Origin: Acidimicrobiia bacterium | Lineage (GTDB): Bacteria > Actinomycetota > Acidimicrobiia > Spongiisociales > ZC4RG35 | Assembly (NCBI GenBank): GCA_031389635.1 | Contig: JANMST010000262.1 | Span: forward strand, 1-33,750 | Length of the DNA stretch: 33,750 bases | Reading direction: 5' to 3' | Part shown: positions 1 to 33,750 of the stretch, one piece after another | Numbering within the stretch: position 1 is the first letter of the stretch | How the letters are laid out: every line of letters begins with the position of its first letter | Program-made: the position numbers and the translations under genes | The notes under the pieces: generated by a model | Databases searched by the model: none | Seen by the model: only the letters and a program-made list of their open reading frames with translations | What the model was told of the DNA's origin: nothing

Positions 1-153
1 GGGACCGTCACGCACCAGCAAACCCAACTCGGTGGCGAGCTCGGGCATGTCGTCATCGCCAAAGGCCCATGCCTCGTAGTCAACCTCGGTACCGGTGGCG
101 TCGGCGAAGGCCTCCCAGAATGCTCGCACTGAGGGGTGGTGTTCGTTGGACAT
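1..153 (-). CDS. ASCH domain protein, N-terminal 51 codons only (gene runs off the left edge)
   Basis: This ORF is too short to appear in the ORF track. The reverse-strand ATG at 153 reads MSNEHHPSVRAFWEAFADATGTEVDYEAWAFGDDDMPELATELGLLVRDGP. That matches the typical ASCH-domain N-terminus pattern FW..F....Y.AW.FG....ELA.LV..G. Confidence 0.5.
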   Translation of the reverse strand, partial: MSNEHHPSVRAFWEAFADATGTEVDYEAWAFGDDDMPELATELGLLVRDGP

Positions 154-270
154 GTCCCGGAACGCTAACGCCTTGATGGCTATCGGAAGCGGCGACGTAC
201 CATCGATGACCCGACAACAAGGATGCCGATGCCCGTGACCCTTCCACCCAGTGGTACCCGAGGCACCGAG

Positions 271-714
271 ATGCCGAAGTTTGCCCGGCCGTTGCTGAAG
301 GCCGGGATGGGCGTCAGCCACTTCATGTTCGGACTCCTTGGAGATCGAATGAAGATCCAGGGCCGGCCGCTCCTGATGGTGAAAACGGTTGGGGCCAAAA
401 CCGGTCAGGAGCGTCAGACGATCGTGGCCCGGTTCGAAGACCCCGGCCACCCCGGATCGTGGCTGGTGGTCGGGTCTGCAGGTGGTTCGGTCCGCCACCC
501 GTCCTGGTGCTACAACCTGGCCAAGAATCCAGATCAGGTTTGGATCACGGTGGCGAAAGAGGTCCACAAGGCCCACCCCGAGTCGCTCAAAGGCACCGAG
601 CGAGACGAGGCCTGGAAGCGGATCGTGTCCGTGGCGCCGGGTTTCGGGAAGTACGACACTTCCACCGACCGCCAGATGCCGATCATCCGCCTGAGCCCGG
701 AAAGCAAGGGCTGA
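271..714 (+). CDS. Nitroreductase-family deazaflavin (F420)-dependent oxidoreductase (DUF385-type)
   Basis: The ORF is 223..714 and the probable start is the ATG at 271 (MPKFARPLL). Diagnostic segments are GRPLLMVKTVGAKTGQERQTIV, VVGSAGGSVRHPSWCYNLAKNPDQVWITV and TDRQMPIIRL. Confidence 0.8.
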   Translation: MPKFARPLLKAGMGVSHFMFGLLGDRMKIQGRPLLMVKTVGAKTGQERQTIVARFEDPGHPGSWLVVGSAGGSVRHPSWCYNLAKNPDQVWITVAKEVHKAHPESLKGTERDEAWKRIVSVAPGFGKYDTSTDRQMPIIRLSPESKG

Positions 715-743
715 GAAGGGTCAAGCCTCCATCATGGAGTCGC

Positions 744-1781
744 TCACAGCTCTCGGTCCAGCATGTAGGGGATCAGCTCCTCGATGAAGTGGAGATCGTC
801 CGACGGGGCGAGGCCACGGAAGGCGGCGTCGAAACCTTCTCGGGCGGCGGCCGAGACACCCTTGGAGAACTCTTGGGCGAATTCGATGCTGCCGTGATCC
901 TTCATCAAGCTAAGGACGGTTCGAACCTCGGAATCGGACCGGTCCGATCGCCCGGCGGACAGGAACCCATTGAGCCACTCTTGTTGCCGATCATCAGCCA
1001 CCGACAGGAGGTGGAGGATCATCAAGGTGCGCTTGCCCTCATAGAGGTCGCCAAGAATCTCCTTGCCGTATCGCTCTGTCGTCCCTTCGAGATTGAGGAG
1101 GTCGTCGCGGATCTGGAACGCTGCCCCCAGGTGGAAGCCGAAGCGGGTCAAAGCGTCGAGATCGGCCGTGCCCCAGGAGCCGATCAGCCCTCCGATGCGG
1201 AGCGGGAAGATCGTGGAGTAAGAGCACGTCTTGAGCAGAACCATGTTGAGGTAGTCGGTCGGGGTCAGATCAACGACATTGTCCGACCGCCAGCCCAACT
1301 CGATCGCCTGACCTTCGATAGTCCTGTGCAACAGCAACTGGAACTCATCGAGGACCCGCTGGCTCATGTCGGAACCGAGCACCCCCAGGTTGTCGCGCAA
1401 CGGAGTCAGCCCGGCCACGGCCAGGCCGTCACCGGCATTTACGGCCAGGGCCACACCATGCTCGAGGTGAAGGGTTGGCAGTCCCCGCCGGCTGAGGCTT
1501 CCGTCTTCGATATCGTCGTGGACCAGGAAAGCGTTGTGGAGAAGCTCGATGGCCGCGGCCGACGGCATGGCCTCCTCGGTGGAACCGCCAAAGGCCCGAC
1601 AGGCAGCCACGCACAGACTCGAGCGGATGCCCTTGCCGATCCGGGAGGGGTAGGTAGCCATCAGGTCGTAGAGCCAGCGGCGGGGCTCACGATCGGGAAG
1701 GTACCGGGCCATCGCCGCGGCCATCAGCTCGCGGTGAGCGGACAGAGTGTCCTCTACGAAGCCTGTCGCCGATCCCGCCAC
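744..1781 (-). CDS. Polyprenyl (geranylgeranyl-type) diphosphate synthase family protein
   Basis: The first Asp-rich motif is LVHDDIEDGSLSRRG. The second motif region is FQIRDDLLNL, followed by a GK..GDL..GK tail. The start may be an internal Met (1724 or 1712), because 1781 overlaps the upstream gene by 28 nt. Confidence 0.9.
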   Translation of the reverse strand: MAGSATGFVEDTLSAHRELMAAAMARYLPDREPRRWLYDLMATYPSRIGKGIRSSLCVAACRAFGGSTEEAMPSAAAIELLHNAFLVHDDIEDGSLSRRGLPTLHLEHGVALAVNAGDGLAVAGLTPLRDNLGVLGSDMSQRVLDEFQLLLHRTIEGQAIELGWRSDNVVDLTPTDYLNMVLLKTCSYSTIFPLRIGGLIGSWGTADLDALTRFGFHLGAAFQIRDDLLNLEGTTERYGKEILGDLYEGKRTLMILHLLSVADDRQQEWLNGFLSAGRSDRSDSEVRTVLSLMKDHGSIEFAQEFSKGVSAAAREGFDAAFRGLAPSDDLHFIEELIPYMLDREL

Positions 1782-2428
1782 AGGTCCTCCTGACTCTCGC
1801 CGACGGCTCCAACTACCTCTACCTCGATCGTCATGAACTCGTCCGGCAGATTGTTGACGAACACGTACCCGCGATACCGGCCGGGGGCAGCGGCAAGGTC
1901 GATCGTCAATGTGACCGCGACCGCAACGCTGGAATTGGGAGGGGCGATATCGATTTCCGCAGGGTCGAACTCGAAGCCATCGGCCCGGATGGTTTCACCG
2001 TTGTGGCTCACGAGATCGGAGGAGCGGAGCCGCAAAGCCGGGGACGCCGATGAGGTCGTGTTGTGGACCCAGAGGGTCGAGGAGGCCCGGTGACCCGCCA
2101 GCACCGGTGGCAGCTTGAGGTGGCTGCCTTCGCCGGCGCCGTTGGTGGAGGACTCGTTTCCGAGCAGCCGGTCGACTGCGCCGGCGTAGAGGTCGAATGC
2201 CCTGCGAACCAGGTCGAGATTGGCATCGACTGCCCGGGCGAGATCGGCTCGCAACTGTCGGAAGGCCGCCCGCTGACCCCCGGAGGAGCCGGCATCCGCC
2301 CGGCCCCTTGTGGGCGGAGCGGTCTGGCTCATCGAGCTGATGAACCTTTCGACTACTTCCGCAGCTGCCTGGAAACCCAGGTCGCGGACCGACTTCACGG
2401 CCTCCTCGCTGCCTCCATCATCGGACAT
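1754..2428 (-). CDS. Hypothetical protein (helical N-terminal half, beta-rich C-terminal half)
   Basis: This 224-aa ORF is co-directional and tightly packed between the flavoenzyme and the polyprenyl synthase. Its composition is coding-like. I recognise no family. Confidence 0.6.
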   Translation of the reverse strand: MSDDGGSEEAVKSVRDLGFQAAAEVVERFISSMSQTAPPTRGRADAGSSGGQRAAFRQLRADLARAVDANLDLVRRAFDLYAGAVDRLLGNESSTNGAGEGSHLKLPPVLAGHRASSTLWVHNTTSSASPALRLRSSDLVSHNGETIRADGFEFDPAEIDIAPPNSSVAVAVTLTIDLAAAPGRYRGYVFVNNLPDEFMTIEVEVVGAVGESQEDLWRDRRQAS

Positions 2429-2476
2429 GTCGAAACGTCTTCCTTCCGAAATTCGCCGCCCCGGCGTGGTCGGAAT

Positions 2477-4618
2477 CTACTTGCCCCAGGCCATGTAGTA
2501 CCCGGCGATGCGGTGCGTGATCGGATTCCCGACAAGGGCGTTGGCGGCCTGGAAGCCAGACATCACAGCCGCCTCCAAGCACCCGGCATTGAGCCCGCAG
2601 TCGATCCAATCTCCAGCCAGGACCAGGTTGTCGTAGCCGCTGGCGTCGGTGCGGAGCCGGTACTTGTCGCTCCCCGGAAGTGACAGCACGTAGCGCTCGG
2701 AAGGATCCACATTGGCCCGCCAGAACTGGGAGTCGAACCGATCCTCGCCGGAGCGGTCGCCGCCGCCAACCAGCAGGTCCCATCGAAAGCTCTCCTCTTT
2801 CTCGTCCACCGCCCCGGGCCAAAAGTGTCGAACCCCGTCCCGGAGGAACGCCACGGCATTCTCACGGACTCTCTCGTGTTCTCGTTTTGGAAAGTCGTGA
2901 TCGTTGCGATCGGGAAGGCCAGCAGTCGGGAGCGTATTGCAGAAGTAGGTGACGGTTTGGGGCCGATCTCCTGCCGGCCAGTGCTCGACGGCCAATAGCT
3001 GGTCCATCGACGACCAGGTTTCAAACGGCTTCAGGAAGCCTGTCATCGTGACGCCTGGCCGATTCCACCCCAGCTCGGACGAGTCTGCCGTCAGCCACAG
3101 CTGGAAAACCTGGGTGGCCACGGTGCCTAGATGATCGACCATCGAGCGCCACCGCGGATTGGCCGTCACGATGTCCTCACAGATGTAGGGAATCATCCCG
3201 ACCGGTATTGCCAGGACGATCCGGTCGAAGTCCCTCCCGTTCTCCAACACGGTGATGCGGTCTTGACCGGCGTTCGACCAGATCGATTCATAGTCGAGCC
3301 GGGGATCGGCGACCTGGGCAAGATCAGGCTCTGACGGAAAGCACGGAAGCCCGCCCACCTCCACCAGCGGTTGGTAGCTGCCCGGACCGGCAGGCAACAT
3401 GACCTGCCGGCTGATCTCAACCGCTGCTATCGAGTCGCCCTCCGGTGAGGGGCGCAGGGCCTCGACGCGCGAGAAGAACTCAAAGCGGACCCCCCGGGCA
3501 GACAACGCCTCGTACAAGGGAGCCATGAGGACGTCGCCCATACCGCCGGCCAGCTTCCAGAAGATCGCCCCCCGGTATTCGAAGAAGAGCTTTCCCGACA
3601 GGAACAAGCCGAGTCCGGCCGCGAACCTGGGGCGGGCCGGGTCACCGTCCTGAAAACCGAACACGAGGTCATAGACCCCGCGCACCAACGGCGAGTCGAG
3701 GGTTTCGGGCGAAGCACCGTGTCGTTCCATCCAGTCCCGGTACTCCTCGTCGTTGATGGCGGAGAACCCCTTCGGGTGAGTGAGGAGACCGTCGGCCAGA
3801 ATTCCCCGCACCGTGGTGAACATGAGATCGGCCAGCGACCAAAGTTGTCGGGCCGCGTTGTCTTTCAACACCATCCCTCGCAGCCTCCGGTGAAGCTGAT
3901 TCAGAGCTTCGCCAAACGGTTCGAGGCCGGGGATCGTTCCTGCCAGCAACTGCTGTTCGGATCGAATGACGCTTATGCCCTGCATCGCGGCCGCTAGCAC
4001 CGAAGCCATCAGCTTCTTTCCCATGGAGGCGTCGATCCCCCAAGGGTTGGCTTCGTGCGGAGGAGTCGGGCTGGCGCTGATCGTGATCCGTCCCGACGGC
4101 ACCGACTGGTCTTCCAGGGAACCGTAAAAGTCGGCGAGGAGCCCCAACGATCGCCTGACGAAGTCGAGAACGCTCATCGGTCCGGATCGGGCATCCGGCT
4201 CCCCGGGGATCTCGTCGTTGGGCGAAAAGGTCGCCACCCAGTGGTCCCAGCGGCCGTCACGGAAGTCCTCGAGACCGATCTCGCTGGCCGGCTTGAAGGC
4301 GTCGGTCCACGTCTTGAACGGGGCATCGGGTCGCCGCGACTCCCGGTCCAGTTCCTCGTAGACCTCCCGCACCAGCCGGAAGGCGTTCTCGTAGTAGCCG
4401 AGCCAGACGTGAAGGCCGTGCTCCTCGATGCGGCCATTGGGGCCGCGGCTGGAGGCAGCTTTGCCTCCCAGGCGCCAGCTGCGCTCGTAGACCGTGATGG
4501 ACTGGAATCGGTCCTGCCAGCCGTGCTCACTCAGCCGCCAGGCTGCCGCCAGCCCGCCAACTCCCCCGCCGAGAATCGCGACTTTCTCCCTTGAACCGGA
4601 TGAAATTGCCTGATCCAT
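2477..4618 (-). CDS. FAD-dependent oxidoreductase, amine-oxidase / phytoene-desaturase-like (about 713 aa)
   Basis: The N-terminal dinucleotide fold is VAILGGGVGGLAAAWRL...YERSWRLGGK. The C-terminal signature is LVLAGDWIDCGLNAGCLEAAVMSGFQAANAL. The ATG at 4618 shares one nucleotide with the TGA of the upstream gene (TGATG on the reverse strand). Confidence 0.85.
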   Translation of the reverse strand: MDQAISSGSREKVAILGGGVGGLAAAWRLSEHGWQDRFQSITVYERSWRLGGKAASSRGPNGRIEEHGLHVWLGYYENAFRLVREVYEELDRESRRPDAPFKTWTDAFKPASEIGLEDFRDGRWDHWVATFSPNDEIPGEPDARSGPMSVLDFVRRSLGLLADFYGSLEDQSVPSGRITISASPTPPHEANPWGIDASMGKKLMASVLAAAMQGISVIRSEQQLLAGTIPGLEPFGEALNQLHRRLRGMVLKDNAARQLWSLADLMFTTVRGILADGLLTHPKGFSAINDEEYRDWMERHGASPETLDSPLVRGVYDLVFGFQDGDPARPRFAAGLGLFLSGKLFFEYRGAIFWKLAGGMGDVLMAPLYEALSARGVRFEFFSRVEALRPSPEGDSIAAVEISRQVMLPAGPGSYQPLVEVGGLPCFPSEPDLAQVADPRLDYESIWSNAGQDRITVLENGRDFDRIVLAIPVGMIPYICEDIVTANPRWRSMVDHLGTVATQVFQLWLTADSSELGWNRPGVTMTGFLKPFETWSSMDQLLAVEHWPAGDRPQTVTYFCNTLPTAGLPDRNDHDFPKREHERVRENAVAFLRDGVRHFWPGAVDEKEESFRWDLLVGGGDRSGEDRFDSQFWRANVDPSERYVLSLPGSDKYRLRTDASGYDNLVLAGDWIDCGLNAGCLEAAVMSGFQAANALVGNPITHRIAGYYMAWGK

Positions 4619-7600
4619 CAAGAGGAAGCAGCCGCCGCGGCCAGAGCTGCTGCCTGCTCAGCCTCCGGGTACTCGAGCGACACCGCCGCCAGTTCGGCGG
4701 CGAGGGCTTCCCGAGCAAGGGCCGGTCGCGACCCCGGGGGGAGAAGGAGGTGCATGTCGATCGCAGCTCGCACTTGAAAGAGGAAGGCGCCCTGATCGCG
4801 GGCGATTTGAAAAGCCTCGACCAGGTCGGCGGCCACTGCCGCGGTATCAACTTCGGCCGCTCGAGCCCTCACCCCGGCGCGCTTGCGGAGGGTCTCGGCC
4901 AGGTAATGCCGCTCCTGGAACTCCTCGCTGAGGCTCACCGCCTCGTCGAACAGGCCCAGAGCCCCGGTGATGTCGCCGAGTTGGGCGGTCAGTTCGGCTT
5001 CGGCCGTCACAAAGTACGGCTGGAAGGCCGAGACTCCCAGCTGAAGGAGCAAGCGGCGGGCCCCGGCGATCGCCGCCACCATCTCCACGGTGGGCTCGAG
5101 ATGAGCGGCCGCGATCAGCGCATGGATGGATCCCAAACCCTCCCACATGGCGAAGCCGTGCTCGGTGCCGATCGCCATCACGGACCGGAACTCGGCCACG
5201 GCCCGGCTCCAATCCCCTTCCAGCTGATACATGTACCCGAGGTAGGCCCGGCTATAGGCCTCGCTGAACGGTCCCGAGGGAAACCCGAGTTGGTAACTGG
5301 AATCGAGAGCTCTCGTGGCGGCTTCCGAGGCCTGCGATCTTTCACCCTGCACCCACAACACCGGAACGAGCTGGGAGTAGGCGGCCACCAGGGGACTGTT
5401 GGGAAGGGTCCATAACGGGGAGGTGAATCCCGCCGGCCGGGCCAGAAACATCTCGATCGCTCGCTCGAACAGTCGTCGCGCTCCGGCGTAGTCGCCCAGT
5501 CCGTATCGATGAAGCGCATCGGACACCGTCACCTCGGCCCCGTACAGCATCGCTTCGTCCGGACTGGCGTTGGCGAGCTGGGTATTCAAAGTGTCGATGA
5601 TCTCGCCCGCCCGGGTTCGGAGCCCGCGGACGGTGGCATAAGCCATGATCGCCAGTTGCACGCCGACACTTTCCGGACGGGGGCCGAGCGAATCCGTCAA
5701 CTCCAGCGCTGCCTCGAACTCTGCCCGGGCCCTCTCGGATCCGTACCCCGCGGTGGCCACCAGGCTCGCCGCCTTCAACATCCGCACCATCAACTCCGAG
5801 AGAGCGCGGGGCTCGCCTTCCGGCCAGTCCAGAACCAGTTCCAGCGCCCGGTCGAGCTTGCTGAGCGCTTCTGCATAGGCACCGGCCGACTGTGACGCCT
5901 GGGCCGCCCCGACATAGAAGCCGACGGCGTCGGGTCCCCTGCCGGCCTCGTCAAGGTGGAGGGCGATGACCCCCTGGTCGGGCGGCTCGGAACGACCAAG
6001 ACGACCGATCAAGGCATCGGCGACCTCGGAGTGCATCAAGCGGGCAGCATCGGTCAGCTGGGACTCATAGGCCGCGTCTCGAATCAAGGCGTGGCGGAAC
6101 GCATAGCGGCGCTCCGACCCGACGCCCTGAGTTTGGAGAATCCCGTGAGCGGTCAGGGAATCAAGCTCCCGCCGCAATTGCTCCTCTTCGACCCCCAGAA
6201 CATCCTTGAGCAAGTCGACCTCGATCCGACTCCCCATGACGGCGGCCGCCTGGGCGACCCCGATATCGGGGCCGGCCGCTTCGAGCCGGGCCATGAGCAG
6301 TTCGCGAAGGGTCACCGGGACGAGAGCCGGCCCGGCGCCGACGGCAACGTCGTCGAGCGCCCTCAAGAGTTCCTCGACGAACAACGGCACCCCGTCGCTG
6401 CGAGCAGCGATCTCAGTGACCACGGGCTCAGACAGGTCTCCGGTGCCGATCGATCGAATCATGCGATGCCGATCGGAATCACCCAGTGGCCGAACGTCGA
6501 TCGTGACCACGTTCAGCATGCCTTCCAGAGCCGAGAACTCCGGCCGGGCGGTGAGGACCAGAAGCAGGCCGGGCGGCGGGTCGGCGACGACTTGCTCGAT
6601 CACCTCCACTGTCGACGGTTCCGCCCAGTGGAGGTCCTCGATCAGGACGACTCGCGGCTCGGCGGCCGCCAGAACCTTCCACCAGGACTTAAAAACCTCG
6701 ATAGTTGTCTGCCGCAGCTTGAGCGCATCCAGGCGCGGTGAGGGATAGGGACCCGCTGGGTCCAGATCGATCGAAAGGATCGGAGCGAGATAAGGGATCG
6801 TCTCCGAACGATCCAGGCCCGCCTCGTCCATCTCGACTTCGAGAGCTTCCAACCGTTGACGATCGACGGTCTCTGGGGTGAAGCCGAGGCGACGGTTCAA
6901 CATGCGCGCCAGGGGGTAGAAGGCCGTCGACGAGTAGTAAGGCGAACAGCTTCCCTGGAGATGGCTGCCACCGGTCCGTGCCGAAAAGTCTCTGAGGTAC
7001 CGGGCCAACCGCGACTTTCCGATCCCGGCCTCACCGCGGATCAAAACCACTCCACCTGCGCCGCCTCTGGTCACATCCCAGAGATGCTGGAGCTGGCGAA
7101 TTTCCGATTGCCGACCAACCATCGGGGTGAGAGCACCCCGCTGGGCCTCAATCCGATCTTCTGCTTCGGTGACCCTGAGAACCTCGAGGAGCTCGACCGG
7201 CTTGCTCATCCCCCTCAGCTCGAATTGGCCCCTCGGCTGCAGATCGAAGTACCCCGAAATCAGTTCGGCGGTATCACGGCTGATCAGGGTCGAATTGGGG
7301 AGGGCCAGACCCTGGATGCGCGATGCCTGGGCAGGAGTGGAACCGGCAATCTCGGTGATGCCCCGCATCTGGCCCACGATGACCTCTCCGGTGTGGATCC
7401 CGACCCGGACCGAGAGGGCGACCCCGTATTTCTCCATCAACACCGGATTGAGTCCCTGCACCGCCTCGACGATCCCCAAACCGGTGTACACGGCCCGTCG
7501 GGCATCGTCCTCGTGGGCCAGGGGAAGCCCGAAGAGAACGATCAACCCGTCACCAAGGGACTTGTAGATGTATCCGTCGAAACGGCTGACAACCTGGTTG

Positions 7601-7728
7601 CAGGCGTCCTGGTAATTGACCACGACGTCCCAGAACTGCTCGCCAACGAGTTGCTCGGCAATATGGGTGGAGTCGACCAGATCGCAGAACAACACGGTCG
7701 GACGCCGTTGGATGATGCCGGTGGACAC
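4618..7728 (-). CDS. Class III adenylate/guanylate cyclase domain - AAA/STAND-like ATPase - TPR protein (1036 aa)
   Basis: Cyclase motifs are TVLFCDLVDST, YKSLGDGLIVLF and RVGIHTGEVIVG. Walker A is LIRGEAGIGKSRL and Walker B is VVLIEDLHWAEPST. The C-terminal half is a long alpha-helical, TPR-like region. Confidence 0.9.
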   Translation of the reverse strand: MSTGIIQRRPTVLFCDLVDSTHIAEQLVGEQFWDVVVNYQDACNQVVSRFDGYIYKSLGDGLIVLFGLPLAHEDDARRAVYTGLGIVEAVQGLNPVLMEKYGVALSVRVGIHTGEVIVGQMRGITEIAGSTPAQASRIQGLALPNSTLISRDTAELISGYFDLQPRGQFELRGMSKPVELLEVLRVTEAEDRIEAQRGALTPMVGRQSEIRQLQHLWDVTRGGAGGVVLIRGEAGIGKSRLARYLRDFSARTGGSHLQGSCSPYYSSTAFYPLARMLNRRLGFTPETVDRQRLEALEVEMDEAGLDRSETIPYLAPILSIDLDPAGPYPSPRLDALKLRQTTIEVFKSWWKVLAAAEPRVVLIEDLHWAEPSTVEVIEQVVADPPPGLLLVLTARPEFSALEGMLNVVTIDVRPLGDSDRHRMIRSIGTGDLSEPVVTEIAARSDGVPLFVEELLRALDDVAVGAGPALVPVTLRELLMARLEAAGPDIGVAQAAAVMGSRIEVDLLKDVLGVEEEQLRRELDSLTAHGILQTQGVGSERRYAFRHALIRDAAYESQLTDAARLMHSEVADALIGRLGRSEPPDQGVIALHLDEAGRGPDAVGFYVGAAQASQSAGAYAEALSKLDRALELVLDWPEGEPRALSELMVRMLKAASLVATAGYGSERARAEFEAALELTDSLGPRPESVGVQLAIMAYATVRGLRTRAGEIIDTLNTQLANASPDEAMLYGAEVTVSDALHRYGLGDYAGARRLFERAIEMFLARPAGFTSPLWTLPNSPLVAAYSQLVPVLWVQGERSQASEAATRALDSSYQLGFPSGPFSEAYSRAYLGYMYQLEGDWSRAVAEFRSVMAIGTEHGFAMWEGLGSIHALIAAAHLEPTVEMVAAIAGARRLLLQLGVSAFQPYFVTAEAELTAQLGDITGALGLFDEAVSLSEEFQERHYLAETLRKRAGVRARAAEVDTAAVAADLVEAFQIARDQGAFLFQVRAAIDMHLLLPPGSRPALAREALAAELAAVSLEYPEAEQAAALAAAAASS

Positions 7729-7780
7729 GGGAGAATGGTATGCAGCCCCGACCGGGGGTGCTCCCCCTGGACCGGATTCG

Positions 7781-8329
7781 CTAGAAGTCGACGTAGATGT
7801 TGTAGCTGACCGGGGGCATCGCTGCTGCCGAGCCGATCGTCAACGTGCCTTCGTAGAGGCCTCTGGGCCTCCCACCTGCCTCGATCCGGAGATCCAATTG
7901 CGTCGGGTCAGCCCGGTCACGGACGACCTTGACCTGGGTGGCGGCGATCGTTATTTGGGCCTCACCGCGCCGCCGCAAACCCTGGGGGAAGATGTCGCCG
8001 GTAGCGGCGACAGGACCGATCCTGGCGGAACATGGATTAGAAGAAGGTGGCAGTTCCACCGGAAGCGGTGATGTATCCGGGACCTTGGATTGGCGCCACG
8101 CCAACACATCGAACATCGACCACGTAACTTCGAACAGGCGGGCGCCGTCCCGAACCGCCCGGTTCCAGCAGCGTCCGAGTTCCTGCAGCGGATCAACGTC
8201 GTCATTCGGGTCTGCAACTCTCGACACGAGAGAGGCGGCATGGCGTGCGTGGCCAGCTATCGAGTCGTTCACGACGGAGATCAGAGAGCGGGTGGATTCG
8301 AGAAGTTCGCCCTCTTCTGGCTCGGTCAT
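7781..8329 (-). CDS. Hypothetical protein (182 aa)
   Basis: This lies within ORF 7781..8425. The ATG at 8329 overlaps the TGA of the upstream 93-aa ORF as ATGA. The C-terminal half is beta-rich (GLYEGTLTIGS...VSYNIYVDF). Confidence 0.6.
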   Translation of the reverse strand: MTEPEEGELLESTRSLISVVNDSIAGHARHAASLVSRVADPNDDVDPLQELGRCWNRAVRDGARLFEVTWSMFDVLAWRQSKVPDTSPLPVELPPSSNPCSARIGPVAATGDIFPQGLRRRGEAQITIAATQVKVVRDRADPTQLDLRIEAGGRPRGLYEGTLTIGSAAAMPPVSYNIYVDF

Positions 8330-8607
8330 GGCGACCCGGCTGCTTTGTCCTCTTCGGCCACCTTTCCCAGAAAGTCCCGAACCAGCACGATTGAGCTCGC
8401 CACATCCTTGGTCGCCCGTGCCCAAAACAGGGCGGCATCCCGGGCCAGATGCTTCGGGTCGTAGTCGCCGCTAGTGACCTCTTTCCAGACCCCCATCGCC
8501 TGGTCACCGGTTCGCTGGAGCGAATCCGAGGCGAGCTTGAGAAGGCCTTCTATCAGTGGTCCTACGTCGGGGATCTTGCTCTCGTCGATCGACTCGCCTG
8601 ATGTCAT
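8326..8607 (-). CDS. Hypothetical small protein (93 aa)
   Basis: An AGGAGG RBS sits 5 nt upstream of the ATG at 8607. Its stop overlaps the start of the next gene (ATGA). It lies 16 nt downstream of the preceding gene. Confidence 0.6.
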   Translation of the reverse strand: MTSGESIDESKIPDVGPLIEGLLKLASDSLQRTGDQAMGVWKEVTSGDYDPKHLARDAALFWARATKDVASSIVLVRDFLGKVAEEDKAAGSP

Positions 8608-8623
8608 GTCGGCCTCCTGATCC

Positions 8624-9535
8624 CTAGTTTGACGGGCCGCAGCTCGCCATGTTCTGCATCACGTGTACCCACCCGAGTTCGCAGGCGAAGGAGGCGGGGA
8701 CATTGCTGAGATGGGTGAAGCGAACTGTCTTCTGCGATCGGACCACCACCCGGCCCGGCGTGGTGGGGTGAGCCTCGACAATCACGAAGCCATGATCCAC
8801 GTCGATCTCCCCATCGATGCTTCCGGCGAATGTGTACTCCATGCCCACGGCTTCGTTGGTCACGAAGTATCTGACGTCGAGATTGGTTTTCAGCTCCCAG
8901 ATCACCGGGATTCCCACGACCTCTCGAACGCGGGCCTGGTATGCGTTGCCGTCGACGTTGTCAACGGGAAGGCTGGTCTTCTGAGATGCGGTCATGCTGA
9001 GGAAGAACGGATTGCAAGCCGGCCAGTGAAGAGGATCTGCACCAAAGGCAAAGTCCAGAGGCCGCCCGGGTGCTTCGAAGGATGCGACGATCCTTGTCGG
9101 CGGATTGGGTCCGGAACCCGTGGGGCTATCGGTGCATTCCTCGGGAGCGACCACGAGCATTGAAGTGTTGACCATTCCCTGGTCCTGCAGGGATTCGATG
9201 AATCCCCGAAAGCTCAGATCTGGCTGGTTGGCGAGGTCGGCCAGTTCGTCGAAGCGATCGCCGTCCGCCACTCCTTCGGCCAGGTGCCGAGCCTCGTCAT
9301 CCATCTCCTGCAACAAGCCCAGCTTTCCAAGGTCGTGCAGCACCCGTAGCCTCAGGATCGGGTCTAGCTGCTTGGCGGCCAGGGTTCGCACGGCCTCATC
9401 GACCGGGAGAGGCTCGATGCCAATGGCCTCGAAGACGCCGGACCAGTCATCCTGCCGCTCGGCCCGCAGACTCAGAAGGGCGTGTTCGATCGATGCTGTT
9501 CCCGAATCACCATCGGGGGCGCTGGGACCAACCAC
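8624..9535 (-). CDS. Hypothetical protein; the C-terminal half feels like a beta-rich ligand-binding (SRPBCC-like) fold (weak call)
   Basis: This is the 3' part of ORF 8624..10042. The 5' part overlaps the better-supported condensation gene on the other strand, so I place the start at the GTG at 9535 (VVGPSAPDG...). An ATG at 9304 is an alternative start. Confidence 0.55.
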   Translation of the reverse strand: MVGPSAPDGDSGTASIEHALLSLRAERQDDWSGVFEAIGIEPLPVDEAVRTLAAKQLDPILRLRVLHDLGKLGLLQEMDDEARHLAEGVADGDRFDELADLANQPDLSFRGFIESLQDQGMVNTSMLVVAPEECTDSPTGSGPNPPTRIVASFEAPGRPLDFAFGADPLHWPACNPFFLSMTASQKTSLPVDNVDGNAYQARVREVVGIPVIWELKTNLDVRYFVTNEAVGMEYTFAGSIDGEIDVDHGFVIVEAHPTTPGRVVVRSQKTVRFTHLSNVPASFACELGWVHVMQNMASCGPSN

Positions 9536-9574
9536 GGCCGGGACGTTAGTCCTGCCACCAGCTCCCCTGCTTGG

Positions 9575-10924
9575 ATGGCGGGCGCGATGGCAGACGAAGG
9601 CTATTTCGACCTGAGTCCGACCGATCGATCGATGGCGATCCTCGATCGAACCTCGTCCGTCGCGTTCCATGCCATTTGGGATGTCATCGGCCCGGTGGAA
9701 CTGGAGTCCCTCGTCTGGGCTTGGCAGGCTTTGTCCCGGGTTCACCGGATCCTGACGTGCACCATCGATGTCGACAGAGACGCCACCTGGCGGCCCGGGG
9801 GGGAGACACCACCGATGAATCTCGTCGACGGTGACGGGGAAATCGAGCAAGCGACGGCCCGAGAACTGGCCGCGCCGGTGGATCTGGTCGGTGGACCCAT
9901 CGTCCGCCTCACCGCCATCAGCCGGGGCGACGGCCTTCGTTGCATCCTGGCGGCCCACCATGCAGCTTTCGACGGGGCTGCAAGCGTCTTCATGATCGAC
10001 GACCTGCGGCGGATCTATTTGGATCGTGTTTCGGGCCGCCACACTCCGGTCGAACCAGATCTTTCGCCCCGAACCGTAAGGTCAGCCCTGAGGAACAGCC
10101 GGCTTTCGATGGCGGTCGGCCAGGGCTTCATCACCAAGAGCCTCGACGGCTGGAGAAGGCTGCCGCCTTCCACTCATACTGATCCATCTCCCACTCCGAT
10201 CCAGGCAGCAACGGGTTACGTGTCGATGGACCTGGGCCCGGCCCTAACAGCAATCGGCGAGAGACGCCGACGCAACAGCTGGCCGATGGACGCGGTTCTG
10301 GTCGGGCTGCTGGAGGCAGCCTGGAATGAGGTCTTTGGGAAGAGCGAAAATGGAGCCGGAGTCTGGCTCGTGGCCTCGAACCTCCGGCCCGGTCTCGGGC
10401 TGACGCGGGGCGCCGGGAATCTCGGCGGCGTGGAGGCGATTGCTGTCCGTAGGCCGAAGGCGCAGCCCGTTGACCAATTGATCCAACAGGCTGCCGCCGA
10501 GATGGCCGCTGCCAGATCAGGCTTTCCCGGGCTTGCCCCCGAGCTGATGGCGAGGTCATGGGCATCGATGCCCCCAGCGGTTCTCAATCAGGGGGTGCAC
10601 ATGACGATCCGGGCCGGGCAGCGCCGGCGCTACACGCGAATCATCAGCAACCTGGGCCAGATCCCGGACTGGCTGTCCGATTGGGGCCAGGCCCGCATGG
10701 AGGGGCTCAAGTACCTGGGACCGATGGCCCGAGGGCCGTATTGCATGTTCGTTGCCCAATCACAGGCAGGTTCACCGTCGCTGACCGTGCGGACCGGGCC
10801 GGATTGGTTCACGACGGCTCACGCCCGAGATCTCGAGTTTGCAATCAACCAACTTTGCGGACTCACGCATCCTCTCCCGGCAATAGGGACGACGCTCGAC
10901 GCCCGAACCCGGGACCACCGGTAG
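9575..10924 (+). CDS. Condensation-domain protein (stand-alone, HHxxxDG acyltransferase type)
   Basis: The catalytic motif is ILAAHHAAFDGAS. The N-terminus FDLSPTDRSM resembles NRPS C-domain starts. The ATG at 9575 or 9587 is the probable start within ORF 9482..10924. Confidence 0.8.
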   Translation: MAGAMADEGYFDLSPTDRSMAILDRTSSVAFHAIWDVIGPVELESLVWAWQALSRVHRILTCTIDVDRDATWRPGGETPPMNLVDGDGEIEQATARELAAPVDLVGGPIVRLTAISRGDGLRCILAAHHAAFDGAASVFMIDDLRRIYLDRVSGRHTPVEPDLSPRTVRSALRNSRLSMAVGQGFITKSLDGWRRLPPSTHTDPSPTPIQAATGYVSMDLGPALTAIGERRRRNSWPMDAVLVGLLEAAWNEVFGKSENGAGVWLVASNLRPGLGLTRGAGNLGGVEAIAVRRPKAQPVDQLIQQAAAEMAAARSGFPGLAPELMARSWASMPPAVLNQGVHMTIRAGQRRRYTRIISNLGQIPDWLSDWGQARMEGLKYLGPMARGPYCMFVAQSQAGSPSLTVRTGPDWFTTAHARDLEFAINQLCGLTHPLPAIGTTLDARTRDHR

Positions 10925-11018
10925 TTCGCCTGCCGTACTGGCGTCTAGCGTCTAGCGTCTCGGTTTCTCGACGGCAGGTGCACCACAAAACGCCCCCGGG
11001 TGTATCGTTCGTCTCGTT

Positions 11019-11438
11019 GTGGCCCGTTTCCTGGTGGTTGCCCATCAGACCGCTGATAGCCCCGAACTGGTGGCCGAACTTCGGCGAGCACAAGCGGCCG
11101 ATCCGACCTCGACTTTTGTTCTTTTGGTCCCGGCGACCCCGGTCCAGCACCTGCGCGGCTGGACCGAGGGCGAATCCAAGGCGGTGGCGGCGGCAGCTGG
11201 CGCCGGGGCCCAGGAACACCTCAAACGCCACGGAATCGAACTGAGCCAGGTCCGCGTCGGCGACGCCGATCCCGTCGAGGCGGCCGCCGACGAGTGGAAC
11301 GAGCGGCCCGACTACGACGAGGTAATCCTGTCGACTCTGACGGCCCGAGCCTCTCGTTGGTTGAGGGGCGACGCCCGCAACCGGTTGGCGAAACGACTGA
11401 ACATCCCGGTCCGGCATGTGGTCGCCGAACCGCGATAG
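11019..11438 (+). CDS. Small alpha/beta protein, possibly USP/adenine-nucleotide-alpha-hydrolase-like
   Basis: This is a 139-aa ORF. The pattern RFLVVAHQTADSPELV...TFVLLVPATP suggests alternating strand and helix. The family assignment is tentative. Confidence 0.6.
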   Translation: MARFLVVAHQTADSPELVAELRRAQAADPTSTFVLLVPATPVQHLRGWTEGESKAVAAAAGAGAQEHLKRHGIELSQVRVGDADPVEAAADEWNERPDYDEVILSTLTARASRWLRGDARNRLAKRLNIPVRHVVAEPR

Positions 11439-11444
11439 TGAGCC

Positions 11445-12524
11445 TCAGCCCTCGATGACGGTGAAGTCGAGGACGACCCTCGCCACATCGTCATCGAGGA
11501 CCAGCTCTACCTGATAGTCACCCACAGGGAATCCGCCCGAGGGAGGGGTGATCGCCATGTAGGCCCAGGTGTGGTCGGATTGGTAGAAGAACTCGTGGTT
11601 GAACAACTCATCGCCTTGGTAGGTCCAGGTGGCGGTGATCGTTCCTGAGGTTCCGGTTGGGAGGCGGAAGACGACGTTCACCGCCGGCGAGGCGGACGTG
11701 AACTCGTCCGTGAACCAGGCCGGATCGAGAGCATCCACGGAGACATCGACCTCGTCGGCCATCCCCACCTCAAGGAAGGCATCACTCGGTATGTCGGCAG
11801 TCGGTTCCATCCACTCCCAGGTCGCCAGGATTTCGGCAACTACCGCGGCATCGTCTGCGGTGGCTCCGAAAAAGTCGGCGTGAAACAACGTTCCCCCCCG
11901 CAGTGAGAACCACGACTCCTGGTACCTGCCGGCTGTCATGAAACCGACATGGATGGCCGGCTCACCGCCCAGACAGTCGGCGACACCGGCGGCGATCATC
12001 TCCTCGAAGTCCGGCGACTGGCGGTAGCGCTCCTCGGCTCGTTGATAGATGTCGTCCAGTGAGGATGTGGGCCCGTCGAGTTGGAGGATGAGGAGATTCT
12101 GTTGAAAGTCGGGACTCGCCACCGCGTAGCTCACCAGGACCTCGGACTCTTCGACTCCCGCTTCCACCAACGTGACTTCATCGAAGTGCCACCCTGCGGT
12201 TTTGGTTTCAGTGGGTACGCGAGTCGAAACGTCGTCCCAGTCCGCGGGGTAATAGATGGCCCAATCGGGTGTTTCGAGAAGCCGCCACCCAGAGGCTGGT
12301 TCTGCCGCCGCCGGACAGTCGTTGGCGGCGGTGGTCGTTGTCGCCTCCGCGGTGGTAGTGGTGGCCCCGGCTGTTGTGGTGGTATCAGCGGCAGAGGCGG
12401 TCGTGGTGGGGGCCGCGGTTGTGCTGGTCGTGTCAGCCGTCGTGGCCGCACCCCCACCCCCGCAGGCGATCAGCAGAACAGCCAGGCCGGCGGTGGAAAC
12501 CGATAGTGAGCGGTGTCGAGTCAT
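11445..12524 (-). CDS. Secreted lipoprotein with a Thr/Ala-rich linker
   Basis: The signal peptide with lipobox is AGLAVLLIACGGG. It is followed by a low-complexity T/A linker and then a globular domain. Confidence 0.8.
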   Translation of the reverse strand: MTRHRSLSVSTAGLAVLLIACGGGGAATTADTTSTTAAPTTTASAADTTTTAGATTTTAEATTTTAANDCPAAAEPASGWRLLETPDWAIYYPADWDDVSTRVPTETKTAGWHFDEVTLVEAGVEESEVLVSYAVASPDFQQNLLILQLDGPTSSLDDIYQRAEERYRQSPDFEEMIAAGVADCLGGEPAIHVGFMTAGRYQESWFSLRGGTLFHADFFGATADDAAVVAEILATWEWMEPTADIPSDAFLEVGMADEVDVSVDALDPAWFTDEFTSASPAVNVVFRLPTGTSGTITATWTYQGDELFNHEFFYQSDHTWAYMAITPPSGGFPVGDYQVELVLDDDVARVVLDFTVIEG

Positions 12525-12570
12525 AGCGTCTCATTCCAACCGGGCGGCGTTGAACATCAGCGCGACGGAA

Positions 12571-12595
12571 GTTGAACCGGACAAGGCGGTTCAAC
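12571..12595. promoter_or_regulatory. Perfect 9-bp inverted repeat GTTGAACCG-N7-CGGTTCAAC in a divergent promoter region
   Basis: The repeat lies between the lipoprotein start (12524) and the 12641 gene. A third GTTGAAC copy sits at 12550..12556. Confidence 0.3.
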
Positions 12596-12640
12596 TCGTG
12601 TGGAACTGGCGTCCAACCCGGACCCGGTTGATTCCACAGG

Positions 12641-13333
12641 ATGACGTCTGACCACTCCGCAGGTTCGTTCAAGCAGCGCATGATCCCAACGCGTCATCCT
12701 TCCTGGGTCGAGTTCGCCTCCCGCACCGGCGGAGCCTTGAAGCGACACTCGTTCTGGCGGAGCGACGAGGTCGTCAGTTCGATGGGTGGATGGGAGGTCC
12801 ATCTCCAGTCCGTGATGCTCGACAACAAGACCGGTGCCCGTAACCCCGGAACGGTCTATTCGACCCGGCGCGGCACCGAAGTGTGGGCGGGTTTCTCGAG
12901 CCTCGACGGCTTCCGGTTTTCCGCTCGGGACCGCGAATGGCTCCATCGCCAGCCCTACCAACTGCGATGGGATATCGATGTCAGCCGACTGGTTGACGCG
13001 GTTCGGCGTCGTCGGCAACCGGAGGACACCCAGATCGGAAACGAGACCTTCGACCAGAGGTTCGTCACCCGCTCCAACGATCCCGACAAGCTGCGAGCCC
13101 TGGTGGAAGGTGCGGCGTTGGAGCGACTACTCAAACGACCGTACCTCGCCGAATTTCACATCGAGGCGGGCGAACCGGATGAGTCGGGTTCGCCCCAGCC
13201 GGCGTCGCTGGTGGTTTGGGAACGCGAGATGCTGCAGGACGCCGATCAGTTGCTCGATCTCCACGAAGTCCTGCTGGCCCTGCTGGATCGCCTCGGGCGG
13301 CTGGGCTCGGCCGGACCGCTTCCGCCTCAATGA
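12641..13333 (+). CDS. Hypothetical protein
   Basis: This 230-aa ORF has coding-like composition (GNETFDQRFVTRSNDPDKLRALVEGAALERLL). The start is uncertain. I recognise no family. Confidence 0.6.
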   Translation: MTSDHSAGSFKQRMIPTRHPSWVEFASRTGGALKRHSFWRSDEVVSSMGGWEVHLQSVMLDNKTGARNPGTVYSTRRGTEVWAGFSSLDGFRFSARDREWLHRQPYQLRWDIDVSRLVDAVRRRRQPEDTQIGNETFDQRFVTRSNDPDKLRALVEGAALERLLKRPYLAEFHIEAGEPDESGSPQPASLVVWEREMLQDADQLLDLHEVLLALLDRLGRLGSAGPLPPQ

Positions 13334-13385
13334 GTCCGCAAGAAGGACAGCGAGGGAAAGGTGGCCCGGTATCGCCGCTTCCCGG

Positions 13386-13492
13386 CTTCTTTGGTGTGTG
13401 AGCGTCGGCTTTTTGCTTCTTTGGCGTGTGTGCATCGCCGGCGGAGCCCACGCGCCAAAGAAGGTGGAGAGCAACGCTCACACGCCAAAGAA
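13386..13492. repeat. Four copies of a roughly 15-19 bp motif (CTTCTTTGGYGTGTG) arranged direct-direct-inverted-inverted, giving nested hairpins
   Basis: The outer arms are 13386..13405 and 13474..13492 (one mismatch). The inner arms are 13415..13430 and 13449..13463 (one mismatch). The element sits between convergent genes. Confidence 0.8.
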
Positions 13493-13546
13493 TGCGGCGA
13501 AGGCAGGAGCCCCGCCGCTCTTATTAGCGAAAAGCAACGGCTCGAT

Positions 13547-14134
13547 TCAGACCTGACGGCGGGCCCCGCGCCGCCTTAGGAACGTCACGACCACGATTGC
13601 GACGGCGGCCGACCATGTGAGCAACGGAATGAAGATCACCGCCCCGATTCCGGCGAAGAGCCGGCCGCCGAGACCTTGGCTTACCGCCAATGTGACCGGC
13701 GGGCCGCTGTCCCCTCCCGGGTAGTCGCCGATCATGAGGACCGGGCCTGCCTCTGCAACCTCGAATTGCAGCACTGCCTCCCCGGTCCGGTTTCCGATGG
13801 TGTAGGTGAAGGATCCGTTGGGATTGTCCATTTCGAGCGAATCTCCCTGACCCGAGATGACCTCGACTGCCAGACCACCGACCGCGGGATCGAGACCCGA
13901 CCCGGCTGGATACTCAACGAAGATCGTGTAGGTCCCGGGTTCGGCGAGAAGGAATTCGGTCTGGCCCGGGAACTCGGCGCGTTGCAGGTCGTCGTCGATG
14001 GTCGTGAGGGTTTGCCAGAGGGCAAACCCTGCCCCGAGGAGGCCGGCCAATGCCAGCAATCCGGCCACTAGATACCACTTCCGTCCAGGGCCCTTGCGGG
14101 GGGTGACTGCGAGATTCTCAGGATTTGGCGTCAT
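13547..14134 (-). CDS. Membrane protein with two TM helices flanking an extracytoplasmic beta-rich domain
   Basis: The ATG at 14134 (MTPNPEN...) lies within ORF 13547..14458. The TM segments are WYLVAGLLALAGLLGAGFALW and LFAGIGAVIFIPLLTWSAAVAIVVVTFL. The upstream extension is Arg/Pro-rich junk. Confidence 0.7.
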   Translation of the reverse strand: MTPNPENLAVTPRKGPGRKWYLVAGLLALAGLLGAGFALWQTLTTIDDDLQRAEFPGQTEFLLAEPGTYTIFVEYPAGSGLDPAVGGLAVEVISGQGDSLEMDNPNGSFTYTIGNRTGEAVLQFEVAEAGPVLMIGDYPGGDSGPPVTLAVSQGLGGRLFAGIGAVIFIPLLTWSAAVAIVVVTFLRRRGARRQV

Positions 14135-14262
14135 GTCTCCATACTCCGACTCGGTTGCGGCTATCACACCTGAGCCGAGTTGAACGACGGCGCGAAGGAA
14201 GTTGTACCGGTCCTGCCGCAGCGGGGCTGGACAAATACAGTGAGCCGACGACCAAGGAATCG

Positions 14263-15699
14263 ATGAGCGAGCGCGATCTGCTCCGGCTGATACACGAAGG
14301 GATGCGACCCCGCACCACCCGCCCCGCCCGGGTGGTGGTGGTAGGTGCTGGCATGGCTGGACTTGTCTGTGCGGAGAAGCTGATGGAGGCCGGTCACGAC
14401 GTAACCGTTCTCGAAGGTCGGGCCCGCGTCGGCGGCAGGGTCGAAACGCTCCGGGCACCGTTCGCTCCCGGCTTGTACGGAGAGGCAGGAGCCATGCGGA
14501 TCCCGCGCTCTCACCACCTGACGATGGCCTACGTCGAGAAGTTCGGACTGGAGACGTTTCCGTTCACGTTGACCAATCCCACCTGCTTTGTCCACCTCCA
14601 CGGGTACCGACGTCGCTTGGCCGAGGTAGAGGCGGACCCGGGCTCTCTCGGATTCGACGGCTTGCCGGTGACCGGCACTGTGGTTGGTCTCTGGGAAAGC
14701 GAGATCAGCCCGTTTCGCCAACGCCTGGCGTCGGGTGGGGAGGAGGCCTGGTCATCGATTGTCACCGAATTCGACGGATTCTCCACCCGTGAGTTCCTCG
14801 AGAGGTGCGGGTGGTCAGAAGGAGCGATCGAGTGCTTCGGGTTGCTCGGCAACCTCGAAGCTCTGATGAACTCAGCCTTTCTCGAGGTCCTCCGGGAAGA
14901 GGTGACCGACAGCTATCGCGACCTCATGCAGATTCGTGGCGGCATGGATCGACTCCCGGCCGCCTTTCTGCCCCGACTCGGATCCCGCATTCGTTTTGGT
15001 GCACGGATGGTTGCCGTCCAGCAGACGGAATCGTCTGTGACCGTCCATTACCGGACCCGGGCTGGCCGGTTCGAAGCAGTCGGTGATTTCGCCGTGCTCA
15101 CACCTCCCTTCTCGGTGCTGCGCCACGTCGAGGTCAACCCGGCCTTCAGTCACCCCAAACAGAAGGCCATCCGCCAGCTCACCTACGACGCCTCCGCCAA
15201 GGTATTTCTTCAATTCCGGCGAAGATTCTGGGAAGAGGACGATGGCATCCTGGGCGGGACCACCGTCACCGACCTCGCCATTCGCAATGTCTTCTACCCG
15301 GAGCACGGTCACGAGACCGGTCGGGGCGTGATGCTCGCCAGCTACACCTGGTCCGAGGATGCCCAGCGGTGGGGATCGCTATCACCCGAGGATCGGATCG
15401 ATCAAGCGCTCGAGAACGTCGCAGCGATCCACCCACAGGCGATGGCGGAGTTCGAGGTTGGTGCCTCGAAGATGTGGCACGACGACGAGTTCGCCGGAGG
15501 GGCGTTTGCAATGTTCGATCCCACCCAGCAGACGCTGTTGCACCAGGCGATCGTCGAGCCCGAGGGACGGGTCTACTTCGCCGGCGAGCACACTTCCTTG
15601 AGCCATGCCTGGATCCAGGGGGCGATCGAGTCGGGTCTGCGAATCGCCTCCGAGGTTCATCAGCGGAGCTTGCGGAGCAGCAACGGTGCCTTCGCTTAG
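14263..15699 (+). CDS. Flavin monoamine oxidase family protein (L-amino-acid-oxidase-like)
   Basis: An AAGGAA RBS precedes the ATG at 14263. The FAD fold is VVVVGAGMAGLVCAEKL...VLEGRARVGGRV. The C-terminal motif is VYFAGEHTSLSHAWIQGAIESG. Confidence 0.9.
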   Translation: MSERDLLRLIHEGMRPRTTRPARVVVVGAGMAGLVCAEKLMEAGHDVTVLEGRARVGGRVETLRAPFAPGLYGEAGAMRIPRSHHLTMAYVEKFGLETFPFTLTNPTCFVHLHGYRRRLAEVEADPGSLGFDGLPVTGTVVGLWESEISPFRQRLASGGEEAWSSIVTEFDGFSTREFLERCGWSEGAIECFGLLGNLEALMNSAFLEVLREEVTDSYRDLMQIRGGMDRLPAAFLPRLGSRIRFGARMVAVQQTESSVTVHYRTRAGRFEAVGDFAVLTPPFSVLRHVEVNPAFSHPKQKAIRQLTYDASAKVFLQFRRRFWEEDDGILGGTTVTDLAIRNVFYPEHGHETGRGVMLASYTWSEDAQRWGSLSPEDRIDQALENVAAIHPQAMAEFEVGASKMWHDDEFAGGAFAMFDPTQQTLLHQAIVEPEGRVYFAGEHTSLSHAWIQGAIESGLRIASEVHQRSLRSSNGAFA

Positions 15700-15860
15700 G
15701 TGCGAGGTTTGAAGATGCCGAGTTCCGCAGTCTTTGGTTCTGAACTCACCACTTACCACTCACAACTCCTCCTCCATTCGCGATGAGTTTGCCTCCGCTG
15801 AACCGTCCTGTATAGGGCAGATTTAACTCAGGGCAAATTCGAATGGAAAGGACACAAGAG

Positions 15861-16472
15861 ATGAGAAGACTGATCGTGAACACATTCTTGACCGTCGACG
15901 GGGTCATGCAGGCCCCGGGCGGACCACGAGAGGACGACAGCGACGGCTTCGCTTACGGCGGCTGGTCGGTGAACTATTGGGACGACAAGATGGGTGAGGT
16001 CATGGGCGAGCAGATGAGCGAGCCGTTCGACCTCGTTCTCGGACGCAAGACCTACGACATCTTTGCCGCCTATTGGCCGCATGCCCCGGAAGAGGCCGCC
16101 TCCAAGCCGTTGAACGACGCCACCAAGTACGTCGCATCGCGGAGTCGTCCAACGTTGGAGTGGGCCAAGTCGGTCCTGATCGAAGGAGACGTAGCCGAAG
16201 GCATCGCCACGCTCAAGAAGCAGGATGGCACAGAGCTACAGGTCCATGGCAGCGGGAACCTCATCCAGACCCTCTTGCGCCAAAACCTTGTCGACACCTA
16301 CCACCTATGGGTGTTCCCCCTCGTAATCGGATCGGGTAAACGCCTGTTCTCGGAAGGGACCATCCCCTCCGGCCTGAAGCTCGTCGATAACAAGGTCTCC
16401 ACCACCGGAGTCGTGATGGGTACCTACGAGCCGGCCCGCGAGATCGTCACAGGATCATTCGCTTTGGACTGA
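15861..16472 (+). CDS. Dihydrofolate reductase family protein (RibD C-terminal domain type)
   Basis: Supporting segments are MRRLIVNTFLTVDGVMQAPGG, LVLGRKTYDIFAAYWP, LQVHGSGNLIQTLL and YHLWVFPLVIGSGKRLF. Confidence 0.85.
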   Translation: MRRLIVNTFLTVDGVMQAPGGPREDDSDGFAYGGWSVNYWDDKMGEVMGEQMSEPFDLVLGRKTYDIFAAYWPHAPEEAASKPLNDATKYVASRSRPTLEWAKSVLIEGDVAEGIATLKKQDGTELQVHGSGNLIQTLLRQNLVDTYHLWVFPLVIGSGKRLFSEGTIPSGLKLVDNKVSTTGVVMGTYEPAREIVTGSFALD

Positions 16473-16494
16473 CCGTGCCCGGTATCGCGCAGCA

Positions 16495-18684
16495 CTAGCG
16501 GCGCAGGAAGGCCGCCAGGTTCCGCAACTCGGCCGAGGGATCGATCCCGAGCTGCTCGGAGAACTTCCGAAGACATTCGTCGTAGGCAGTTAGGGCTGCC
16601 ACCCGATCACCACGGGCGAGATGGGACCGCATCACCACCATCCAGGCCCGCTCCGATAGCGGCTGTCGGATGAGGGCGGCCCGGGCTCGGGCCAGCGCAT
16701 GATCGGTCTGGTCGAGGTCGAGCAGCCACTCGGCCGAACGGATCGAAAGGTCGGAGGCGAGCTCACTCAATCGGGTACGTTCCCGAACCGCCCACTCCGT
16801 GTAGGGCTCCGAGGCCAGGTAGTCCTCCCCGGCGAGGTCGAGGGCCCGGACCGCCGACTGTTCGGCGGCTTCCAGGTCTCCCGCCGCGGCGCTCGTCGTC
16901 GCCTCGCCGGCCAGGTCGAGAAACTCCGCTACGTCGAGCCATTCGATCATCTCGGGCGCGATCCGGTAGAACGATCCTTGTCGTCGCAGGCATTTGGAAC
17001 CATCCGGGTGGATCTGTTCGAGACCCCGACGAGTCGCCGTCAACGCCACGTTCAGGTTCTTTGAACCACGTTCCGGATCACCCTCGGGCCAGAGGGCTTC
17101 CATCGCATGGTCGCGATGAACCGGGTCGCCCTGATGGTGCAGGAGCAGCGCCAACAGTGAAACCGCCTTCTTCGACCGCCAGGTCCAAACCGGCACCGGC
17201 TGTCCGCTGAGCCTTACTTCGAGATCGCCGAAGAGTCGAGCGCGAAGACGAAGCGGTTGGGCGGCGACTGTGAAAGTACCTTCTCCGCGACGCGTCAGCG
17301 CGACCAGGTTCTGCGCGGTCTCGGCCGTGTCGGGGTCCGCCAATCCCAGTTCGAGGAGTTCGGGATGAAGGGATGCATGGGCCGCGAGGACGTGCTCGAG
17401 GCGATATCGACCGACCATCGCCAGCGCCTGCCCGACCAGATCGAGAGCCTCGGCGTGATCCTCCGACGCGAGCTTGGCCGCTGCCAGCCACCACTGAGCG
17501 ATGACCAACTCGCCTTTTGAGTCAAAGGTCGTAAGAACAGGCAGAAGGCTCTCGATGTGGTCAGCAACTCGAGAAGGGGGGTCACCCGAAGCCAGTTGCG
17601 CCCGGGCCTGGCAGGAAAGCAGGCGGGCGTTTTCCAACGGGTCGGGCGAGGGGACCCGCAACCGGACTGCTTCGTCGGCGTCGCGGCGGGCACCCGCCGG
17701 GTCTCCGGCCGCTAGATGAAGGTCGGCCCGGGAGGCATAGGTGTGGGCGAGGCCGAACACGTTCTCGGCAGATGCCTTGAGGGCAATAGAGCTCTCGTAG
17801 AGGTCGAGCGCCTCGTCGAAGCGCCGCTGCTCGCGACGGGCCTCAGCGAGGTTGTTCAGCGCATACGACCGGGTGGTGTCGTGATCGGTGCGCTTGGCCA
17901 GTTCGATGGCCTCGGTGAGATGGCGGACGGCTCGATCAAACAGACCGAGATGACGCTCCGTGTGTCCGAGACTGTTGAGGGTGTTGGCCAGGGACAGATA
18001 GTTGGTGCCCCCCAGCTTGAGTTCATAGGCGCGCTCGAGGAAGGTTCGGGAAGGAACCGGCTCGCCTCGGTCCAGCAGCCTGGTGCCGAGATTGTGATAG
18101 GCCCGAGACGTCGAGAAGGTGAGCCCGTTCTGGCGGTAGAGATGCAAGCCCTCCAACCAGAAGGCGAACATCCCCGATTGGTCGTGGGACACCCATCGCG
18201 TCTCGTCTTCATCGAGGACTAGATCGGCGACAGGTGGGTCGCTCCAAGTCAGCGCCTCTTCGAAGGCTGTTCGAGCCTCGGCGAAGACCCCCTCCCGTTC
18301 CAGAATGACCCCTTCGGCCATGCCGACGAGGAACCGGACCCTCCGACCCGAAGGAGTGTCTTCCGCCCACCTAGTCCGGAATTGATGACCGGCCCGGCGC
18401 AGCGTCACGAGGGCGAGCGTGTGACGCCGACGGGTCGACCAGACCCACGCCAGGTAATAGAGGACCCAGGCGTTGTCCGGGGCCGACTGCTCGAGCCGCC
18501 GCAGGGTCGCCTCCATCCGATCGAGAGGAAGATCGAAGCCGAGCTCGACGAACATGATGGCACCCTGGTCGAGCGCCTCGAAGGCTCGATCCTCCTCACC
18601 GGCGTCGAGGGCAGCCTCTATCGCCTCCAATTGGCGGAGCACCCGCCGATCGGCAGTCCCGACCGGAATACGTCGGTCGTCCAT
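16495..18684 (-). CDS. TPR-repeat protein with a C-terminal OmpR-type winged helix plus BTAD domain (SARP module at the C-terminus)
   Basis: The C-terminal ~250 aa read LFGDLEVRLSGQPV...RSKKAVSLLALLL...AMEALWP, followed by the BTAD helices (SERAWMVVMRSHLARGDRVAALTAYDECLRKFSEQLGIDPSAEL). The N-terminal ~480 aa are TPR-like. I found no Walker motifs. Confidence 0.85.
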   Translation of the reverse strand: MDDRRIPVGTADRRVLRQLEAIEAALDAGEEDRAFEALDQGAIMFVELGFDLPLDRMEATLRRLEQSAPDNAWVLYYLAWVWSTRRRHTLALVTLRRAGHQFRTRWAEDTPSGRRVRFLVGMAEGVILEREGVFAEARTAFEEALTWSDPPVADLVLDEDETRWVSHDQSGMFAFWLEGLHLYRQNGLTFSTSRAYHNLGTRLLDRGEPVPSRTFLERAYELKLGGTNYLSLANTLNSLGHTERHLGLFDRAVRHLTEAIELAKRTDHDTTRSYALNNLAEARREQRRFDEALDLYESSIALKASAENVFGLAHTYASRADLHLAAGDPAGARRDADEAVRLRVPSPDPLENARLLSCQARAQLASGDPPSRVADHIESLLPVLTTFDSKGELVIAQWWLAAAKLASEDHAEALDLVGQALAMVGRYRLEHVLAAHASLHPELLELGLADPDTAETAQNLVALTRRGEGTFTVAAQPLRLRARLFGDLEVRLSGQPVPVWTWRSKKAVSLLALLLHHQGDPVHRDHAMEALWPEGDPERGSKNLNVALTATRRGLEQIHPDGSKCLRRQGSFYRIAPEMIEWLDVAEFLDLAGEATTSAAAGDLEAAEQSAVRALDLAGEDYLASEPYTEWAVRERTRLSELASDLSIRSAEWLLDLDQTDHALARARAALIRQPLSERAWMVVMRSHLARGDRVAALTAYDECLRKFSEQLGIDPSAELRNLAAFLRR

Positions 18685-18755
18685 TTGGTAGGCGTGTTTC
18701 TATCACCCGCCGGCCATCGGGGCCGAGGCGACCGGGGGTCGCGAAGCCTCTTCTC

Positions 18756-18803
18756 GTGACGGTTTGCCCCCTCCGCGGTAGGTCAACCGTCACAAGGAGG
18801 GGG
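18756..18803. other. Two interleaved inverted repeats just 3' of the MBL gene (possible terminator or pseudoknot-type structure)
   Basis: GTGACGGTT (18756..18764) pairs with AACCGTCAC (18785..18793). CCCCCTCC (18767..18774) pairs with GGAGGGGG (18796..18803). The order is 1,2,1',2'. Confidence 0.4.
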
Positions 18804-18805
18804 GT

Positions 18806-19921
18806 CTATTCGTCTTTCACGTCGAATTCGACGATCAGGCCCGTCTGGTCCTGGTCCGGGAAATCGGTGTGGTAGCCCAGTTCGGCCTTCCACGTCGCCC
18901 GATCCCAATCCTTGTTGTCCTTGGTCCAATAGTTGAAGTGAAGGACCGGGTTGTCACTGTGAAAGATGATCCTGGCCACCGAGTCGCTATCGGGATGGTT
19001 GAACTTGCGCCCGCTCGACGAAATCAGGAAGTGCTTGCTGTCCAGGCGTTCCATCAACTCGTTGCTGAGATTGTTCTTGCTGCCATGGTGAGGCACCTTG
19101 AAGGCGTCGATCTTCAGCTTGGACTCGCCCCGTTCGGCCAGCAGGCGATCGAGCCCTTCGATCAGTGAGCCGCTGCGTGCGTCACCCGTGAAGAGGACGG
19201 ACCTATTCCCATACTCGGCCAGGAAGCTGATGCTGCTGGCGTTGGGAGCGCTCGAATCTTCGCTGAACTTGCGATTGGCCCATTTCTCCACATTGGGGGC
19301 GGCGCTTCCCAAGCGATCCTTCTGATAGCGCGGAGCGTCTTCGAGCAACTTGGCACCGGTGAATTCACCACCCGGTACGAGCCCGGCGTTCTCGATTGTC
19401 TTCTTCCACTCCGCCTTCAGGCGACCGAGATCCTTGGGGTTCGGGCCGACGATTGTCAGAGTCATCCCACCCGGGAGCTTGTAAACCGGCAGCCTCGTCG
19501 TCGGGTCGGACGAGATGGCGATCGCCTTGCCACCGGTCATCTGATGATGGGGATAGCCCCGCTGGGAGATCCTCTCCGTGAGCATCTCGCCTTGCTTGGC
19601 CCCGAGGGTGTCGGCCTCCTTGATCTGTTCCCAGGCGTTGAACCAGAACTCCCCGACCTCGAGCTCGAGGTCCTCGCTGAGGAGCTTGACCATCGCGTCG
19701 ATGTGGTCGTTGTCGATGTGGGTGATCGTGATCAACTCGAACCTGCGCGTACCGTCGATGCCCTCGATCTTCTCGAGCAACCGGTCGTGAGTTCCGAGCA
19801 CTCCACCGTCGATGAGGATGCGGCGCGGCTTCTTGGGATCTCCGTATTCGATCCACAGGGCATCGCCCTCCTCGGCCGGGAGCATCTCGATGCGAAGCTT
19901 CTTTACGATGCCACCCTCCAA
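18806..19921 (-). CDS. MBL-fold metallo-hydrolase, ComEC/Rec2-nuclease-like, soluble stand-alone
   Basis: Motifs are ITHIDNDHIDA (an HxDxDH variant of HxHxDH), SVLFTGDA and KVPHHGSKNN. The probable start is TTG at 19921, because the beta-1 strand LRIEML must be included. This start overlaps the upstream gene by 19 nt. Confidence 0.8.
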   Translation of the reverse strand: MEGGIVKKLRIEMLPAEEGDALWIEYGDPKKPRRILIDGGVLGTHDRLLEKIEGIDGTRRFELITITHIDNDHIDAMVKLLSEDLELEVGEFWFNAWEQIKEADTLGAKQGEMLTERISQRGYPHHQMTGGKAIAISSDPTTRLPVYKLPGGMTLTIVGPNPKDLGRLKAEWKKTIENAGLVPGGEFTGAKLLEDAPRYQKDRLGSAAPNVEKWANRKFSEDSSAPNASSISFLAEYGNRSVLFTGDARSGSLIEGLDRLLAERGESKLKIDAFKVPHHGSKNNLSNELMERLDSKHFLISSSGRKFNHPDSDSVARIIFHSDNPVLHFNYWTKDNKDWDRATWKAELGYHTDFPDQDQTGLIVEFDVKDE

Positions 19922-22698
19922 TCAGCGTCGCCGTAGGCGACGATCGACAGCACCATGGGATATCCGTCGTGCAGTGCCTTTCGTCGCAGGCGGCGAAGAA
20001 CGTCTCCGAGTCCGGTCTCCTCACCAGCCGCCTCGGACTTCAGGAAGCTGAGCAACTCGACGGCCACCGGCACGGCATGACGACCGAGAATGGTATTGGT
20101 GGTGCTGATGACGACCGCGGCCCCGGCCCGGCGGAACCTCGGGACGAGACCCTGAAAAGGGATCTTGGGGTTGGCGGTCTCGCACCCGAGGAGCACCGCA
20201 ACGACCGGCTTGGTTCGAGGCTCACGCATACGAACCCCCACCCTATTGACGGGTTCAAGCTCTCCGCCACCGATTTCCATCCCGATCGAAACACCGTCCT
20301 GATCGGTGTGCGGCACCAGGAAAATCATCGACGGATCGAGCGTTCCCATCTTCTCTTCGAAGTCATCCCAACTCATCGCCTGGGTGGCCTTGAATCCTCC
20401 TTCGGTCAGAGTCGTGGTCAGGTCTGATCGGTCCTCAGGGCTGACCTTGTCGCTCATGCTCCACAACACCGATTCGAGAGGCGTGATGCAATTGCGACCG
20501 GCGATGGGCTCTGATTGGAGGCGATACTCCCCCGCCAGCTCGACGAAGCTCGGATCGTGGGCGTGGCGTTCGATCACGTAGCGAACCCCCCAGAAGCCGG
20601 TTGGACAAATGGGGATCTCGCCAGGTCCGTGCCGCGTTTCGCAAGGCTGGCAGGTTCCCTCCAACACCACCTTCTTCCAGCTCTTGCAGAGCTTTCGCAC
20701 CGTCGGTGGGCGCAGGGCATAGAACAACTCCACCGGGAGATAAGACTCGGGTGTGGCCGAGATGATCTGGACCCGGCCCTCGGCAAAGAACCGGTCGGTG
20801 ATGCCGTGGTCGTTGACAAAGGTCTGGTGGAGCTCCTCACCGATCGTGGCCGCGTCGAAGAGGAGATCGAGGCTCGCCGGCGAGGTCAACGATTCGAAGG
20901 CATCGGGATCGTCGGCCACCGCCGTCAGAACGCCGATGAGCTGATCGATTCGAGGCCTCAGCCCGTCAACCGATCGCAGGGTCACACCGTCCTTGCAGAT
21001 GACGGTCGCCGCCTTGTCGCCGGAATCGTTGCGGTTGACAACGATGGCCACATCGAACGTCTTCAGGTCCGACAATCCTCCGAGGCCGGCTCGCACGATC
21101 GTCTCGACCTCGATCTCGGGCCTTCCCAGTCGGGACGGACGGCTGGCCACGACGTCGGATCGGAACAGAGCCGTTTGCAGCACCCGGCCCTGGAAGTAGA
21201 GCGCGATGCGCCCGAACACCGGGCCTGGATCGGTTATCAACAACGTGAGCTCGGCCCGATCGGAGTCGCCGGTGACCGGGAGGGTGACATGGGTTCTTTG
21301 GGTTTCTTCCTGGTTGTCGGCGCAGACGAAAGCAACCTCGATTTGATTGGGTCCCTCCGGCAGGTCGTCGACCGGAACCGCCGGCGCCTCTGGGCGGGTG
21401 ATTGATTCAGAGGAAAGGACACCGATCCACACCTCGAGGGAGTAGGCCTTGCCTGCCTCGAGGGCGACCTTGTGATCGACGCCGCCCTTCTTGATGGCGC
21501 CGTTCAACACTCGAACCTCGACTACTTCGTTCTCATGGTCACCGCGGGTTCCTCCATGTGAGCCGCCGTCCCCGTTGGCGGTGGCCATCTCCTCGGGAGG
21601 GGGCAGCTCCCCGGCGGCCGTGACCAGCATGGCCAGACCGGTCGCCTCGTGACTCTCGCCTTCGAAAGTGAATCGATCGTTGCGGATCGCATCCGACAGG
21701 TAGGACGCCAGAGCTCCCGCAAAGACCTTGCCGGATATCGTGAGTCCGGGGAGCAACTGGGATATCTCCTCGGATACATCGATCTCATAGTGACGGATAC
21801 GTGAGAGCCGGTCGGCGAATCGAGCAATGGTTTCCGATATGCGGCTGTCTGCGACCAGCCGGTATGAGAGGGCGCTGTATCCGGCACCGTTGTTCGTGAT
21901 CTCGGCGCGCTTCAAGGCGAAGTCGATCGGATCGTCGTGGGAGAGACCCTCGACCACGGCGTTGAGCCATCCGGGGTTCGAGTCGGGGGCTCCCGCCAGG
22001 TGGCATCCCCAGGCCCCGAACCGACTCGCCAGCCGGTCGGCGATTCGGGCGACCTCTGCTGGCTCGACGTCGACCGGCCCGAGAACGACGACCAAACCAG
22101 GCGAGACCTCGGGCACGATATCCATCGCGTCGGCCTCCGAGGCCGACCAGGGAACGAGCAATATCTCGCATCCTTCTCTCGCGTCAACCAGAGTCTGGAG
22201 TTGCGGCCACCACAACGAACCCTCGAGCTCACCACGCAGGCGCTCGGATCGTGCATCGTCGGCCAGGATCCCGATCCGCAACGGCCACCGCCATGAGAAT
22301 TCACCCGCTCCTGGTTCGGCAAGAACGTAGGCGCTAACACCGCGCTCGGGCTCGGTCATCACCATTAGCCAGTCGTGCAATTCGCTCTGAATTCCGAAAC
22401 CAGGATTCACCTGAAGCCTGACCGGGATCGCCCCGCCAGCTCTGGCAGCAACGGCAGGCGGCAACCACTCAAGGCTGCGGCGGGGCCGCTCCCAACGCAC
22501 TGCCTTTTCGGTGTCGCTCAGGACATCTCGAAGGGCGGCCATCAAGTCACTTTGATAGACGAGTTCCGGGTGGGCTTCGAGGACGCCAGCCGCCACGATG
22601 GCGTCCGAGAACTGGCGGTCGATGAGCTGGGAACCCCAATCGCCGAGTGACTTCCTCACCTGAAAGAACGGGCTCGGTGTCCGAGGGCTGGTTGCCAT
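19903..22698 (-). CDS. Large (931 aa) protein with a C-terminal CHAT (caspase-fold peptidase) domain
   Basis: A GGAG RBS lies 6 nt before the ATG at 22698. The C-terminal ~290 aa show IISATPESYLPVELFY, His in FLVPHTD and Cys in VAVLLGCET 42 residues later, then AGAAVVISTTNTI. I do not recognise the N-terminal ~640 aa. Confidence 0.8.
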   Translation of the reverse strand: MATSPRTPSPFFQVRKSLGDWGSQLIDRQFSDAIVAAGVLEAHPELVYQSDLMAALRDVLSDTEKAVRWERPRRSLEWLPPAVAARAGGAIPVRLQVNPGFGIQSELHDWLMVMTEPERGVSAYVLAEPGAGEFSWRWPLRIGILADDARSERLRGELEGSLWWPQLQTLVDAREGCEILLVPWSASEADAMDIVPEVSPGLVVVLGPVDVEPAEVARIADRLASRFGAWGCHLAGAPDSNPGWLNAVVEGLSHDDPIDFALKRAEITNNGAGYSALSYRLVADSRISETIARFADRLSRIRHYEIDVSEEISQLLPGLTISGKVFAGALASYLSDAIRNDRFTFEGESHEATGLAMLVTAAGELPPPEEMATANGDGGSHGGTRGDHENEVVEVRVLNGAIKKGGVDHKVALEAGKAYSLEVWIGVLSSESITRPEAPAVPVDDLPEGPNQIEVAFVCADNQEETQRTHVTLPVTGDSDRAELTLLITDPGPVFGRIALYFQGRVLQTALFRSDVVASRPSRLGRPEIEVETIVRAGLGGLSDLKTFDVAIVVNRNDSGDKAATVICKDGVTLRSVDGLRPRIDQLIGVLTAVADDPDAFESLTSPASLDLLFDAATIGEELHQTFVNDHGITDRFFAEGRVQIISATPESYLPVELFYALRPPTVRKLCKSWKKVVLEGTCQPCETRHGPGEIPICPTGFWGVRYVIERHAHDPSFVELAGEYRLQSEPIAGRNCITPLESVLWSMSDKVSPEDRSDLTTTLTEGGFKATQAMSWDDFEEKMGTLDPSMIFLVPHTDQDGVSIGMEIGGGELEPVNRVGVRMREPRTKPVVAVLLGCETANPKIPFQGLVPRFRRAGAAVVISTTNTILGRHAVPVAVELLSFLKSEAAGEETGLGDVLRRLRRKALHDGYPMVLSIVAYGDADWRVAS

Positions 22699-23121
22699 CC
22701 GAAGCTCCTATCGACCTAACACGTCATACAGGTGCAATCCCACCTGATGCCAGCCAATCGGAGATGGGTTCGTCCCATCTCTCCCATCGCCTGGAAGGGG
22801 GATGTAGAGGTCATTCGGTTGGTCCACATTTTGGTCGATGCCGGGCCCGGATGAGGGGATCGTTGGCGATCGGAAGGTGCGCACTTTCCGGACTCGTCCG
22901 GAGGCGGTTCCCAGAACGCGGCTTTGAACCTGGCTTTGCGCAGAGGCAACGCCAGGGAGCGATCGCAAGCGTCTGTTGCCTTTCATGCGGTTGCCCCCCT
23001 GTATTCCTGGTCCGAACCACGGTTGAGGCAAGACAGTCCCCCAGCCGCAAGACAGATGTACCTCAGGGTTGTCTTTGGCGTGTCTCGCTGTTGAGCTGCC
23101 GCCCGAGCTCCGGAAGCGCTC

Positions 23122-26100
23122 ATGTACGGCCGCCGTCGTTTCGCTAGATTCGTGTGCATGGCTCCTATCCGGATCCATCTACTCGGTGGGTTTCTGCTCG
23201 AGCACGACGGGCGCAACATGCCTCCCATCCCGTCGGCGGCGGGCCGATCTCTGTTCGCATATCTAGTCACCAACCGCGATCGGCGGCACACGAGGGACCT
23301 TGTTGCGGGCACTTTCTGGCCGGATCTCCCGGAGCAGGGAGCCCGGCGACGACTGAGCCAGGCCTGGTGGCAGATCCAGACCTCACTTCAAGATGTCAAG
23401 TCGGGTCACCCGTTCATCGAGGCCACCCTGTTCGACGTTGCGTTTGTTGCTACGGACTACTGGCTGGACATCGCCGAATTCGACCGCCAGATCAGCACCG
23501 CTGCCAAGCAGGCCGTAACCCGCGACCCGGCCGAGTCGGGATCACTGGAACAAGCCGTTGATCTCTATCGGGGCGAGTTCCTCGCCGGCTTCTACGACGA
23601 CTGGACCCACTTCGAGAGAGAGCGGCTTCGCTCGCAGTATTTGGTGAGCCTGGAAAGACTCATCGCGCTGCACAAGAGCCGGGCCGACTATGAGACAGCC
23701 CAGTACTTCGCCCGACGATTGAGCTTGCATGACCCGCTGCGAGAGTCGGCTCATAGGGAGGTGATGAGGCTCAGCTTCCTGCTCGGCCACAGCAATGAGG
23801 CACTTCGACAATACGAGCGGTGTGCGGACATCCTTTCCGAGGAACTGGGGAGACGCCCCTCAACAGAAACCGAAGAGCTCCGCATCCACATCGCTCAGAT
23901 GCGAGAAAAGGGTGAGAGCCCATTTGCTCCCACCATCAATGCTCCCCTTCTGAATGCGGCCCAGCGAATCCCCCTTGTGGGCCGAACCGAGGAGAGGAGC
24001 AGCATCCTCCGACGGATGGAGGACACGCTGCACGGCCGGGGGGGCGTGATCTTGGTCGAGGGGGAATCGGGCATTGGAAAGTCCAGACTCGTGGAGGAGT
24101 TGATCGACGATGCTCAGTGGCGCGGGCTGAGCCCCCTGCTGGCGACCTGTTCTGAAGCTGAGTTGCTTCACCCCTTGCAGGGTCTACGTCGGGCATTGCA
24201 AAGCGGATTGACCCGCCTTCGCTTCGATCAACTACAGGCAGTCTTGCATCGGAACACCCTCGCTGAGCTGGCCGAGTTGGTGCCTCACATCAGGGGCTGG
24301 CTCAACGACTCCGGGCTCGCTGCCGGCCCACCAGACGGCAACGCCCGAGAACAGCACCTACACACCATTCGCTCCGCGTTGTTCGCTCTTGCCGACCTCA
24401 ACCCCATCGTGCTCTTTATCGACGACGCCCAATGGCTTGACGAAGAGTCGGCGGCCGTTCTGGCAGAACTCGCTCCTGATATCGCCGATCACGGTCTGCT
24501 GATCCAATTGAGCTACAGAGACAGCGAGGTCAGGGATCGGCCGGTGATGTGGCAGCGACTCCTCGACATCGACGCCAGGACCAACACCCAACGGATCAAA
24601 ATCATTGCTCTCGACCTGGTCGAGTCAGGACGACTCGTGGAAGAGAGCTTGGGCGAAACCAAGGCAGACCCCGACCTGGTTGAGGGTCTGTACTTGGAAA
24701 CCGGGGGCAATCCTCTCTTCATCCTCGAGTCTCTGCGAGGGTGGCATGAGAACACGCTGGAAGGGCTCGGGCACGAAAGCCTGGATCGAAGACTCACGCT
24801 CCCGCCCACCAGCGGTGTCACGAGCGTCATCAGCCGCCGGCTCCAATCGCTTTCGGCCCAAGCCAAGGCGGTCCTCGAAGCCACCGCCGTGCTGGGGGGT
24901 CAGGCAAGATCGCGGCTGGTGGCATCCATGACCGGCTTGCCAATGGCTACCACGGTCCAATCGGTGACAGATCTGGTCCGGCGGGGCCTGCTACGTGAGA
25001 ACGTTGCGGGCTACGAGGTACCCCACGACCAGCTTCGGCGAGTGGTGTTGGGCGGGATCGACGGCGCCATGCTGAAGGTGATCCATGAGCGGGCCGCCAA
25101 TGCAATCGAGACCGAACAGCCCGACCTCGTCGAGGACCTCGCCTATCACTTTTCGGCCAGCCACATCGCCGACAAGGCTTACCGCTACTCGCTTCTATCC
25201 GCGAGGAGAGCCGTTGCCCTGGGTGCCTACGACATCGCGGTGCGACAGTTCGAGAACGCTGCCCGTTGGGCGGTGGGCGACGAGCGCTACCCGGTCCTCA
25301 CGGAATGGGAGGAAGCATTGGCGGTTCTCGGTCTACGAAGCGAGCAACACCGCATTCTCAACGAGTTGGCGGAGGTGGCAGTCGGTCCGGAAAAGAAAGC
25401 CGAGCTGGCCCGTCGACGGAGCCGGCTCTTCGCCGAGGAGGGCAATCACCGCCAGGCGGTGGAGGTTGCCAACCAGGCCCTCGTCGACAGCGAAGCGGGT
25501 GTGCCGCCGTTGCTGAAGGCGAGGTTGCTTCAGAACCTGGGATTGGTCATGGCCCGCTCGGGCCGGGCCCAGGAAGCCCTCCCCCATCTCGAAGCGGCCG
25601 TCGAAGTACTGGGCGACGATGTCGTTTCCAGAGCCGCCGCCCTGTGCGAGCTCGGCAACGTCCTCTGCGAGGTGCAGGAGTACCAGCGAGCCTCGGTTGC
25701 CTTGGCCGAGGCGAAGAGCCTCTACGAAGACATCGGCGACCTGCGAGGCACCGCCGAGGTCAACTCTCAACTGGCAATTGTGTCGATGGAGTTGGGTGAC
25801 GGGGACACCGCCATCAGCCTCTATACCGCAGCACTGCAGATCTCCCGCGAGCTCGACTACCGCCGCGGTCAGGCCGTCAACCTCGCCAACCTGGCCAACG
25901 TCCTCTACACCCAGGGAAAGGTCGGCCCCGCTCTGGGCCATTACCAGGAGGCAGCCTCGATTTTCTCCGAGATCGGGAATCGACTGGGGGCGGCCCTCGT
26001 ATCGACCAACGCAGCTTCGGTGAGATATCTGGTATTGGGAGATGCCTCGGTTGAGGCCGATATCCGACGCTCCCTCGCCTACTTCGAACAGGAAGACCAT

Positions 26101-26961
26101 CGATGGGGGCAGGCATTCTGCCAGGAGCACCTGGCCACTATCAGCCAGGGCAGCGGCGACCTCGCAACGGCCCGCGATCTCATAAACCGGGGCCTTGCTC
26201 TCCTGGAAGGGGGAGGACACCGCTGGGTCGAGGTCCATCTCCGCCGGCTCGGTGTGGAAGTCGAACTCGAGGCCAACGAGCCCGACCAGGCGGCGCTCCA
26301 GGTCGAAATCGCACGCCGGCTTTGCGACGAGCTCGGTCTGGCCGATGTTGCTCCCACCATCGAAAGCCTCGATGCCCTCGTGAAACTGAGCTACGGGCAG
26401 GTGGACGAGGCCCTCATGTCCGCTCGACGAGCTACCAACCTTCTGCAGAGAGGGACCGAGTTGCCGCATCTGGTCTGGTTCAGGCGCTACTTGGTCGCCA
26501 AAGCTGCGGGAGCGGATACCGATGCGGTCGACTCCTTGGCCAGGTCAGTGGCGCTCCTTACCCGGGTTCTCGATTCGTTTGGAACCGATGATCGCCGCCT
26601 GGCCATTACACGGGCCCACCATGTTCGAGCGATCATCGAGGCGCGGGATCGAAGCTTTCCCCAGATCCAGGAAATTCGCCTCCCGCTGGCCGGGATTCCC
26701 CTCGGGCGATCGTTAAAGGGCGGGGACTGGACCCAGGTCCGCTGGACCGTGTCCGATCCCTCCGATTTCGACGTGCCCGACCCGGTCGGGCGGCGTCGGC
26801 TCAGAATCAGGCGTTTCCTCGATGAGGCGGCCCGGCAGGGCGCCGACCCCCGTATCGAGGATGTCGCCACCGCACTGGGGGTGAGCGTGGCCACGGTCCG
26901 CAGGGACGTGGCCGAACTCAGACGAGCGGGTTCCGGACTGAGCACCCGCGGCAGCCGTTAA
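23122..26961 (+). CDS. SARP/AfsR-like regulator: OmpR-type wHTH + BTAD + AAA/NB-ARC-like ATPase + TPR + extra C-terminal HTH (1279 aa)
   Basis: Domain evidence is IRIHLLGGFLLEHDG, the BTAD segment (LRESAHREVMRLSFLLGHSNEALRQYERCADILSEELG), Walker A LVEGESGIGKSRL, Walker B VLFIDDAQWLDEES and TPR helices. The C-terminus IEDVATALGVSVATVRRDVAELRRAG is DeoR-like. The start is 23122 (GGAAG RBS) or 23158. Confidence 0.9.
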   Translation: MYGRRRFARFVCMAPIRIHLLGGFLLEHDGRNMPPIPSAAGRSLFAYLVTNRDRRHTRDLVAGTFWPDLPEQGARRRLSQAWWQIQTSLQDVKSGHPFIEATLFDVAFVATDYWLDIAEFDRQISTAAKQAVTRDPAESGSLEQAVDLYRGEFLAGFYDDWTHFERERLRSQYLVSLERLIALHKSRADYETAQYFARRLSLHDPLRESAHREVMRLSFLLGHSNEALRQYERCADILSEELGRRPSTETEELRIHIAQMREKGESPFAPTINAPLLNAAQRIPLVGRTEERSSILRRMEDTLHGRGGVILVEGESGIGKSRLVEELIDDAQWRGLSPLLATCSEAELLHPLQGLRRALQSGLTRLRFDQLQAVLHRNTLAELAELVPHIRGWLNDSGLAAGPPDGNAREQHLHTIRSALFALADLNPIVLFIDDAQWLDEESAAVLAELAPDIADHGLLIQLSYRDSEVRDRPVMWQRLLDIDARTNTQRIKIIALDLVESGRLVEESLGETKADPDLVEGLYLETGGNPLFILESLRGWHENTLEGLGHESLDRRLTLPPTSGVTSVISRRLQSLSAQAKAVLEATAVLGGQARSRLVASMTGLPMATTVQSVTDLVRRGLLRENVAGYEVPHDQLRRVVLGGIDGAMLKVIHERAANAIETEQPDLVEDLAYHFSASHIADKAYRYSLLSARRAVALGAYDIAVRQFENAARWAVGDERYPVLTEWEEALAVLGLRSEQHRILNELAEVAVGPEKKAELARRRSRLFAEEGNHRQAVEVANQALVDSEAGVPPLLKARLLQNLGLVMARSGRAQEALPHLEAAVEVLGDDVVSRAAALCELGNVLCEVQEYQRASVALAEAKSLYEDIGDLRGTAEVNSQLAIVSMELGDGDTAISLYTAALQISRELDYRRGQAVNLANLANVLYTQGKVGPALGHYQEAASIFSEIGNRLGAALVSTNAASVRYLVLGDASVEADIRRSLAYFEQEDHRWGQAFCQEHLATISQGSGDLATARDLINRGLALLEGGGHRWVEVHLRRLGVEVELEANEPDQAALQVEIARRLCDELGLADVAPTIESLDALVKLSYGQVDEALMSARRATNLLQRGTELPHLVWFRRYLVAKAAGADTDAVDSLARSVALLTRVLDSFGTDDRRLAITRAHHVRAIIEARDRSFPQIQEIRLPLAGIPLGRSLKGGDWTQVRWTVSDPSDFDVPDPVGRRRLRIRRFLDEAARQGADPRIEDVATALGVSVATVRRDVAELRRAGSGLSTRGSR

Positions 26962-27078
26962 CGCCACGACCGTTGGTTGCCGGCATGAGCGCTTAGTTCG
27001 GCCAACTCCACCCTTTCCCACGAGATAGGGGTGAGACAAGCGTCCTGCATGCTCACCCACAGAAGAAGGAGGTCGAAA

Positions 27079-27171
27079 ATGCGTCGAGTTCTGACGCTCG
27101 TAACCCTGGCAATAACCACCCTGCTCGTAACCGCGGCCCCGGCCCTGGCAAGCGTGGTCAACATTCATTGA
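27079..27171 (+). CDS. Unannotated 30-codon ORF: Sec-type signal peptide followed by the hexapeptide SVVNIH (candidate secreted pro-peptide)
   Basis: An AAGGAGG RBS (27066..27072) lies 6 nt before the ATG. The translation is MRRVLTLVTLAITTLLVTAAPALA/SVVNIH, with a positive n-region, a hydrophobic core and an AxA site. It lies 117 nt downstream of, and co-directional with, the TPR regulator. Confidence 0.45.
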   Translation: MRRVLTLVTLAITTLLVTAAPALASVVNIH

Positions 27172-27180
27172 ATCAACCAA

Positions 27181-27196
27181 GCCGCCAGCAGGCGGC
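27181..27196 (+). terminator. Short GC hairpin (GCCGCC-AGCA-GGCGGC) 10 nt after the small ORF
   Basis: The inverted repeat is seen directly. There is no U-tract, so the terminator call is weak. Confidence 0.25.
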
Positions 27197-27353
27197 GGCC
27201 GCCTCGGACAGGTTCAACATTTAGCTCGTGGTGGACCCAGCGAATAAGCAGGCCAATCGGTCCCAGTCGACGGGGGAATGTCACTGGAGACCAGGGGCTG
27301 CTCCGGATCGCTAGGGGAGTCGGAGAACCCGTCCGGGGCGGCTGTTCCTATTG

Positions 27354-27476
27354 ACGTGGTGCGTGGTGCGTAGGAACCCGTGGTGGGTGGTGCGTGGTGC
27401 GTTCCGTAAAAGCCTTCTCGTGATTGATATATCGCGTGTTTGAAACGCACCACACACCACGCACCACGCACCACGC
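27354..27476. repeat. Heptad repeat array (GTGGTGC) in inverted configuration, forming a long imperfect hairpin
   Basis: Direct heptads sit at 27356-62, 27363-69, 27380-86, 27387-93 and 27394-400. Inverted heptads (GCACCAC/ACACCAC) sit at 27447-53, 27454-60, 27461-67 and 27468-74. The AT-rich ~40-nt loop contains TTGATATAT. Confidence 0.85.
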
Positions 27477-27479
27477 TCT

Positions 27480-28559
27480 TTATGGTGCTTTCGGGTGGGG
27501 GATTAGGTACTCGGGGTCGTCCCACTGGATCCGGGCCTGGTCGACCGCCAACTTGTAGGTCGAATCGGCCGTCATGCGGTCCTTTACGCTCTGATGGATC
27601 CGGGGGTCGGGGGGCTCTTCGGGCCCGGACTTGAAGGCCTCGATCGTCCTGGTCCTGAAGGTGAGCAGCGCCCAGATCCAACCGGCCTTGTGGACCCGGC
27701 CCCGGGCATGGGTCGGATCGAGTTTGCAGGTCTTGGCGTAAGCCCGCGGCCGCAAGAGCAAACCCTCATCGAGGGCACGATCGGTCATCCATTTCAGCGA
27801 CACCACGGACAACTCGACCTGGTCCTTGAAGCCACCACCCACATCGCTGTGGACACCGGCAAACCACACCTCCCGTAGGTCCGGAGTTGTCTTCGCGTCG
27901 GCGAGGTACTCCCGATAGGGTCGCCGGCGCTCGTCGATGGAGACTGCGTGTCGAACCACGCGGGCATTGGGGAGTTGCCGGGTGTAAAGCCATTGCGGAT
28001 TCCACCGCAGTAGTCCGAGGGCCTTGACCGAGTCCCACAGCCCCAGGAAGTGGAGAGGAAGAGACAAGCTGCCCTCGCTCTCGACGGAGAAAGATTTGGC
28101 GAACCGATCGATCCTGTCCCAATCGTCCTTCTTCCAGGAGTTGCCTTTGGTGTAGGCGGACACGAGGTAATTGACGAGGTTCTCGGCCCCGCGTCTCATC
28201 AGTCCGCCCCGGTGAGCCATGCCAACCAGGGCGCGGGCCGTGTAGGCCCCTCGGCTAAAACCGAAAACATAGACACGGTCGCCGGGTTCATAGACCTGCA
28301 TCAGGTAGGTGTACGCCTCGGCCATATTGACCTTGATTCCGAAGCCGAATGTGAGTCCGAGCAGCTTGGTCAGGGCTCTTCCCCACGACGTCCAGGCGCC
28401 CTGGGCGCCGAAGGTACCAACCCCGGGGTCGTAGAAGGCGACCTGACGTTCCGGGTCTGAGAGGTCGAGCATCTCATAGAGGTTCACCACGTTCGAGGTG
28501 CCCCGGGCCTTGATCTGGTTGCCAGTGCCATCGAGGCACAAAACGATGTTCTTGGCCAT
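27480..28559 (-). CDS. DUF2235 alpha/beta hydrolase (T6SS Tle1-like phospholipase family)
   Basis: The N-terminus is MAKNIVLCLDGTGNQ. The nucleophile elbow is VFGFSRGAYTARAL. Other family segments are FLGLWDSV and FAGVHSDVGGG. Confidence 0.85.
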   Translation of the reverse strand: MAKNIVLCLDGTGNQIKARGTSNVVNLYEMLDLSDPERQVAFYDPGVGTFGAQGAWTSWGRALTKLLGLTFGFGIKVNMAEAYTYLMQVYEPGDRVYVFGFSRGAYTARALVGMAHRGGLMRRGAENLVNYLVSAYTKGNSWKKDDWDRIDRFAKSFSVESEGSLSLPLHFLGLWDSVKALGLLRWNPQWLYTRQLPNARVVRHAVSIDERRRPYREYLADAKTTPDLREVWFAGVHSDVGGGFKDQVELSVVSLKWMTDRALDEGLLLRPRAYAKTCKLDPTHARGRVHKAGWIWALLTFRTRTIEAFKSGPEEPPDPRIHQSVKDRMTADSTYKLAVDQARIQWDDPEYLIPHPKAP

Positions 28560-28686
28560 GACGATCTCCTGACTTATTTGCTAGCGGAATTGGACGGGCC
28601 CTGTCGAACGGAGCGAGCCTCGTTCGTCTACTAGGCAGATTGGTCGACGGAAAGGCCGTCCGACCCCGTAATCGGAAGGAGTTGCG

Positions 28687-29025
28687 ATGGCAGCCAAGGT
28701 AATCCACTTCGAAGTGGTGGGTAAGGACGCCGGGGCCTTGCAGAAGTTCTACAGCGAAGTCTTCGACTGGAAACTCGACACGAACAGCCCGAGCGGATAC
28801 GGCATGGTGGCTCCCGAGGTTGGACTGGCCGGCGGCATCGGTGGGACCCCGGACGGCTCGGCCGGGCACGTGACGTTCTACGTGCAGACCGATGATCCCA
28901 AGGCAACACTCGAAAAGGTCGAGCGACTCGGCGGCAAGGTCGTGATGCCGTTGACCGAGATCGCGCCAGAGACGACCATCGCTCTCTTCGCCGACCCCGA
29001 AGGTCACGTCATCGGGCTGATGTAG
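28687..29025 (+). CDS. VOC (glyoxalase/bleomycin-resistance) family protein
   Basis: A GGAAGGAG RBS is present. Family segments are VIHFEVVGKDAGALQKFYSEVFDW, VTFYVQTDD and ALFADPEGHVIGL. Confidence 0.85.
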   Translation: MAAKVIHFEVVGKDAGALQKFYSEVFDWKLDTNSPSGYGMVAPEVGLAGGIGGTPDGSAGHVTFYVQTDDPKATLEKVERLGGKVVMPLTEIAPETTIALFADPEGHVIGLM

Positions 29026-29048
29026 CCCACCGACATCCGTCGTCCGCA

Positions 29049-29089
29049 GCCAGAGCGACCACCACCGACTGATGGGTGGTCGCTCTGGC
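29049..29089. terminator. Perfect 15-bp stem hairpin between convergent genes (bidirectional terminator candidate)
   Basis: GCCAGAGCGACCACC (29049..29063) pairs with GGTGGTCGCTCTGGC (29075..29089). It is followed by TTGTCGTT. Confidence 0.7.
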
Positions 29090-29096
29090 TTGTCGT

Positions 29097-29345
29097 TCAA
29101 CCCTTGGCTGTCGTTCGATCTTTTGCTGGGCTCGTTTCCGGAGCCAGAGCAGCCTCAGCCGCTCGGAGTGCACCTGGTAGGTCGAGATCCTCCCCTGCTC
29201 TGATCTCCCTGTTGCGGTCGCTGACATCCATTCTCAGGACGAGCTTCTCGCGAAGTTCGTTGGCGAAGTTGCGATCCACCGGTGGTCGCTCGCCTCCCAG
29301 ATCGTTGTAGATCTTCTCGGCCGCGCCCCACAAACGGGCCGCCGG
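29097..29345 (-). pseudogene. Detached C-terminal tail of a large ATPase-TPR regulator, in a different frame from the cyclase ORF
   Basis: The frame reads ARLWGAAEKIYNDLGGERPPVDRNFANELREKLVLRMDVSDRNREIRAGEDLDLPGALRAAEAAL. This matches the conserved tail pattern (RLLGAAEALRE.G.PLPP..R.......G..L.L..A...AL) of SARP/cyclase-ATPase-TPR proteins. No ATPase or TPR body lies upstream. Confidence 0.55.
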
Positions 29346-30486
29346 GTTGACCTTGTCCTGGGCTGCGGGCGGCGTCGAGGGAGCGCAGAGGCGGAAAGCG
29401 TTCCATCAACCCGTCGGCAGCCACCTGGTAGATGTGATCGTCCGAGGGGAAGTCCTTGAGGCGGTGCCGGCCGAGATCGACGAGCGAGAAGTTCTGGCGG
29501 CCCCCGACGAGGCGGGCGGTGGTGGATGAAACCAGTATCTGACCGCCGTGACCGGCGGCCGCAATCCGGGCACCACGGTGGACGTCGATACCGAGGTAAC
29601 GGTCGCCAACCAGGGTTGCTTCGCCAGTGTGAAGGCCCATCCGCACTCTGACGATGGCGTGGTCGGGCCAGGCATGTGCGGCCAGTTCGCGCTGCGCCCC
29701 TACGGCCCCGGCCACGGCAGAGACCGCCGACGGAAAGACGGCGAAGAAGCCGCCACCGGCCGTGTCCACCTCGGCTCCGCCACCCCGGCTGATCGCACTG
29801 CGAACGATCGCGTGGTGTGCCTCGATGAGTGTGGAGTAGCGGTCCCCGAGCTGGCGCAGCAGAGCCGTCGACCCTTCGATGTCTGTGAAGAGATACGTGA
29901 CAGTGCCCTGCGGAAGCGAGGACTCCCCTTCCTCCCGGTCGAGGAAGCGCTCGCTGATCAGAACCGCCAGATCCTCCGACACCAACTGCCCCAGCTCTTC
30001 TGGAGTCGAGAAAGTTCGGTAACTGAGCTCGGCGTCCGACATGATCTCTCCGAGGAACCGGGTCAAGCCGGGTTGGCGGCCCGGGGAAGGCTCCTTCACG
30101 TAGATGAGGCGAGGCCTCTCCTTCCATTCCGCGAACTCTTCTTCGATGCCCGTGGGGCCGCCGCCCTCGGCGGCCCAGCCGATGCTCTCCCAGTAGATGC
30201 CGACGAAAACGTCGCTTTGGTCGAGATATGAGAGGTATACGTCGCGAGGTGAGTGATCACGAGCGCCTACCTCGAACATGATCGGGGTCAGCCGCAGCTG
30301 CTCGATCGCCTCCCGGGCGTACTGGCGTTCTGCGGCGAGTTCTTCAAGAGTCGAACTCACGAAGATTCTGAGCCGACGATCTGGGGTCGTAATCACTGTT
30401 TGGGCGACTTCAGCTGGCGGGCTGATCCGCCTGTCGTCGACGACCGAGTCCGAGCGCCTCCATGTCGGCATGGTCGAGATCGTCAC
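29155..30486 (-). CDS. DUF4062-like domain + class III cyclase homology domain protein, apparently truncated (the last ~70 codons look out of frame)
   Basis: The DUF4062-like segments are RIFVSSTLEELAAERQYAREAI and DVFVGIYWESIG. The cyclase segments are VTYLFTDIEGST, RMGLHTGEATL and FPPLRSL. After about 29370 the frame becomes Arg/Gly/Gln-rich junk. The GTG at 30396 would avoid the 77-nt overlap with the upstream gene. Confidence 0.65.
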   Translation of the reverse strand: MTISTMPTWRRSDSVVDDRRISPPAEVAQTVITTPDRRLRIFVSSTLEELAAERQYAREAIEQLRLTPIMFEVGARDHSPRDVYLSYLDQSDVFVGIYWESIGWAAEGGGPTGIEEEFAEWKERPRLIYVKEPSPGRQPGLTRFLGEIMSDAELSYRTFSTPEELGQLVSEDLAVLISERFLDREEGESSLPQGTVTYLFTDIEGSTALLRQLGDRYSTLIEAHHAIVRSAISRGGGAEVDTAGGGFFAVFPSAVSAVAGAVGAQRELAAHAWPDHAIVRVRMGLHTGEATLVGDRYLGIDVHRGARIAAAGHGGQILVSSTTARLVGGRQNFSLVDLGRHRLKDFPSDDHIYQVAADGLMERFPPLRSLDAARSPGQGQPGGPFVGRGREDLQRSGRRATTGGSQLRQRTSREARPENGCQRPQQGDQSRGGSRPTRCTPSG

Positions 30487-31408
30487 CGGGAATCACTGCC
30501 ACCCTCGCGTTTGTTGCAGCCCGGAGCGTGGCCATCCGAAGCCCGGATCCAAGTGCCGCCTGCTCACCCACGATCGCTCCCGGGCCCACCTCGGCCACTT
30601 CGGCACCGTCGATCTCGACCACCAGCAACCCGTCGAGCAGCAGGAATACCTCAGTGCTGTGCTGACCCTGGCTGACGAGAATCTCACCTTCTCGCAGGCT
30701 TCGCCTCGCCACGTTCCGGTCCTTCATGATCAAATTGGAGAGGCGTCTTTCACAATCCGATTCGACCTCGACGACCATGACCGGACTGTCGGGCCCGCCC
30801 CATGGTGTGTTCTCCTCCGGAGATCCGTACCAGTCGGCGAAGTCCATGATGGCGGACTTCTCGACGAGGCGTTGCTCCTCGTTGTAGACCCAATGGCGGG
30901 GAATGGCGCTGGCACCGGTCATCCGATGGCTGCAGGTCCCGTCCGGAAAGATGGTCAGAGTCAGGGTCGTCCATACCGGAGGGGCCACAAGCCGAATACG
31001 GTTGGTCCCGGCGATACGCCGGGGCGACGGCAGCGAGGTCCGGCCTCCCACGGTCTGGACGAAGGTGATTCCGCCGCCGTCGCTGAACGGTTCGGGCCGC
31101 AGGACCGGATATAGGACCGGTGTGAACCTGAGCCGGGCCGGGCCGAAGTGAACTTCGCTCCCCGAGATCATTCCCTTCCCGAGGTGGCCCCATCGCACCG
31201 CCTGACCATCCTCGACCTCGATGAAGGCGTTGAGATGGTTGGCGAACCGGAAGGCTCCTTGCTCCCCCATCTTCTCGAGATCATCGATCCGATCTGGAGG
31301 CGGTGGGTCATATCTGGTCACGCCCAACTCGAAGGGCAACGAGATGATTCCCTGCACTGCCTGCGAGGGAAGCCATGAGACGGAGGTAACGCTTCTCTCA
31401 AACCTCAT
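30410..31408 (-). CDS. Protein with an unknown ~230-aa N-terminal domain and a C-terminal cyclic-nucleotide-binding (cNMP/CAP-type) domain
   Basis: A GAGGAG RBS lies 7 nt before the ATG at 31408 (MRFERSV). The cNMP-binding pattern is LREGEILVSQGQHSTEVFLLLDGLLVVEIDG...VGPGAIVGEQAAL...RMATLRAATNARVAVI. Confidence 0.8.
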   Translation of the reverse strand: MRFERSVTSVSWLPSQAVQGIISLPFELGVTRYDPPPPDRIDDLEKMGEQGAFRFANHLNAFIEVEDGQAVRWGHLGKGMISGSEVHFGPARLRFTPVLYPVLRPEPFSDGGGITFVQTVGGRTSLPSPRRIAGTNRIRLVAPPVWTTLTLTIFPDGTCSHRMTGASAIPRHWVYNEEQRLVEKSAIMDFADWYGSPEENTPWGGPDSPVMVVEVESDCERRLSNLIMKDRNVARRSLREGEILVSQGQHSTEVFLLLDGLLVVEIDGAEVAEVGPGAIVGEQAALGSGLRMATLRAATNARVAVIPGDDLDHADMEALGLGRRRQADQPAS

Positions 31409-31740
31409 AAGGGGCTCCTCGACTAGAAGAAGACTCGTCCGCCAGGGCGGTCGCGAGGCACGGAGCCGCACTTAGCTGGAGGGCACTCTCCGCTTCGGGT
31501 TCGCCCGTCAAAGAGCCGCGCCCTTCGCCTCGGCAGTTGAGGCTACTACCGGCGCTGGGAGGCTGGGCGCCGCGCAACCCCAGCCTCGTCTGGCGCGGCG
31601 AGTTGCTCCTGGTGTCGATCGTCCGCGCCAAAACGAGGGTTTGGGAGCGTTCGCCAGAACCTCCGAGGACCTCCATCGAGGCGTAGCATCCGCTGCTCAT
31701 TGATTCATCCCCTAGATGAACAGGATGAGAGGTTTCGAAC

Positions 31741-32121
31741 ATGCTGAATGAGTTCCGTGTCCATGCGACCCTGCCGGCCGTAGATCTCGAACGGGCCAAG
31801 CGTTTCTATCGGGAGACTCTTGGCTTCGAGCTTGAGTCCGAGAATCCGGCCGCGGCCTTCTTCGTAAGTGCCGGTGGCACCCGGTTCGTGGTGTTCGCTA
31901 CTCCTAATCCCGAGCGGGCCGGCCACACCCAGGCCGGATGGGAGGTCACCGACATCGGGAAGGTGGTCACGGACTTGAAGACTCTTGGGGTCGTCTTCGA
32001 GGAGTACGACTTTCCCGGCCTCAAGACGGTCGAGAGCATCGCCGACAACCCCGCCGGTCGGGCCGCCTGGTTCAAGGACTCCGAGGGCAACACCCTCGGA
32101 TTGATCCAGATTTCCGGGTAG
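31741..32121 (+). CDS. VOC (glyoxalase) family protein
   Basis: Family segments are VHATLPAVDLERAKRFYRETLGFEL, GWEVTDI and AAWFKDSEGNTLGLIQ. Confidence 0.85.
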   Translation: MLNEFRVHATLPAVDLERAKRFYRETLGFELESENPAAAFFVSAGGTRFVVFATPNPERAGHTQAGWEVTDIGKVVTDLKTLGVVFEEYDFPGLKTVESIADNPAGRAAWFKDSEGNTLGLIQISG

Positions 32122-32133
32122 AGACTTGCCGAT

Positions 32134-32716
32134 CTAACCGTTTGTTGCCTGATCGAACTCGGCTACGTAGATGGAGATCAGGTCGAGCGCCTCCGGCGTC
32201 AGCCGTGGCGTAGATACCCCACCCACAATTCGATAGAGCTGATCAAACCCGCCGGGATGCTCGGCGTCCGACCACGTCAGAAACCTGTCATAGGCGTTAG
32301 GCCCGAATTCCGAGAAATTGAAGGTGTGGATGAGGTCGGTGATTCGGCCGTCAGAAATCGTGAAGTTGAAACCTCCTGCAATCGGCGGATAGCCAACGAT
32401 TCTGCGGGTTGGTGGTCGTCATGTAGGTGCAAACGACCAGCGCTGGCGGTCCAGCAGCCATCCATCCCAGCAGCCGTTGGCGACGACGTTGGGACCGCCA
32501 CTGGTTGGCGAGCACCCCGCGGGCGATCCCATAGAGCCAGGGTCGCACCGTGGACCAATCGATCTCGTCTGCCCGACGGGAGGCGATCGCAAAGACGTCG
32601 GCAGCGGCGTCTTCAGCCTCGTTGCGACCGATCCGGCAGGCGCAGTAAGCCAGAACCTCGTCGGAGTGACTTCGGAAGAGCTCCTGGAGTCATGTGTTGC
32701 CCGTGTCGTCGGTCAT
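32134..32716 (-). pseudogene. Decayed ECF sigma-70 family gene (region 2 only, in-frame TGA, frameshift, no region 4)
   Basis: The reverse strand from the ATG at 32716 reads MTDDTGNT-TGA-LQELFRSHSDEVLAYCACRIGRNEAEDAAADVFAIASRRADEIDWSTVRPWLYGIARGVLANQWRSQRRRQRLLG. That frame dies at 32351. A start-less coding-like frame at 32137..32418 (GFNFTISDGRITDLIHTFNF...) continues in another frame. Confidence 0.5.
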
Positions 32717-32836
32717 TCCCGGCCCGAGATCGCTTGAGTGATCGCCACTAAGTTGTCCACCCAACCGCGGATCCTGACACGTGCCCGGGCACCTTGTCGG
32801 ACGCGGCACCGGAGCTAGCTCCCATAGACTCGACGG

Positions 32837-33466
32837 GTGCTGGAGCGGTTGCGAGCCCATCCCGGTTTGGTTGCCGTTGTCGGTGTCTATTACTTCGGGT
32901 TCCTGGCCCTGGGACTCGCCACCGGAAACACGCAGGTTCCCTACTACGCGGCCTTCATGGGGGTGCTCCTGGCGCTAGCCGCCTATTGGGACTCTCGCCG
33001 TCACTTCTCCAATCTGGTGCTGTGGGGATTGGCGCTGTGGGGTGCGTTGCACATGGCCGGAGGCATGATCCCGCTCTCCGGCCATCGAGTCCTTTACAAC
33101 TTTTGGCTGCTGCCCTTCGTCCGCTTCGACCATGTCGTACACGCCGTCGGCTTCGGCTTTGCGGGTATGGCATTCTGGGAATCGGTCCGACACACCGTTG
33201 ATCGGATCGTTGCTTCGGGAGCGGCAATCACCATGATGGGTGGCCTTGGCTTCGGCGCCCTCAACGAGATGGCGGAGTTCCTAATTACGCGAGTGGTCCC
33301 TGACACGAACATCGGAGAGTTCGAGAACACCGGCTGGGACCTGGTCGCCAACACCGTCGGCGCCGGCTTGGCGGCGCTGTGGGTACGCCGACAATGGACC
33401 CGTCAAGGAACCCGAAAGTCCCTTTTGGACGAACCTACGGCATCAATCCCGACAGCAGATCGATGA
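32837..33466 (+). CDS. Integral membrane protein (possibly YjdF/DUF2238-like)
   Basis: Several hydrophobic helices are present. Conserved-looking polar positions are FDHVVHAVGF and GALNEMAEFL. The family call is tentative. Confidence 0.7.
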   Translation: MLERLRAHPGLVAVVGVYYFGFLALGLATGNTQVPYYAAFMGVLLALAAYWDSRRHFSNLVLWGLALWGALHMAGGMIPLSGHRVLYNFWLLPFVRFDHVVHAVGFGFAGMAFWESVRHTVDRIVASGAAITMMGGLGFGALNEMAEFLITRVVPDTNIGEFENTGWDLVANTVGAGLAALWVRRQWTRQGTRKSLLDEPTASIPTADR

Positions 33467-33750
33467 CCTGTTGCAGGATCGCCGGGGTCTCGACTGTGTC
33501 GGCGGTTGTCGACTTGATCGTTCTGTCACCGACCTCGGCTGTGACCTCATAGAAGAAGAAGTCACAGCAGACGCCCTCAGGAGGCACGTATGTCTCCAGG
33601 AGCGCAGCGAATTCGGGACTCGCAACCATGTTGTGAAGGGTGGCGAGCTCTGCCTCGGGAAGGACCGACTCGCGCGCGGCATCTGCATCGTCGACCACAG
33701 TGACGACCCCGTCACTTTGCACGGTGACAGTGGTGGTAAAGCCGGCAAAT
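33435..33750 (-). CDS. Hypothetical protein, partial (frame stays open to the right edge of the window)
   Basis: ORF 33435..33722 begins at a GTG. The same frame remains open to 33750 (FAGFTTTVTVQSDGVV...). Its composition is acidic and coding-like. Confidence 0.5.
   Translation of the reverse strand, partial: FAGFTTTVTVQSDGVVTVVDDADAARESVLPEAELATLHNMVASPEFAALLETYVPPEGVCCDFFFYEVTAEVGDRTIKSTTADTVETPAILQQVIDLLSGLMP

What the first reader, a model, noticed from the sequence alone, without database searches (positions are those of the whole stretch)
18806..22698. CHAT protease + ComEC-type MBL hydrolase overlapping operon bracketed by SARP/STAND-TPR regulators: candidate undescribed conflict/defence module
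Seen in sequence: a 931-aa ORF carries a clan-CD style His/Cys dyad in its last ~290 aa. His797 lies in FLVPHTD (nt 20308..20310) and Cys839 in VLLGCET (nt 20182..20184). The preceding ~640 aa match nothing I can name, and the middle part looks beta-sandwich-like. Its stop lies 19 nt inside the next ORF. That ORF is a soluble MBL hydrolase with HxDxDH (19703..19720), LFTGDA and VPHHGS motifs typical of the ComEC/Rec2 nuclease-type MBL. The pair is transcribed divergently from a 1279-aa SARP-ATPase-TPR-HTH gene. A TPR-SARP gene follows on the same strand. Established knowledge: CHAT proteases and MBL nucleases recur as effector domains in NTPase-dependent conflict systems, and CHAT proteases also occur in type III CRISPR. 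I know of no named system consisting of this pair. Inference: this is a protease-plus-nuclease effector module, possibly gated by the adjacent STAND-type sensor.
Basis: partly seen in the sequence, partly recalled or inferred. Interest (0 to 1): 0.8.

Follow-up and report, generated by a model that had tools for sequence, protein, structure and literature searches.

The report
CHAT protease-gated nuclease operon
This is a real, widely conserved operon that pairs a giant caspase-like (CHAT) protease with a DNA-cutting enzyme that looks locked until two loops are clipped; it is a relative of the 'Canu' caspase-nuclease antiviral systems described in 2025, here with a different protease and an extra lipase gene, so it is not a wholly new kind of system.

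Summary
Both ORFs, the 19-nt overlap, H797/C839 and the MBL motifs are at the stated coordinates.

The 931-aa protein matches no Pfam, NCBIfam or PADLOC model. Its fold model matches Csx29 TPR-CHAT and separase, and its His/Cys dyad is invariant across relatives. Its family is large: 2406 clusters at 50% identity.

In 35 of the 38 loci first fetched (31 non-redundant), and in two plasmid loci checked later, its gene is followed within -25 to +19 nt by an MBL gene. That MBL is 35% identical (E=5e-61) to KaeCanC, the caspase-activated pro-nuclease of the Canu defence system.

The MBL model is confident except for two loops. Each loop carries a >=90%-conserved Leu-Gly, and these align with the mapped cleavage sites of the Hachiman pro-nuclease HamM.

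The usual unit has three genes. A lipase gene (DUF2235/Tle1-like or patatin) sits directly upstream in most loci. In this window it lies at 27480-28559, cut off by the 1279-aa SARP gene.

Both SARP genes occur only in relatives with >=88% identity and look like transcription factors, so gating by the neighbouring STAND protein is not supported.

Verdict: a new variant of a known kind, a protease-licensed pro-nuclease module. No function was tested here.

The parts
27480..28559 (-). DUF2235 / T6SS_Tle1-like alpha/beta-hydrolase (lipase-type), 359 aa. It is the ancestral first gene of the operon. Candidate catalytic motifs are intact: GFSRG with Ser102 (nt 28254-28256), WDSV at residue 175 and HSDVGGG at residue 237.
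   Evidence: Pfam PF09994, E 5.2e-73, 246 bits against a cutoff of 27. In L001, L002, L006, L007, L012, L013, L015 and L016 the orthologue lies directly upstream of the large protease gene, often with a 4-nt overlap. Motifs are conserved in the orthologue alignment.
23122..26961 (+). 1279-aa SARP (BTAD)-AAA_16-TPR-HTH gene. It is a lineage-specific insertion between the hydrolase gene and the protease gene, and is not part of the conserved module. It may act as a local transcription regulator.
   Evidence: Pfam BTAD 2.5e-24, AAA_16 3.5e-21, TPR_12 1.1e-20, HTH_DeoR and DUF1670 at the C-terminus. Homologues are found only in L005 and L011 among the 38 loci.
19903..22698 (-). 931-aa multidomain CHAT-like cysteine protease, called 'BIG' in this report. 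It is the central gene of the module.
   Evidence: No Pfam, NCBIfam or PADLOC hit. AF2 model with pLDDT 70. Foldseek matches Csx29 and separase. Family of 2406 clusters at 50% identity.
21604..22698 (-). BIG residues 1-365: N-terminal helical plus alpha/beta region of unknown fold family, inferred to be the sensor or regulatory region. Residues invariant or >=90% conserved in the 26-sequence alignment: W136, W138, P139, H254, D259, E348; the GESHEAT stretch (346-352) is conserved among close relatives. Followed by a disordered linker at 366-395.
   Evidence: DSSP and pLDDT. Invariant columns. No internal duplication with the CHAT part. This region is the least conserved part in distant relatives, where tblastn hits often begin at residue ~390-470.
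20971..21513 (-). BIG residues 396-576: all-beta, Ig-like sandwich region.
   Evidence: Strands 397-576 in the model. Foldseek hits to CARDB (3idu, TMt 0.58-0.63) and ASF1 folds.
19906..20970 (-). BIG residues 577-931: CHAT/separase-like protease region. Catalytic His797 (nt 20308-20310) and Cys839 (nt 20182-20184). A conserved four-cysteine cluster, C671/C683/C686/C698 (nt 20605-20688), is inferred to be a zinc site.
   Evidence: Foldseek 8eex_B Csx29 4.7e-9; separase 5mz6 and 5fc2; DdvA 8rot. hhalign against four Pfam-positive CHAT neighbours gives E 6.1e-5, with His on GHG and Cys on AC. H797, G838 and C839 are invariant, C671 and C698 are invariant, and C683 and C686 are >=90% conserved. 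Pfam CHAT is weakly hit by 4 of 26 relatives.
18806..19921 (-). 371-aa ComEC-type MBL-fold hydrolase of the CanC/HamM/Avs1a type, a predicted gated pro-nuclease. Metal-binding motifs: HIDNDH (nt 19703-19720), D247, H278/H279.
   Evidence: 35% identity and E 5e-61 to KaeCanC. 29% identity and E 1e-45 to PflHamM. PADLOC LmuA 1.2e-66 and Avs1a 5e-43. NCBIfam Avs1a 3e-57, below the equivalog cutoff. AF2 pLDDT 85. Foldseek ComEC 9ic4 5.7e-14.
19601..19606 (-). MBL L106-G107: predicted first protease cleavage site, in gating loop 1.
   Evidence: >=90% conserved in 40 homologues. Lies at the edge of one of only two segments with pLDDT<50, residues 102-106. Aligns with the HamM cleavage site I118|G119 and with L-G in KaeCanC.
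19307..19312 (-). MBL L204-G205: predicted second protease cleavage site, in gating loop 2.
   Evidence: >=90% conserved. Lies inside the second segment with pLDDT<50, residues 197-208. Aligns with the HamM cleavage site I218|S219.
16495..18684 (-). 729-aa TPR-SARP (Trans_reg_C plus BTAD) gene downstream on the same strand. Lineage-specific neighbour, not part of the conserved module.
   Evidence: Pfam TPR_12 1.4e-25, BTAD 7.7e-18, Trans_reg_C 5e-6. Homologues only in L005 and L011.

Best explanation
The locus encodes a protease-licensed cell-death module of the Canu / protease-MBL type.

The 371-aa MBL is a ComEC-type DNase held as a zymogen by two flexible insertions. The 931-aa protein is a CHAT-class cysteine protease with the dyad His797/Cys839. 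On activation it is proposed to cut the MBL after Leu106 and Leu204 (L|G sites). That would unblock the nuclease, which degrades DNA and kills or arrests the cell, most probably as abortive-infection defence.

The trigger is probably read by the protease's own variable N-terminal ~400 aa together with the Ig-like region. The neighbouring SARP protein is not the likely sensor.

The usual unit has three genes: lipase, protease, nuclease. The upstream DUF2235 or patatin lipase is most likely a second effector controlled by the same protease. In this window's lineage an AfsR-like SARP gene has been inserted between the lipase and protease genes, and it may now regulate transcription of the pair.

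Shown here: homology, fold, conserved dyad, synteny, conserved L-G loops.
Inferred: cleavage, DNase activity, the lipase's role, the sensor, the defence phenotype.
For: 1. The MBL is homologous to experimentally characterised pro-nucleases: KaeCanC 35% identity over the full length, E 5e-61; PflHamM E 1e-45; PADLOC LmuA, Avs1a and DRT-MBL.
2. The MBL model is confident (pLDDT 85, pTM 0.87). The only two segments with pLDDT<50 are 102-106 and 197-208.
3. L106-G107 and L204-G205 are each >=90% conserved in 40 homologues at 40-93% identity. They align with the mass-spectrometry-mapped HamM sites I118 and I218.
4. The region between the two sequence blocks shared with the ComEC MBL domain is about 74 aa longer than in ComEC. 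The best fold match is ComEC 9ic4, 266 aa against 371 aa.
5. The partner has a CHAT/separase fold, an invariant His/Cys dyad and a dyad aligned to the CHAT catalytic residues.
6. The protease gene is followed by the MBL gene at -25 to +19 nt in 35 of 38 loci, from Acidimicrobiia to Proteobacteria, and on plasmids of Mycobacterium sp. JS623 and Cupriavidus basilensis. Bit scores of the two proteins co-vary: Spearman 0.94, or 0.80 in the distant subset.
7. A lipase gene sits directly next to the pair in about two thirds of the loci. Two unrelated lipase families fill the same slot: DUF2235 in 8 loci and patatin in about 10.
8. Published precedent. Caspase-family proteases activate CanC. Trypsin-like proteases activate HamM, Avs1a and VcMBL by two cuts. 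A caspase-like protease activates an alpha/beta-hydrolase zymogen by two cuts (PMC12799240; bioRxiv 10.1101/2025.11.14.688446).
9. The distribution is patchy and genomic contexts vary. Some flanks hold type I restriction, MADS, pAgo-associated SIR2, AriA, PDC-S05, CHAT-STAND and TIR/caspase genes, and transposases.
Against: - No experiment exists for this protease family.
- The window protein itself fails every Pfam, NCBIfam and PADLOC model.
- The AF2 model is weakest exactly around the dyad: pLDDT<50 at 796-821 and 839-850.
- The hhalign support for CHAT is moderate (probability 65%).
- Nothing detectable resembles CanA or CanB, so the activation logic may differ from Canu.
- The window is not a classical defence island. 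Its neighbours are mostly cyclase, AAA_16, TPR and SARP signalling genes and oxidoreductases. Many flanks in other loci are housekeeping genes.
- Occlusion of the active site by the loops could not be measured, because no model coordinates were available.
- No evidence was obtained that the lipase is a zymogen or a protease substrate.
Confidence: 0.62

Rival explanations
1. First reader's model. The protease and nuclease are parallel effectors gated by the adjacent 1279-aa STAND-type SARP-ATPase-TPR protein, which senses infection and activates them, as in AVAST.
For: A divergent 1279-aa gene with AAA_16 and TPR domains lies 423 nt upstream. The same arrangement is kept in L005 and L011. In four other loci (L008, L017, L020, L022) a different protein, a CHAT-STAND NTPase, flanks the pair. 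Some STAND association with the family therefore exists.
Against: The SARP genes are found only in relatives with >=88% identity. All loci at 25-53% identity lack them. In eight of those loci the lipase gene sits where the SARP gene is here, which argues for an insertion. The protein carries BTAD and a C-terminal HTH (the N-terminal 110 residues preceding BTAD had no Pfam hit; a winged-helix there is inferred), the architecture of AfsR-like transcription activators, and has no protease or effector fusion. In described protease-MBL systems the sensor is fused to the protease.
Confidence: 0.07
2. The same biochemical cascade, protease activating nuclease with or without the lipase, serves a purpose other than anti-phage defence. 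Options include stress-triggered or developmental programmed cell death, plasmid or mobile-element addiction, or interbacterial antagonism by a Tle1-like lipase toxin.
For: DUF2235/Tle1 and patatin families include secreted antibacterial lipases (the Pfam name). Several loci lie on large plasmids. Many flanks are not defence genes. The window itself is rich in signalling regulators rather than defence genes.
Against: No PADLOC or Pfam hit to secretion-system proteins appeared among the window ORFs that were scanned or among the 101 flanking ORFs. The closest characterised homologue of the MBL works in phage defence. The hydrolase, protease and MBL were not examined for signal peptides or transmembrane segments, so a cytoplasmic location is assumed, not shown.
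Confidence: 0.18
3. The adjacency is functional but not proteolytic. The 931-aa protein is a catalytically inert scaffold or regulator, and the MBL is an ordinary nuclease or hydrolase, for example in DNA uptake or repair or small-molecule hydrolysis within a SARP-controlled metabolic cluster.
For: The large protein has no family-model hit. Model confidence is low at the dyad. SARP regulators usually control biosynthetic clusters. Amine oxidase, RibD_C and a weak condensation-domain hit lie nearby.
Against: The His/Cys dyad and the flanking G838 are invariant over 26 sequences at 24-53% identity, which argues for catalysis. The MBL lacks the ComEC membrane and competence domains, and its closest relatives are defence pro-nucleases. 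The metabolic neighbours and the SARP genes are not conserved with the pair.
Confidence: 0.06

Closest known systems
Canu (caspase-nuclease) system, KaeCanABC of Klebsiella aerogenes (PMC12799240, Science 2025)
   Same: The MBL pro-nuclease gene lies directly downstream of a clan-CD (caspase-family) protease gene. The window MBL is 35% identical to CanC over its full length (E 5e-61) and shares the L-G at the first gating loop. An Ig-like domain is present in the protease protein. The paper's supplementary tree groups 'caspase-/CHAT-' proteases next to these nucleases.
   Different: The protease here is a 931-aa CHAT/separase-like protein with an unknown ~400-aa N-terminal region. Its Ig-like domain lies before the protease domain, not after it. 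It has no detectable similarity to the 390-aa MALT1-like CanA (hhalign probability 0.09; tblastn none). There is no CanB homologue. A lipase gene is usually present; the paper and its supplement do not mention lipase, patatin or DUF2235.
Trypsin-MBL modules of Hachiman (HamM), AVAST type 1 (Avs1a), Lamassu and DRT (PMC12799240; bioRxiv 10.1101/2025.11.14.688446; 10.1101/2025.09.03.673762)
   Same: Homologous MBL: PADLOC LmuA 1.2e-66, Avs1a 5e-43, RT-associated MBL 4e-37; PflHamM 29% identity, E 1e-45. There are two flexible insertions, and the conserved residues sit at the positions of the mapped HamM cuts I118 and I218.
   Different: The partner is a cysteine protease, not a trypsin-like serine protease. 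The conserved P1 residue is Leu rather than Ile. The gene order is protease then MBL, whereas the MBL lies upstream in the trypsin systems. The protease is not fused to a known defence core (HamA, Avs, LmuA). The NCBIfam Avs1a score of 194 bits is far below the equivalog cutoff of 420.
Caspase-like protease plus alpha/beta-hydrolase zymogen (LcCaspase/LcHydrolase; bioRxiv 10.1101/2025.11.14.688446)
   Same: It is a precedent for a clan-CD protease activating a lipase-like alpha/beta-hydrolase death effector encoded next to it. Here a DUF2235 alpha/beta-hydrolase is the first gene of the operon.
   Different: Homology between the window hydrolase and LcHydrolase was not tested, because that sequence was not at hand. 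The published pair has a single effector, whereas here the hydrolase comes in addition to the MBL. In distant relatives a patatin replaces the hydrolase.
Csx29 TPR-CHAT (Craspase) and separase
   Same: They are the best structural matches to the C-terminal ~430-500 residues (8eex_B 4.7e-9; 5mz6; 5fc2). The His/Cys dyad is aligned to CHAT. From my own knowledge, not tested here, Csx29 cleaves Csx30 after Leu or Met, which is compatible with an L|G site.
   Different: There is no TPR arm, no CRISPR context and no Csx30/31. The Pfam CHAT model is not matched by the window protein. A Cys4 insertion and an Ig-like domain are present.
ComEC/Rec2 beta-lactamase-like nuclease domain
   Same: It is the best fold match (9ic4, E 5.7e-14, TMt 0.72). 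Sequence blocks with the metal-binding motifs are shared.
   Different: The window protein is soluble and stand-alone, without the competence membrane domains. It is about 100 aa longer, and the extra length lies between the conserved blocks where the two L-G loops sit.
AfsR-like SARP-NTPase-TPR regulators (for the 1279-aa neighbour)
   Same: The BTAD - P-loop NTPase - TPR architecture.
   Different: It has an additional C-terminal HTH (DeoR/DUF1670-like). Its position looks like an insertion into a lipase-protease-nuclease operon, seen only in this lineage.

Membership tests
Protease-gated MBL pro-nucleases (HamM / Avs1a / CanC family) | ComEC-type MBL fold with an intact metal-binding motif set | tested here: met
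   Foldseek top hit is the ComEC MBL domain 9ic4, E 5.7e-14. H68, D70, D72, H73, D247, H278 and H279 are invariant in 40 homologues.
Protease-gated MBL pro-nucleases (HamM / Avs1a / CanC family) | Sequence homology to experimentally characterised members | tested here: met
   KaeCanC 35% identity, E 5e-61. PflHamM 29% identity, E 1e-45. PADLOC LmuA 1.2e-66 and Avs1a 5e-43. It is not an Avs1a equivalog: 194 bits against a cutoff of 420.
Protease-gated MBL pro-nucleases (HamM / Avs1a / CanC family) | Two disordered insertions, each carrying a conserved cleavage residue | tested here: met
   The only two segments with pLDDT<50 are 102-106 and 197-208. L106-G107 and L204-G205 are >=90% conserved and align to HamM I118 and I218. 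Whether the loops cover the active site could not be measured, because no coordinates were available.
Protease-gated MBL pro-nucleases (HamM / Avs1a / CanC family) | Co-inherited adjacent protease gene | tested here: met
   The MBL gene lies directly downstream of the protease gene in 35 of 38 loci plus 2 plasmid loci. Spearman correlation of bit scores is 0.94.
Protease-gated MBL pro-nucleases (HamM / Avs1a / CanC family) | Inactive until cleaved, then a metal-dependent DNase | not testable with these tools
   This needs protein biochemistry or toxicity assays.
Canu (CanABC) system | CanC-type nuclease gene downstream of a caspase-family protease gene | tested here: met
   Gene order and homology. 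Clan-CD fold of the partner.
Canu (CanABC) system | CanA-type (MALT1-like) paracaspase with a C-terminal Ig-like domain | tested here: not met
   hhalign of the 26-sequence family profile against KaeCanA gives probability 0.09. tblastn of KaeCanA finds nothing in the window or in 40 loci. The domain order here is Ig then CHAT.
Canu (CanABC) system | CanB partner protein | tested here: not met
   tblastn of KaeCanB at E<=0.01 finds nothing in the window or in 40 loci.
Canu (CanABC) system | Anti-phage activity that depends on the protease and nuclease active sites | not testable with these tools
   This needs a phage challenge.
CHAT domain proteases (Pfam PF12770, clan CD) | Caspase/CHAT fold | tested here: met
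   Foldseek probability 1.00 to Csx29 (8eex_B 4.7e-9; 7y84_C), separase (5mz6, 5fc2) and DdvA (8rot). Caveat: model pLDDT is 70 overall and lower near the dyad.
CHAT domain proteases (Pfam PF12770, clan CD) | Conserved catalytic His and Cys at the CHAT positions | tested here: met
   H797 and C839 are invariant. hhalign to four Pfam-positive CHAT proteins gives E 6.1e-5 and places His on GHG and Cys on AC.
CHAT domain proteases (Pfam PF12770, clan CD) | Match to the Pfam CHAT model above threshold | tested here: not met
   The window protein has no hit at E<=1. Only 4 of 26 relatives hit, with best E 1.5e-5. It is therefore a divergent, unmodelled branch.
   The 1279-aa and 729-aa SARP genes occur only in the window, L005 and L011. 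The protease carries no NTPase domain. Unrelated CHAT-STAND genes flank 4 of about 28 loci.
DUF2235 / Tle1-like hydrolases (for 27480..28559) | Match to PF09994 above threshold, with an intact GxSxG nucleophile motif | tested here: met
   E 5.2e-73, 246 bits against a cutoff of 27. GFSRG with Ser102 is conserved in the orthologues.
DUF2235 / Tle1-like hydrolases (for 27480..28559) | T6SS effector context | tested here: inconclusive
   No secretion-system family appeared among the window ORFs scanned with Pfam or PADLOC. Not every ORF was scanned, and no dedicated T6SS search was run.

The most novel reading that the evidence does not exclude
One divergent CHAT protease, from a large and completely unannotated family of ~900-1000-aa proteins (>1000 clusters at 50% identity across at least 8 phyla), licenses two chemically different death effectors encoded on either side of it. 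One is a membrane-attacking lipase, DUF2235 or interchangeably patatin. The other is a gated MBL DNase. The protease reads the trigger through a new N-terminal sensor domain without any NTPase. This would be a bacterial 'initiator caspase' with two executioner substrates. In one Acidimicrobiia lineage it would have been placed under transcriptional control by an inserted AfsR-like STAND regulator.
Probability: 0.3. Interest if true: 0.72.

Novelty: new variant of a known kind. Interest (0 to 1): 0.55.

Why it matters
Proteolytic licensing of MBL pro-nucleases was established only in 2025. It was worked out for trypsin-like partners and for one small MALT1-like caspase, CanA.

This locus is an entry point to a much larger, unannotated partner family. 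RefSeq calls both genes 'hypothetical protein' on the Mycobacterium and Cupriavidus plasmids. The family combines a CHAT/separase-type protease, an Ig-like domain and an unknown N-terminal region, and it usually travels with a lipase as well as the nuclease.

If the model holds, it would:
- add a new sensor-protease chassis to bacterial caspase-like immunity;
- give a testable cleavage motif, L|G at two mapped loops;
- provide a natural case of one protease controlling two effector types;
- allow thousands of 'hypothetical' gene pairs in soil Actinomycetota, Acidobacteriota, Chloroflexota and Proteobacteria to be annotated.

Tried and rejected
- Family models for the 931-aa protein: no Pfam, NCBIfam or PADLOC hit. 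A profile search against PDB sequences also found nothing at E<=1.
- Word-indexed homologue search: it found only 12-13 relatives even with a 26-sequence profile, which made the family look falsely rare. The exhaustive HMMER search showed 2406 clusters.
- The search for related loci with the diverse alignment A2 failed because no stretch was conserved enough. A1 worked.
- Internal duplication, i.e. the N-terminal alpha/beta region as a pseudo-CHAT domain: rejected, hhalign probabilities <1%.
- Similarity of the large protein to KaeCanA or KaeCanB: none.
- Viral fold library: only generic Ig-like matches.
- tblastn against phage genomes: no match.
- Intergenic region 22699-23121: the promoter and terminator scan and the repeat search gave nothing above the shuffled expectation. 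No convincing SARP-type repeat array was found.
- Conserved L-G in a loop of the DUF2235 hydrolase as a sign of zymogen status: the L-G dipeptides present lie in core family motifs, so this was uninformative.
- Pycsar reading of the neighbouring cyclase and cNMP-binding genes: only weak, partial PADLOC hits restricted to the cNMP-binding or cyclase domains. Not pursued.
- Measuring loop-to-active-site distances: not possible, because model coordinates are not exposed.

Full report
**1. Observation**

The two ORFs are exactly as described. 19903..22698 (-) encodes 931 aa from an ATG. 18806..19921 (-) encodes 371 aa from a TTG. The TTG is the only in-frame start ahead of the first MBL strand, so the 19-nt overlap stands.

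H797 (FLVPHTD, nt 20308-20310), C839 (VLLGCET, nt 20182-20184), HIDNDH (nt 19703-19720), LFTGDA and VPHHGS are all at the stated places.

The divergent 1279-aa gene carries BTAD, AAA_16, TPR and a C-terminal HTH. The downstream 729-aa gene carries TPR, Trans_reg_C and BTAD.

**2. The large protein**

It matches no Pfam, NCBIfam or PADLOC model and no PDB sequence. The word-indexed search found only 12 relatives, from metagenomes and an Acidimicrobiia MAG. The exhaustive HMMER search with their alignment found 2406 clusters at 50% identity. Of these, 1159 have E<=1e-30, and most are full-length proteins of 900-1000 aa. The family is therefore large and unannotated.

In a 26-sequence alignment at 24-53% identity, H797, G838 and C839 are invariant. 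Four cysteines are invariant or nearly so (C671, C683, C686, C698). Several N-terminal residues are invariant or nearly so: W136, W138, P139, H254, D259 and E348.

The AF2 model has pLDDT 70 and shows four parts:
- a helical plus alpha/beta N-terminal region (1-365);
- a disordered linker (366-395);
- a beta-sandwich (396-576);
- an alpha/beta C-terminal region (577-931).

Foldseek against the PDB puts Csx29 TPR-CHAT first (8eex_B, E 4.7e-9), followed by separases and the CHAT-containing DdvA. The beta region matches CARDB and ASF1 Ig-like folds.

A profile of the C-terminal region aligns to four neighbouring proteins that do hit Pfam CHAT. The E-value is 6.1e-5, H797 falls on the CHAT 'GHG' histidine and C839 on the 'AC' cysteine. 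Pfam CHAT is weakly hit by 4 of 26 relatives.

I accept 'divergent CHAT-class protease'. The caveat is that model confidence is lowest around the dyad. The N-terminal region is not a duplicated CHAT domain and remains unnamed.

**3. The MBL**

Pfam Lactamase_B is only just passed, but PADLOC gives LmuA 1.2e-66 over the full length, Avs1a 5e-43 and RT-associated MBL 4e-37. NCBIfam gives Avs1a 3e-57, well below the equivalog cutoff, and ComEC_Rec2 1.5e-9.

The literature search turned up three 2025 papers that explain this clade.
- In PMC12799240, MBL nucleases next to trypsin-like proteases in Hachiman, AVAST, Lamassu and DRT are pro-enzymes. Two disordered insertions block the active site, and each is cut once: HamM after I118 and I218.
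- The same paper describes a further clade next to 'caspase-/CHAT-' proteases. This clade defines the Canu loci, and KaeCanABC protects against T4.
- In bioRxiv 10.1101/2025.11.14.688446, protease-associated MBLs fall into trypsin, caspase-like and subtilisin clades. A caspase-like protease also activates an alpha/beta-hydrolase zymogen by two cuts.

Using the sequences in the Science paper's supplement, the window MBL is 35% identical to KaeCanC over its full length (E 5e-61) and 29% identical to PflHamM (E 1e-45).

The HamM cleavage positions I118|G119 and I218|S219 align with L106-G107 and L204-G205 of the window protein. Both dipeptides are >=90% conserved in 40 homologues at 40-93% identity.

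The AF2 model of the MBL is confident (pLDDT 85, pTM 0.87). Its only two segments with pLDDT<50 are 102-106 and 197-208, the same two sites.

The best structural match is the ComEC MBL domain (9ic4, E 5.7e-14; 266 aa against 371 aa). The extra length lies between the conserved blocks.

**4. Synteny**

I collected 38 loci from encoding contigs and from one genome per species, plus two annotated plasmid loci.
- A homologue of the MBL follows the protease gene on the same strand in 35 of 38 loci and on both plasmids.
- The protease stop and the MBL start lie -25 to +19 nt apart, often as a 4-nt overlap.
- The hosts span Acidimicrobiia, Actinomycetes, Acidobacteriota, Chloroflexia, Limnocylindria, Chrysiogenales, Syntrophobacteraceae and Alpha-, Beta- and Gammaproteobacteria.
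- Bit scores of the two proteins co-vary: Spearman 0.94, or 0.80 in the distant subset.

**5. The third gene**

In L001, L002, L006, L007, L012, L013, L015 and L016 a DUF2235/T6SS_Tle1-like hydrolase gene lies directly upstream of the protease gene, commonly with a 4-nt overlap.

In more distant loci the same slot holds a patatin-like phospholipase: L003, L021, L023, L024, L027, L028, L033 and L037. In L032 the patatin lies directly downstream of the MBL, and in L035 it is divergent upstream.

Two unrelated lipase families in one position argue that this is an effector slot.

The window does contain an intact DUF2235 gene at 27480..28559 (-), with PF09994 at E 5e-73 and GFSRG Ser102 conserved. 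The 1279-aa SARP gene on the opposite strand separates it from the protease gene. The same arrangement is seen in L011 and L005. In L005 the hydrolase is broken into fragments.

**6. The SARP genes**

Homologues of the 1279-aa and 729-aa proteins occur only in the window, L005 and L011, where the protease is 88-89% identical. They are absent from every locus at 25-53% identity.

Their DNA-binding modules identify them as AfsR-like transcription factors. The simplest reading is a lineage-specific insertion that may have taken over transcription of the pair. It is not a sensor that gates the protease.

The intergenic region gave no clear promoter or SARP repeat signal.

**7. Context**

The window is not a classical defence island. 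Its neighbours are cyclase-AAA_16-TPR, DUF4062-cyclase and cNMP-binding genes, amine oxidases and RibD_C.

I scanned 101 flanking ORFs within about 3 kb in 28 loci. The hits included CHAT (four CHAT-STAND proteins), type I restriction R subunits, MADS components, PDC-S05, pAgo-associated SIR2, AriA and ISL3 transposases. Many were also housekeeping genes.

On Mycobacterium sp. JS623 plasmid pMYCSM01 the pair lies beside TIR-domain and caspase-family genes. On Cupriavidus basilensis pRK1-1 it lies beside an IS3 transposase and a PIN protein. RefSeq calls both genes of the pair 'hypothetical protein'. No phage genome carries the protease.

This fits a horizontally mobile conflict module, but I did not compute enrichment against a background.

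**8. Mechanism**

Shown here:
- homology of the MBL to gated pro-nucleases;
- two conserved L-G loops predicted to be disordered;
- a CHAT-type fold with an invariant dyad in the partner;
- strict co-inheritance of the two genes;
- a recurrent lipase gene next to the pair.

Inferred:
- on a trigger read by its variable N-terminal and Ig-like part, the protease becomes active, probably by oligomerisation as for other clan-CD enzymes;
- it cuts the MBL after L106 and L204;
- the freed DNase degrades DNA;
- the lipase is a second effector, possibly also protease-controlled, by analogy with LcCaspase/LcHydrolase.

I put about 0.6 on this cascade as an abortive-infection system.

**9. Comparison and novelty**

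By function and by MBL homology this is a Canu-like, or 'MBL clade 2', module. It is not a CanABC system in the strict sense. CanA and CanB have no detectable counterpart. The protease is a different, much larger CHAT/separase-type protein, and a lipase gene is part of the unit. Neither paper mentions such a lipase.

I therefore rate it a new variant of a known kind. It is of moderate to good interest as the entry point to a large unannotated protease family and to a possible one-protease, two-effector design.

Noticed in passing
window 29155-30486 (-) and 30410-31471 (-): Two genes lie next to each other just upstream of the hydrolase gene. One is a 443-aa DUF4062 + Guanylate_cyc protein and the other a 353-aa protein with a C-terminal cNMP-binding domain. 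The PADLOC hits to PycTIR and PycC cover only the cNMP-binding domain, so a Pycsar-like cyclase/effector pair is possible but unproven.
   Followed up: partly
window 4618-7728 (-): A 1036-aa Guanylate_cyc-AAA_16-TPR protein with weak PycC-like hits. Together with the 1279-aa and 729-aa SARP proteins, this makes the window unusually rich in large STAND/TPR signalling proteins.
   Followed up: no
L008 8307-12158, L017 3595-7641, L020 6339-9650, L022 2197-5586: In 4 of about 28 loci a large CHAT-STAND NTPase flanks the protease-MBL pair on the same strand. The L017 protein combines CHAT, AAA_16/nSTAND5 and Ig-like repeats, and the L008 protein CHAT and nSTAND1. This could be a protease cascade or merely co-located defence genes.
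   Followed up: partly
window 20605-20688 (BIG residues 671-698): Four cysteines (C671, C683, C686, C698) are conserved across the family inside the CHAT-like region. They look like a zinc-ribbon insertion. No known CHAT structure was checked for an equivalent.
   Followed up: no
L005 1146-1886: In the 89%-identical relative L005 the DUF2235 hydrolase is called as two short fragments, while the protease and MBL genes stay intact. This suggests that the lipase is dispensable once the SARP insertion has separated it from the operon.
   Followed up: partly
L001 11097-13940 (-) and L006 5818-8592 (-): A conserved ~920-aa protein with no Pfam hit (81% identical between the two loci) lies convergent to the operon, two genes downstream of the MBL. 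It shows no BLAST similarity to the window proteins.
   Followed up: partly
L009 12874-13686 and L039 10250-10924 (Mycobacterium sp. JS623 plasmid): A DUF5995 gene lies within about 2.5-4 kb downstream of the MBL in two unrelated loci. In L009 and L010 a 601-aa patatin protein also lies between them.
   Followed up: no
L008 3233-4390: In this Actinomycetes MAG the slot upstream of the protease gene holds a 385-aa protein with no Pfam hit instead of a DUF2235 or patatin gene. It may be a third kind of effector.
   Followed up: no
window 28474-29100 (-): A 208-aa ORF with no family hit overlaps the start of the hydrolase gene. It is conserved only in the close relatives L005 and L011. Whether it is a real gene is unknown.
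   Followed up: no

What the first reader, a model, noticed from the sequence alone, without database searches (positions are those of the whole stretch)
26962..27171. Unannotated signal-peptide + hexapeptide mini-ORF immediately downstream of a TPR regulator: RRNPP/arbitrium-like receptor-propeptide layout in a GC-rich actinobacterium
Seen in sequence: AAGGAGG lies 6 nt before the ATG at 27079. The 30-aa product is MRRVLTLVTLAITTLLVTAAPALA|SVVNIH, a textbook Sec signal (basic n-region, hydrophobic core, AxA site) leaving only six residues. It sits 117 nt after, and co-directional with, the 1279-aa SARP-ATPase-TPR-HTH gene. A GGTGAG-N16-CTCACC inverted repeat (27030..27057) lies in the gap. 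Established knowledge: RRNPP quorum-sensing systems (Rap/Phr, NprR/NprX, PlcR/PapR, AimR/AimP) pair a TPR-type receptor with a small adjacent gene. The signal-sequence-bearing product of that gene is processed to a short C-terminal peptide, which is a hexapeptide for arbitrium AimP. To my knowledge these systems are described essentially only in Firmicutes and their phages. Inference: SVVNIH or a trimmed form could be a diffusible ligand for the TPR domain of the giant regulator. This would link cell-cell signalling to the divergent CHAT-MBL operon.
Basis: partly seen in the sequence, partly recalled or inferred. Interest (0 to 1): 0.75.

Follow-up and report, generated by a model that had tools for sequence, protein, structure and literature searches.

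The report
Hexapeptide signal gene beside SARP regulator
A tiny gene encoding an export signal plus only six amino acids is conserved right next to a giant AfsR-like regulator in many Acidimicrobiia, and its promoter carries that regulator's likely binding site, which makes it a strong candidate for a new peptide-signalling circuit in actinobacteria.

Summary
ORF 27079..27171 (MRRVLTLVTLAITTLLVTAAPALA|SVVNIH) is a real gene. A homologous 30-31-codon ORF lies 87-229 nt downstream of every regulator relative examined. That is 12 distinct loci, with regulators 34-93% identical to the window's. None occurs in 162 loci of more distant relatives (<=32%). Substitutions show a coding pattern.

Across 49 distinct precursors the hydrophobic core drifts freely. 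MRR, P-A-x-A and the 6-7-residue tail are conserved. There are 20 tail variants, including SVVNIH, TVVNIT, EITNMHG, SVRDMS and STSEMS.

A new result concerns the promoter. Every mini-ORF promoter has two GAGAYA direct repeats 11 bp apart, 9 bp upstream of a -10-like hexamer. This is the published SARP-box geometry. The same box faces the divergent operon (92-aa ORF, 931-aa protein, LmuA/Avs1a-like MBL).

The closest known layout is AfsR activating the adjacent afsS. The closest known logic is RRNPP. RRNPP membership fails: the receptor is 1279 aa, has a STAND architecture, and shows no RRNPP homology.

Export, cleavage and sensing of the peptide by the TPR domain are inferred, not shown.

Verdict: a new, well-supported regulator-propeptide cassette. 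It is probably autoinducing and high in interest.

The parts
23122..26961 (+). AfsR-like STAND regulator, 1279 aa: N-terminal SARP (wHTH+BTAD), AAA_16/NB-ARC-type NOD, about 12 TPR-like repeats, C-terminal winged HTH
   Evidence: Pfam. Residues 16-259 match the AfsR SARP domain 8hvr. AF2 model of residues 721-1279 has pLDDT 95. Best Foldseek matches are LGN/Pins and TSK TPRs solved with bound extended peptides. Large family of full-length homologues.
27022..27038 (+). Candidate SARP box: direct repeats GAGATA (27022-27027) and GAGACA (27033-27038), 11 bp start to start
   Evidence: Present upstream of all 12 mini-ORFs. One regex hit in 1.54 Mb of unrelated loci. PWM score 33-38 bits. Geometry as published for SARP targets (PMC10936776).
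27048..27053 (+). -10-like hexamer CATGCT, 9 nt after the second repeat hexamer (8 nt if the repeat is read as a heptamer)
   Evidence: Conserved position and sequence (CATGCT, AATGCT, CATGGT, GATATT and similar) in all loci. No sigma-70 consensus -35, as expected for an activator-dependent promoter.
27066..27072 (+). Shine-Dalgarno AAGGAGG, 6 nt before the ATG
   Evidence: An AGGAGG- or GGGAG-type motif precedes the start in 10 of 11 loci aligned; L169 has no clear one.
27079..27150 (+). Signal-peptide part of the mini-ORF (24 codons): MRR, hydrophobic core, A-P-A-L-A
   Evidence: Across 49 precursors: length 24 in 47 of 49; -1 Ala 48/49; -3 Ala 48/49; -4 Pro 48/49. The core varies but stays hydrophobic.
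27151..27171 (+). Predicted mature hexapeptide SVVNIH (27151-27168) plus stop TGA
   Evidence: The tail is the most conserved part at protein level and shows synonymous changes. 20 tail variants across the family.
27181..27343 (+). Structured 3' region: hairpin 27181-27196, then long stem 27197-27343. Possible terminator or stabiliser.
   Evidence: MFE -91.8 kcal/mol, z = -4.75. Kept in L163-165 with only 2 compensatory pairs. Not conserved in distant loci. No T-tract terminator.
23055..23086 (-). Second candidate SARP box plus -10-like hexamer, facing left: GAGACA-cgcca-AAGACA-N9-TACATC
   Evidence: The only other site in the window. Found by a PWM trained only on mini-ORF promoters (14.1 bits; background 3 hits in 3.08 Mb). 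Equivalent sites in L163-L166 and L167 (regex only).
22708..22986 (-). Conserved 92-aa ORF, first gene downstream of the leftward box
   Evidence: Intact, with in-frame indels, in L164 (104 aa) and L165 (91 aa). No Pfam hit.
19903..22698 (-). 931-aa protein of unknown family, a cargo gene of the leftward operon
   Evidence: No Pfam, PADLOC or PDB hit. Small family of Acidimicrobiia hypothetical proteins. Near-invariant H796 and C838. AF2 model is poor, pLDDT 57.
18806..19921 (-). MBL-fold protein related to the defence-system effectors LmuA and Avs1a, a cargo gene
   Evidence: PADLOC LmuA E 1e-66, Avs1a E 5e-43. NCBIfam Avs1a E 3e-57, below the curated cut-off. A homologous MBL lies in the divergent cluster of L166.

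Best explanation
The mini-ORF is the precursor gene of a small exported peptide. Together with the upstream AfsR-like STAND regulator it forms a conserved two-gene signalling cassette.

Step 1 (inferred from conserved cis-elements). The regulator's SARP domain binds the GAGAYA-N5-GAGACA direct repeats that replace the -35 region of the mini-ORF promoter, and activates it. This is how AfsR activates the adjacent afsS. The same box drives variable neighbouring cargo operons. In this window the cargo is a 92-aa ORF, a 931-aa protein and an LmuA/Avs1a-like MBL.

Step 2 (inferred from sequence features). The 30-aa product is exported by its 24-residue signal peptide. Signal peptidase I cuts after A-L-A and releases SVVNIH directly, with no pro-region.

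Step 3 (inference only). The free hexapeptide accumulates outside the cell, is re-imported, and binds the concave groove of the regulator's TPR sensor. This relieves NOD/TPR auto-inhibition. The circuit then auto-induces and switches the cargo genes on in a density-dependent way.
For: Real gene with strict linkage:
- The ORF is present in 12 of 12 distinct regulator loci (34-93% identity) and absent from 162 distant loci.
- The substitution pattern is that of a coding sequence.

The tail is the functional part:
- The hydrophobic core varies, while P-A-x-A and the tail are conserved. Tails are 6 or 7 residues, with 20 variants. One sub-group has the pattern S-x-x-x-M-S with a variable middle.

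Signal-peptide architecture:
- MRR, an uncharged hydrophobic core, Pro at -4, Ala at -3 and -1 in 48 of 49 precursors.

Regulation by the SARP:
- The box lies before every mini-ORF and before cargo genes. It is extremely rare elsewhere.
- The geometry matches the SARP rule: repeats 11 bp apart, 3' repeat 8 bp from the -10 (PMC10936776).
- The SARP domain is the best conserved domain of the regulator, 50-72% identity.
- There is precedent: AfsR directly activates the adjacent small gene afsS through two direct repeats (PMC10972967).

The TPR as a possible peptide sensor:
- The high-confidence model (pLDDT 95) is closest to the LGN/Pins and TSK TPRs, which were solved with extended peptides bound.
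- In AfsR the NOD and TPR domains inhibit the SARP domain, and the native activating signals are unknown.
Against: - No experiment and no co-folding links the peptide to the TPR domain.
- The tail is unusually conserved. SVVNIH occurs in 24 of 49 precursors, next to regulators as low as 54% identical. This is unlike the rapidly diversifying RRNPP pherotypes.
- There is no pro-region.
- No Opp-type importer lies in the conserved neighbourhood or among the window ORFs scanned. Opp is usually unlinked in Firmicutes too.
- SignalP could not be run.
- The strictly conserved RR could point to Tat or to another constraint.
- Peptide divergence tracks regulator divergence, but with 12 pairs this cannot be separated from shared ancestry.
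Confidence: 0.45

Rival explanations
1. Output only, the AfsS-like reading. The regulator activates the mini-ORF, and the peptide is exported and cleaved. However, the peptide is an output of the circuit and not the regulator's own ligand. It could be a signal for another receptor such as a membrane kinase, an inhibitor or cofactor of a secreted cargo enzyme, or an interspecies cue.
For: - The SARP box shows that the gene is a target.
- AfsR-afsS is an output relationship.
- The near-universal SVVNIH tail across diverged regulators fits a fixed external partner better than a private pherotype.
- In L175 a HisKA/HATPase gene directly follows the mini-ORF.
- Box-preceded neighbours include the LysM-CHAP gene in L167. 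An S8 peptidase lies in L166, with a box before it found only by regex.
Against: - The only partner conserved with the peptide gene is the regulator itself. Flanking genes differ between loci. The kinase appears only in L175-L178.
- A TPR sensor of a type that binds extended peptides is encoded next door.
Confidence: 0.28
2. Membrane micro-protein. The 30-aa product is not cleaved. It stays as a single-pass membrane peptide with N-terminus in and C-terminus out. In this reading it acts as a small effector, such as a membrane-perturbing or toxin-like peptide, or as an anchor or modulator induced together with the defence-like cargo.
For: - Its size and hydrophobicity resemble small membrane toxins (own knowledge).
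- The cargo includes an LmuA/Avs1a-like MBL.
- Cleavage was not tested, and SignalP was unavailable.
Against: - The hydrophobic stretch between RR and Pro(-4) is short, about 13-17 residues, and its sequence drifts freely.
- The conserved elements are exactly the signal-peptidase motif and the six residues after it: Pro -4, Ala -3, Ala -1 in 48 of 49.
- A six-residue extracytoplasmic tail is the most constrained part.
Confidence: 0.15
3. RiPP-type precursor, or a leader or attenuator peptide. The ORF would be modified by a dedicated enzyme, or would serve only to regulate a downstream gene.
For: - It is a small ORF with a conserved C-terminus.
- A strongly structured 3' region lies in the window.
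Against: - No modifying enzyme, and no downstream gene of any kind, is conserved across loci. In the window the next gene is convergent.
- The 3' structure is not conserved beyond close relatives.
- No RiPP precursor family matched.
Confidence: 0.05
4. Chance ORF in a conserved non-coding region.
For: The intergenic region as a whole is well conserved among the closest relatives.
Against: - The ORF is kept at 34-62% regulator identity, where the flanking DNA no longer aligns.
- Codon-position bias, synonymous-only change in the RR codons, and a variable stop codon at a fixed position.
- The profile search finds more than 40 family members among billions of proteins.
Confidence: 0.02

Closest known systems
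AfsR-AfsS of Streptomyces: a large SARP/STAND regulator and the adjacent small gene it activates
   Same: - The regulator has the SARP - NB-ARC-type NOD - TPR architecture.
- A small gene sits adjacent to it.
- That gene's promoter carries two direct repeats at 11-bp spacing, placed as at SARP targets.
   Different: - It is not an AfsR orthologue: NCBIfam AfsR 68 bits against a cut-off of 1430.
- It has an extra C-terminal winged HTH.
- The repeat sequence is GAGAYA, not CGTT(T/C)ATCGNN.
- The small gene encodes a 30-aa signal peptide plus hexapeptide, not the 63-aa cytoplasmic sigma-like AfsS.
- The hosts are Acidimicrobiia-type MAGs.
RRNPP/RRNPPA quorum-sensing systems: Rap-Phr, NprR-NprX, PlcR-PapR, AimR-AimP
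   Same: - An adjacent pair of a TPR-containing cytoplasmic regulator and a small gene with an N-terminal secretion signal.
- The C-terminal 5-7 residues are the conserved moiety. AimP also ends in a hexapeptide.
- The intergenic distance lies within the RRNPP_detector range.
   Different: - The receptor is 1279 aa, against 250-500 aa.
- It is a STAND ATPase with a SARP output domain.
- There is no homology to RRNPP receptors.
- There is no pro-region, so signal peptidase alone would release the peptide.
- The tail is far more conserved than RRNPP pherotypes.
- The phylum is Actinomycetota, where such systems are not described.
STAND transcription factors whose sensor arm binds a small inducer (MalT type)
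   Same: - NOD plus a TPR-like sensor plus a DNA-binding effector domain.
- Pfam TPR_MalT matches the sensor region.
- The expected logic is ligand-relieved auto-inhibition (own knowledge for MalT; for AfsR).
   Different: - The MalT inducer is a metabolite, maltotriose.
- MalT has no adjacent genetically encoded ligand gene.
- The effector domain is LuxR-type, not SARP.

Membership tests
RRNPP quorum-sensing system (signature of PMC10075063) | Small propeptide (10-100 aa) | tested here: met
   30 aa. Family members are 29-31 aa.
RRNPP quorum-sensing system (signature of PMC10075063) | Propeptide carries a Sec/SPI-type secretion signal | tested here: met
   Rule-based only, because SignalP was not available. 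MRR n-region, uncharged hydrophobic core, Pro -4, Ala -3 and Ala -1 in 48 of 49 precursors. No Tat-signal HMM hit.
RRNPP quorum-sensing system (signature of PMC10075063) | Peptide is actually exported, matured and re-imported | not testable with these tools
   Needs LC-MS/MS of supernatant and transport genetics.
RRNPP quorum-sensing system (signature of PMC10075063) | Receptor is 250-500 aa | tested here: not met
   1279 aa. Homologues are 1243-1329 aa.
RRNPP quorum-sensing system (signature of PMC10075063) | Receptor contains TPRs | tested here: met
   TPR_12, TPR_2 and TPR_MalT. About 12 helical repeats in the AF2 model.
RRNPP quorum-sensing system (signature of PMC10075063) | Receptor and propeptide genes are direct neighbours (-60 to 400 bp) | tested here: met
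   117 nt here, and 87-229 nt in 10 other loci.
RRNPP quorum-sensing system (signature of PMC10075063) | Receptor is homologous to RRNPP receptors, or shares their HTH/TPR architecture | tested here: not met
   Architecture is SARP-AAA_16-TPR-wHTH. No RRNPP-specific Pfam family matched. No RRNPP receptor among the top 50 Foldseek PDB matches.
RRNPP quorum-sensing system (signature of PMC10075063) | Mature peptide binds the receptor's TPR domain and changes its activity | not testable with these tools
   Co-folding of a fused or two-chain input is not accepted by the structure tool. Needs ITC, thermal shift or reporter assays.
Large SARP / AfsR-like STAND regulators | N-terminal SARP domain (OmpR-type DNA-binding domain plus BTAD) | tested here: met
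   BTAD E 2.5e-24. Residues 16-259 align to the AfsR SARP domain 8hvr_I.
Large SARP / AfsR-like STAND regulators | Central NB-ARC/AAA-type NOD followed by C-terminal TPRs | tested here: met
   AAA_16 at 284-453 and TPRs at about 750-1110. Conserved Y-x3-HD at about 631-636.
Large SARP / AfsR-like STAND regulators | Target promoters have direct repeats 11 (or 22) bp apart, with the 3' repeat 8 bp from the -10 (PMC10936776) | tested here: met
   GAGATA at 27022 and GAGACA at 27033, then CATGCT at 27048. The same geometry holds in 12 of 12 loci and at cargo promoters. Binding itself was not tested.
Large SARP / AfsR-like STAND regulators | Orthology to AfsR itself | tested here: not met
   NCBIfam AfsR equivalog scores 67.9 bits against a cut-off of 1430. 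There is an additional C-terminal wHTH.
AfsS-type small regulatory protein | About 63-aa cytoplasmic sigma-like protein | tested here: not met
   The 30-aa product has an N-terminal signal sequence and no family hit.
Tat (twin-arginine) signal peptide | Match to the twin-arginine signal profile (S/T-R-R-x-F-L-K with a long n-region) | tested here: inconclusive
   RR is invariant. However, the n-region is only MRR, and no TAT_signal or TIGR01409 hit appears at E<=1.

The most novel reading that the evidence does not exclude
SVVNIH and its variants would be genetically encoded activating ligands of an AfsR-like bacterial NLR/STAND transcription factor. That would make this the first peptide-pheromone, cytoplasmic-receptor quorum-sensing system in Actinomycetota. 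It would have evolved independently of RRNPP. It would auto-induce through a SARP box and switch on variable cargo: an LmuA/Avs1a-like MBL here, and a CHAP hydrolase and apparently an S8 protease elsewhere.
Probability: 0.35. Interest if true: 0.9.

Novelty: new variant of a known kind. Interest (0 to 1): 0.8.

Why it matters
1. Peptide-based signalling through a cytoplasmic receptor is described for Firmicutes and their mobile elements. Actinomycetota are thought to signal with small molecules (PMC10075063; PMC4748050). RRNPP_detector excludes receptors above 500 aa by design, so a cassette like this one would have been missed.

2. The signals that activate AfsR-like NLR-type regulators are an acknowledged unknown (bioRxiv 10.64898/2026.09.02.748808). 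This family offers a concrete candidate ligand encoded next door, a defined operator and defined target promoters. The question becomes directly testable with a synthetic hexapeptide.

3. The conserved box gives a ready way to read out the regulon of uncultured Acidimicrobiia from sequence alone.

Tried and rejected
- **Pattern scans of GTDB genomes and JGI metagenomes with the regulator.** They returned only relatives of <=32% identity. None has the mini-ORF. I kept them as a negative control and as background for the motif.
- **Rfam on 26800-27600.** Only sub-threshold miRNA noise over the GTGGTGCGT repeats.
It is not conserved and overlaps the box and the -10. Rejected.
- **Conserved RNA 3' of the ORF.** It is stable. 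It is conserved only among relatives of about 90% identity, with 2 compensatory pairs, and is absent in distant loci. It is not part of the conserved cassette.
- **Peptide searches.** I solved this with a 46-aa in-frame extension and a profile of the returned hits.
- **'CHAT' for the 931-aa protein.** No Pfam, PADLOC or PDB sequence hit. Its homologues carry no Pfam domain. The AF2 model is poor, pLDDT 57. Foldseek finds only Ig-like CARDB matches to a middle domain. Left undecided.
- **Tat export.** No profile hit.
- **Sigma-70 consensus promoter or intrinsic terminator in 26900-27500.** None found.
- **Domain-wise identity as a hint of peptide-TPR co-evolution.** The TPR is not more conserved than the NOD. 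Uninformative.
- **Literature.** No paper contains 'SVVNIH'. No paper pairing a SARP or STAND regulator with a secreted peptide was found.
Full report
**1. The observation**

The sequence is as described.
- AAGGAGG lies at 27066-27072, and the ATG at 27079.
- The ORF 27079..27171 encodes MRRVLTLVTLAITTLLVTAAPALASVVNIH.
- It starts 117 nt after the stop of the 1279-aa ORF 23122..26961, on the same strand.
- That ORF carries BTAD (SARP), AAA_16, TPR_12 and a C-terminal DUF1670/DeoR-type HTH.

The window is a whole 33,750-bp contig with 61-67% G+C. Cluster mates and homologues of the regulator are named Acidimicrobiia or Actinobacteria MAGs. The GGTGAG...CTCACC inverted repeat exists, but it is lost in the nearest relatives.

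**2. Is it a gene?**

I reached related loci by two routes.

The first route used exact look-ups of regulator homologues of 40-93% identity. All nine distinct loci have a 30-31-codon ORF 87-229 nt after the regulator stop. In two of them, L172 and L173, gene callers had not called it.

The second route used profile searches with the peptide itself. These returned more than 40 further 29-31-aa proteins. A few were over-called from upstream starts. The two I could place, P0160 and P0177, lie 104 nt after collinear regulator homologues of 35% and 37% identity.

An HMM of the peptide run against every six-frame ORF of all 174 loci hit only these loci. It hit none of the 162 loci of more distant regulator relatives (<=32%) fetched from GTDB and JGI.

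At the nucleotide level:
- Pairwise differences are 0.41/0.29/0.61 at codon positions 1/2/3.
- The two Arg codons change only synonymously (70 against 0).
- The stop codon is TGA, TAG or TAA at the same position.

This is a protein-coding gene under purifying selection. No Pfam or NCBIfam family covers it, and no paper in the library contains 'SVVNIH'.

**3. What the product looks like**

Across 49 distinct precursors:
- The part up to the predicted cleavage site is 24 residues in 47.
- Position -1 is Ala in 48, position -3 is Ala in 48, and position -4 is Pro in 48.
- Position +1 is Ser in 43.
- The tail is 6 residues in 40 precursors and 7 residues in 9.

The n-region is always MRR. The core is uncharged and hydrophobic but drifts freely in sequence.

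There are 20 different tails. SVVNIH dominates, with 24 of 49. Deeper branches carry STVNIH, TVVNIH, TVVNIT, TVVQIH, SVVNIR, SVVNMH(G/L), NVVNVH and EITNMHG. One sub-group has an MRRRLT leader and tails of the form S-x-x-x-M-S: SVSNMS, SGSQMS, SVRDMS, SISWMS and STSEMS.

This pattern is that of a classical Sec/SPase-I signal peptide followed directly by the functional peptide, with no pro-region. SignalP was not available, so cleavage is inferred. The invariant RR is not matched by Tat-signal profiles, so the export route remains formally open.

**4. A conserved operator: the new result**

Aligning the 75 nt upstream of all the mini-ORFs shows a fixed architecture:
- two direct repeats, GAGAYA and (G/A/T)AGA(C/G)(A/G), 11 bp apart start to start;
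- 9 nt further on, a -10-like hexamer (CATGCT, AATGCT, CATGGT, GATATT and similar);
- then about 12-25 nt and the Shine-Dalgarno sequence.

In the window these elements lie at 27022-27027, 27033-27038 and 27048-27053.

The repeat pattern occurs 23 times in the 154 kb of family loci and once in 1.54 Mb of unrelated loci.

A PWM trained only on the 12 mini-ORF promoters detects further sites on the opposite strand in the divergent region upstream of the regulator. It finds them in the window (23086..23055), L163, L164, L165 and L166, and in front of two other neighbours in L168. Its background is 3 hits in 3.08 Mb. In L167 the regex alone finds a site in front of the LysM-CHAP gene. In the window, only these two sites exist.

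Published work states that SARP target promoters have direct repeats 11 or 22 bp apart, with the 3' repeat 8 bp from the -10 element. It also shows that a SARP dimer bound there substitutes for -35 recognition (PMC10936776). Consistent with this, no sigma-70 consensus promoter is present, and the SARP domain is the most conserved part of the regulator across the family (50-72% identity).

The large regulator is the only SARP common to all loci. The second SARP-TPR gene of the window, 16495..18684, is not found in the gene tables of L166-L175.

I therefore infer that the regulator activates the mini-ORF and the neighbouring cargo operons. DNA binding itself is untested.

**5. The regulator**

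- Residues 16-259 align to the AfsR SARP domain 8hvr.
- AAA_16 and a conserved Y-x3-HD motif mark an NB-ARC-type NOD.
- An AF2 model of residues 721-1279 is very confident (pLDDT 95, pTM 0.90). It shows about 24 paired helices followed by a small beta/winged-helix domain.
- Its best PDB matches are the TSK/BRU1 TPR solved with a histone H3.1 tail, and the LGN/Pins TPRs solved with Inscuteable, NuMA, Frmpd or Afadin peptides. No RRNPP receptor is in the top 50.

So the sensor arm belongs to a TPR type that typically holds extended peptides in its groove. That resemblance is generic.

In AfsR the NOD and TPR domains inhibit the SARP domain, and the native activating signals are described as unknown.

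**6. The cargo**

Leftward from the second box lie three genes.
- A conserved 92-aa ORF (22986..22708). It is intact, with in-frame indels, in L164 and L165.
- The 931-aa protein. It has no detectable family. H796 and C838 are near-invariant, but 'CHAT' is not confirmed.
- An MBL-fold protein that matches the defence effectors LmuA (E 1e-66) and Avs1a.

L166 has a homologous MBL together with an S8 peptidase. L167 has a LysM-CHAP hydrolase. Other loci have unrelated neighbours.

Only the regulator, the box and the mini-ORF are constant. This is the signature of a regulatory cassette with exchangeable outputs.

**7. Mechanism and rivals**

*Best-supported model (0.45).* The regulator activates the mini-ORF through the box. 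The product is exported and cut after A-L-A. The hexapeptide returns as the ligand of the TPR sensor, which closes an auto-inducing loop that also fires the cargo.

What is shown:
- the gene is real and strictly linked to the regulator;
- it has signal-peptide architecture;
- the tail is the constrained part;
- a shared operator with SARP-box geometry sits in the peptide and cargo promoters.

What is inferred:
- DNA binding, export and cleavage;
- most speculatively, TPR binding and re-import.

*Points against the quorum-sensing loop.* The tail is unusually conserved. No importer is linked. There is no binding evidence of any kind.

*Rivals.*
- Output-only peptide, AfsS-like (0.28).
- Uncleaved membrane micro-protein (0.15).
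- RiPP or leader peptide (0.05).
- Chance ORF (0.02).

**8. Comparison with known systems**

In layout and transcriptional logic, the closest system is AfsR-afsS (PMC10972967). In overall logic, the closest is RRNPP.

Against the five-point RRNPP signature (PMC10075063), four points are met: small propeptide, secretion signal, TPRs and adjacency. The receptor-size criterion fails, and so does homology or shared architecture. It should not be filed as an RRNPP member. It also is not an AfsR orthologue, and the peptide is not AfsS.

It is best described as a new variant: a STAND/SARP receptor-type regulator paired with a secreted mini-peptide gene, in Actinomycetota.

**9. Verdict**

The finding is a real, widespread and previously undescribed cassette with a concrete, testable mechanism. 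It bears on two open questions: peptide signalling outside Firmicutes, and the ligands of AfsR-like NLRs.

Interest 0.8.

Noticed in passing
window 22708-22986 (-): Conserved 92-aa Arg-rich ORF (MKGNRRLRSLPGVAS...PIGWHQVGLHLYDVLGR) between the leftward SARP box and the 931-aa gene. It is intact, with in-frame indels, in L164 (104 aa) and L165 (91 aa). No Pfam hit. It is probably the first gene of the box-driven operon.
   Followed up: partly
window 27355-27475: Two inverted arrays of the heptad GTGGTGCGT (six near-perfect 16-mers), found nowhere else in the window. Contigs L164, L081 and L082 end inside it, which suggests an assembly-breaking repeat. L163 and L165 have different sequence there.
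   Followed up: partly
window 27181-27343 (+): Very stable 3' structure after the mini-ORF: a hairpin plus a roughly 145-nt long stem, MFE -91.8 kcal/mol, z = -4.75. It is conserved in relatives of about 90% identity with only 2 compensatory pairs, and is absent in distant loci.
   Followed up: yes
window 18806-19921 (-): The MBL-fold protein matches the defence-system effectors LmuA (PADLOC E 1e-66, full length) and Avs1a (NCBIfam E 3e-57, below cut-off). A 27%-identical MBL sits in the divergent cluster of L166 next to an S8 peptidase.
   Followed up: partly
window 19903-22698 (-): The 931-aa protein belongs to a small family of Acidimicrobiia hypothetical proteins with no Pfam domain. H796 (PHTD) and C838 (LLGCET) are near-invariant, which would fit a caspase/CHAT-like dyad. 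The AF2 model is poor (pLDDT 57), and Foldseek sees only an Ig-like CARDB-type middle domain.
   Followed up: partly
window 4618-7728 (-), 16495-18684 (-), 29155-30486 (-), 30410-31471 (-), 27480-28559 (-): The contig is rich in signalling and STAND-type genes. These are: a guanylate-cyclase-AAA_16-TPR protein (1036 aa); a second SARP with N-terminal TPRs (729 aa, also present in L165); a DUF4062-cyclase protein; a cNMP-binding protein; and a Tle1-like phospholipase convergent with the mini-ORF.
   Followed up: no
L165 (ENA contig_62203) 10001-13813: The regulator is split into five called fragments in this contig, while its DNA aligns well with the window's near the 3' end. These are probably frameshift errors of a long-read assembly and not a pseudogene. 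The mini-ORF there is intact.
   Followed up: no
L175/L176 10216-11704 (+): In the SVRDMS-type loci a HisKA/HATPase histidine kinase gene and a PAS gene directly follow the mini-ORF. This arrangement is seen only in this sub-group. It is relevant to the output-only rival explanation.
   Followed up: no

What the first reader, a model, noticed from the sequence alone, without database searches (positions are those of the whole stretch)
26962..27171. Unannotated signal-peptide + hexapeptide mini-ORF immediately downstream of a TPR regulator: RRNPP/arbitrium-like receptor-propeptide layout in a GC-rich actinobacterium
Seen in sequence: AAGGAGG lies 6 nt before the ATG at 27079. The 30-aa product is MRRVLTLVTLAITTLLVTAAPALA|SVVNIH, a textbook Sec signal (basic n-region, hydrophobic core, AxA site) leaving only six residues. 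It sits 117 nt after, and co-directional with, the 1279-aa SARP-ATPase-TPR-HTH gene. A GGTGAG-N16-CTCACC inverted repeat (27030..27057) lies in the gap. Established knowledge: RRNPP quorum-sensing systems (Rap/Phr, NprR/NprX, PlcR/PapR, AimR/AimP) pair a TPR-type receptor with a small adjacent gene. The signal-sequence-bearing product of that gene is processed to a short C-terminal peptide, which is a hexapeptide for arbitrium AimP. To my knowledge these systems are described essentially only in Firmicutes and their phages. Inference: SVVNIH or a trimmed form could be a diffusible ligand for the TPR domain of the giant regulator. This would link cell-cell signalling to the divergent CHAT-MBL operon.
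Basis: partly seen in the sequence, partly recalled or inferred. Interest (0 to 1): 0.75.

Follow-up and report, generated by a model that had tools for sequence, protein, structure and literature searches.

The report
Peptide signal gene beside an AfsR-like regulator
A tiny gene next to a large regulator in a GC-rich actinobacterium probably makes a six-amino-acid signal peptide that is cut free on export and read by that regulator; the same pair recurs across a whole order of Acidimicrobiia with many different peptides, so these bacteria may signal to each other with peptides, which so far is known mainly from Bacillota (Firmicutes) and their phages.

Summary
A 30-aa ORF (27079-27171, +) with an AAGGAGG Shine-Dalgarno site 6 nt upstream sits 117 nt downstream of, and on the same strand as, a 1279-aa AfsR-like large SARP regulator (N-terminal SARP DNA-binding region + BTAD, AAA/NB-ARC ATPase, TPR superhelix, C-terminal helix-turn-helix). 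The ORF is a real, conserved gene. All 16 orthologous receptors examined (38-93% identity) have it at the same place, with the same layout: basic N-terminus, hydrophobic core, an A-x-A site with A at -1 in every copy, then a variable 6-7-aa C-terminal peptide (SVVNIH, SVVNIR, AVVNIR, SISDMS, SVSQMS, SIGNMT, NGNWGS, EITNMHG, DVYFLR...). In one clade the hexapeptide changes only at synonymous sites while the signal region changes freely. A SARP-type heptamer direct repeat with 11-nt spacing sits 56-73 nt upstream of the start codon in 12 of 16 orthologs. The mini-ORF is missing next to 80 more distant SARP-TPR homologs. The pair recurs in about 40% of the genomes searched in the host order; some genomes carry two to four pairs. 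Best reading: an RRNPP-like peptide signalling system built on a STAND/SARP receptor. Signal peptidase would release the hexapeptide directly, and the receptor probably activates its own peptide gene. It works like RRNPP but fails that family's receptor criteria.

The parts
23122..26961 (+). Receptor: 1279-aa AfsR-like large SARP regulator (SARP DNA-binding region + BTAD, AAA/NB-ARC ATPase, TPR superhelix, C-terminal winged-HTH-like domain)
   Evidence: Pfam BTAD 115-255, AAA_16 284-453, TPR_12 877-948, DUF1670/HTH_DeoR 1202-1278; NCBIfam AfsR SARP model over residues 15-320, below cutoff; AlphaFold2 model of 735-1279, pLDDT 93
23464..23886 (+). BTAD (bacterial transcriptional activation domain) of the receptor, residues 115-255
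   Evidence: Pfam PF03704 E=2.5e-24
23971..24480 (+). AAA/NB-ARC-type ATPase of the receptor, residues 284-453
   Evidence: Pfam AAA_16 E=3.5e-21
25324..26661 (+). TPR superhelix, receptor residues ~735-1180: the proposed peptide-binding sensor
   Evidence: TPR Pfam hits; AF2 model has ~20 stacked helices; Foldseek best matches are TPR superhelices incl. peptide-binding LGN TPR
26662..26961 (+). C-terminal beta-hairpin + three-helix (HTH-like) domain, receptor residues ~1181-1279, conserved TRGS C-terminus
   Evidence: DUF1670/HTH_DeoR/HTH_11; AF2 secondary structure; conserved across orthologs
27021..27038 (+). SARP-type heptamer direct repeat (CGAGATA ... TGAGACA, 11-nt period), putative receptor operator overlapping the -35 of the propeptide promoter
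   Evidence: TGAGAYA-N5-GAGAY within 1 mismatch in 12/16 orthologous intergenic regions, at 56-73 nt before the start codon; ~0.01 expected in shuffles; only copy in window; SARP sites = heptameric direct repeats with 11-bp period near -35 (PMC10972967)
27030..27057 (+).
   Evidence: sequence; present as IR only in own genome and G001
27048..27057 (+). Conserved CAT(A/G)(C/G)TC element ~22 nt after the repeat; possible -10 region (inference)
   Evidence: aligned intergenic regions
27066..27072 (+). Shine-Dalgarno AAGGAGG
   Evidence: sequence; GGAGG-type SD conserved before the start in most orthologs
27079..27171 (+). Propeptide gene, 30 aa (TGA stop 27169-27171)
   Evidence: ORF; conserved in 16/16 orthologs
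27079..27150 (+). Signal-peptide part (aa 1-24): N-terminal MRR, hydrophobic core, A-x-A cleavage motif ending at A24
   Evidence: profile alignment: M1 and A24 invariant, R2 and A22 >=90%; amino-acid changes between orthologs here
27151..27168 (+). Predicted mature hexapeptide SVVNIH, released by cleavage after A24
   Evidence: within the SISDMS clade these codons change only synonymously; VVNI core kept across receptors only 37% identical

Best explanation
This is a peptide signalling (quorum-sensing-like) pair that works like RRNPP systems but is built on an AfsR-like STAND/SARP regulator. The 30-aa propeptide inserts into the membrane N-terminus in (RR inside, hydrophobic segment across the membrane). 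Signal peptidase I cuts after the invariant A-x-A and releases the C-terminal hexapeptide (SVVNIH here) outside the cell, with no further processing needed. The peptide builds up with cell density, is taken back in (probably by one of the genome's Opp/Dpp-type peptide transporters), and binds the concave face of the receptor's C-terminal TPR superhelix. That changes the receptor's ATPase/oligomer state (STAND logic) and so its activity as a SARP transcription activator. Among the receptor's targets is probably its own peptide gene, through the conserved SARP heptamer repeat just upstream, which would give positive feedback. Different receptor lineages carry different peptides (several 'pherotypes'), and some genomes carry two to four pairs. 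Shown here: the gene is real and conserved, has a signal-peptide/cleavage-site layout, is under protein-level constraint on the hexapeptide, pairs with a specific receptor subfamily, and has a conserved SARP-type box. Inferred: secretion, cleavage, re-import, TPR binding, autoregulation and what the regulator controls.
For: (1) The mini-ORF is present downstream of all 16 orthologous receptors checked (38-93% identity). A profile of the propeptides finds strong short-ORF hits in 123 of 301 genomes of the host order; 9/9 loci examined have the receptor right upstream. It is absent downstream of 80 more distant SARP-NB-ARC-TPR homologs and of the window's two other SARP-TPR paralogs. (2) In the propeptide alignment, A at -1 is invariant and A at -3 is >=90%. 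The cleavage site lies 6 residues (7 in two) before the stop in every copy. (3) In five genomes sharing SISDMS, the hexapeptide codons change only synonymously (0/6 amino-acid-variable sites; 17 synonymous vs 0 non-synonymous pairwise differences). The signal region in the same genomes is 12/24 amino-acid-variable (71 vs 75). The VVNI core is shared by receptors only 37-38% identical whose signal parts are ~30% identical. So the constraint acts on the encoded mature peptide, not on the DNA. (4) Peptide identity tracks receptor relatedness (Spearman 0.32). G034 carries two receptor-peptide pairs with unrelated peptides. (5) A SARP-type heptamer direct repeat with 11-nt period lies 56-73 nt upstream of the propeptide start in 12/16 orthologs. 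SARPs activate promoters through such repeats near -35 (PMC10972967), and the receptor carries a SARP BTAD and N-terminal region. (6) The receptor's C-terminal region folds with high confidence into a long TPR superhelix. Its best structural matches include the peptide-binding TPR of LGN. (7) The genome encodes ~8-10 Opp/Dpp-type substrate-binding proteins, so re-import is possible. (8) A soil metatranscriptome contig from a relative covers the propeptide ORF and its 3' region but not the receptor's 3' end: a weak hint that the peptide gene is transcribed on its own.
Against: No direct evidence of secretion, cleavage, peptide binding or regulation. SignalP could not be run. Signal peptidase I processing of a precursor with only 6 residues after the cleavage site is unusual; the precursor is too short to reach SRP while still on the ribosome, so insertion would have to happen after translation (e.g. 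YidC-type or spontaneous). Known RRNPP receptors are 250-500-aa TPR proteins, and peptide binding to a STAND/SARP TPR domain has no precedent that I found. Structural similarity to TPRs is generic (top hits are eukaryotic TPR proteins, not RRNPP receptors). One of the 16 orthologs (G034 pair a) lacks the SARP box, and the 'autoregulation' rests only on the motif. Targets other than the peptide gene are unknown; flanking genes are not conserved.
Confidence: 0.6

Rival explanations
1. The product is a single-pass membrane microprotein that is not cleaved. It acts in the membrane (e.g. binding a membrane sensor or transporter), with its conserved C-terminal hexapeptide facing outside, and does not act on the adjacent cytoplasmic receptor.
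For: Hydrophobic core with basic N-terminus fits an N-in single-span protein. Small membrane proteins that regulate sensors exist (established knowledge, e.g. MgrB-type).
Against: An A-x-A cleavage motif with invariant A-1, placed exactly 6-7 residues from the stop in every copy, is what signal peptidase needs and is not needed by an uncleaved anchor. The peptide co-varies with, and is genetically tied to, the cytoplasmic receptor.
Confidence: 0.15
2. The precursor or peptide acts inside the cell. The 30-aa product (or a piece of it) binds the receptor directly in the cytoplasm without export and re-import, as a private co-regulator rather than a diffusible signal.
For: The genes sit next to each other, and both are probably expressed together. 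Some STAND proteins are controlled by small partner proteins (inference).
Against: A conserved Sec-type signal with a cleavage site right before the conserved C-terminus would be needless if the peptide stayed inside. The pattern matches RRNPP propeptides, which are exported and re-imported (PMC10075063).
Confidence: 0.12
3. The ORF is a cis-acting regulatory ORF (upstream or leader ORF, or a translation-arrest peptide) that controls expression of a downstream gene, with no product function.
For: Short ORF with a strong SD in an intergenic region.
Against: No co-directional downstream gene is conserved. A 30-aa peptide is too short for its signal sequence to leave the ribosome tunnel (unlike SecM). 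Synonymous-only variation in the C-terminal codons and conserved stop position point to constraint on the protein.
Confidence: 0.05
4. The hexapeptide is a signal, but its receptor is another protein (e.g. a membrane histidine kinase, or a receptor encoded elsewhere), not the adjacent SARP.
For: No binding data. Peptide sensing in Gram-positives also works through two-component kinases (established knowledge).
Against: Strict genetic coupling: 16/16 receptor orthologs carry it, 9/9 profile hits lie next to a receptor, and none lie next to distant homologs. Peptide sequence tracks receptor lineage.
Confidence: 0.1

Closest known systems
RRNPP quorum-sensing systems (Rap/Phr, NprR/NprX, PlcR/PapR, PrgX/PrgQ, Rgg/SHP; Bacillota and their plasmids and phages)
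   Same: Two adjacent co-directional genes: an intracellular TPR-containing transcriptional regulator and a small propeptide with a Sec-type signal (basic n-region, hydrophobic core). The active part is a short C-terminal oligopeptide (5-8 aa). Paralogous pairs with different peptides coexist in one genome. The peptide gene is often autoregulated by its receptor (e.g. PlcR-papR; from memory).
   Different: The receptor is a 1279-aa AfsR-like STAND/SARP protein (SARP DNA-binding region + BTAD + NB-ARC ATPase + TPR + C-terminal HTH), not a 250-500-aa TPR-HTH or Rap protein. The host is Actinomycetota (Acidimicrobiia), not Bacillota. The cleavage motif suggests signal peptidase releases the mature peptide directly, without the extracellular proteases that process Phr/PapR/AimP. 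The promoter carries a SARP-type heptamer repeat.
Arbitrium system (AimR/AimP/AimX) of Bacillus SPbeta-group phages
   Same: The mature signal is a C-terminal hexapeptide of a small secreted precursor encoded next to its TPR receptor. Receptor-peptide pairs diversify into distinct peptide 'codes'.
   Different: Not phage-borne here (no phage context seen). AimR is ~380 aa with an N-terminal HTH; AimP is ~43 aa and matured by extracellular proteases. No AimX-like target.
Large SARP / AfsR-family regulators of Streptomyces (AfsR, PolY, RslR3)
   Same: The same receptor architecture: N-terminal SARP region and BTAD, central NB-ARC/AAA ATPase, C-terminal TPR (PMC10972967, PMC11301090). SARPs bind heptameric direct repeats with 11-bp period near -35, like the motif upstream of the propeptide gene.
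   Different: No peptide partner or TPR ligand is known for AfsR-type proteins. This subfamily adds a C-terminal HTH-like domain (DUF1670/HTH_DeoR) and lives in Acidimicrobiia.
MalT and other STAND transcription activators
   Same: ATPase-driven switch in which a ligand bound to a C-terminal superhelical sensor releases autoinhibition and allows oligomerisation and activation (established knowledge). This is the proposed way a peptide would act on this receptor.
   Different: MalT senses maltotriose, not a peptide, and has a LuxR-type HTH instead of a SARP DNA-binding region.

Membership tests
RRNPP quorum-sensing systems (RRNPP_detector signature, PMC10075063) | Small propeptide (10-100 aa) | tested here: met
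   30 aa here; 30-38 aa in orthologs
RRNPP quorum-sensing systems (RRNPP_detector signature, PMC10075063) | Propeptide exported through Sec (SignalP SP/Sec-SPI) | not testable with these tools
   SignalP not available. Features fit: basic N-terminus (MRR), 15-18-aa hydrophobic core, A-x-A with invariant A at -1
RRNPP quorum-sensing systems (RRNPP_detector signature, PMC10075063) | Receptor length ~250-500 aa | tested here: not met
   1279 aa; orthologs 1250-1600 aa
RRNPP quorum-sensing systems (RRNPP_detector signature, PMC10075063) | Receptor carries C-terminal TPRs that bind the mature peptide | tested here: inconclusive
   TPRs present at the C-terminal half and fold as a superhelix; peptide binding not tested
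RRNPP quorum-sensing systems (RRNPP_detector signature, PMC10075063) | Receptor and propeptide genes are direct neighbours | tested here: met
   117-nt gap, same strand; 16/16 orthologs
RRNPP quorum-sensing systems | Receptor architecture without unrelated extra domains (N-terminal HTH or Rap 3-helix bundle + TPR; the detector's filter drops receptors with domains not seen in reference receptors) | tested here: not met
   SARP DNA-binding region + BTAD + AAA/NB-ARC ATPase + TPR + C-terminal HTH
RRNPP quorum-sensing systems | Taxonomic range: Bacillota and their mobile elements | tested here: not met
   Host order contains an NCBI MAG labelled Acidimicrobiia (P0034 = genome G026, identical peptide locus)
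RRNPP quorum-sensing systems | Mature peptide re-imported by the Opp oligopeptide permease | not tested
   Only shown that the genome encodes ~8-10 Opp/Dpp-type substrate-binding proteins
Arbitrium (AimR/AimP) | Phage-encoded receptor/peptide controlling lysis-lysogeny via AimX | tested here: not met
   No phage genes or AimX-like gene near the pair; neighbours variable
Large SARP / AfsR-like regulators | N-terminal SARP region (OmpR-like DNA binding + BTAD) | tested here: met
   BTAD Pfam 115-255; NCBIfam AfsR model over 15-320, below its cutoff
Large SARP / AfsR-like regulators | Central NB-ARC/AAA ATPase and C-terminal TPR domain | tested here: met
   AAA_16 284-453, TPR 800-948; TPR superhelix
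Large SARP / AfsR-like regulators | Targets carry heptameric direct repeats with 11-bp period near -35 | tested here: inconclusive
   Such a motif lies upstream of the propeptide gene in 12/16 orthologs; binding not tested

The most novel reading that the evidence does not exclude
An order of Acidimicrobiia (Actinomycetota) has a widespread peptide quorum-sensing code of its own. AfsR-like STAND/SARP regulators act as intracellular receptors for hexapeptides that signal peptidase cuts directly off tiny adjacent precursors. The pairs have diversified into many pherotypes (several per genome), and the receptor activates its own peptide gene. This is a third route to RRNPP-like peptide signalling, outside Bacillota, and the first known ligand for the TPR sensor of a large SARP.
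Probability: 0.5. Interest if true: 0.85.

Novelty: new variant of a known kind. Interest (0 to 1): 0.75.

Why it matters
Peptide quorum sensing with intracellular TPR receptors is thought to be essentially confined to Bacillota and their mobile elements (PMC10075063). In Actinomycetota, signalling is mostly by small molecules such as gamma-butyrolactones. A conserved, diversified peptide-receptor code in Acidimicrobiia, a common but poorly cultured class of soil, sediment and wastewater bacteria, would widen where peptide signalling is expected. It would also give the first ligand for the C-terminal TPR sensor of AfsR-type large SARPs, regulators that in Streptomyces control antibiotic production. 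The ligand could then be tested directly with synthetic peptides. The layout (signal peptidase releasing a 6-mer directly, a SARP box before the peptide gene) gives concrete handles for genome mining and for activating these regulators.

Tried and rejected
No CHAT domain was found (Pfam, NCBIfam, PHROGs). The divergent neighbours are shared only with the closest relative. The 22699-23121 region has no SARP box. So that link was rejected as a conserved feature. A mini-ORF downstream of more distant SARP-TPR homologs (80 loci) and of the window's two other SARP-TPR paralogs was looked for and not found; the trait is specific to one subfamily. A Chloroflexota homolog (L100) lacks it. Looked for a conserved terminator hairpin after the propeptide: the own one is weak (z -1.08) and hairpins are not conserved, so not claimed. 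Structure search: Foldseek matches of the TPR region are generic TPR superhelices (LGN, OGT, TSK); no RRNPP receptor appeared among the top 50. That neither supports nor refutes relatedness. I decided not to model the receptor with the peptide: the 6-aa mature peptide is below the complex tool's 30-residue minimum, and docking the whole 30-aa precursor would test the wrong molecule. Tried to identify the host genome directly (look-up of encoding contigs; related-loci scan): withheld or absent. Taxonomy was inferred through relative G026 (Acidimicrobiia MAG). Expression: one RNA contig from a relative covers the ORF; it cannot show strand or level, so it is a hint only. Literature searches found no prior description of signal-peptide propeptides paired with SARP/STAND receptors, or of RRNPP-like systems in Actinomycetota; one preprint only speculates that mycobacterial TPR-LuxR proteins might bind peptides.

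Full report
Observation. The sequence is as described. A 30-codon ORF runs 27079-27171 (+), with AAGGAGG at 27066-27072, 6 nt before the ATG. It lies 117 nt downstream of the 1279-aa regulator gene (23122-26961, +) and on the same strand. An in-frame upstream GTG (27031) would give 46 aa, but the SD and the orthologs favour the ATG. The inverted repeat GGTGAG 27030-27035 / CTCACC 27052-27057 is present. On its own such an ORF means little in a 63% GC window (25 ORFs of 20 aa or more overlap 26500-27700). Conservation is what makes it significant.

The receptor. Pfam finds BTAD (115-255), AAA_16 ATPase (284-453), TPR repeats (800-948), and C-terminal DUF1670/HTH_DeoR-like hits (1202-1278). NCBIfam's AfsR SARP model covers 15-320, below its cutoff. 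By hand, the N-terminus resembles the SARP OmpR-type DNA-binding region. This is the architecture of AfsR-type large SARPs (SARP domain, NB-ARC ATPase, C-terminal TPR; PMC10972967, PMC11301090), plus a C-terminal HTH-like extension. An AlphaFold2 model of residues 735-1279, built from 24 homologs, is confident (pLDDT 93.4, pTM 0.87). It shows a ~20-helix TPR superhelix followed by a beta-hairpin + three-helix domain. The closest solved structures are TPR superhelices, including the peptide-binding TPR of LGN.

Conservation of the mini-ORF. Orthologous receptors were found in relatives of the window's genome (38-93% identity). I fetched the flanks of 16 receptor copies. Every one has a co-directional mini-ORF 30-130 nt downstream with a GGAGG-type SD. 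Each has the same anatomy: N-terminal MRR/MRK, a 15-18-residue hydrophobic core, an A-x-A motif, and then only 6 residues (7 in two) before the stop. In the propeptide alignment, M1 and A24 (the -1 of the cleavage site) are invariant and A22 (-3) is >=90%. The predicted mature peptides are:
- SVVNIH (own genome)
- SVVNIR
- AVVNIR
- SISDMS (five genomes)
- SVSQMS
- SESFMS
- SIGNMT
- NGNWGS
- EITNMHG
- ILRPGHP
- DVYFLR
- SYYLIK (receptor of a more divergent subfamily)

A further Actinobacteria MAG found through a database homolog has VVNMG. No such ORF follows 80 more distant SARP-NB-ARC-TPR homologs from many phyla, nor the window's two other SARP-TPR paralogs. A Chloroflexota homolog lacks it too. 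A profile of the 16 propeptides hits 123 of 301 genomes of the host order. The strongest hits are short open frames. In all 9 such loci examined, the receptor's C-terminus sits immediately upstream: 5 are in genomes not examined before, 4 repeat known pairs. Several genomes have 2-4 hits. G034 has two receptors with unrelated peptides (AVVNIR, NGNWGS).

Evidence that the product, not the DNA, is conserved. In five genomes with SISDMS, whose receptors are 66-93% identical, the signal region changed in 12 of 24 codons at the amino-acid level. The 6 hexapeptide codons changed only synonymously (3 of 6 sites). Pairwise, the signal region shows 71 synonymous vs 75 non-synonymous differences and the hexapeptide 17 vs 0. 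Between receptors only 37-38% identical, whose signal parts are ~30% identical, the mature peptides SVVNIR and AVVNIR still share the VVNI core. Peptide similarity tracks receptor similarity (Spearman 0.32). Kin are not independent, so these are descriptive statistics. Still, the pattern (variable signal, constrained and lineage-specific mature peptide) is the one expected for a signalling peptide matched to its receptor.

Promoter. In 12 of 16 orthologs a SARP-type direct repeat lies 56-73 nt upstream of the propeptide start codon: TGAGAYA-N5-GAGAY within one mismatch, i.e. two heptamers with an 11-nt period. Mononucleotide shuffles of the same regions give ~0.01 such sites. The rest of the intergenic sequence has diverged. 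A conserved CAT(A/G)(C/G)TC element follows about 22 nt later; it could be a -10 region (inference). In the window the site is 27021-27038 and it is the only one. SARPs are known to activate promoters by binding heptameric direct repeats with an 11-bp period near -35 (PMC10972967). The receptor therefore probably activates its own peptide gene, which would give positive feedback (inference). One ortholog (G034 pair a) lacks the site.

Host and distribution. The window's genome (G000: 3.7 Mb, 549 contigs, GC ~63%) is not named by the tools. Its order includes genome G026, whose peptide locus is identical to that of NCBI MAG GCA_046759765.1, whose receptor is annotated as from an Acidimicrobiia bacterium. 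The window's DNA is found in freshwater sediment metagenomes. A metatranscriptome RNA contig from a relative covers the propeptide ORF and its 3' flank but not the receptor's 3' end. That is a weak hint of separate transcription.

Mechanism (best explanation, ~0.6). The propeptide inserts N-in, probably after translation since it is too short for co-translational targeting. Signal peptidase I then cuts after the invariant A-x-A, releasing the hexapeptide outside the cell. The peptide accumulates, is re-imported (the genome has ~8-10 Opp/Dpp substrate-binding proteins), and binds the TPR sensor of the STAND/SARP receptor. This would switch the receptor's ATPase/oligomer state and its activation of SARP-box promoters, including its own peptide gene. 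The steps shown here are: a real, constrained gene; the cleavage-site layout; receptor-specific pairing; and the SARP box. Secretion, cleavage, import, binding and regulation are inferred.

Membership. It works like RRNPP: adjacent TPR receptor and secreted propeptide whose C-terminal oligopeptide is the signal. It fails the family's receptor criteria, though: 250-500-aa receptor, no extra ATPase/SARP domains (PMC10075063). It also lies outside the family's taxonomic range. By architecture the receptor belongs to the AfsR-like large SARPs, for which no ligand of the TPR domain is known. I rate it a new variant of a known kind: RRNPP-like logic on a different receptor family in a different phylum.

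Things not supported. The link to a divergent 'CHAT-MBL operon' is not supported as a conserved feature. The divergent MBL protein does resemble the anti-phage effectors LmuA and Avs1a, which is noted separately.

Noticed in passing
window 18806-19921 (-): MBL-fold protein strongly similar to the PADLOC LmuA model (E 1.2e-66) and to NCBIfam Avs1a (AVAST type 1 MBL; E 3e-57, below cutoff): a possible anti-phage effector. It sits next to a 931-aa protein (19903-22698, -) with no domain hits, divergent from the receptor. Only the closest relative (G001) shares this neighbourhood.
   Followed up: partly
window 27480-28559 (-): Tle1-like phospholipase (Pfam T6SS_Tle1-like_cat, E 5e-73), convergent to the propeptide gene; a T6SS-effector-type domain in an actinobacterium.
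   Followed up: no
window 29155-30486 (-): Class III adenylate/guanylate cyclase with an N-terminal DUF4062 domain.
   Followed up: no
window 16495-18684 (-): A second SARP-TPR regulator with the reverse order (TPR N-terminal, BTAD/Trans_reg_C C-terminal). No propeptide-like ORF downstream.
   Followed up: partly
G000:C175:4244-4260 and G000:C520:11372-11388: Two further exact copies of the SARP-box motif TGAGAYA-N5-GAGAY elsewhere in the own genome; possible other receptor targets, or chance.
   Followed up: no
genomes G034, G035, G056, G086, G076, G108 (genome search handles): Several genomes carry 2-4 propeptide-profile hits. G034 has two receptor-propeptide pairs with unrelated hexapeptides (AVVNIR, NGNWGS), and only one has the SARP box: multiple pherotypes per genome.
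   Followed up: partly
window 27181-27203: GC-rich hairpin (GCCGCC-AGCA-GGCGGC, -16.1 kcal/mol, z -1.08) just after the propeptide stop; possible terminator, not conserved in orthologs.
   Followed up: yes
window 27340-27476: GTGGTGCG-type short repeats and a 7-nt tandem array ACGCACC (27445-27476); metagenome contigs break around 27385-27438.
   Followed up: no
window 23122-23450 (receptor N-terminus): The SARP DNA-binding region is divergent enough that Pfam Trans_reg_C does not detect it even at E 10; the AfsR NCBIfam model covers it only below cutoff.
   Followed up: partly

What the first reader, a model, noticed from the sequence alone, without database searches (positions are those of the whole stretch)
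26962..27171. Unannotated signal-peptide + hexapeptide mini-ORF immediately downstream of a TPR regulator: RRNPP/arbitrium-like receptor-propeptide layout in a GC-rich actinobacterium
Seen in sequence: AAGGAGG lies 6 nt before the ATG at 27079. The 30-aa product is MRRVLTLVTLAITTLLVTAAPALA|SVVNIH, a textbook Sec signal (basic n-region, hydrophobic core, AxA site) leaving only six residues. It sits 117 nt after, and co-directional with, the 1279-aa SARP-ATPase-TPR-HTH gene. A GGTGAG-N16-CTCACC inverted repeat (27030..27057) lies in the gap. Established knowledge: RRNPP quorum-sensing systems (Rap/Phr, NprR/NprX, PlcR/PapR, AimR/AimP) pair a TPR-type receptor with a small adjacent gene. The signal-sequence-bearing product of that gene is processed to a short C-terminal peptide, which is a hexapeptide for arbitrium AimP. 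To my knowledge these systems are described essentially only in Firmicutes and their phages. Inference: SVVNIH or a trimmed form could be a diffusible ligand for the TPR domain of the giant regulator. This would link cell-cell signalling to the divergent CHAT-MBL operon.
Basis: partly seen in the sequence, partly recalled or inferred. Interest (0 to 1): 0.75.

Follow-up and report, generated by a model that had tools for sequence, protein, structure and literature searches.

The report
Secreted hexapeptide gene beside SARP regulator
A 30-codon gene for an exported six-residue peptide sits next to a giant SARP-ATPase-TPR regulator in about 50 Acidimicrobiia genomes, behind a promoter of the type that regulator class activates, so it is a strong candidate for peptide cell-cell signalling in Actinomycetota.

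Summary
The 30-aa ORF at 27079-27171 is a real, selected gene.

- **Conservation.** All 50 non-redundant orthologous regulator loci (Acidimicrobiia MAGs) carry a 30-32-aa ORF 66-209 nt downstream, nearly all with a GGAGG-like site. Ala is at -1 in 50/50, Ala at -3 in 45/50 and Pro at -4 in 44/50. The tail is 5-7 aa, with 37 variants. A 51st locus keeps only a leaderless 9-codon remnant of the tail.
- **Selection.** Tails are held by synonymous codon changes. Two genomes carry two modules with different tails.
- **New promoter finding.** Most loci share a promoter upstream of the ORF: two direct repeats 11 bp apart (TGAGAYA / GAGACRG), 8 bp, then a -10 hexamer (CATAST). This is the published SARP target geometry. 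It occurs once per genome in the four genomes scanned.
It is real but genus-specific and overlaps this box.
- **Neighbours.** Flanking genes are not conserved, so the link to the divergent operon is unsupported.
- **Receptor.** It is an AfsR-like STAND protein, not an RRNPP family member.
- **Untested.** Peptide binding to the TPR sensor remains inference.

No paper describing this module was found.

The parts
23122..26961 (+). Regulator of 1279 aa. Domains in order: SARP (OmpR-type wHTH + BTAD, about 15-260), NOD/AAA_16 (284-453, Walker A G317-G319-K320 invariant), arm, about 13 TPRs (about 690-1180), a beta-hairpin and a DeoR-like HTH (about 1220-1279). No transmembrane segment.
   Evidence: Pfam; NCBIfam AfsR hit; PDB AfsR SARP domain 8hvr; invariant columns; AF2 model of residues 680-1279 with pLDDT 93.3; maximum Kyte-Doolittle(19) of 1.54.
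26986..26998 (+). Upstream conserved element, TGAGCGCTTAGTT here. The family consensus is TGA[GC][CG]G.AAGGT, placed 33-36 nt before the first box repeat. In many loci it contains the regulator's stop codon. Function unknown; it may be a third repeat or the site of the C-terminal HTH.
   Evidence: Box-anchored alignment of 44 distinct sites. The exact 12-mer lies at the module in 5 of 5 genomes, with extra hits at the control level.
27021..27039 (+). SARP-type box of two direct repeats 11 bp apart: CGAGATA (27021-27027) and TGAGACA (27032-27038). Read as the heptamer GAGACAA (27033-27039), the 3' repeat ends 8 bp before the -10 hexamer.
   Evidence: AGA is invariant in both repeats across 23 distinct sites. 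Found in 24 of the first 26 loci and in most of the later loci. Unique in the G000 genome at 26.8 bits, against 15.0 for the next hit and 14.0 for the control. The SARP geometry rule is taken from PMC10936776.
27048..27053 (+). -10 hexamer CATGCT (family consensus CATAST). The transcript is predicted to start near 27060.
   Evidence: A is invariant at position 2 and T is at position 6 in 21 of 23 sites, at fixed spacing. The start site is inferred, not mapped.
27030..27057 (.). It overlaps repeat 2 and the -10 hexamer and lies upstream of the predicted start. It is conserved in G001 only.
   Evidence: Sequence; fold at -16.5 kcal/mol, z -3.9; absent from the other lineages.
27066..27072 (+). 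Shine-Dalgarno site AAGGAGG, 6 nt before the ATG.
   Evidence: Sequence. GGAGG-like sites precede the ORF in the orthologous loci.
27079..27150 (+). Signal peptide of 24 aa: n-region MRR, an h-region of about 16 residues, and c-region P-A-L-A.
   Evidence: Across 50 loci, -1 is Ala in 50/50, -3 is Ala in 45/50 and -4 is Pro in 44/50. SignalP was not available.
27151..27171 (+). Predicted released peptide SVVNIH, plus the stop codon.
   Evidence: Tails are 5-7 aa in 50 loci, with 37 variants. They are kept by synonymous codon changes. The same tail class occurs in G001 and G185.
27173..27216 (+). GC-rich stem-loop after the stop (core GCCGCC-agca-GGCGGC, 27181-27196). A possible terminator without a T-run.
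   Evidence: Fold at -18.4 kcal/mol with z -1.6, which is weak here. Across 50 loci the downstream hairpins have a median of -22.8 against -17.8 for the control. The consensus terminator scan found none.
23071..23086 (-). Weak second box (GAGACA-N5-AAGAC) in the divergent intergenic region. It points towards the 931-aa gene and lies 36 nt before the regulator's ATG.
   Evidence: One-mismatch pattern hit, not significant alone: 3 hits found against 1.4 expected. It sits in a 22-nt block conserved with G001. Below 13 bits in the window and 13.8 in G001; no such site in other lineages.

Best explanation
This is a self-contained two-gene signalling module.

1. **Shown.** The micro-gene 27079-27171 is a real, selected, monocistronic unit made of a box, a -10 hexamer, a Shine-Dalgarno site, 30 codons and a hairpin. 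It is always paired with one subfamily of large SARP regulators that have a C-terminal HTH.
2. **Inferred from the published SARP rule.** Two SARP domains of the adjacent regulator bind the 11-bp-spaced repeats side by side and recruit RNA polymerase to the weak -10. The regulator therefore activates the peptide gene, as AfsR activates afsS.
3. **Inferred from signal-peptide rules.** The pre-peptide is exported by Sec and cut by signal peptidase I after P-A-x-A. This releases SVVNIH directly, with no pro-region.
4. **Hypothesis.** The peptide accumulates outside the cell and is re-imported by an Opp/Dpp-type permease. It then binds the concave groove of the 13-repeat TPR sensor and relieves STAND autoinhibition. 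This closes an autoinducing quorum-sensing-like loop with lineage-specific peptide variants (pherotypes).

What the loop controls beyond the peptide gene is unknown.
For: **The gene is real.**
- 50 of 50 non-redundant orthologous loci have it, at regulator identities of 25-88%.
- Codon-position entropy is 1.25/0.85/1.59. Synonymous exceed non-synonymous codon changes in close pairs: 15/5, 17/7, 3/0 and 3/0.
- Tails such as ILRPGH, SISDMS and SVSDMS are kept through synonymous changes, including an AGC/TCT serine switch.
- A profile of the peptide finds 47 cluster representatives among 1.84 billion. Most are 29-32 aa. All but one repeat-protein false hit and one 59-aa read-through form end 5-8 residues after A-x-A.

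**The pairing is specific.**
- The peptide profile hits only the 9 loci with the full regulator architecture, out of 80 SARP/AAA/TPR loci holding 17,202 small ORFs.
- It is single-copy in G000.
- Reverse look-up from a peptide lands 78 nt after a BTAD-AAA_16-TPR_12-DUF1670 protein.
- Neighbour genes are not conserved.

**The promoter fits a SARP target.**
- Conserved repeats and -10 at fixed spacing match the SARP rule in PMC10936776.
- The site is unique in G000 and in G092, G032 and G096.

**The tail is the functional part.**
- Within the xxxxM[ST] class, pairwise identity is 0.65 for the tail and 0.48 for the h-region.
- G322 keeps the box, Shine-Dalgarno site, ATG and LRPGHG but has lost the signal peptide, and its regulator is intact.
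- G034 and G263 each carry two modules with different tails.
- One genus (g36) shows four tail variants in six genomes.

**The receptor is plausible.**
- The regulator has no transmembrane segment.
- Its TPR superhelix is most like LGN/Pins, TSK and OGT, which hold extended peptides in their groove.
- G000 has at least 7 SBP_bac_5 binding proteins and 2 signal peptidase I genes.
Against: - No direct evidence exists for export, cleavage, import or binding.
- The box and the upstream element occur only at the peptide gene. No output regulon is visible, and a loop without an output is incomplete. This favours the rival in which the peptide itself is the output.
- A crude test found no excess of receptor residues shared by the two clades that both use VVNI[RH] tails: 2 exclusive columns against 0-4 for other clade pairs.
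- The regulator tree is a star, so tail classes track descent and do not prove co-evolution.
- Three lineages (6 of 50 loci) have a different upstream sequence that the box matrix does not recognise, and two more score weakly.
- Every genome is a MAG, so no culture is at hand.
- The h-region of about 16 residues is long enough that an uncleaved membrane anchor cannot be excluded from sequence alone.
Confidence: 0.5

Rival explanations
1. One-way AfsR-to-afsS-like relay. The regulator senses something else through its TPR/NOD, such as a metabolite, phosphorylation or a foreign protein, and its dedicated output is the secreted peptide. The peptide then acts elsewhere, as a signal read by another receptor or another cell, or in an envelope or extracellular role. 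It is not the regulator's own ligand.
For: - The SARP box and the second conserved element are found only at the peptide gene in the genomes scanned, so the peptide gene looks like the sole target.
- AfsR and its adjacent small target afsS are a precedent.
- There is no receptor-tail covariation signal.
- In this window the module sits among defence-like genes, including an LmuA/Avs1a-like MBL.
Against: - No other conserved partner gene, such as a kinase, transporter or second receptor, travels with the module.
- Tail diversification into many variants, two modules with different tails in one genome, and the leaderless variant that would make the tail inside the cell are easier to explain if the cognate receptor is the adjacent cytoplasmic protein.
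Confidence: 0.3
2. The product is not cleaved. It stays as a 30-aa single-pass membrane micro-protein (N-terminus in, tail out) that modulates a membrane process, or acts as a small hydrophobic toxin-like peptide.
For: The hydrophobic core is about 16 residues with a maximum Kyte-Doolittle(15) of 2.29. The positive N-terminus fits the inside-positive rule. Small hydrophobic peptides of about 30 aa are a known class (own knowledge).
Against: - Ala at -1 is invariant, Ala at -3 and Pro at -4 are nearly so, and the distance to the C-terminus is fixed. A plain anchor would not need any of this.
- The tail is more conserved than the h-region within a class.
- G322 keeps the tail and discards the hydrophobic part.
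Confidence: 0.1
3. The signal is a fragment of the signal peptide itself, as with enterococcal sex pheromones cut from lipoprotein signal sequences. The tail would only provide a cleavage context.
For: The precedent is from own knowledge. The n- and c-regions are highly conserved, at 0.95 and 0.87 pairwise identity.
Against: - The h-region is the least conserved part, at 0.48.
- There is no lipobox.
- Tails are under amino-acid-level selection.
- The leaderless variant keeps only the tail.
Confidence: 0.03
4. It is a chance ORF in a non-coding spacer, and the conserved DNA serves another purpose.
For: The ORF's GC3 (0.67) is modest for this genome. No Pfam or NCBIfam family covers it.
Against: The frame, length, start context, A-x-A site and stop position are conserved across regulators only 25-45% identical, with a synonymous substitution pattern.
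Confidence: 0.01

Closest known systems
AfsR-AfsS of Streptomyces (a large SARP and its adjacent small target gene)
   Same: - The receptor has the same architecture: SARP (OmpR wHTH + BTAD), then NOD/STAND ATPase, then a TPR sensor.
- A small gene lies immediately 3' of the regulator.
- The target promoter has two direct repeats 11 bp apart, close to a weak -10, in place of a -35.
   Different: - AfsS is a 63-aa cytoplasmic protein (own knowledge, and PMC10936776 for its role). It has no signal peptide and no similarity to this product, which is a Sec pre-peptide leaving 5-7 residues.
- The regulator here has about 13 TPRs and an extra C-terminal DeoR-like HTH that AfsR lacks.
- The repeat sequence is TGAGAYA, not the afs box.
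- The lineage is Acidimicrobiia, not Streptomyces.
RRNPP(A) peptide quorum sensing of Bacillota and their phages (Rap/Phr, NprR/NprX, PlcR/PapR, Rgg/SHP, ComR/ComS, AimR/AimP)
   Same: - The layout is two genes: a cytoplasmic TPR-containing receptor and transcription factor next to a micro-gene.
- The C-terminal 5-8 residues are the variable, specific part.
- Many variants exist, with more than one module per genome.
- The receptor probably activates the propeptide gene, as PlcR, ComR and Rgg do (own knowledge; reviews).
   Different: - The receptor is not homologous. It is 1279 aa and a STAND ATPase, with SARP and DeoR-type DNA-binding domains, whereas RRNPP receptors are about 300-450 aa with an XRE-type HTH.
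- No RRNPP structure appears among the top 50 fold matches.
- There is no pro-region, so signal peptidase alone would release the peptide. Phr, PapR and AimP need extra extracellular proteolysis.
- The phylum is Actinomycetota. The RRNPP_detector survey treats actinobacterial quorum sensing as small-molecule based.
MalT/GutR-type STAND transcription activators
   Same: In these, an inducer binds the C-terminal repeat sensor and relieves autoinhibition, followed by ATP-dependent activation (PMC10936776). That is the activation logic proposed here.
   Different: Their inducers are sugars or polyols, not a genetically encoded peptide. Their DNA-binding domain is LuxR-type and C-terminal.
Leaderless communication peptides (RopB/SIP class)
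   Same: The G322 variant encodes only M-LRPGHG-PS behind the same promoter. That is a leaderless short peptide next to its presumed receptor (PMC10518010 listed).
   Different: It is a single case in one MAG. It derives from a signal-peptide form by deletion, and its export route is unknown.

Membership tests
RRNPP(A) receptor-propeptide systems | Receptor homologous to Rap/NprR/PlcR/PrgX/Rgg/AimR: about 300-450 aa, a TPR-like peptide-binding domain, usually an N-terminal XRE-type HTH | tested here: not met
   The receptor is 1279 aa with BTAD + AAA_16 + TPR_12 + HTH_DeoR. The Foldseek top 50 are LGN, TSK, OGT and similar, with no RRNPP receptor. PDB sequence hits are LGN, OGT and AfsR only.
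RRNPP(A) receptor-propeptide systems | Adjacent small gene encoding an exported propeptide whose C-terminal part is the mature signal | tested here: met
   A 30-32-aa ORF with an n-h-c signal peptide and a 5-7-aa tail in 50 of 50 loci. Export itself is not shown.
RRNPP(A) receptor-propeptide systems | Mature peptide re-imported by an oligopeptide permease and bound by the receptor's TPR groove | not testable with these tools
   Opp-type binding proteins are present in G000, which is only permissive. The complex prediction gave no verdict.
RRNPP(A) receptor-propeptide systems | Occurrence in Bacillota and their mobile elements | tested here: not met
   All loci are Acidimicrobiia MAGs by record title or kinship.
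Large SARP (AfsR-like STAND) regulators | N-terminal SARP domain (OmpR-type DNA-binding domain plus BTAD) | tested here: met
   BTAD E 2.5e-24. NCBIfam AfsR hit over residues 15-320. AfsR SARP structure 8hvr aligned to residues 16-259, E 2.3e-6.
Large SARP (AfsR-like STAND) regulators | NOD/STAND ATPase with intact Walker motifs, followed by a TPR sensor | tested here: met
   AAA_16 E 3.5e-21. G317, G319, K320, D435 and D440 are invariant in 14 orthologues. The model shows about 26 helices, or 13 TPRs, at pLDDT 93.
Large SARP (AfsR-like STAND) regulators | Target promoter with direct repeats at 11-bp (or 22-bp) periodicity, the 3' repeat 8 bp from the -10 | tested here: met
   Repeat starts are 11 bp apart. 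The heptamer GAGACRG is followed by 8 bp and then CATAST in 23 distinct sites. The rule is quoted from PMC10936776. Counted from TGAGACA, the gap is 9 bp. Binding itself was not tested.
Large SARP (AfsR-like STAND) regulators | AfsS-type small target protein (63 aa, cytoplasmic) | tested here: not met
   The product is a 30-aa signal peptide plus a 6-aa tail, with no family hit in Pfam or NCBIfam.
Sec (type I) signal peptides | Basic n-region, hydrophobic h-region, c-region with small residues at -3/-1, often a helix breaker at about -4 to -6 | tested here: met
   Position-by-position counts over 50 loci: R/K at positions 2-4, an h-region of about 16 residues, Pro at -4 in 44/50, Ala at -3 in 45/50 and Ala at -1 in 50/50. 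SignalP was not available and cleavage is not shown.

The most novel reading that the evidence does not exclude
This is the first genetically encoded peptide quorum-sensing system of Actinomycetota, and the first in which the cytoplasmic receptor is a STAND/large-SARP activator.

- A Sec signal peptide is fused directly to the mature 5-7-residue pheromone.
- After re-import, the pheromone is the long-sought kind of inducer for a SARP TPR sensor domain.
- It drives its own SARP-box promoter.
- Pherotype diversification and occasional leaderless 'private' variants occur.
Probability: 0.45. Interest if true: 0.9.

Novelty: new variant of a known kind. Interest (0 to 1): 0.8.

Why it matters
- **A new phylum for peptide signalling.** Peptide signalling through cytoplasmic receptors is regarded as a Bacillota trait, and actinobacterial quorum sensing as small-molecule based. 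A conserved receptor-peptide module in Acidimicrobiia would extend the principle to another phylum, with a non-homologous receptor. That would be convergent evolution of the same layout.
- **An open question becomes testable.** The AfsR structural paper says it is unknown whether any inducer binds the TPR sensor of large SARPs. Here each regulator comes with a candidate ligand written in the genome. Synthetic hexapeptides and purified domains are enough to test it.
- **A minimal pheromone precursor.** The design of signal peptide plus mature peptide, with no pro-region, is the simplest conceivable precursor.
- **A source of orthogonal parts.** The 37 or more natural tails, paired with their receptors and a defined 33-bp promoter, would form a ready set of orthogonal parts if the loop is real.
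- **Ecology.** Acidimicrobiia are abundant and mostly uncultured in soils, sediments and waters, so a signalling system in them is of ecological interest.

Tried and rejected
- **Complex prediction** (TPR region 680-1179 with the 30-aa pre-peptide): no verdict, with scores of 0.33, 0.02 and 0.02. It counts neither for nor against binding.
- **Sequencing runs**. Only assembled contigs were available. One 242-nt contig from a soil RNA library covers 27095-27337. Its strand is unknown, DNA carry-over is possible, and it could equally be the 3' end of the convergent gene. It is not used as expression evidence.
- **Rfam at gathering thresholds** over the whole window: nothing.
- **Consensus sigma-70 promoter and intrinsic terminator scan** of 26800-27600: nothing. 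This is expected for a SARP-dependent promoter with no -35 and for a T-less hairpin.
- **Receptor-tail covariation by exclusive shared residues:** no signal.
- **Regulator tree:** the backbone is unresolved, so it cannot tell whether the VVNI[RH] tails in two clades are shared ancestry or convergence.
- **Regulon search.** The box matrix in G000 and box patterns in three other genomes found only the peptide promoter. The upstream 12-mer likewise.
- **The weak second box at 23071-23086** is not significant on its own.
- **Two equal-length 359-aa ORFs** (11445-12524 and 27480-28559) were checked as a possible IS-element pair. They are unrelated.
- **A transposon end** as an explanation for the repeats at 27355-27476 was dropped. 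They belong to a genome-wide short repeat.
- **G038** is an unpublished genome that appears only in the tally.
Full report
**Observation**

- AAGGAGG lies at 27066-27072, six bases before ATG 27079.
- The ORF 27079-27171 reads MRRVLTLVTLAITTLLVTAAPALASVVNIH.
- It starts 117 nt after the stop of the co-directional 1279-aa gene 23122-26961.
- GGTGAG/CTCACC at 27030-27057 is a true inverted repeat (-16.5 kcal/mol, z -3.9).

The large gene is BTAD + AAA_16 + TPR + a C-terminal DeoR-like HTH/DUF1670. Its N-terminus matches the AfsR SARP domain by NCBIfam and by the solved structure 8hvr. The next gene, 27480-28559 on the minus strand, is convergent and is a DUF2235/Tle1-like hydrolase. The mini-ORF therefore sits in a 518-nt spacer between two gene ends.

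**Origin**

The window is contig C112 of a 3.7-Mb, 549-contig MAG that is 96.7% complete. Titles of related public records place the family in Acidimicrobiia, Actinomycetota. Some records carry other submitter labels, but the kinship search places the same contigs in the window's order. For example, the 48,347-bp contig labelled Acidobacteria is G346:C21.

**The mini-ORF is a conserved gene**

I took orthologues of the regulator from 40 relatives, from named genome records and from a 400-genome sample of the class, and read the DNA after each stop codon.
- In all 50 non-redundant loci there is an ORF of 30 (36 loci), 31 (8) or 32 (6) codons. It starts 66-209 nt after the regulator, mostly about 100 nt, and nearly always has a GGAGG-like site 5-9 nt before the start.
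- The regulators are only 25-45% identical to the window's, apart from the sister genome G001 at 88%.
- The peptide has R/K at positions 2-4 and a hydrophobic core of about 16 residues. Pro is at -4 in 44/50, Ala at -3 in 45/50 and Ala at -1 in 50/50.
- The tail is 6 residues in 40 loci, 7 in 9 and 5 in 1, with 37 distinct tails.
- Variation is highest at third codon positions (entropy 1.25/0.85/1.59). Close pairs show more synonymous than non-synonymous codon changes (15/5, 17/7, 3/0, 3/0).
- Identical tails are encoded by different codons in different genomes. ILRPGH varies at five of six codons, and a serine in SVSDMS is AGC in two genomes and TCT in a third.
- A profile of the peptide finds it once in the window's genome (44.5 bits; every other hit is the signal peptide of a large protein).
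- Among 1.84 billion cluster representatives the profile finds 47. Most are 29-32 aa. All but one false positive and one read-through form end 5-8 residues after A-x-A. The longer ones are mostly N-terminally extended gene calls.
- Public pipelines have called several of these genes, always as 'hypothetical protein' or with no name.

**The pairing is specific, but the neighbourhood is not**

- Of the window's other genes, only the two flanking ones recur, and only in G001.
- Elsewhere the module sits next to phosphofructokinase, a UvrD helicase, a SpoIIE phosphatase, a histidine kinase, hydantoinase, an MFS transporter and others.
- I took the 80 SARP/AAA/TPR loci as a control, holding 17,202 small ORFs. 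The peptide profile hits only the nine loci whose regulator has the full architecture with the C-terminal HTH. It hits none of the Micromonospora, Streptomyces, Nocardia, Chloroflexota or other relatives.
- Starting from a peptide instead, the encoding contigs show it 78 nt after a 1297-aa BTAD-AAA_16-TPR_12-DUF1670 protein (one organism in several samples).
- The regulator's C-terminal part was found in 35 of 401 sampled Acidimicrobiia genomes and 20 of 178 genera. It is dense in some families (12/12, 5/9, 3/5, 2/2) and patchy in the window's own (10/48).

**A conserved promoter of SARP type**

Anchoring the spacers on the start codon revealed a shared architecture. It was present in 24 of the first 26 loci and in most of the later ones. 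In order it reads: T-G-A-G-A-Y-A, five bases, G-A-G-A-C-R-G, eight bases, C-A-T-A-S-T, then about 25-45 bases to the start codon.
- In 23 distinct sites, AGA is invariant in both repeats. The A of the hexamer is invariant and its last T is present in 21.
- In the window the parts are CGAGATA 27021-27027, TGAGACA 27032-27038 and CATGCT 27048-27053.
- The AfsR structural paper states the rule for SARP targets: direct repeats separated by 11 or 22 bp, with the 3' repeat 8 bp from the -10 element. The box overlaps and replaces a poor -35, and two SARP protomers bind side by side (PMC10936776).
- The geometry here fits that rule: 8 bp if the heptamer is read as GAGACRG, 9 bp if read as TGAGACA.
- A position matrix of box plus hexamer scores 26.8 bits at this site in the window's genome. 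The next best hit scores 15.0 and the best hit in the reversed-sequence control scores 14.0.
- The lineage-specific version of the pattern occurs exactly once, at the peptide gene, in G092 (a single contig), G032 and G096.
- Within 5-18 kb of each locus the only box hit is the peptide promoter.
- Three lineages (six loci) have other sequences at that place, some with their own short repeats at about 10-11 bp spacing. Two more loci score weakly.
- A second conserved element, TGA[GC][CG]G.AAGGT, lies 33-36 nt upstream of the box (26986-26998 in the window). It often contains the regulator's stop codon, but it is kept where the stop has moved. Its exact 12-mer is also essentially unique to the module.
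- After the ORF most loci have a strong stem-loop. The median is -22.8 kcal/mol against -17.8 for windows inside the regulator gene (p 2e-5, kin not independent). The window's own hairpin is weak.

It lies upstream of the predicted start, so if it matters it does so as DNA.

**The receptor**

- The AF2 model of residues 680-1279 is confident (pLDDT 93.3, pTM 0.86). It shows about 26 helices forming about 13 TPRs, then a beta-hairpin and a three-helix HTH.
- Its closest solved folds are LGN/Pins, TSK/BRU1 and OGT TPR superhelices, which hold extended peptides in their concave groove. No Rap, NprR, PlcR, Rgg or AimR structure is in the top 50.
- Walker A and B residues are invariant.
- There is no hydrophobic segment of membrane-spanning strength, so the protein is cytoplasmic.
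- The genome has at least seven Opp/Dpp-type binding proteins and two signal peptidase I genes. This is permissive only.

**Which part of the peptide matters**

- Within the largest class (tails xxxxM[ST], 20 distinct peptides), pairwise identity is 0.95 for the n-region, 0.48 for the h-region, 0.87 for the c-region and 0.65 for the tail.
- Six genomes of one genus carry four tails: SVSDMS, SVSDMT, SVSNMS/SVKDMS and SLSDMS.
- G034 and G263 each carry two modules: AVVNIR with NGNWGS, and AVVNIR with NGDWGV.
- In G322 the regulator is intact. The micro-gene keeps its box, Shine-Dalgarno site and ATG but encodes only M-LRPGHG-PS. Its relatives encode a 25-aa signal peptide followed by ILRPGHG. 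This is one MAG, so an assembly or population variant cannot be excluded, but selection there kept the tail and not the hydrophobic part.
- Across the family the tails share a loose motif: a small residue, V/I, x, D/N, M/I, then S/R/G/H. Other classes are built on RPGH, WG and FHR.

**Mechanism and its limits**

*Shown:* a selected micro-gene with its own conserved promoter, always paired with this regulator subfamily.

*Inferred from family rules:* the adjacent SARP domain activates that promoter, and the product is exported and cut after A-x-A, releasing SVVNIH with no further processing.

*Hypothesis:* the peptide returns through a peptide permease and is the inducer of the TPR sensor. That would follow the MalT-type order of inducer binding, release of autoinhibition and ATP-dependent activation, and would make an autoinducing loop.

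The main weakness is that no output is visible. Both conserved DNA elements occur only at the peptide gene, so the peptide may be the output of a one-way relay, as in AfsR to afsS. I give the loop 0.5, the relay 0.3, an uncleaved membrane micro-protein 0.1, and the rest little. That the module itself is real and that the ORF is translated I hold at about 0.95.

**Comparison and novelty**

- The module works like an RRNPP cassette, but it fails the membership test on the receptor and on taxonomy.
- It is a member of the large-SARP/AfsR-like STAND regulators by domain content and target geometry. Its small partner gene is unrelated to afsS, and it has an extra C-terminal HTH.
- Full-text searches for RRNPP or peptide signalling in Actinobacteria, for Acidimicrobiia, and for ligands of large SARPs found nothing describing it.
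- The RRNPP_detector paper treats actinobacterial signals as small molecules.
- The AfsR paper states that an inducer for the TPR sensor is unknown.

I rate it a new variant of known kinds. It is of high interest because each natural receptor comes with its candidate ligand, and a synthetic hexapeptide is enough to test the idea.

Noticed in passing
window 27355-27476: Arrays of the heptamer GGTGCGT (and its complement) form nested inverted repeats just before the 3' end of the convergent gene. About 50 partial copies are scattered over the genome. Public contigs pile up and break there (depth over 100). It looks like a REP- or MITE-like genome-wide repeat.
   Followed up: partly
L124 (G322:C72, about 23770-23880): A leaderless variant of the micro-gene. 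The box, Shine-Dalgarno site and ATG are kept, but only 9 codons remain (M-LRPGHG-PS) and the 25-aa signal peptide of its relatives is missing. The regulator beside it is intact (open frame of 1278 aa).
   Followed up: partly
L014 + L028 (G034), L125 + L141 (G263): Two genomes each carry two complete regulator-peptide modules with unrelated tails (AVVNIR with NGNWGS or NGDWGV). The AVVNIR module also has a different upstream box.
   Followed up: partly
window 26986-26998 and the equivalent place in 40 or more loci: A conserved element, TGA[GC][CG]G.AAGGT, lies 33-36 nt upstream of the SARP box. It often includes the regulator's stop codon, but it is kept where the stop has moved upstream, as in the window. 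It may be the site of the regulator's second (C-terminal) DNA-binding domain.
   Followed up: partly
window 23071-23086 (-): A weak box-like site (GAGACA-N5-AAGAC) sits 36 nt before the regulator's ATG and points towards the divergent 931-aa gene. It lies in a 22-nt block conserved with G001 amid diverged flanks. No counterpart exists in other lineages.
   Followed up: partly
window 18806-19921 (-) and 19903-22698 (-): The MBL-fold protein matches LmuA (PADLOC, 1.2e-66) and Avs1a (NCBIfam, 3e-57), which are anti-phage system components. This may be a defence operon.
   Followed up: partly
window 16495-18684 (-), 29155-30486 (-), 27480-28559 (-): Other signalling or defence-flavoured genes lie nearby: a protein with N-terminal TPRs followed by Trans_reg_C and BTAD (a SARP in reversed domain order), a DUF4062 + adenylate/guanylate cyclase fusion, and a DUF2235/Tle1-like hydrolase.
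   Followed up: no
L041 (Anaerolineae MAG, JALUTT010000088.1): A 32%-identical full-length relative has a weakly matching C-terminal HTH but no recognisable micro-gene in the 398 nt available after its stop. That stretch holds tandem copies of a short repeat instead.
   Followed up: no
P0038 (59 aa): One database representative reads through the usual stop (…ASVSDMT followed by 29 more residues). It may be a sequencing or frame error, or a lost stop codon.
   Followed up: no
L015 vs L017: Regulators from different families (f1 and f6) are sister taxa with 100% support and share the identical tail SISDMS. This suggests lateral transfer of the whole module between families.
   Followed up: no
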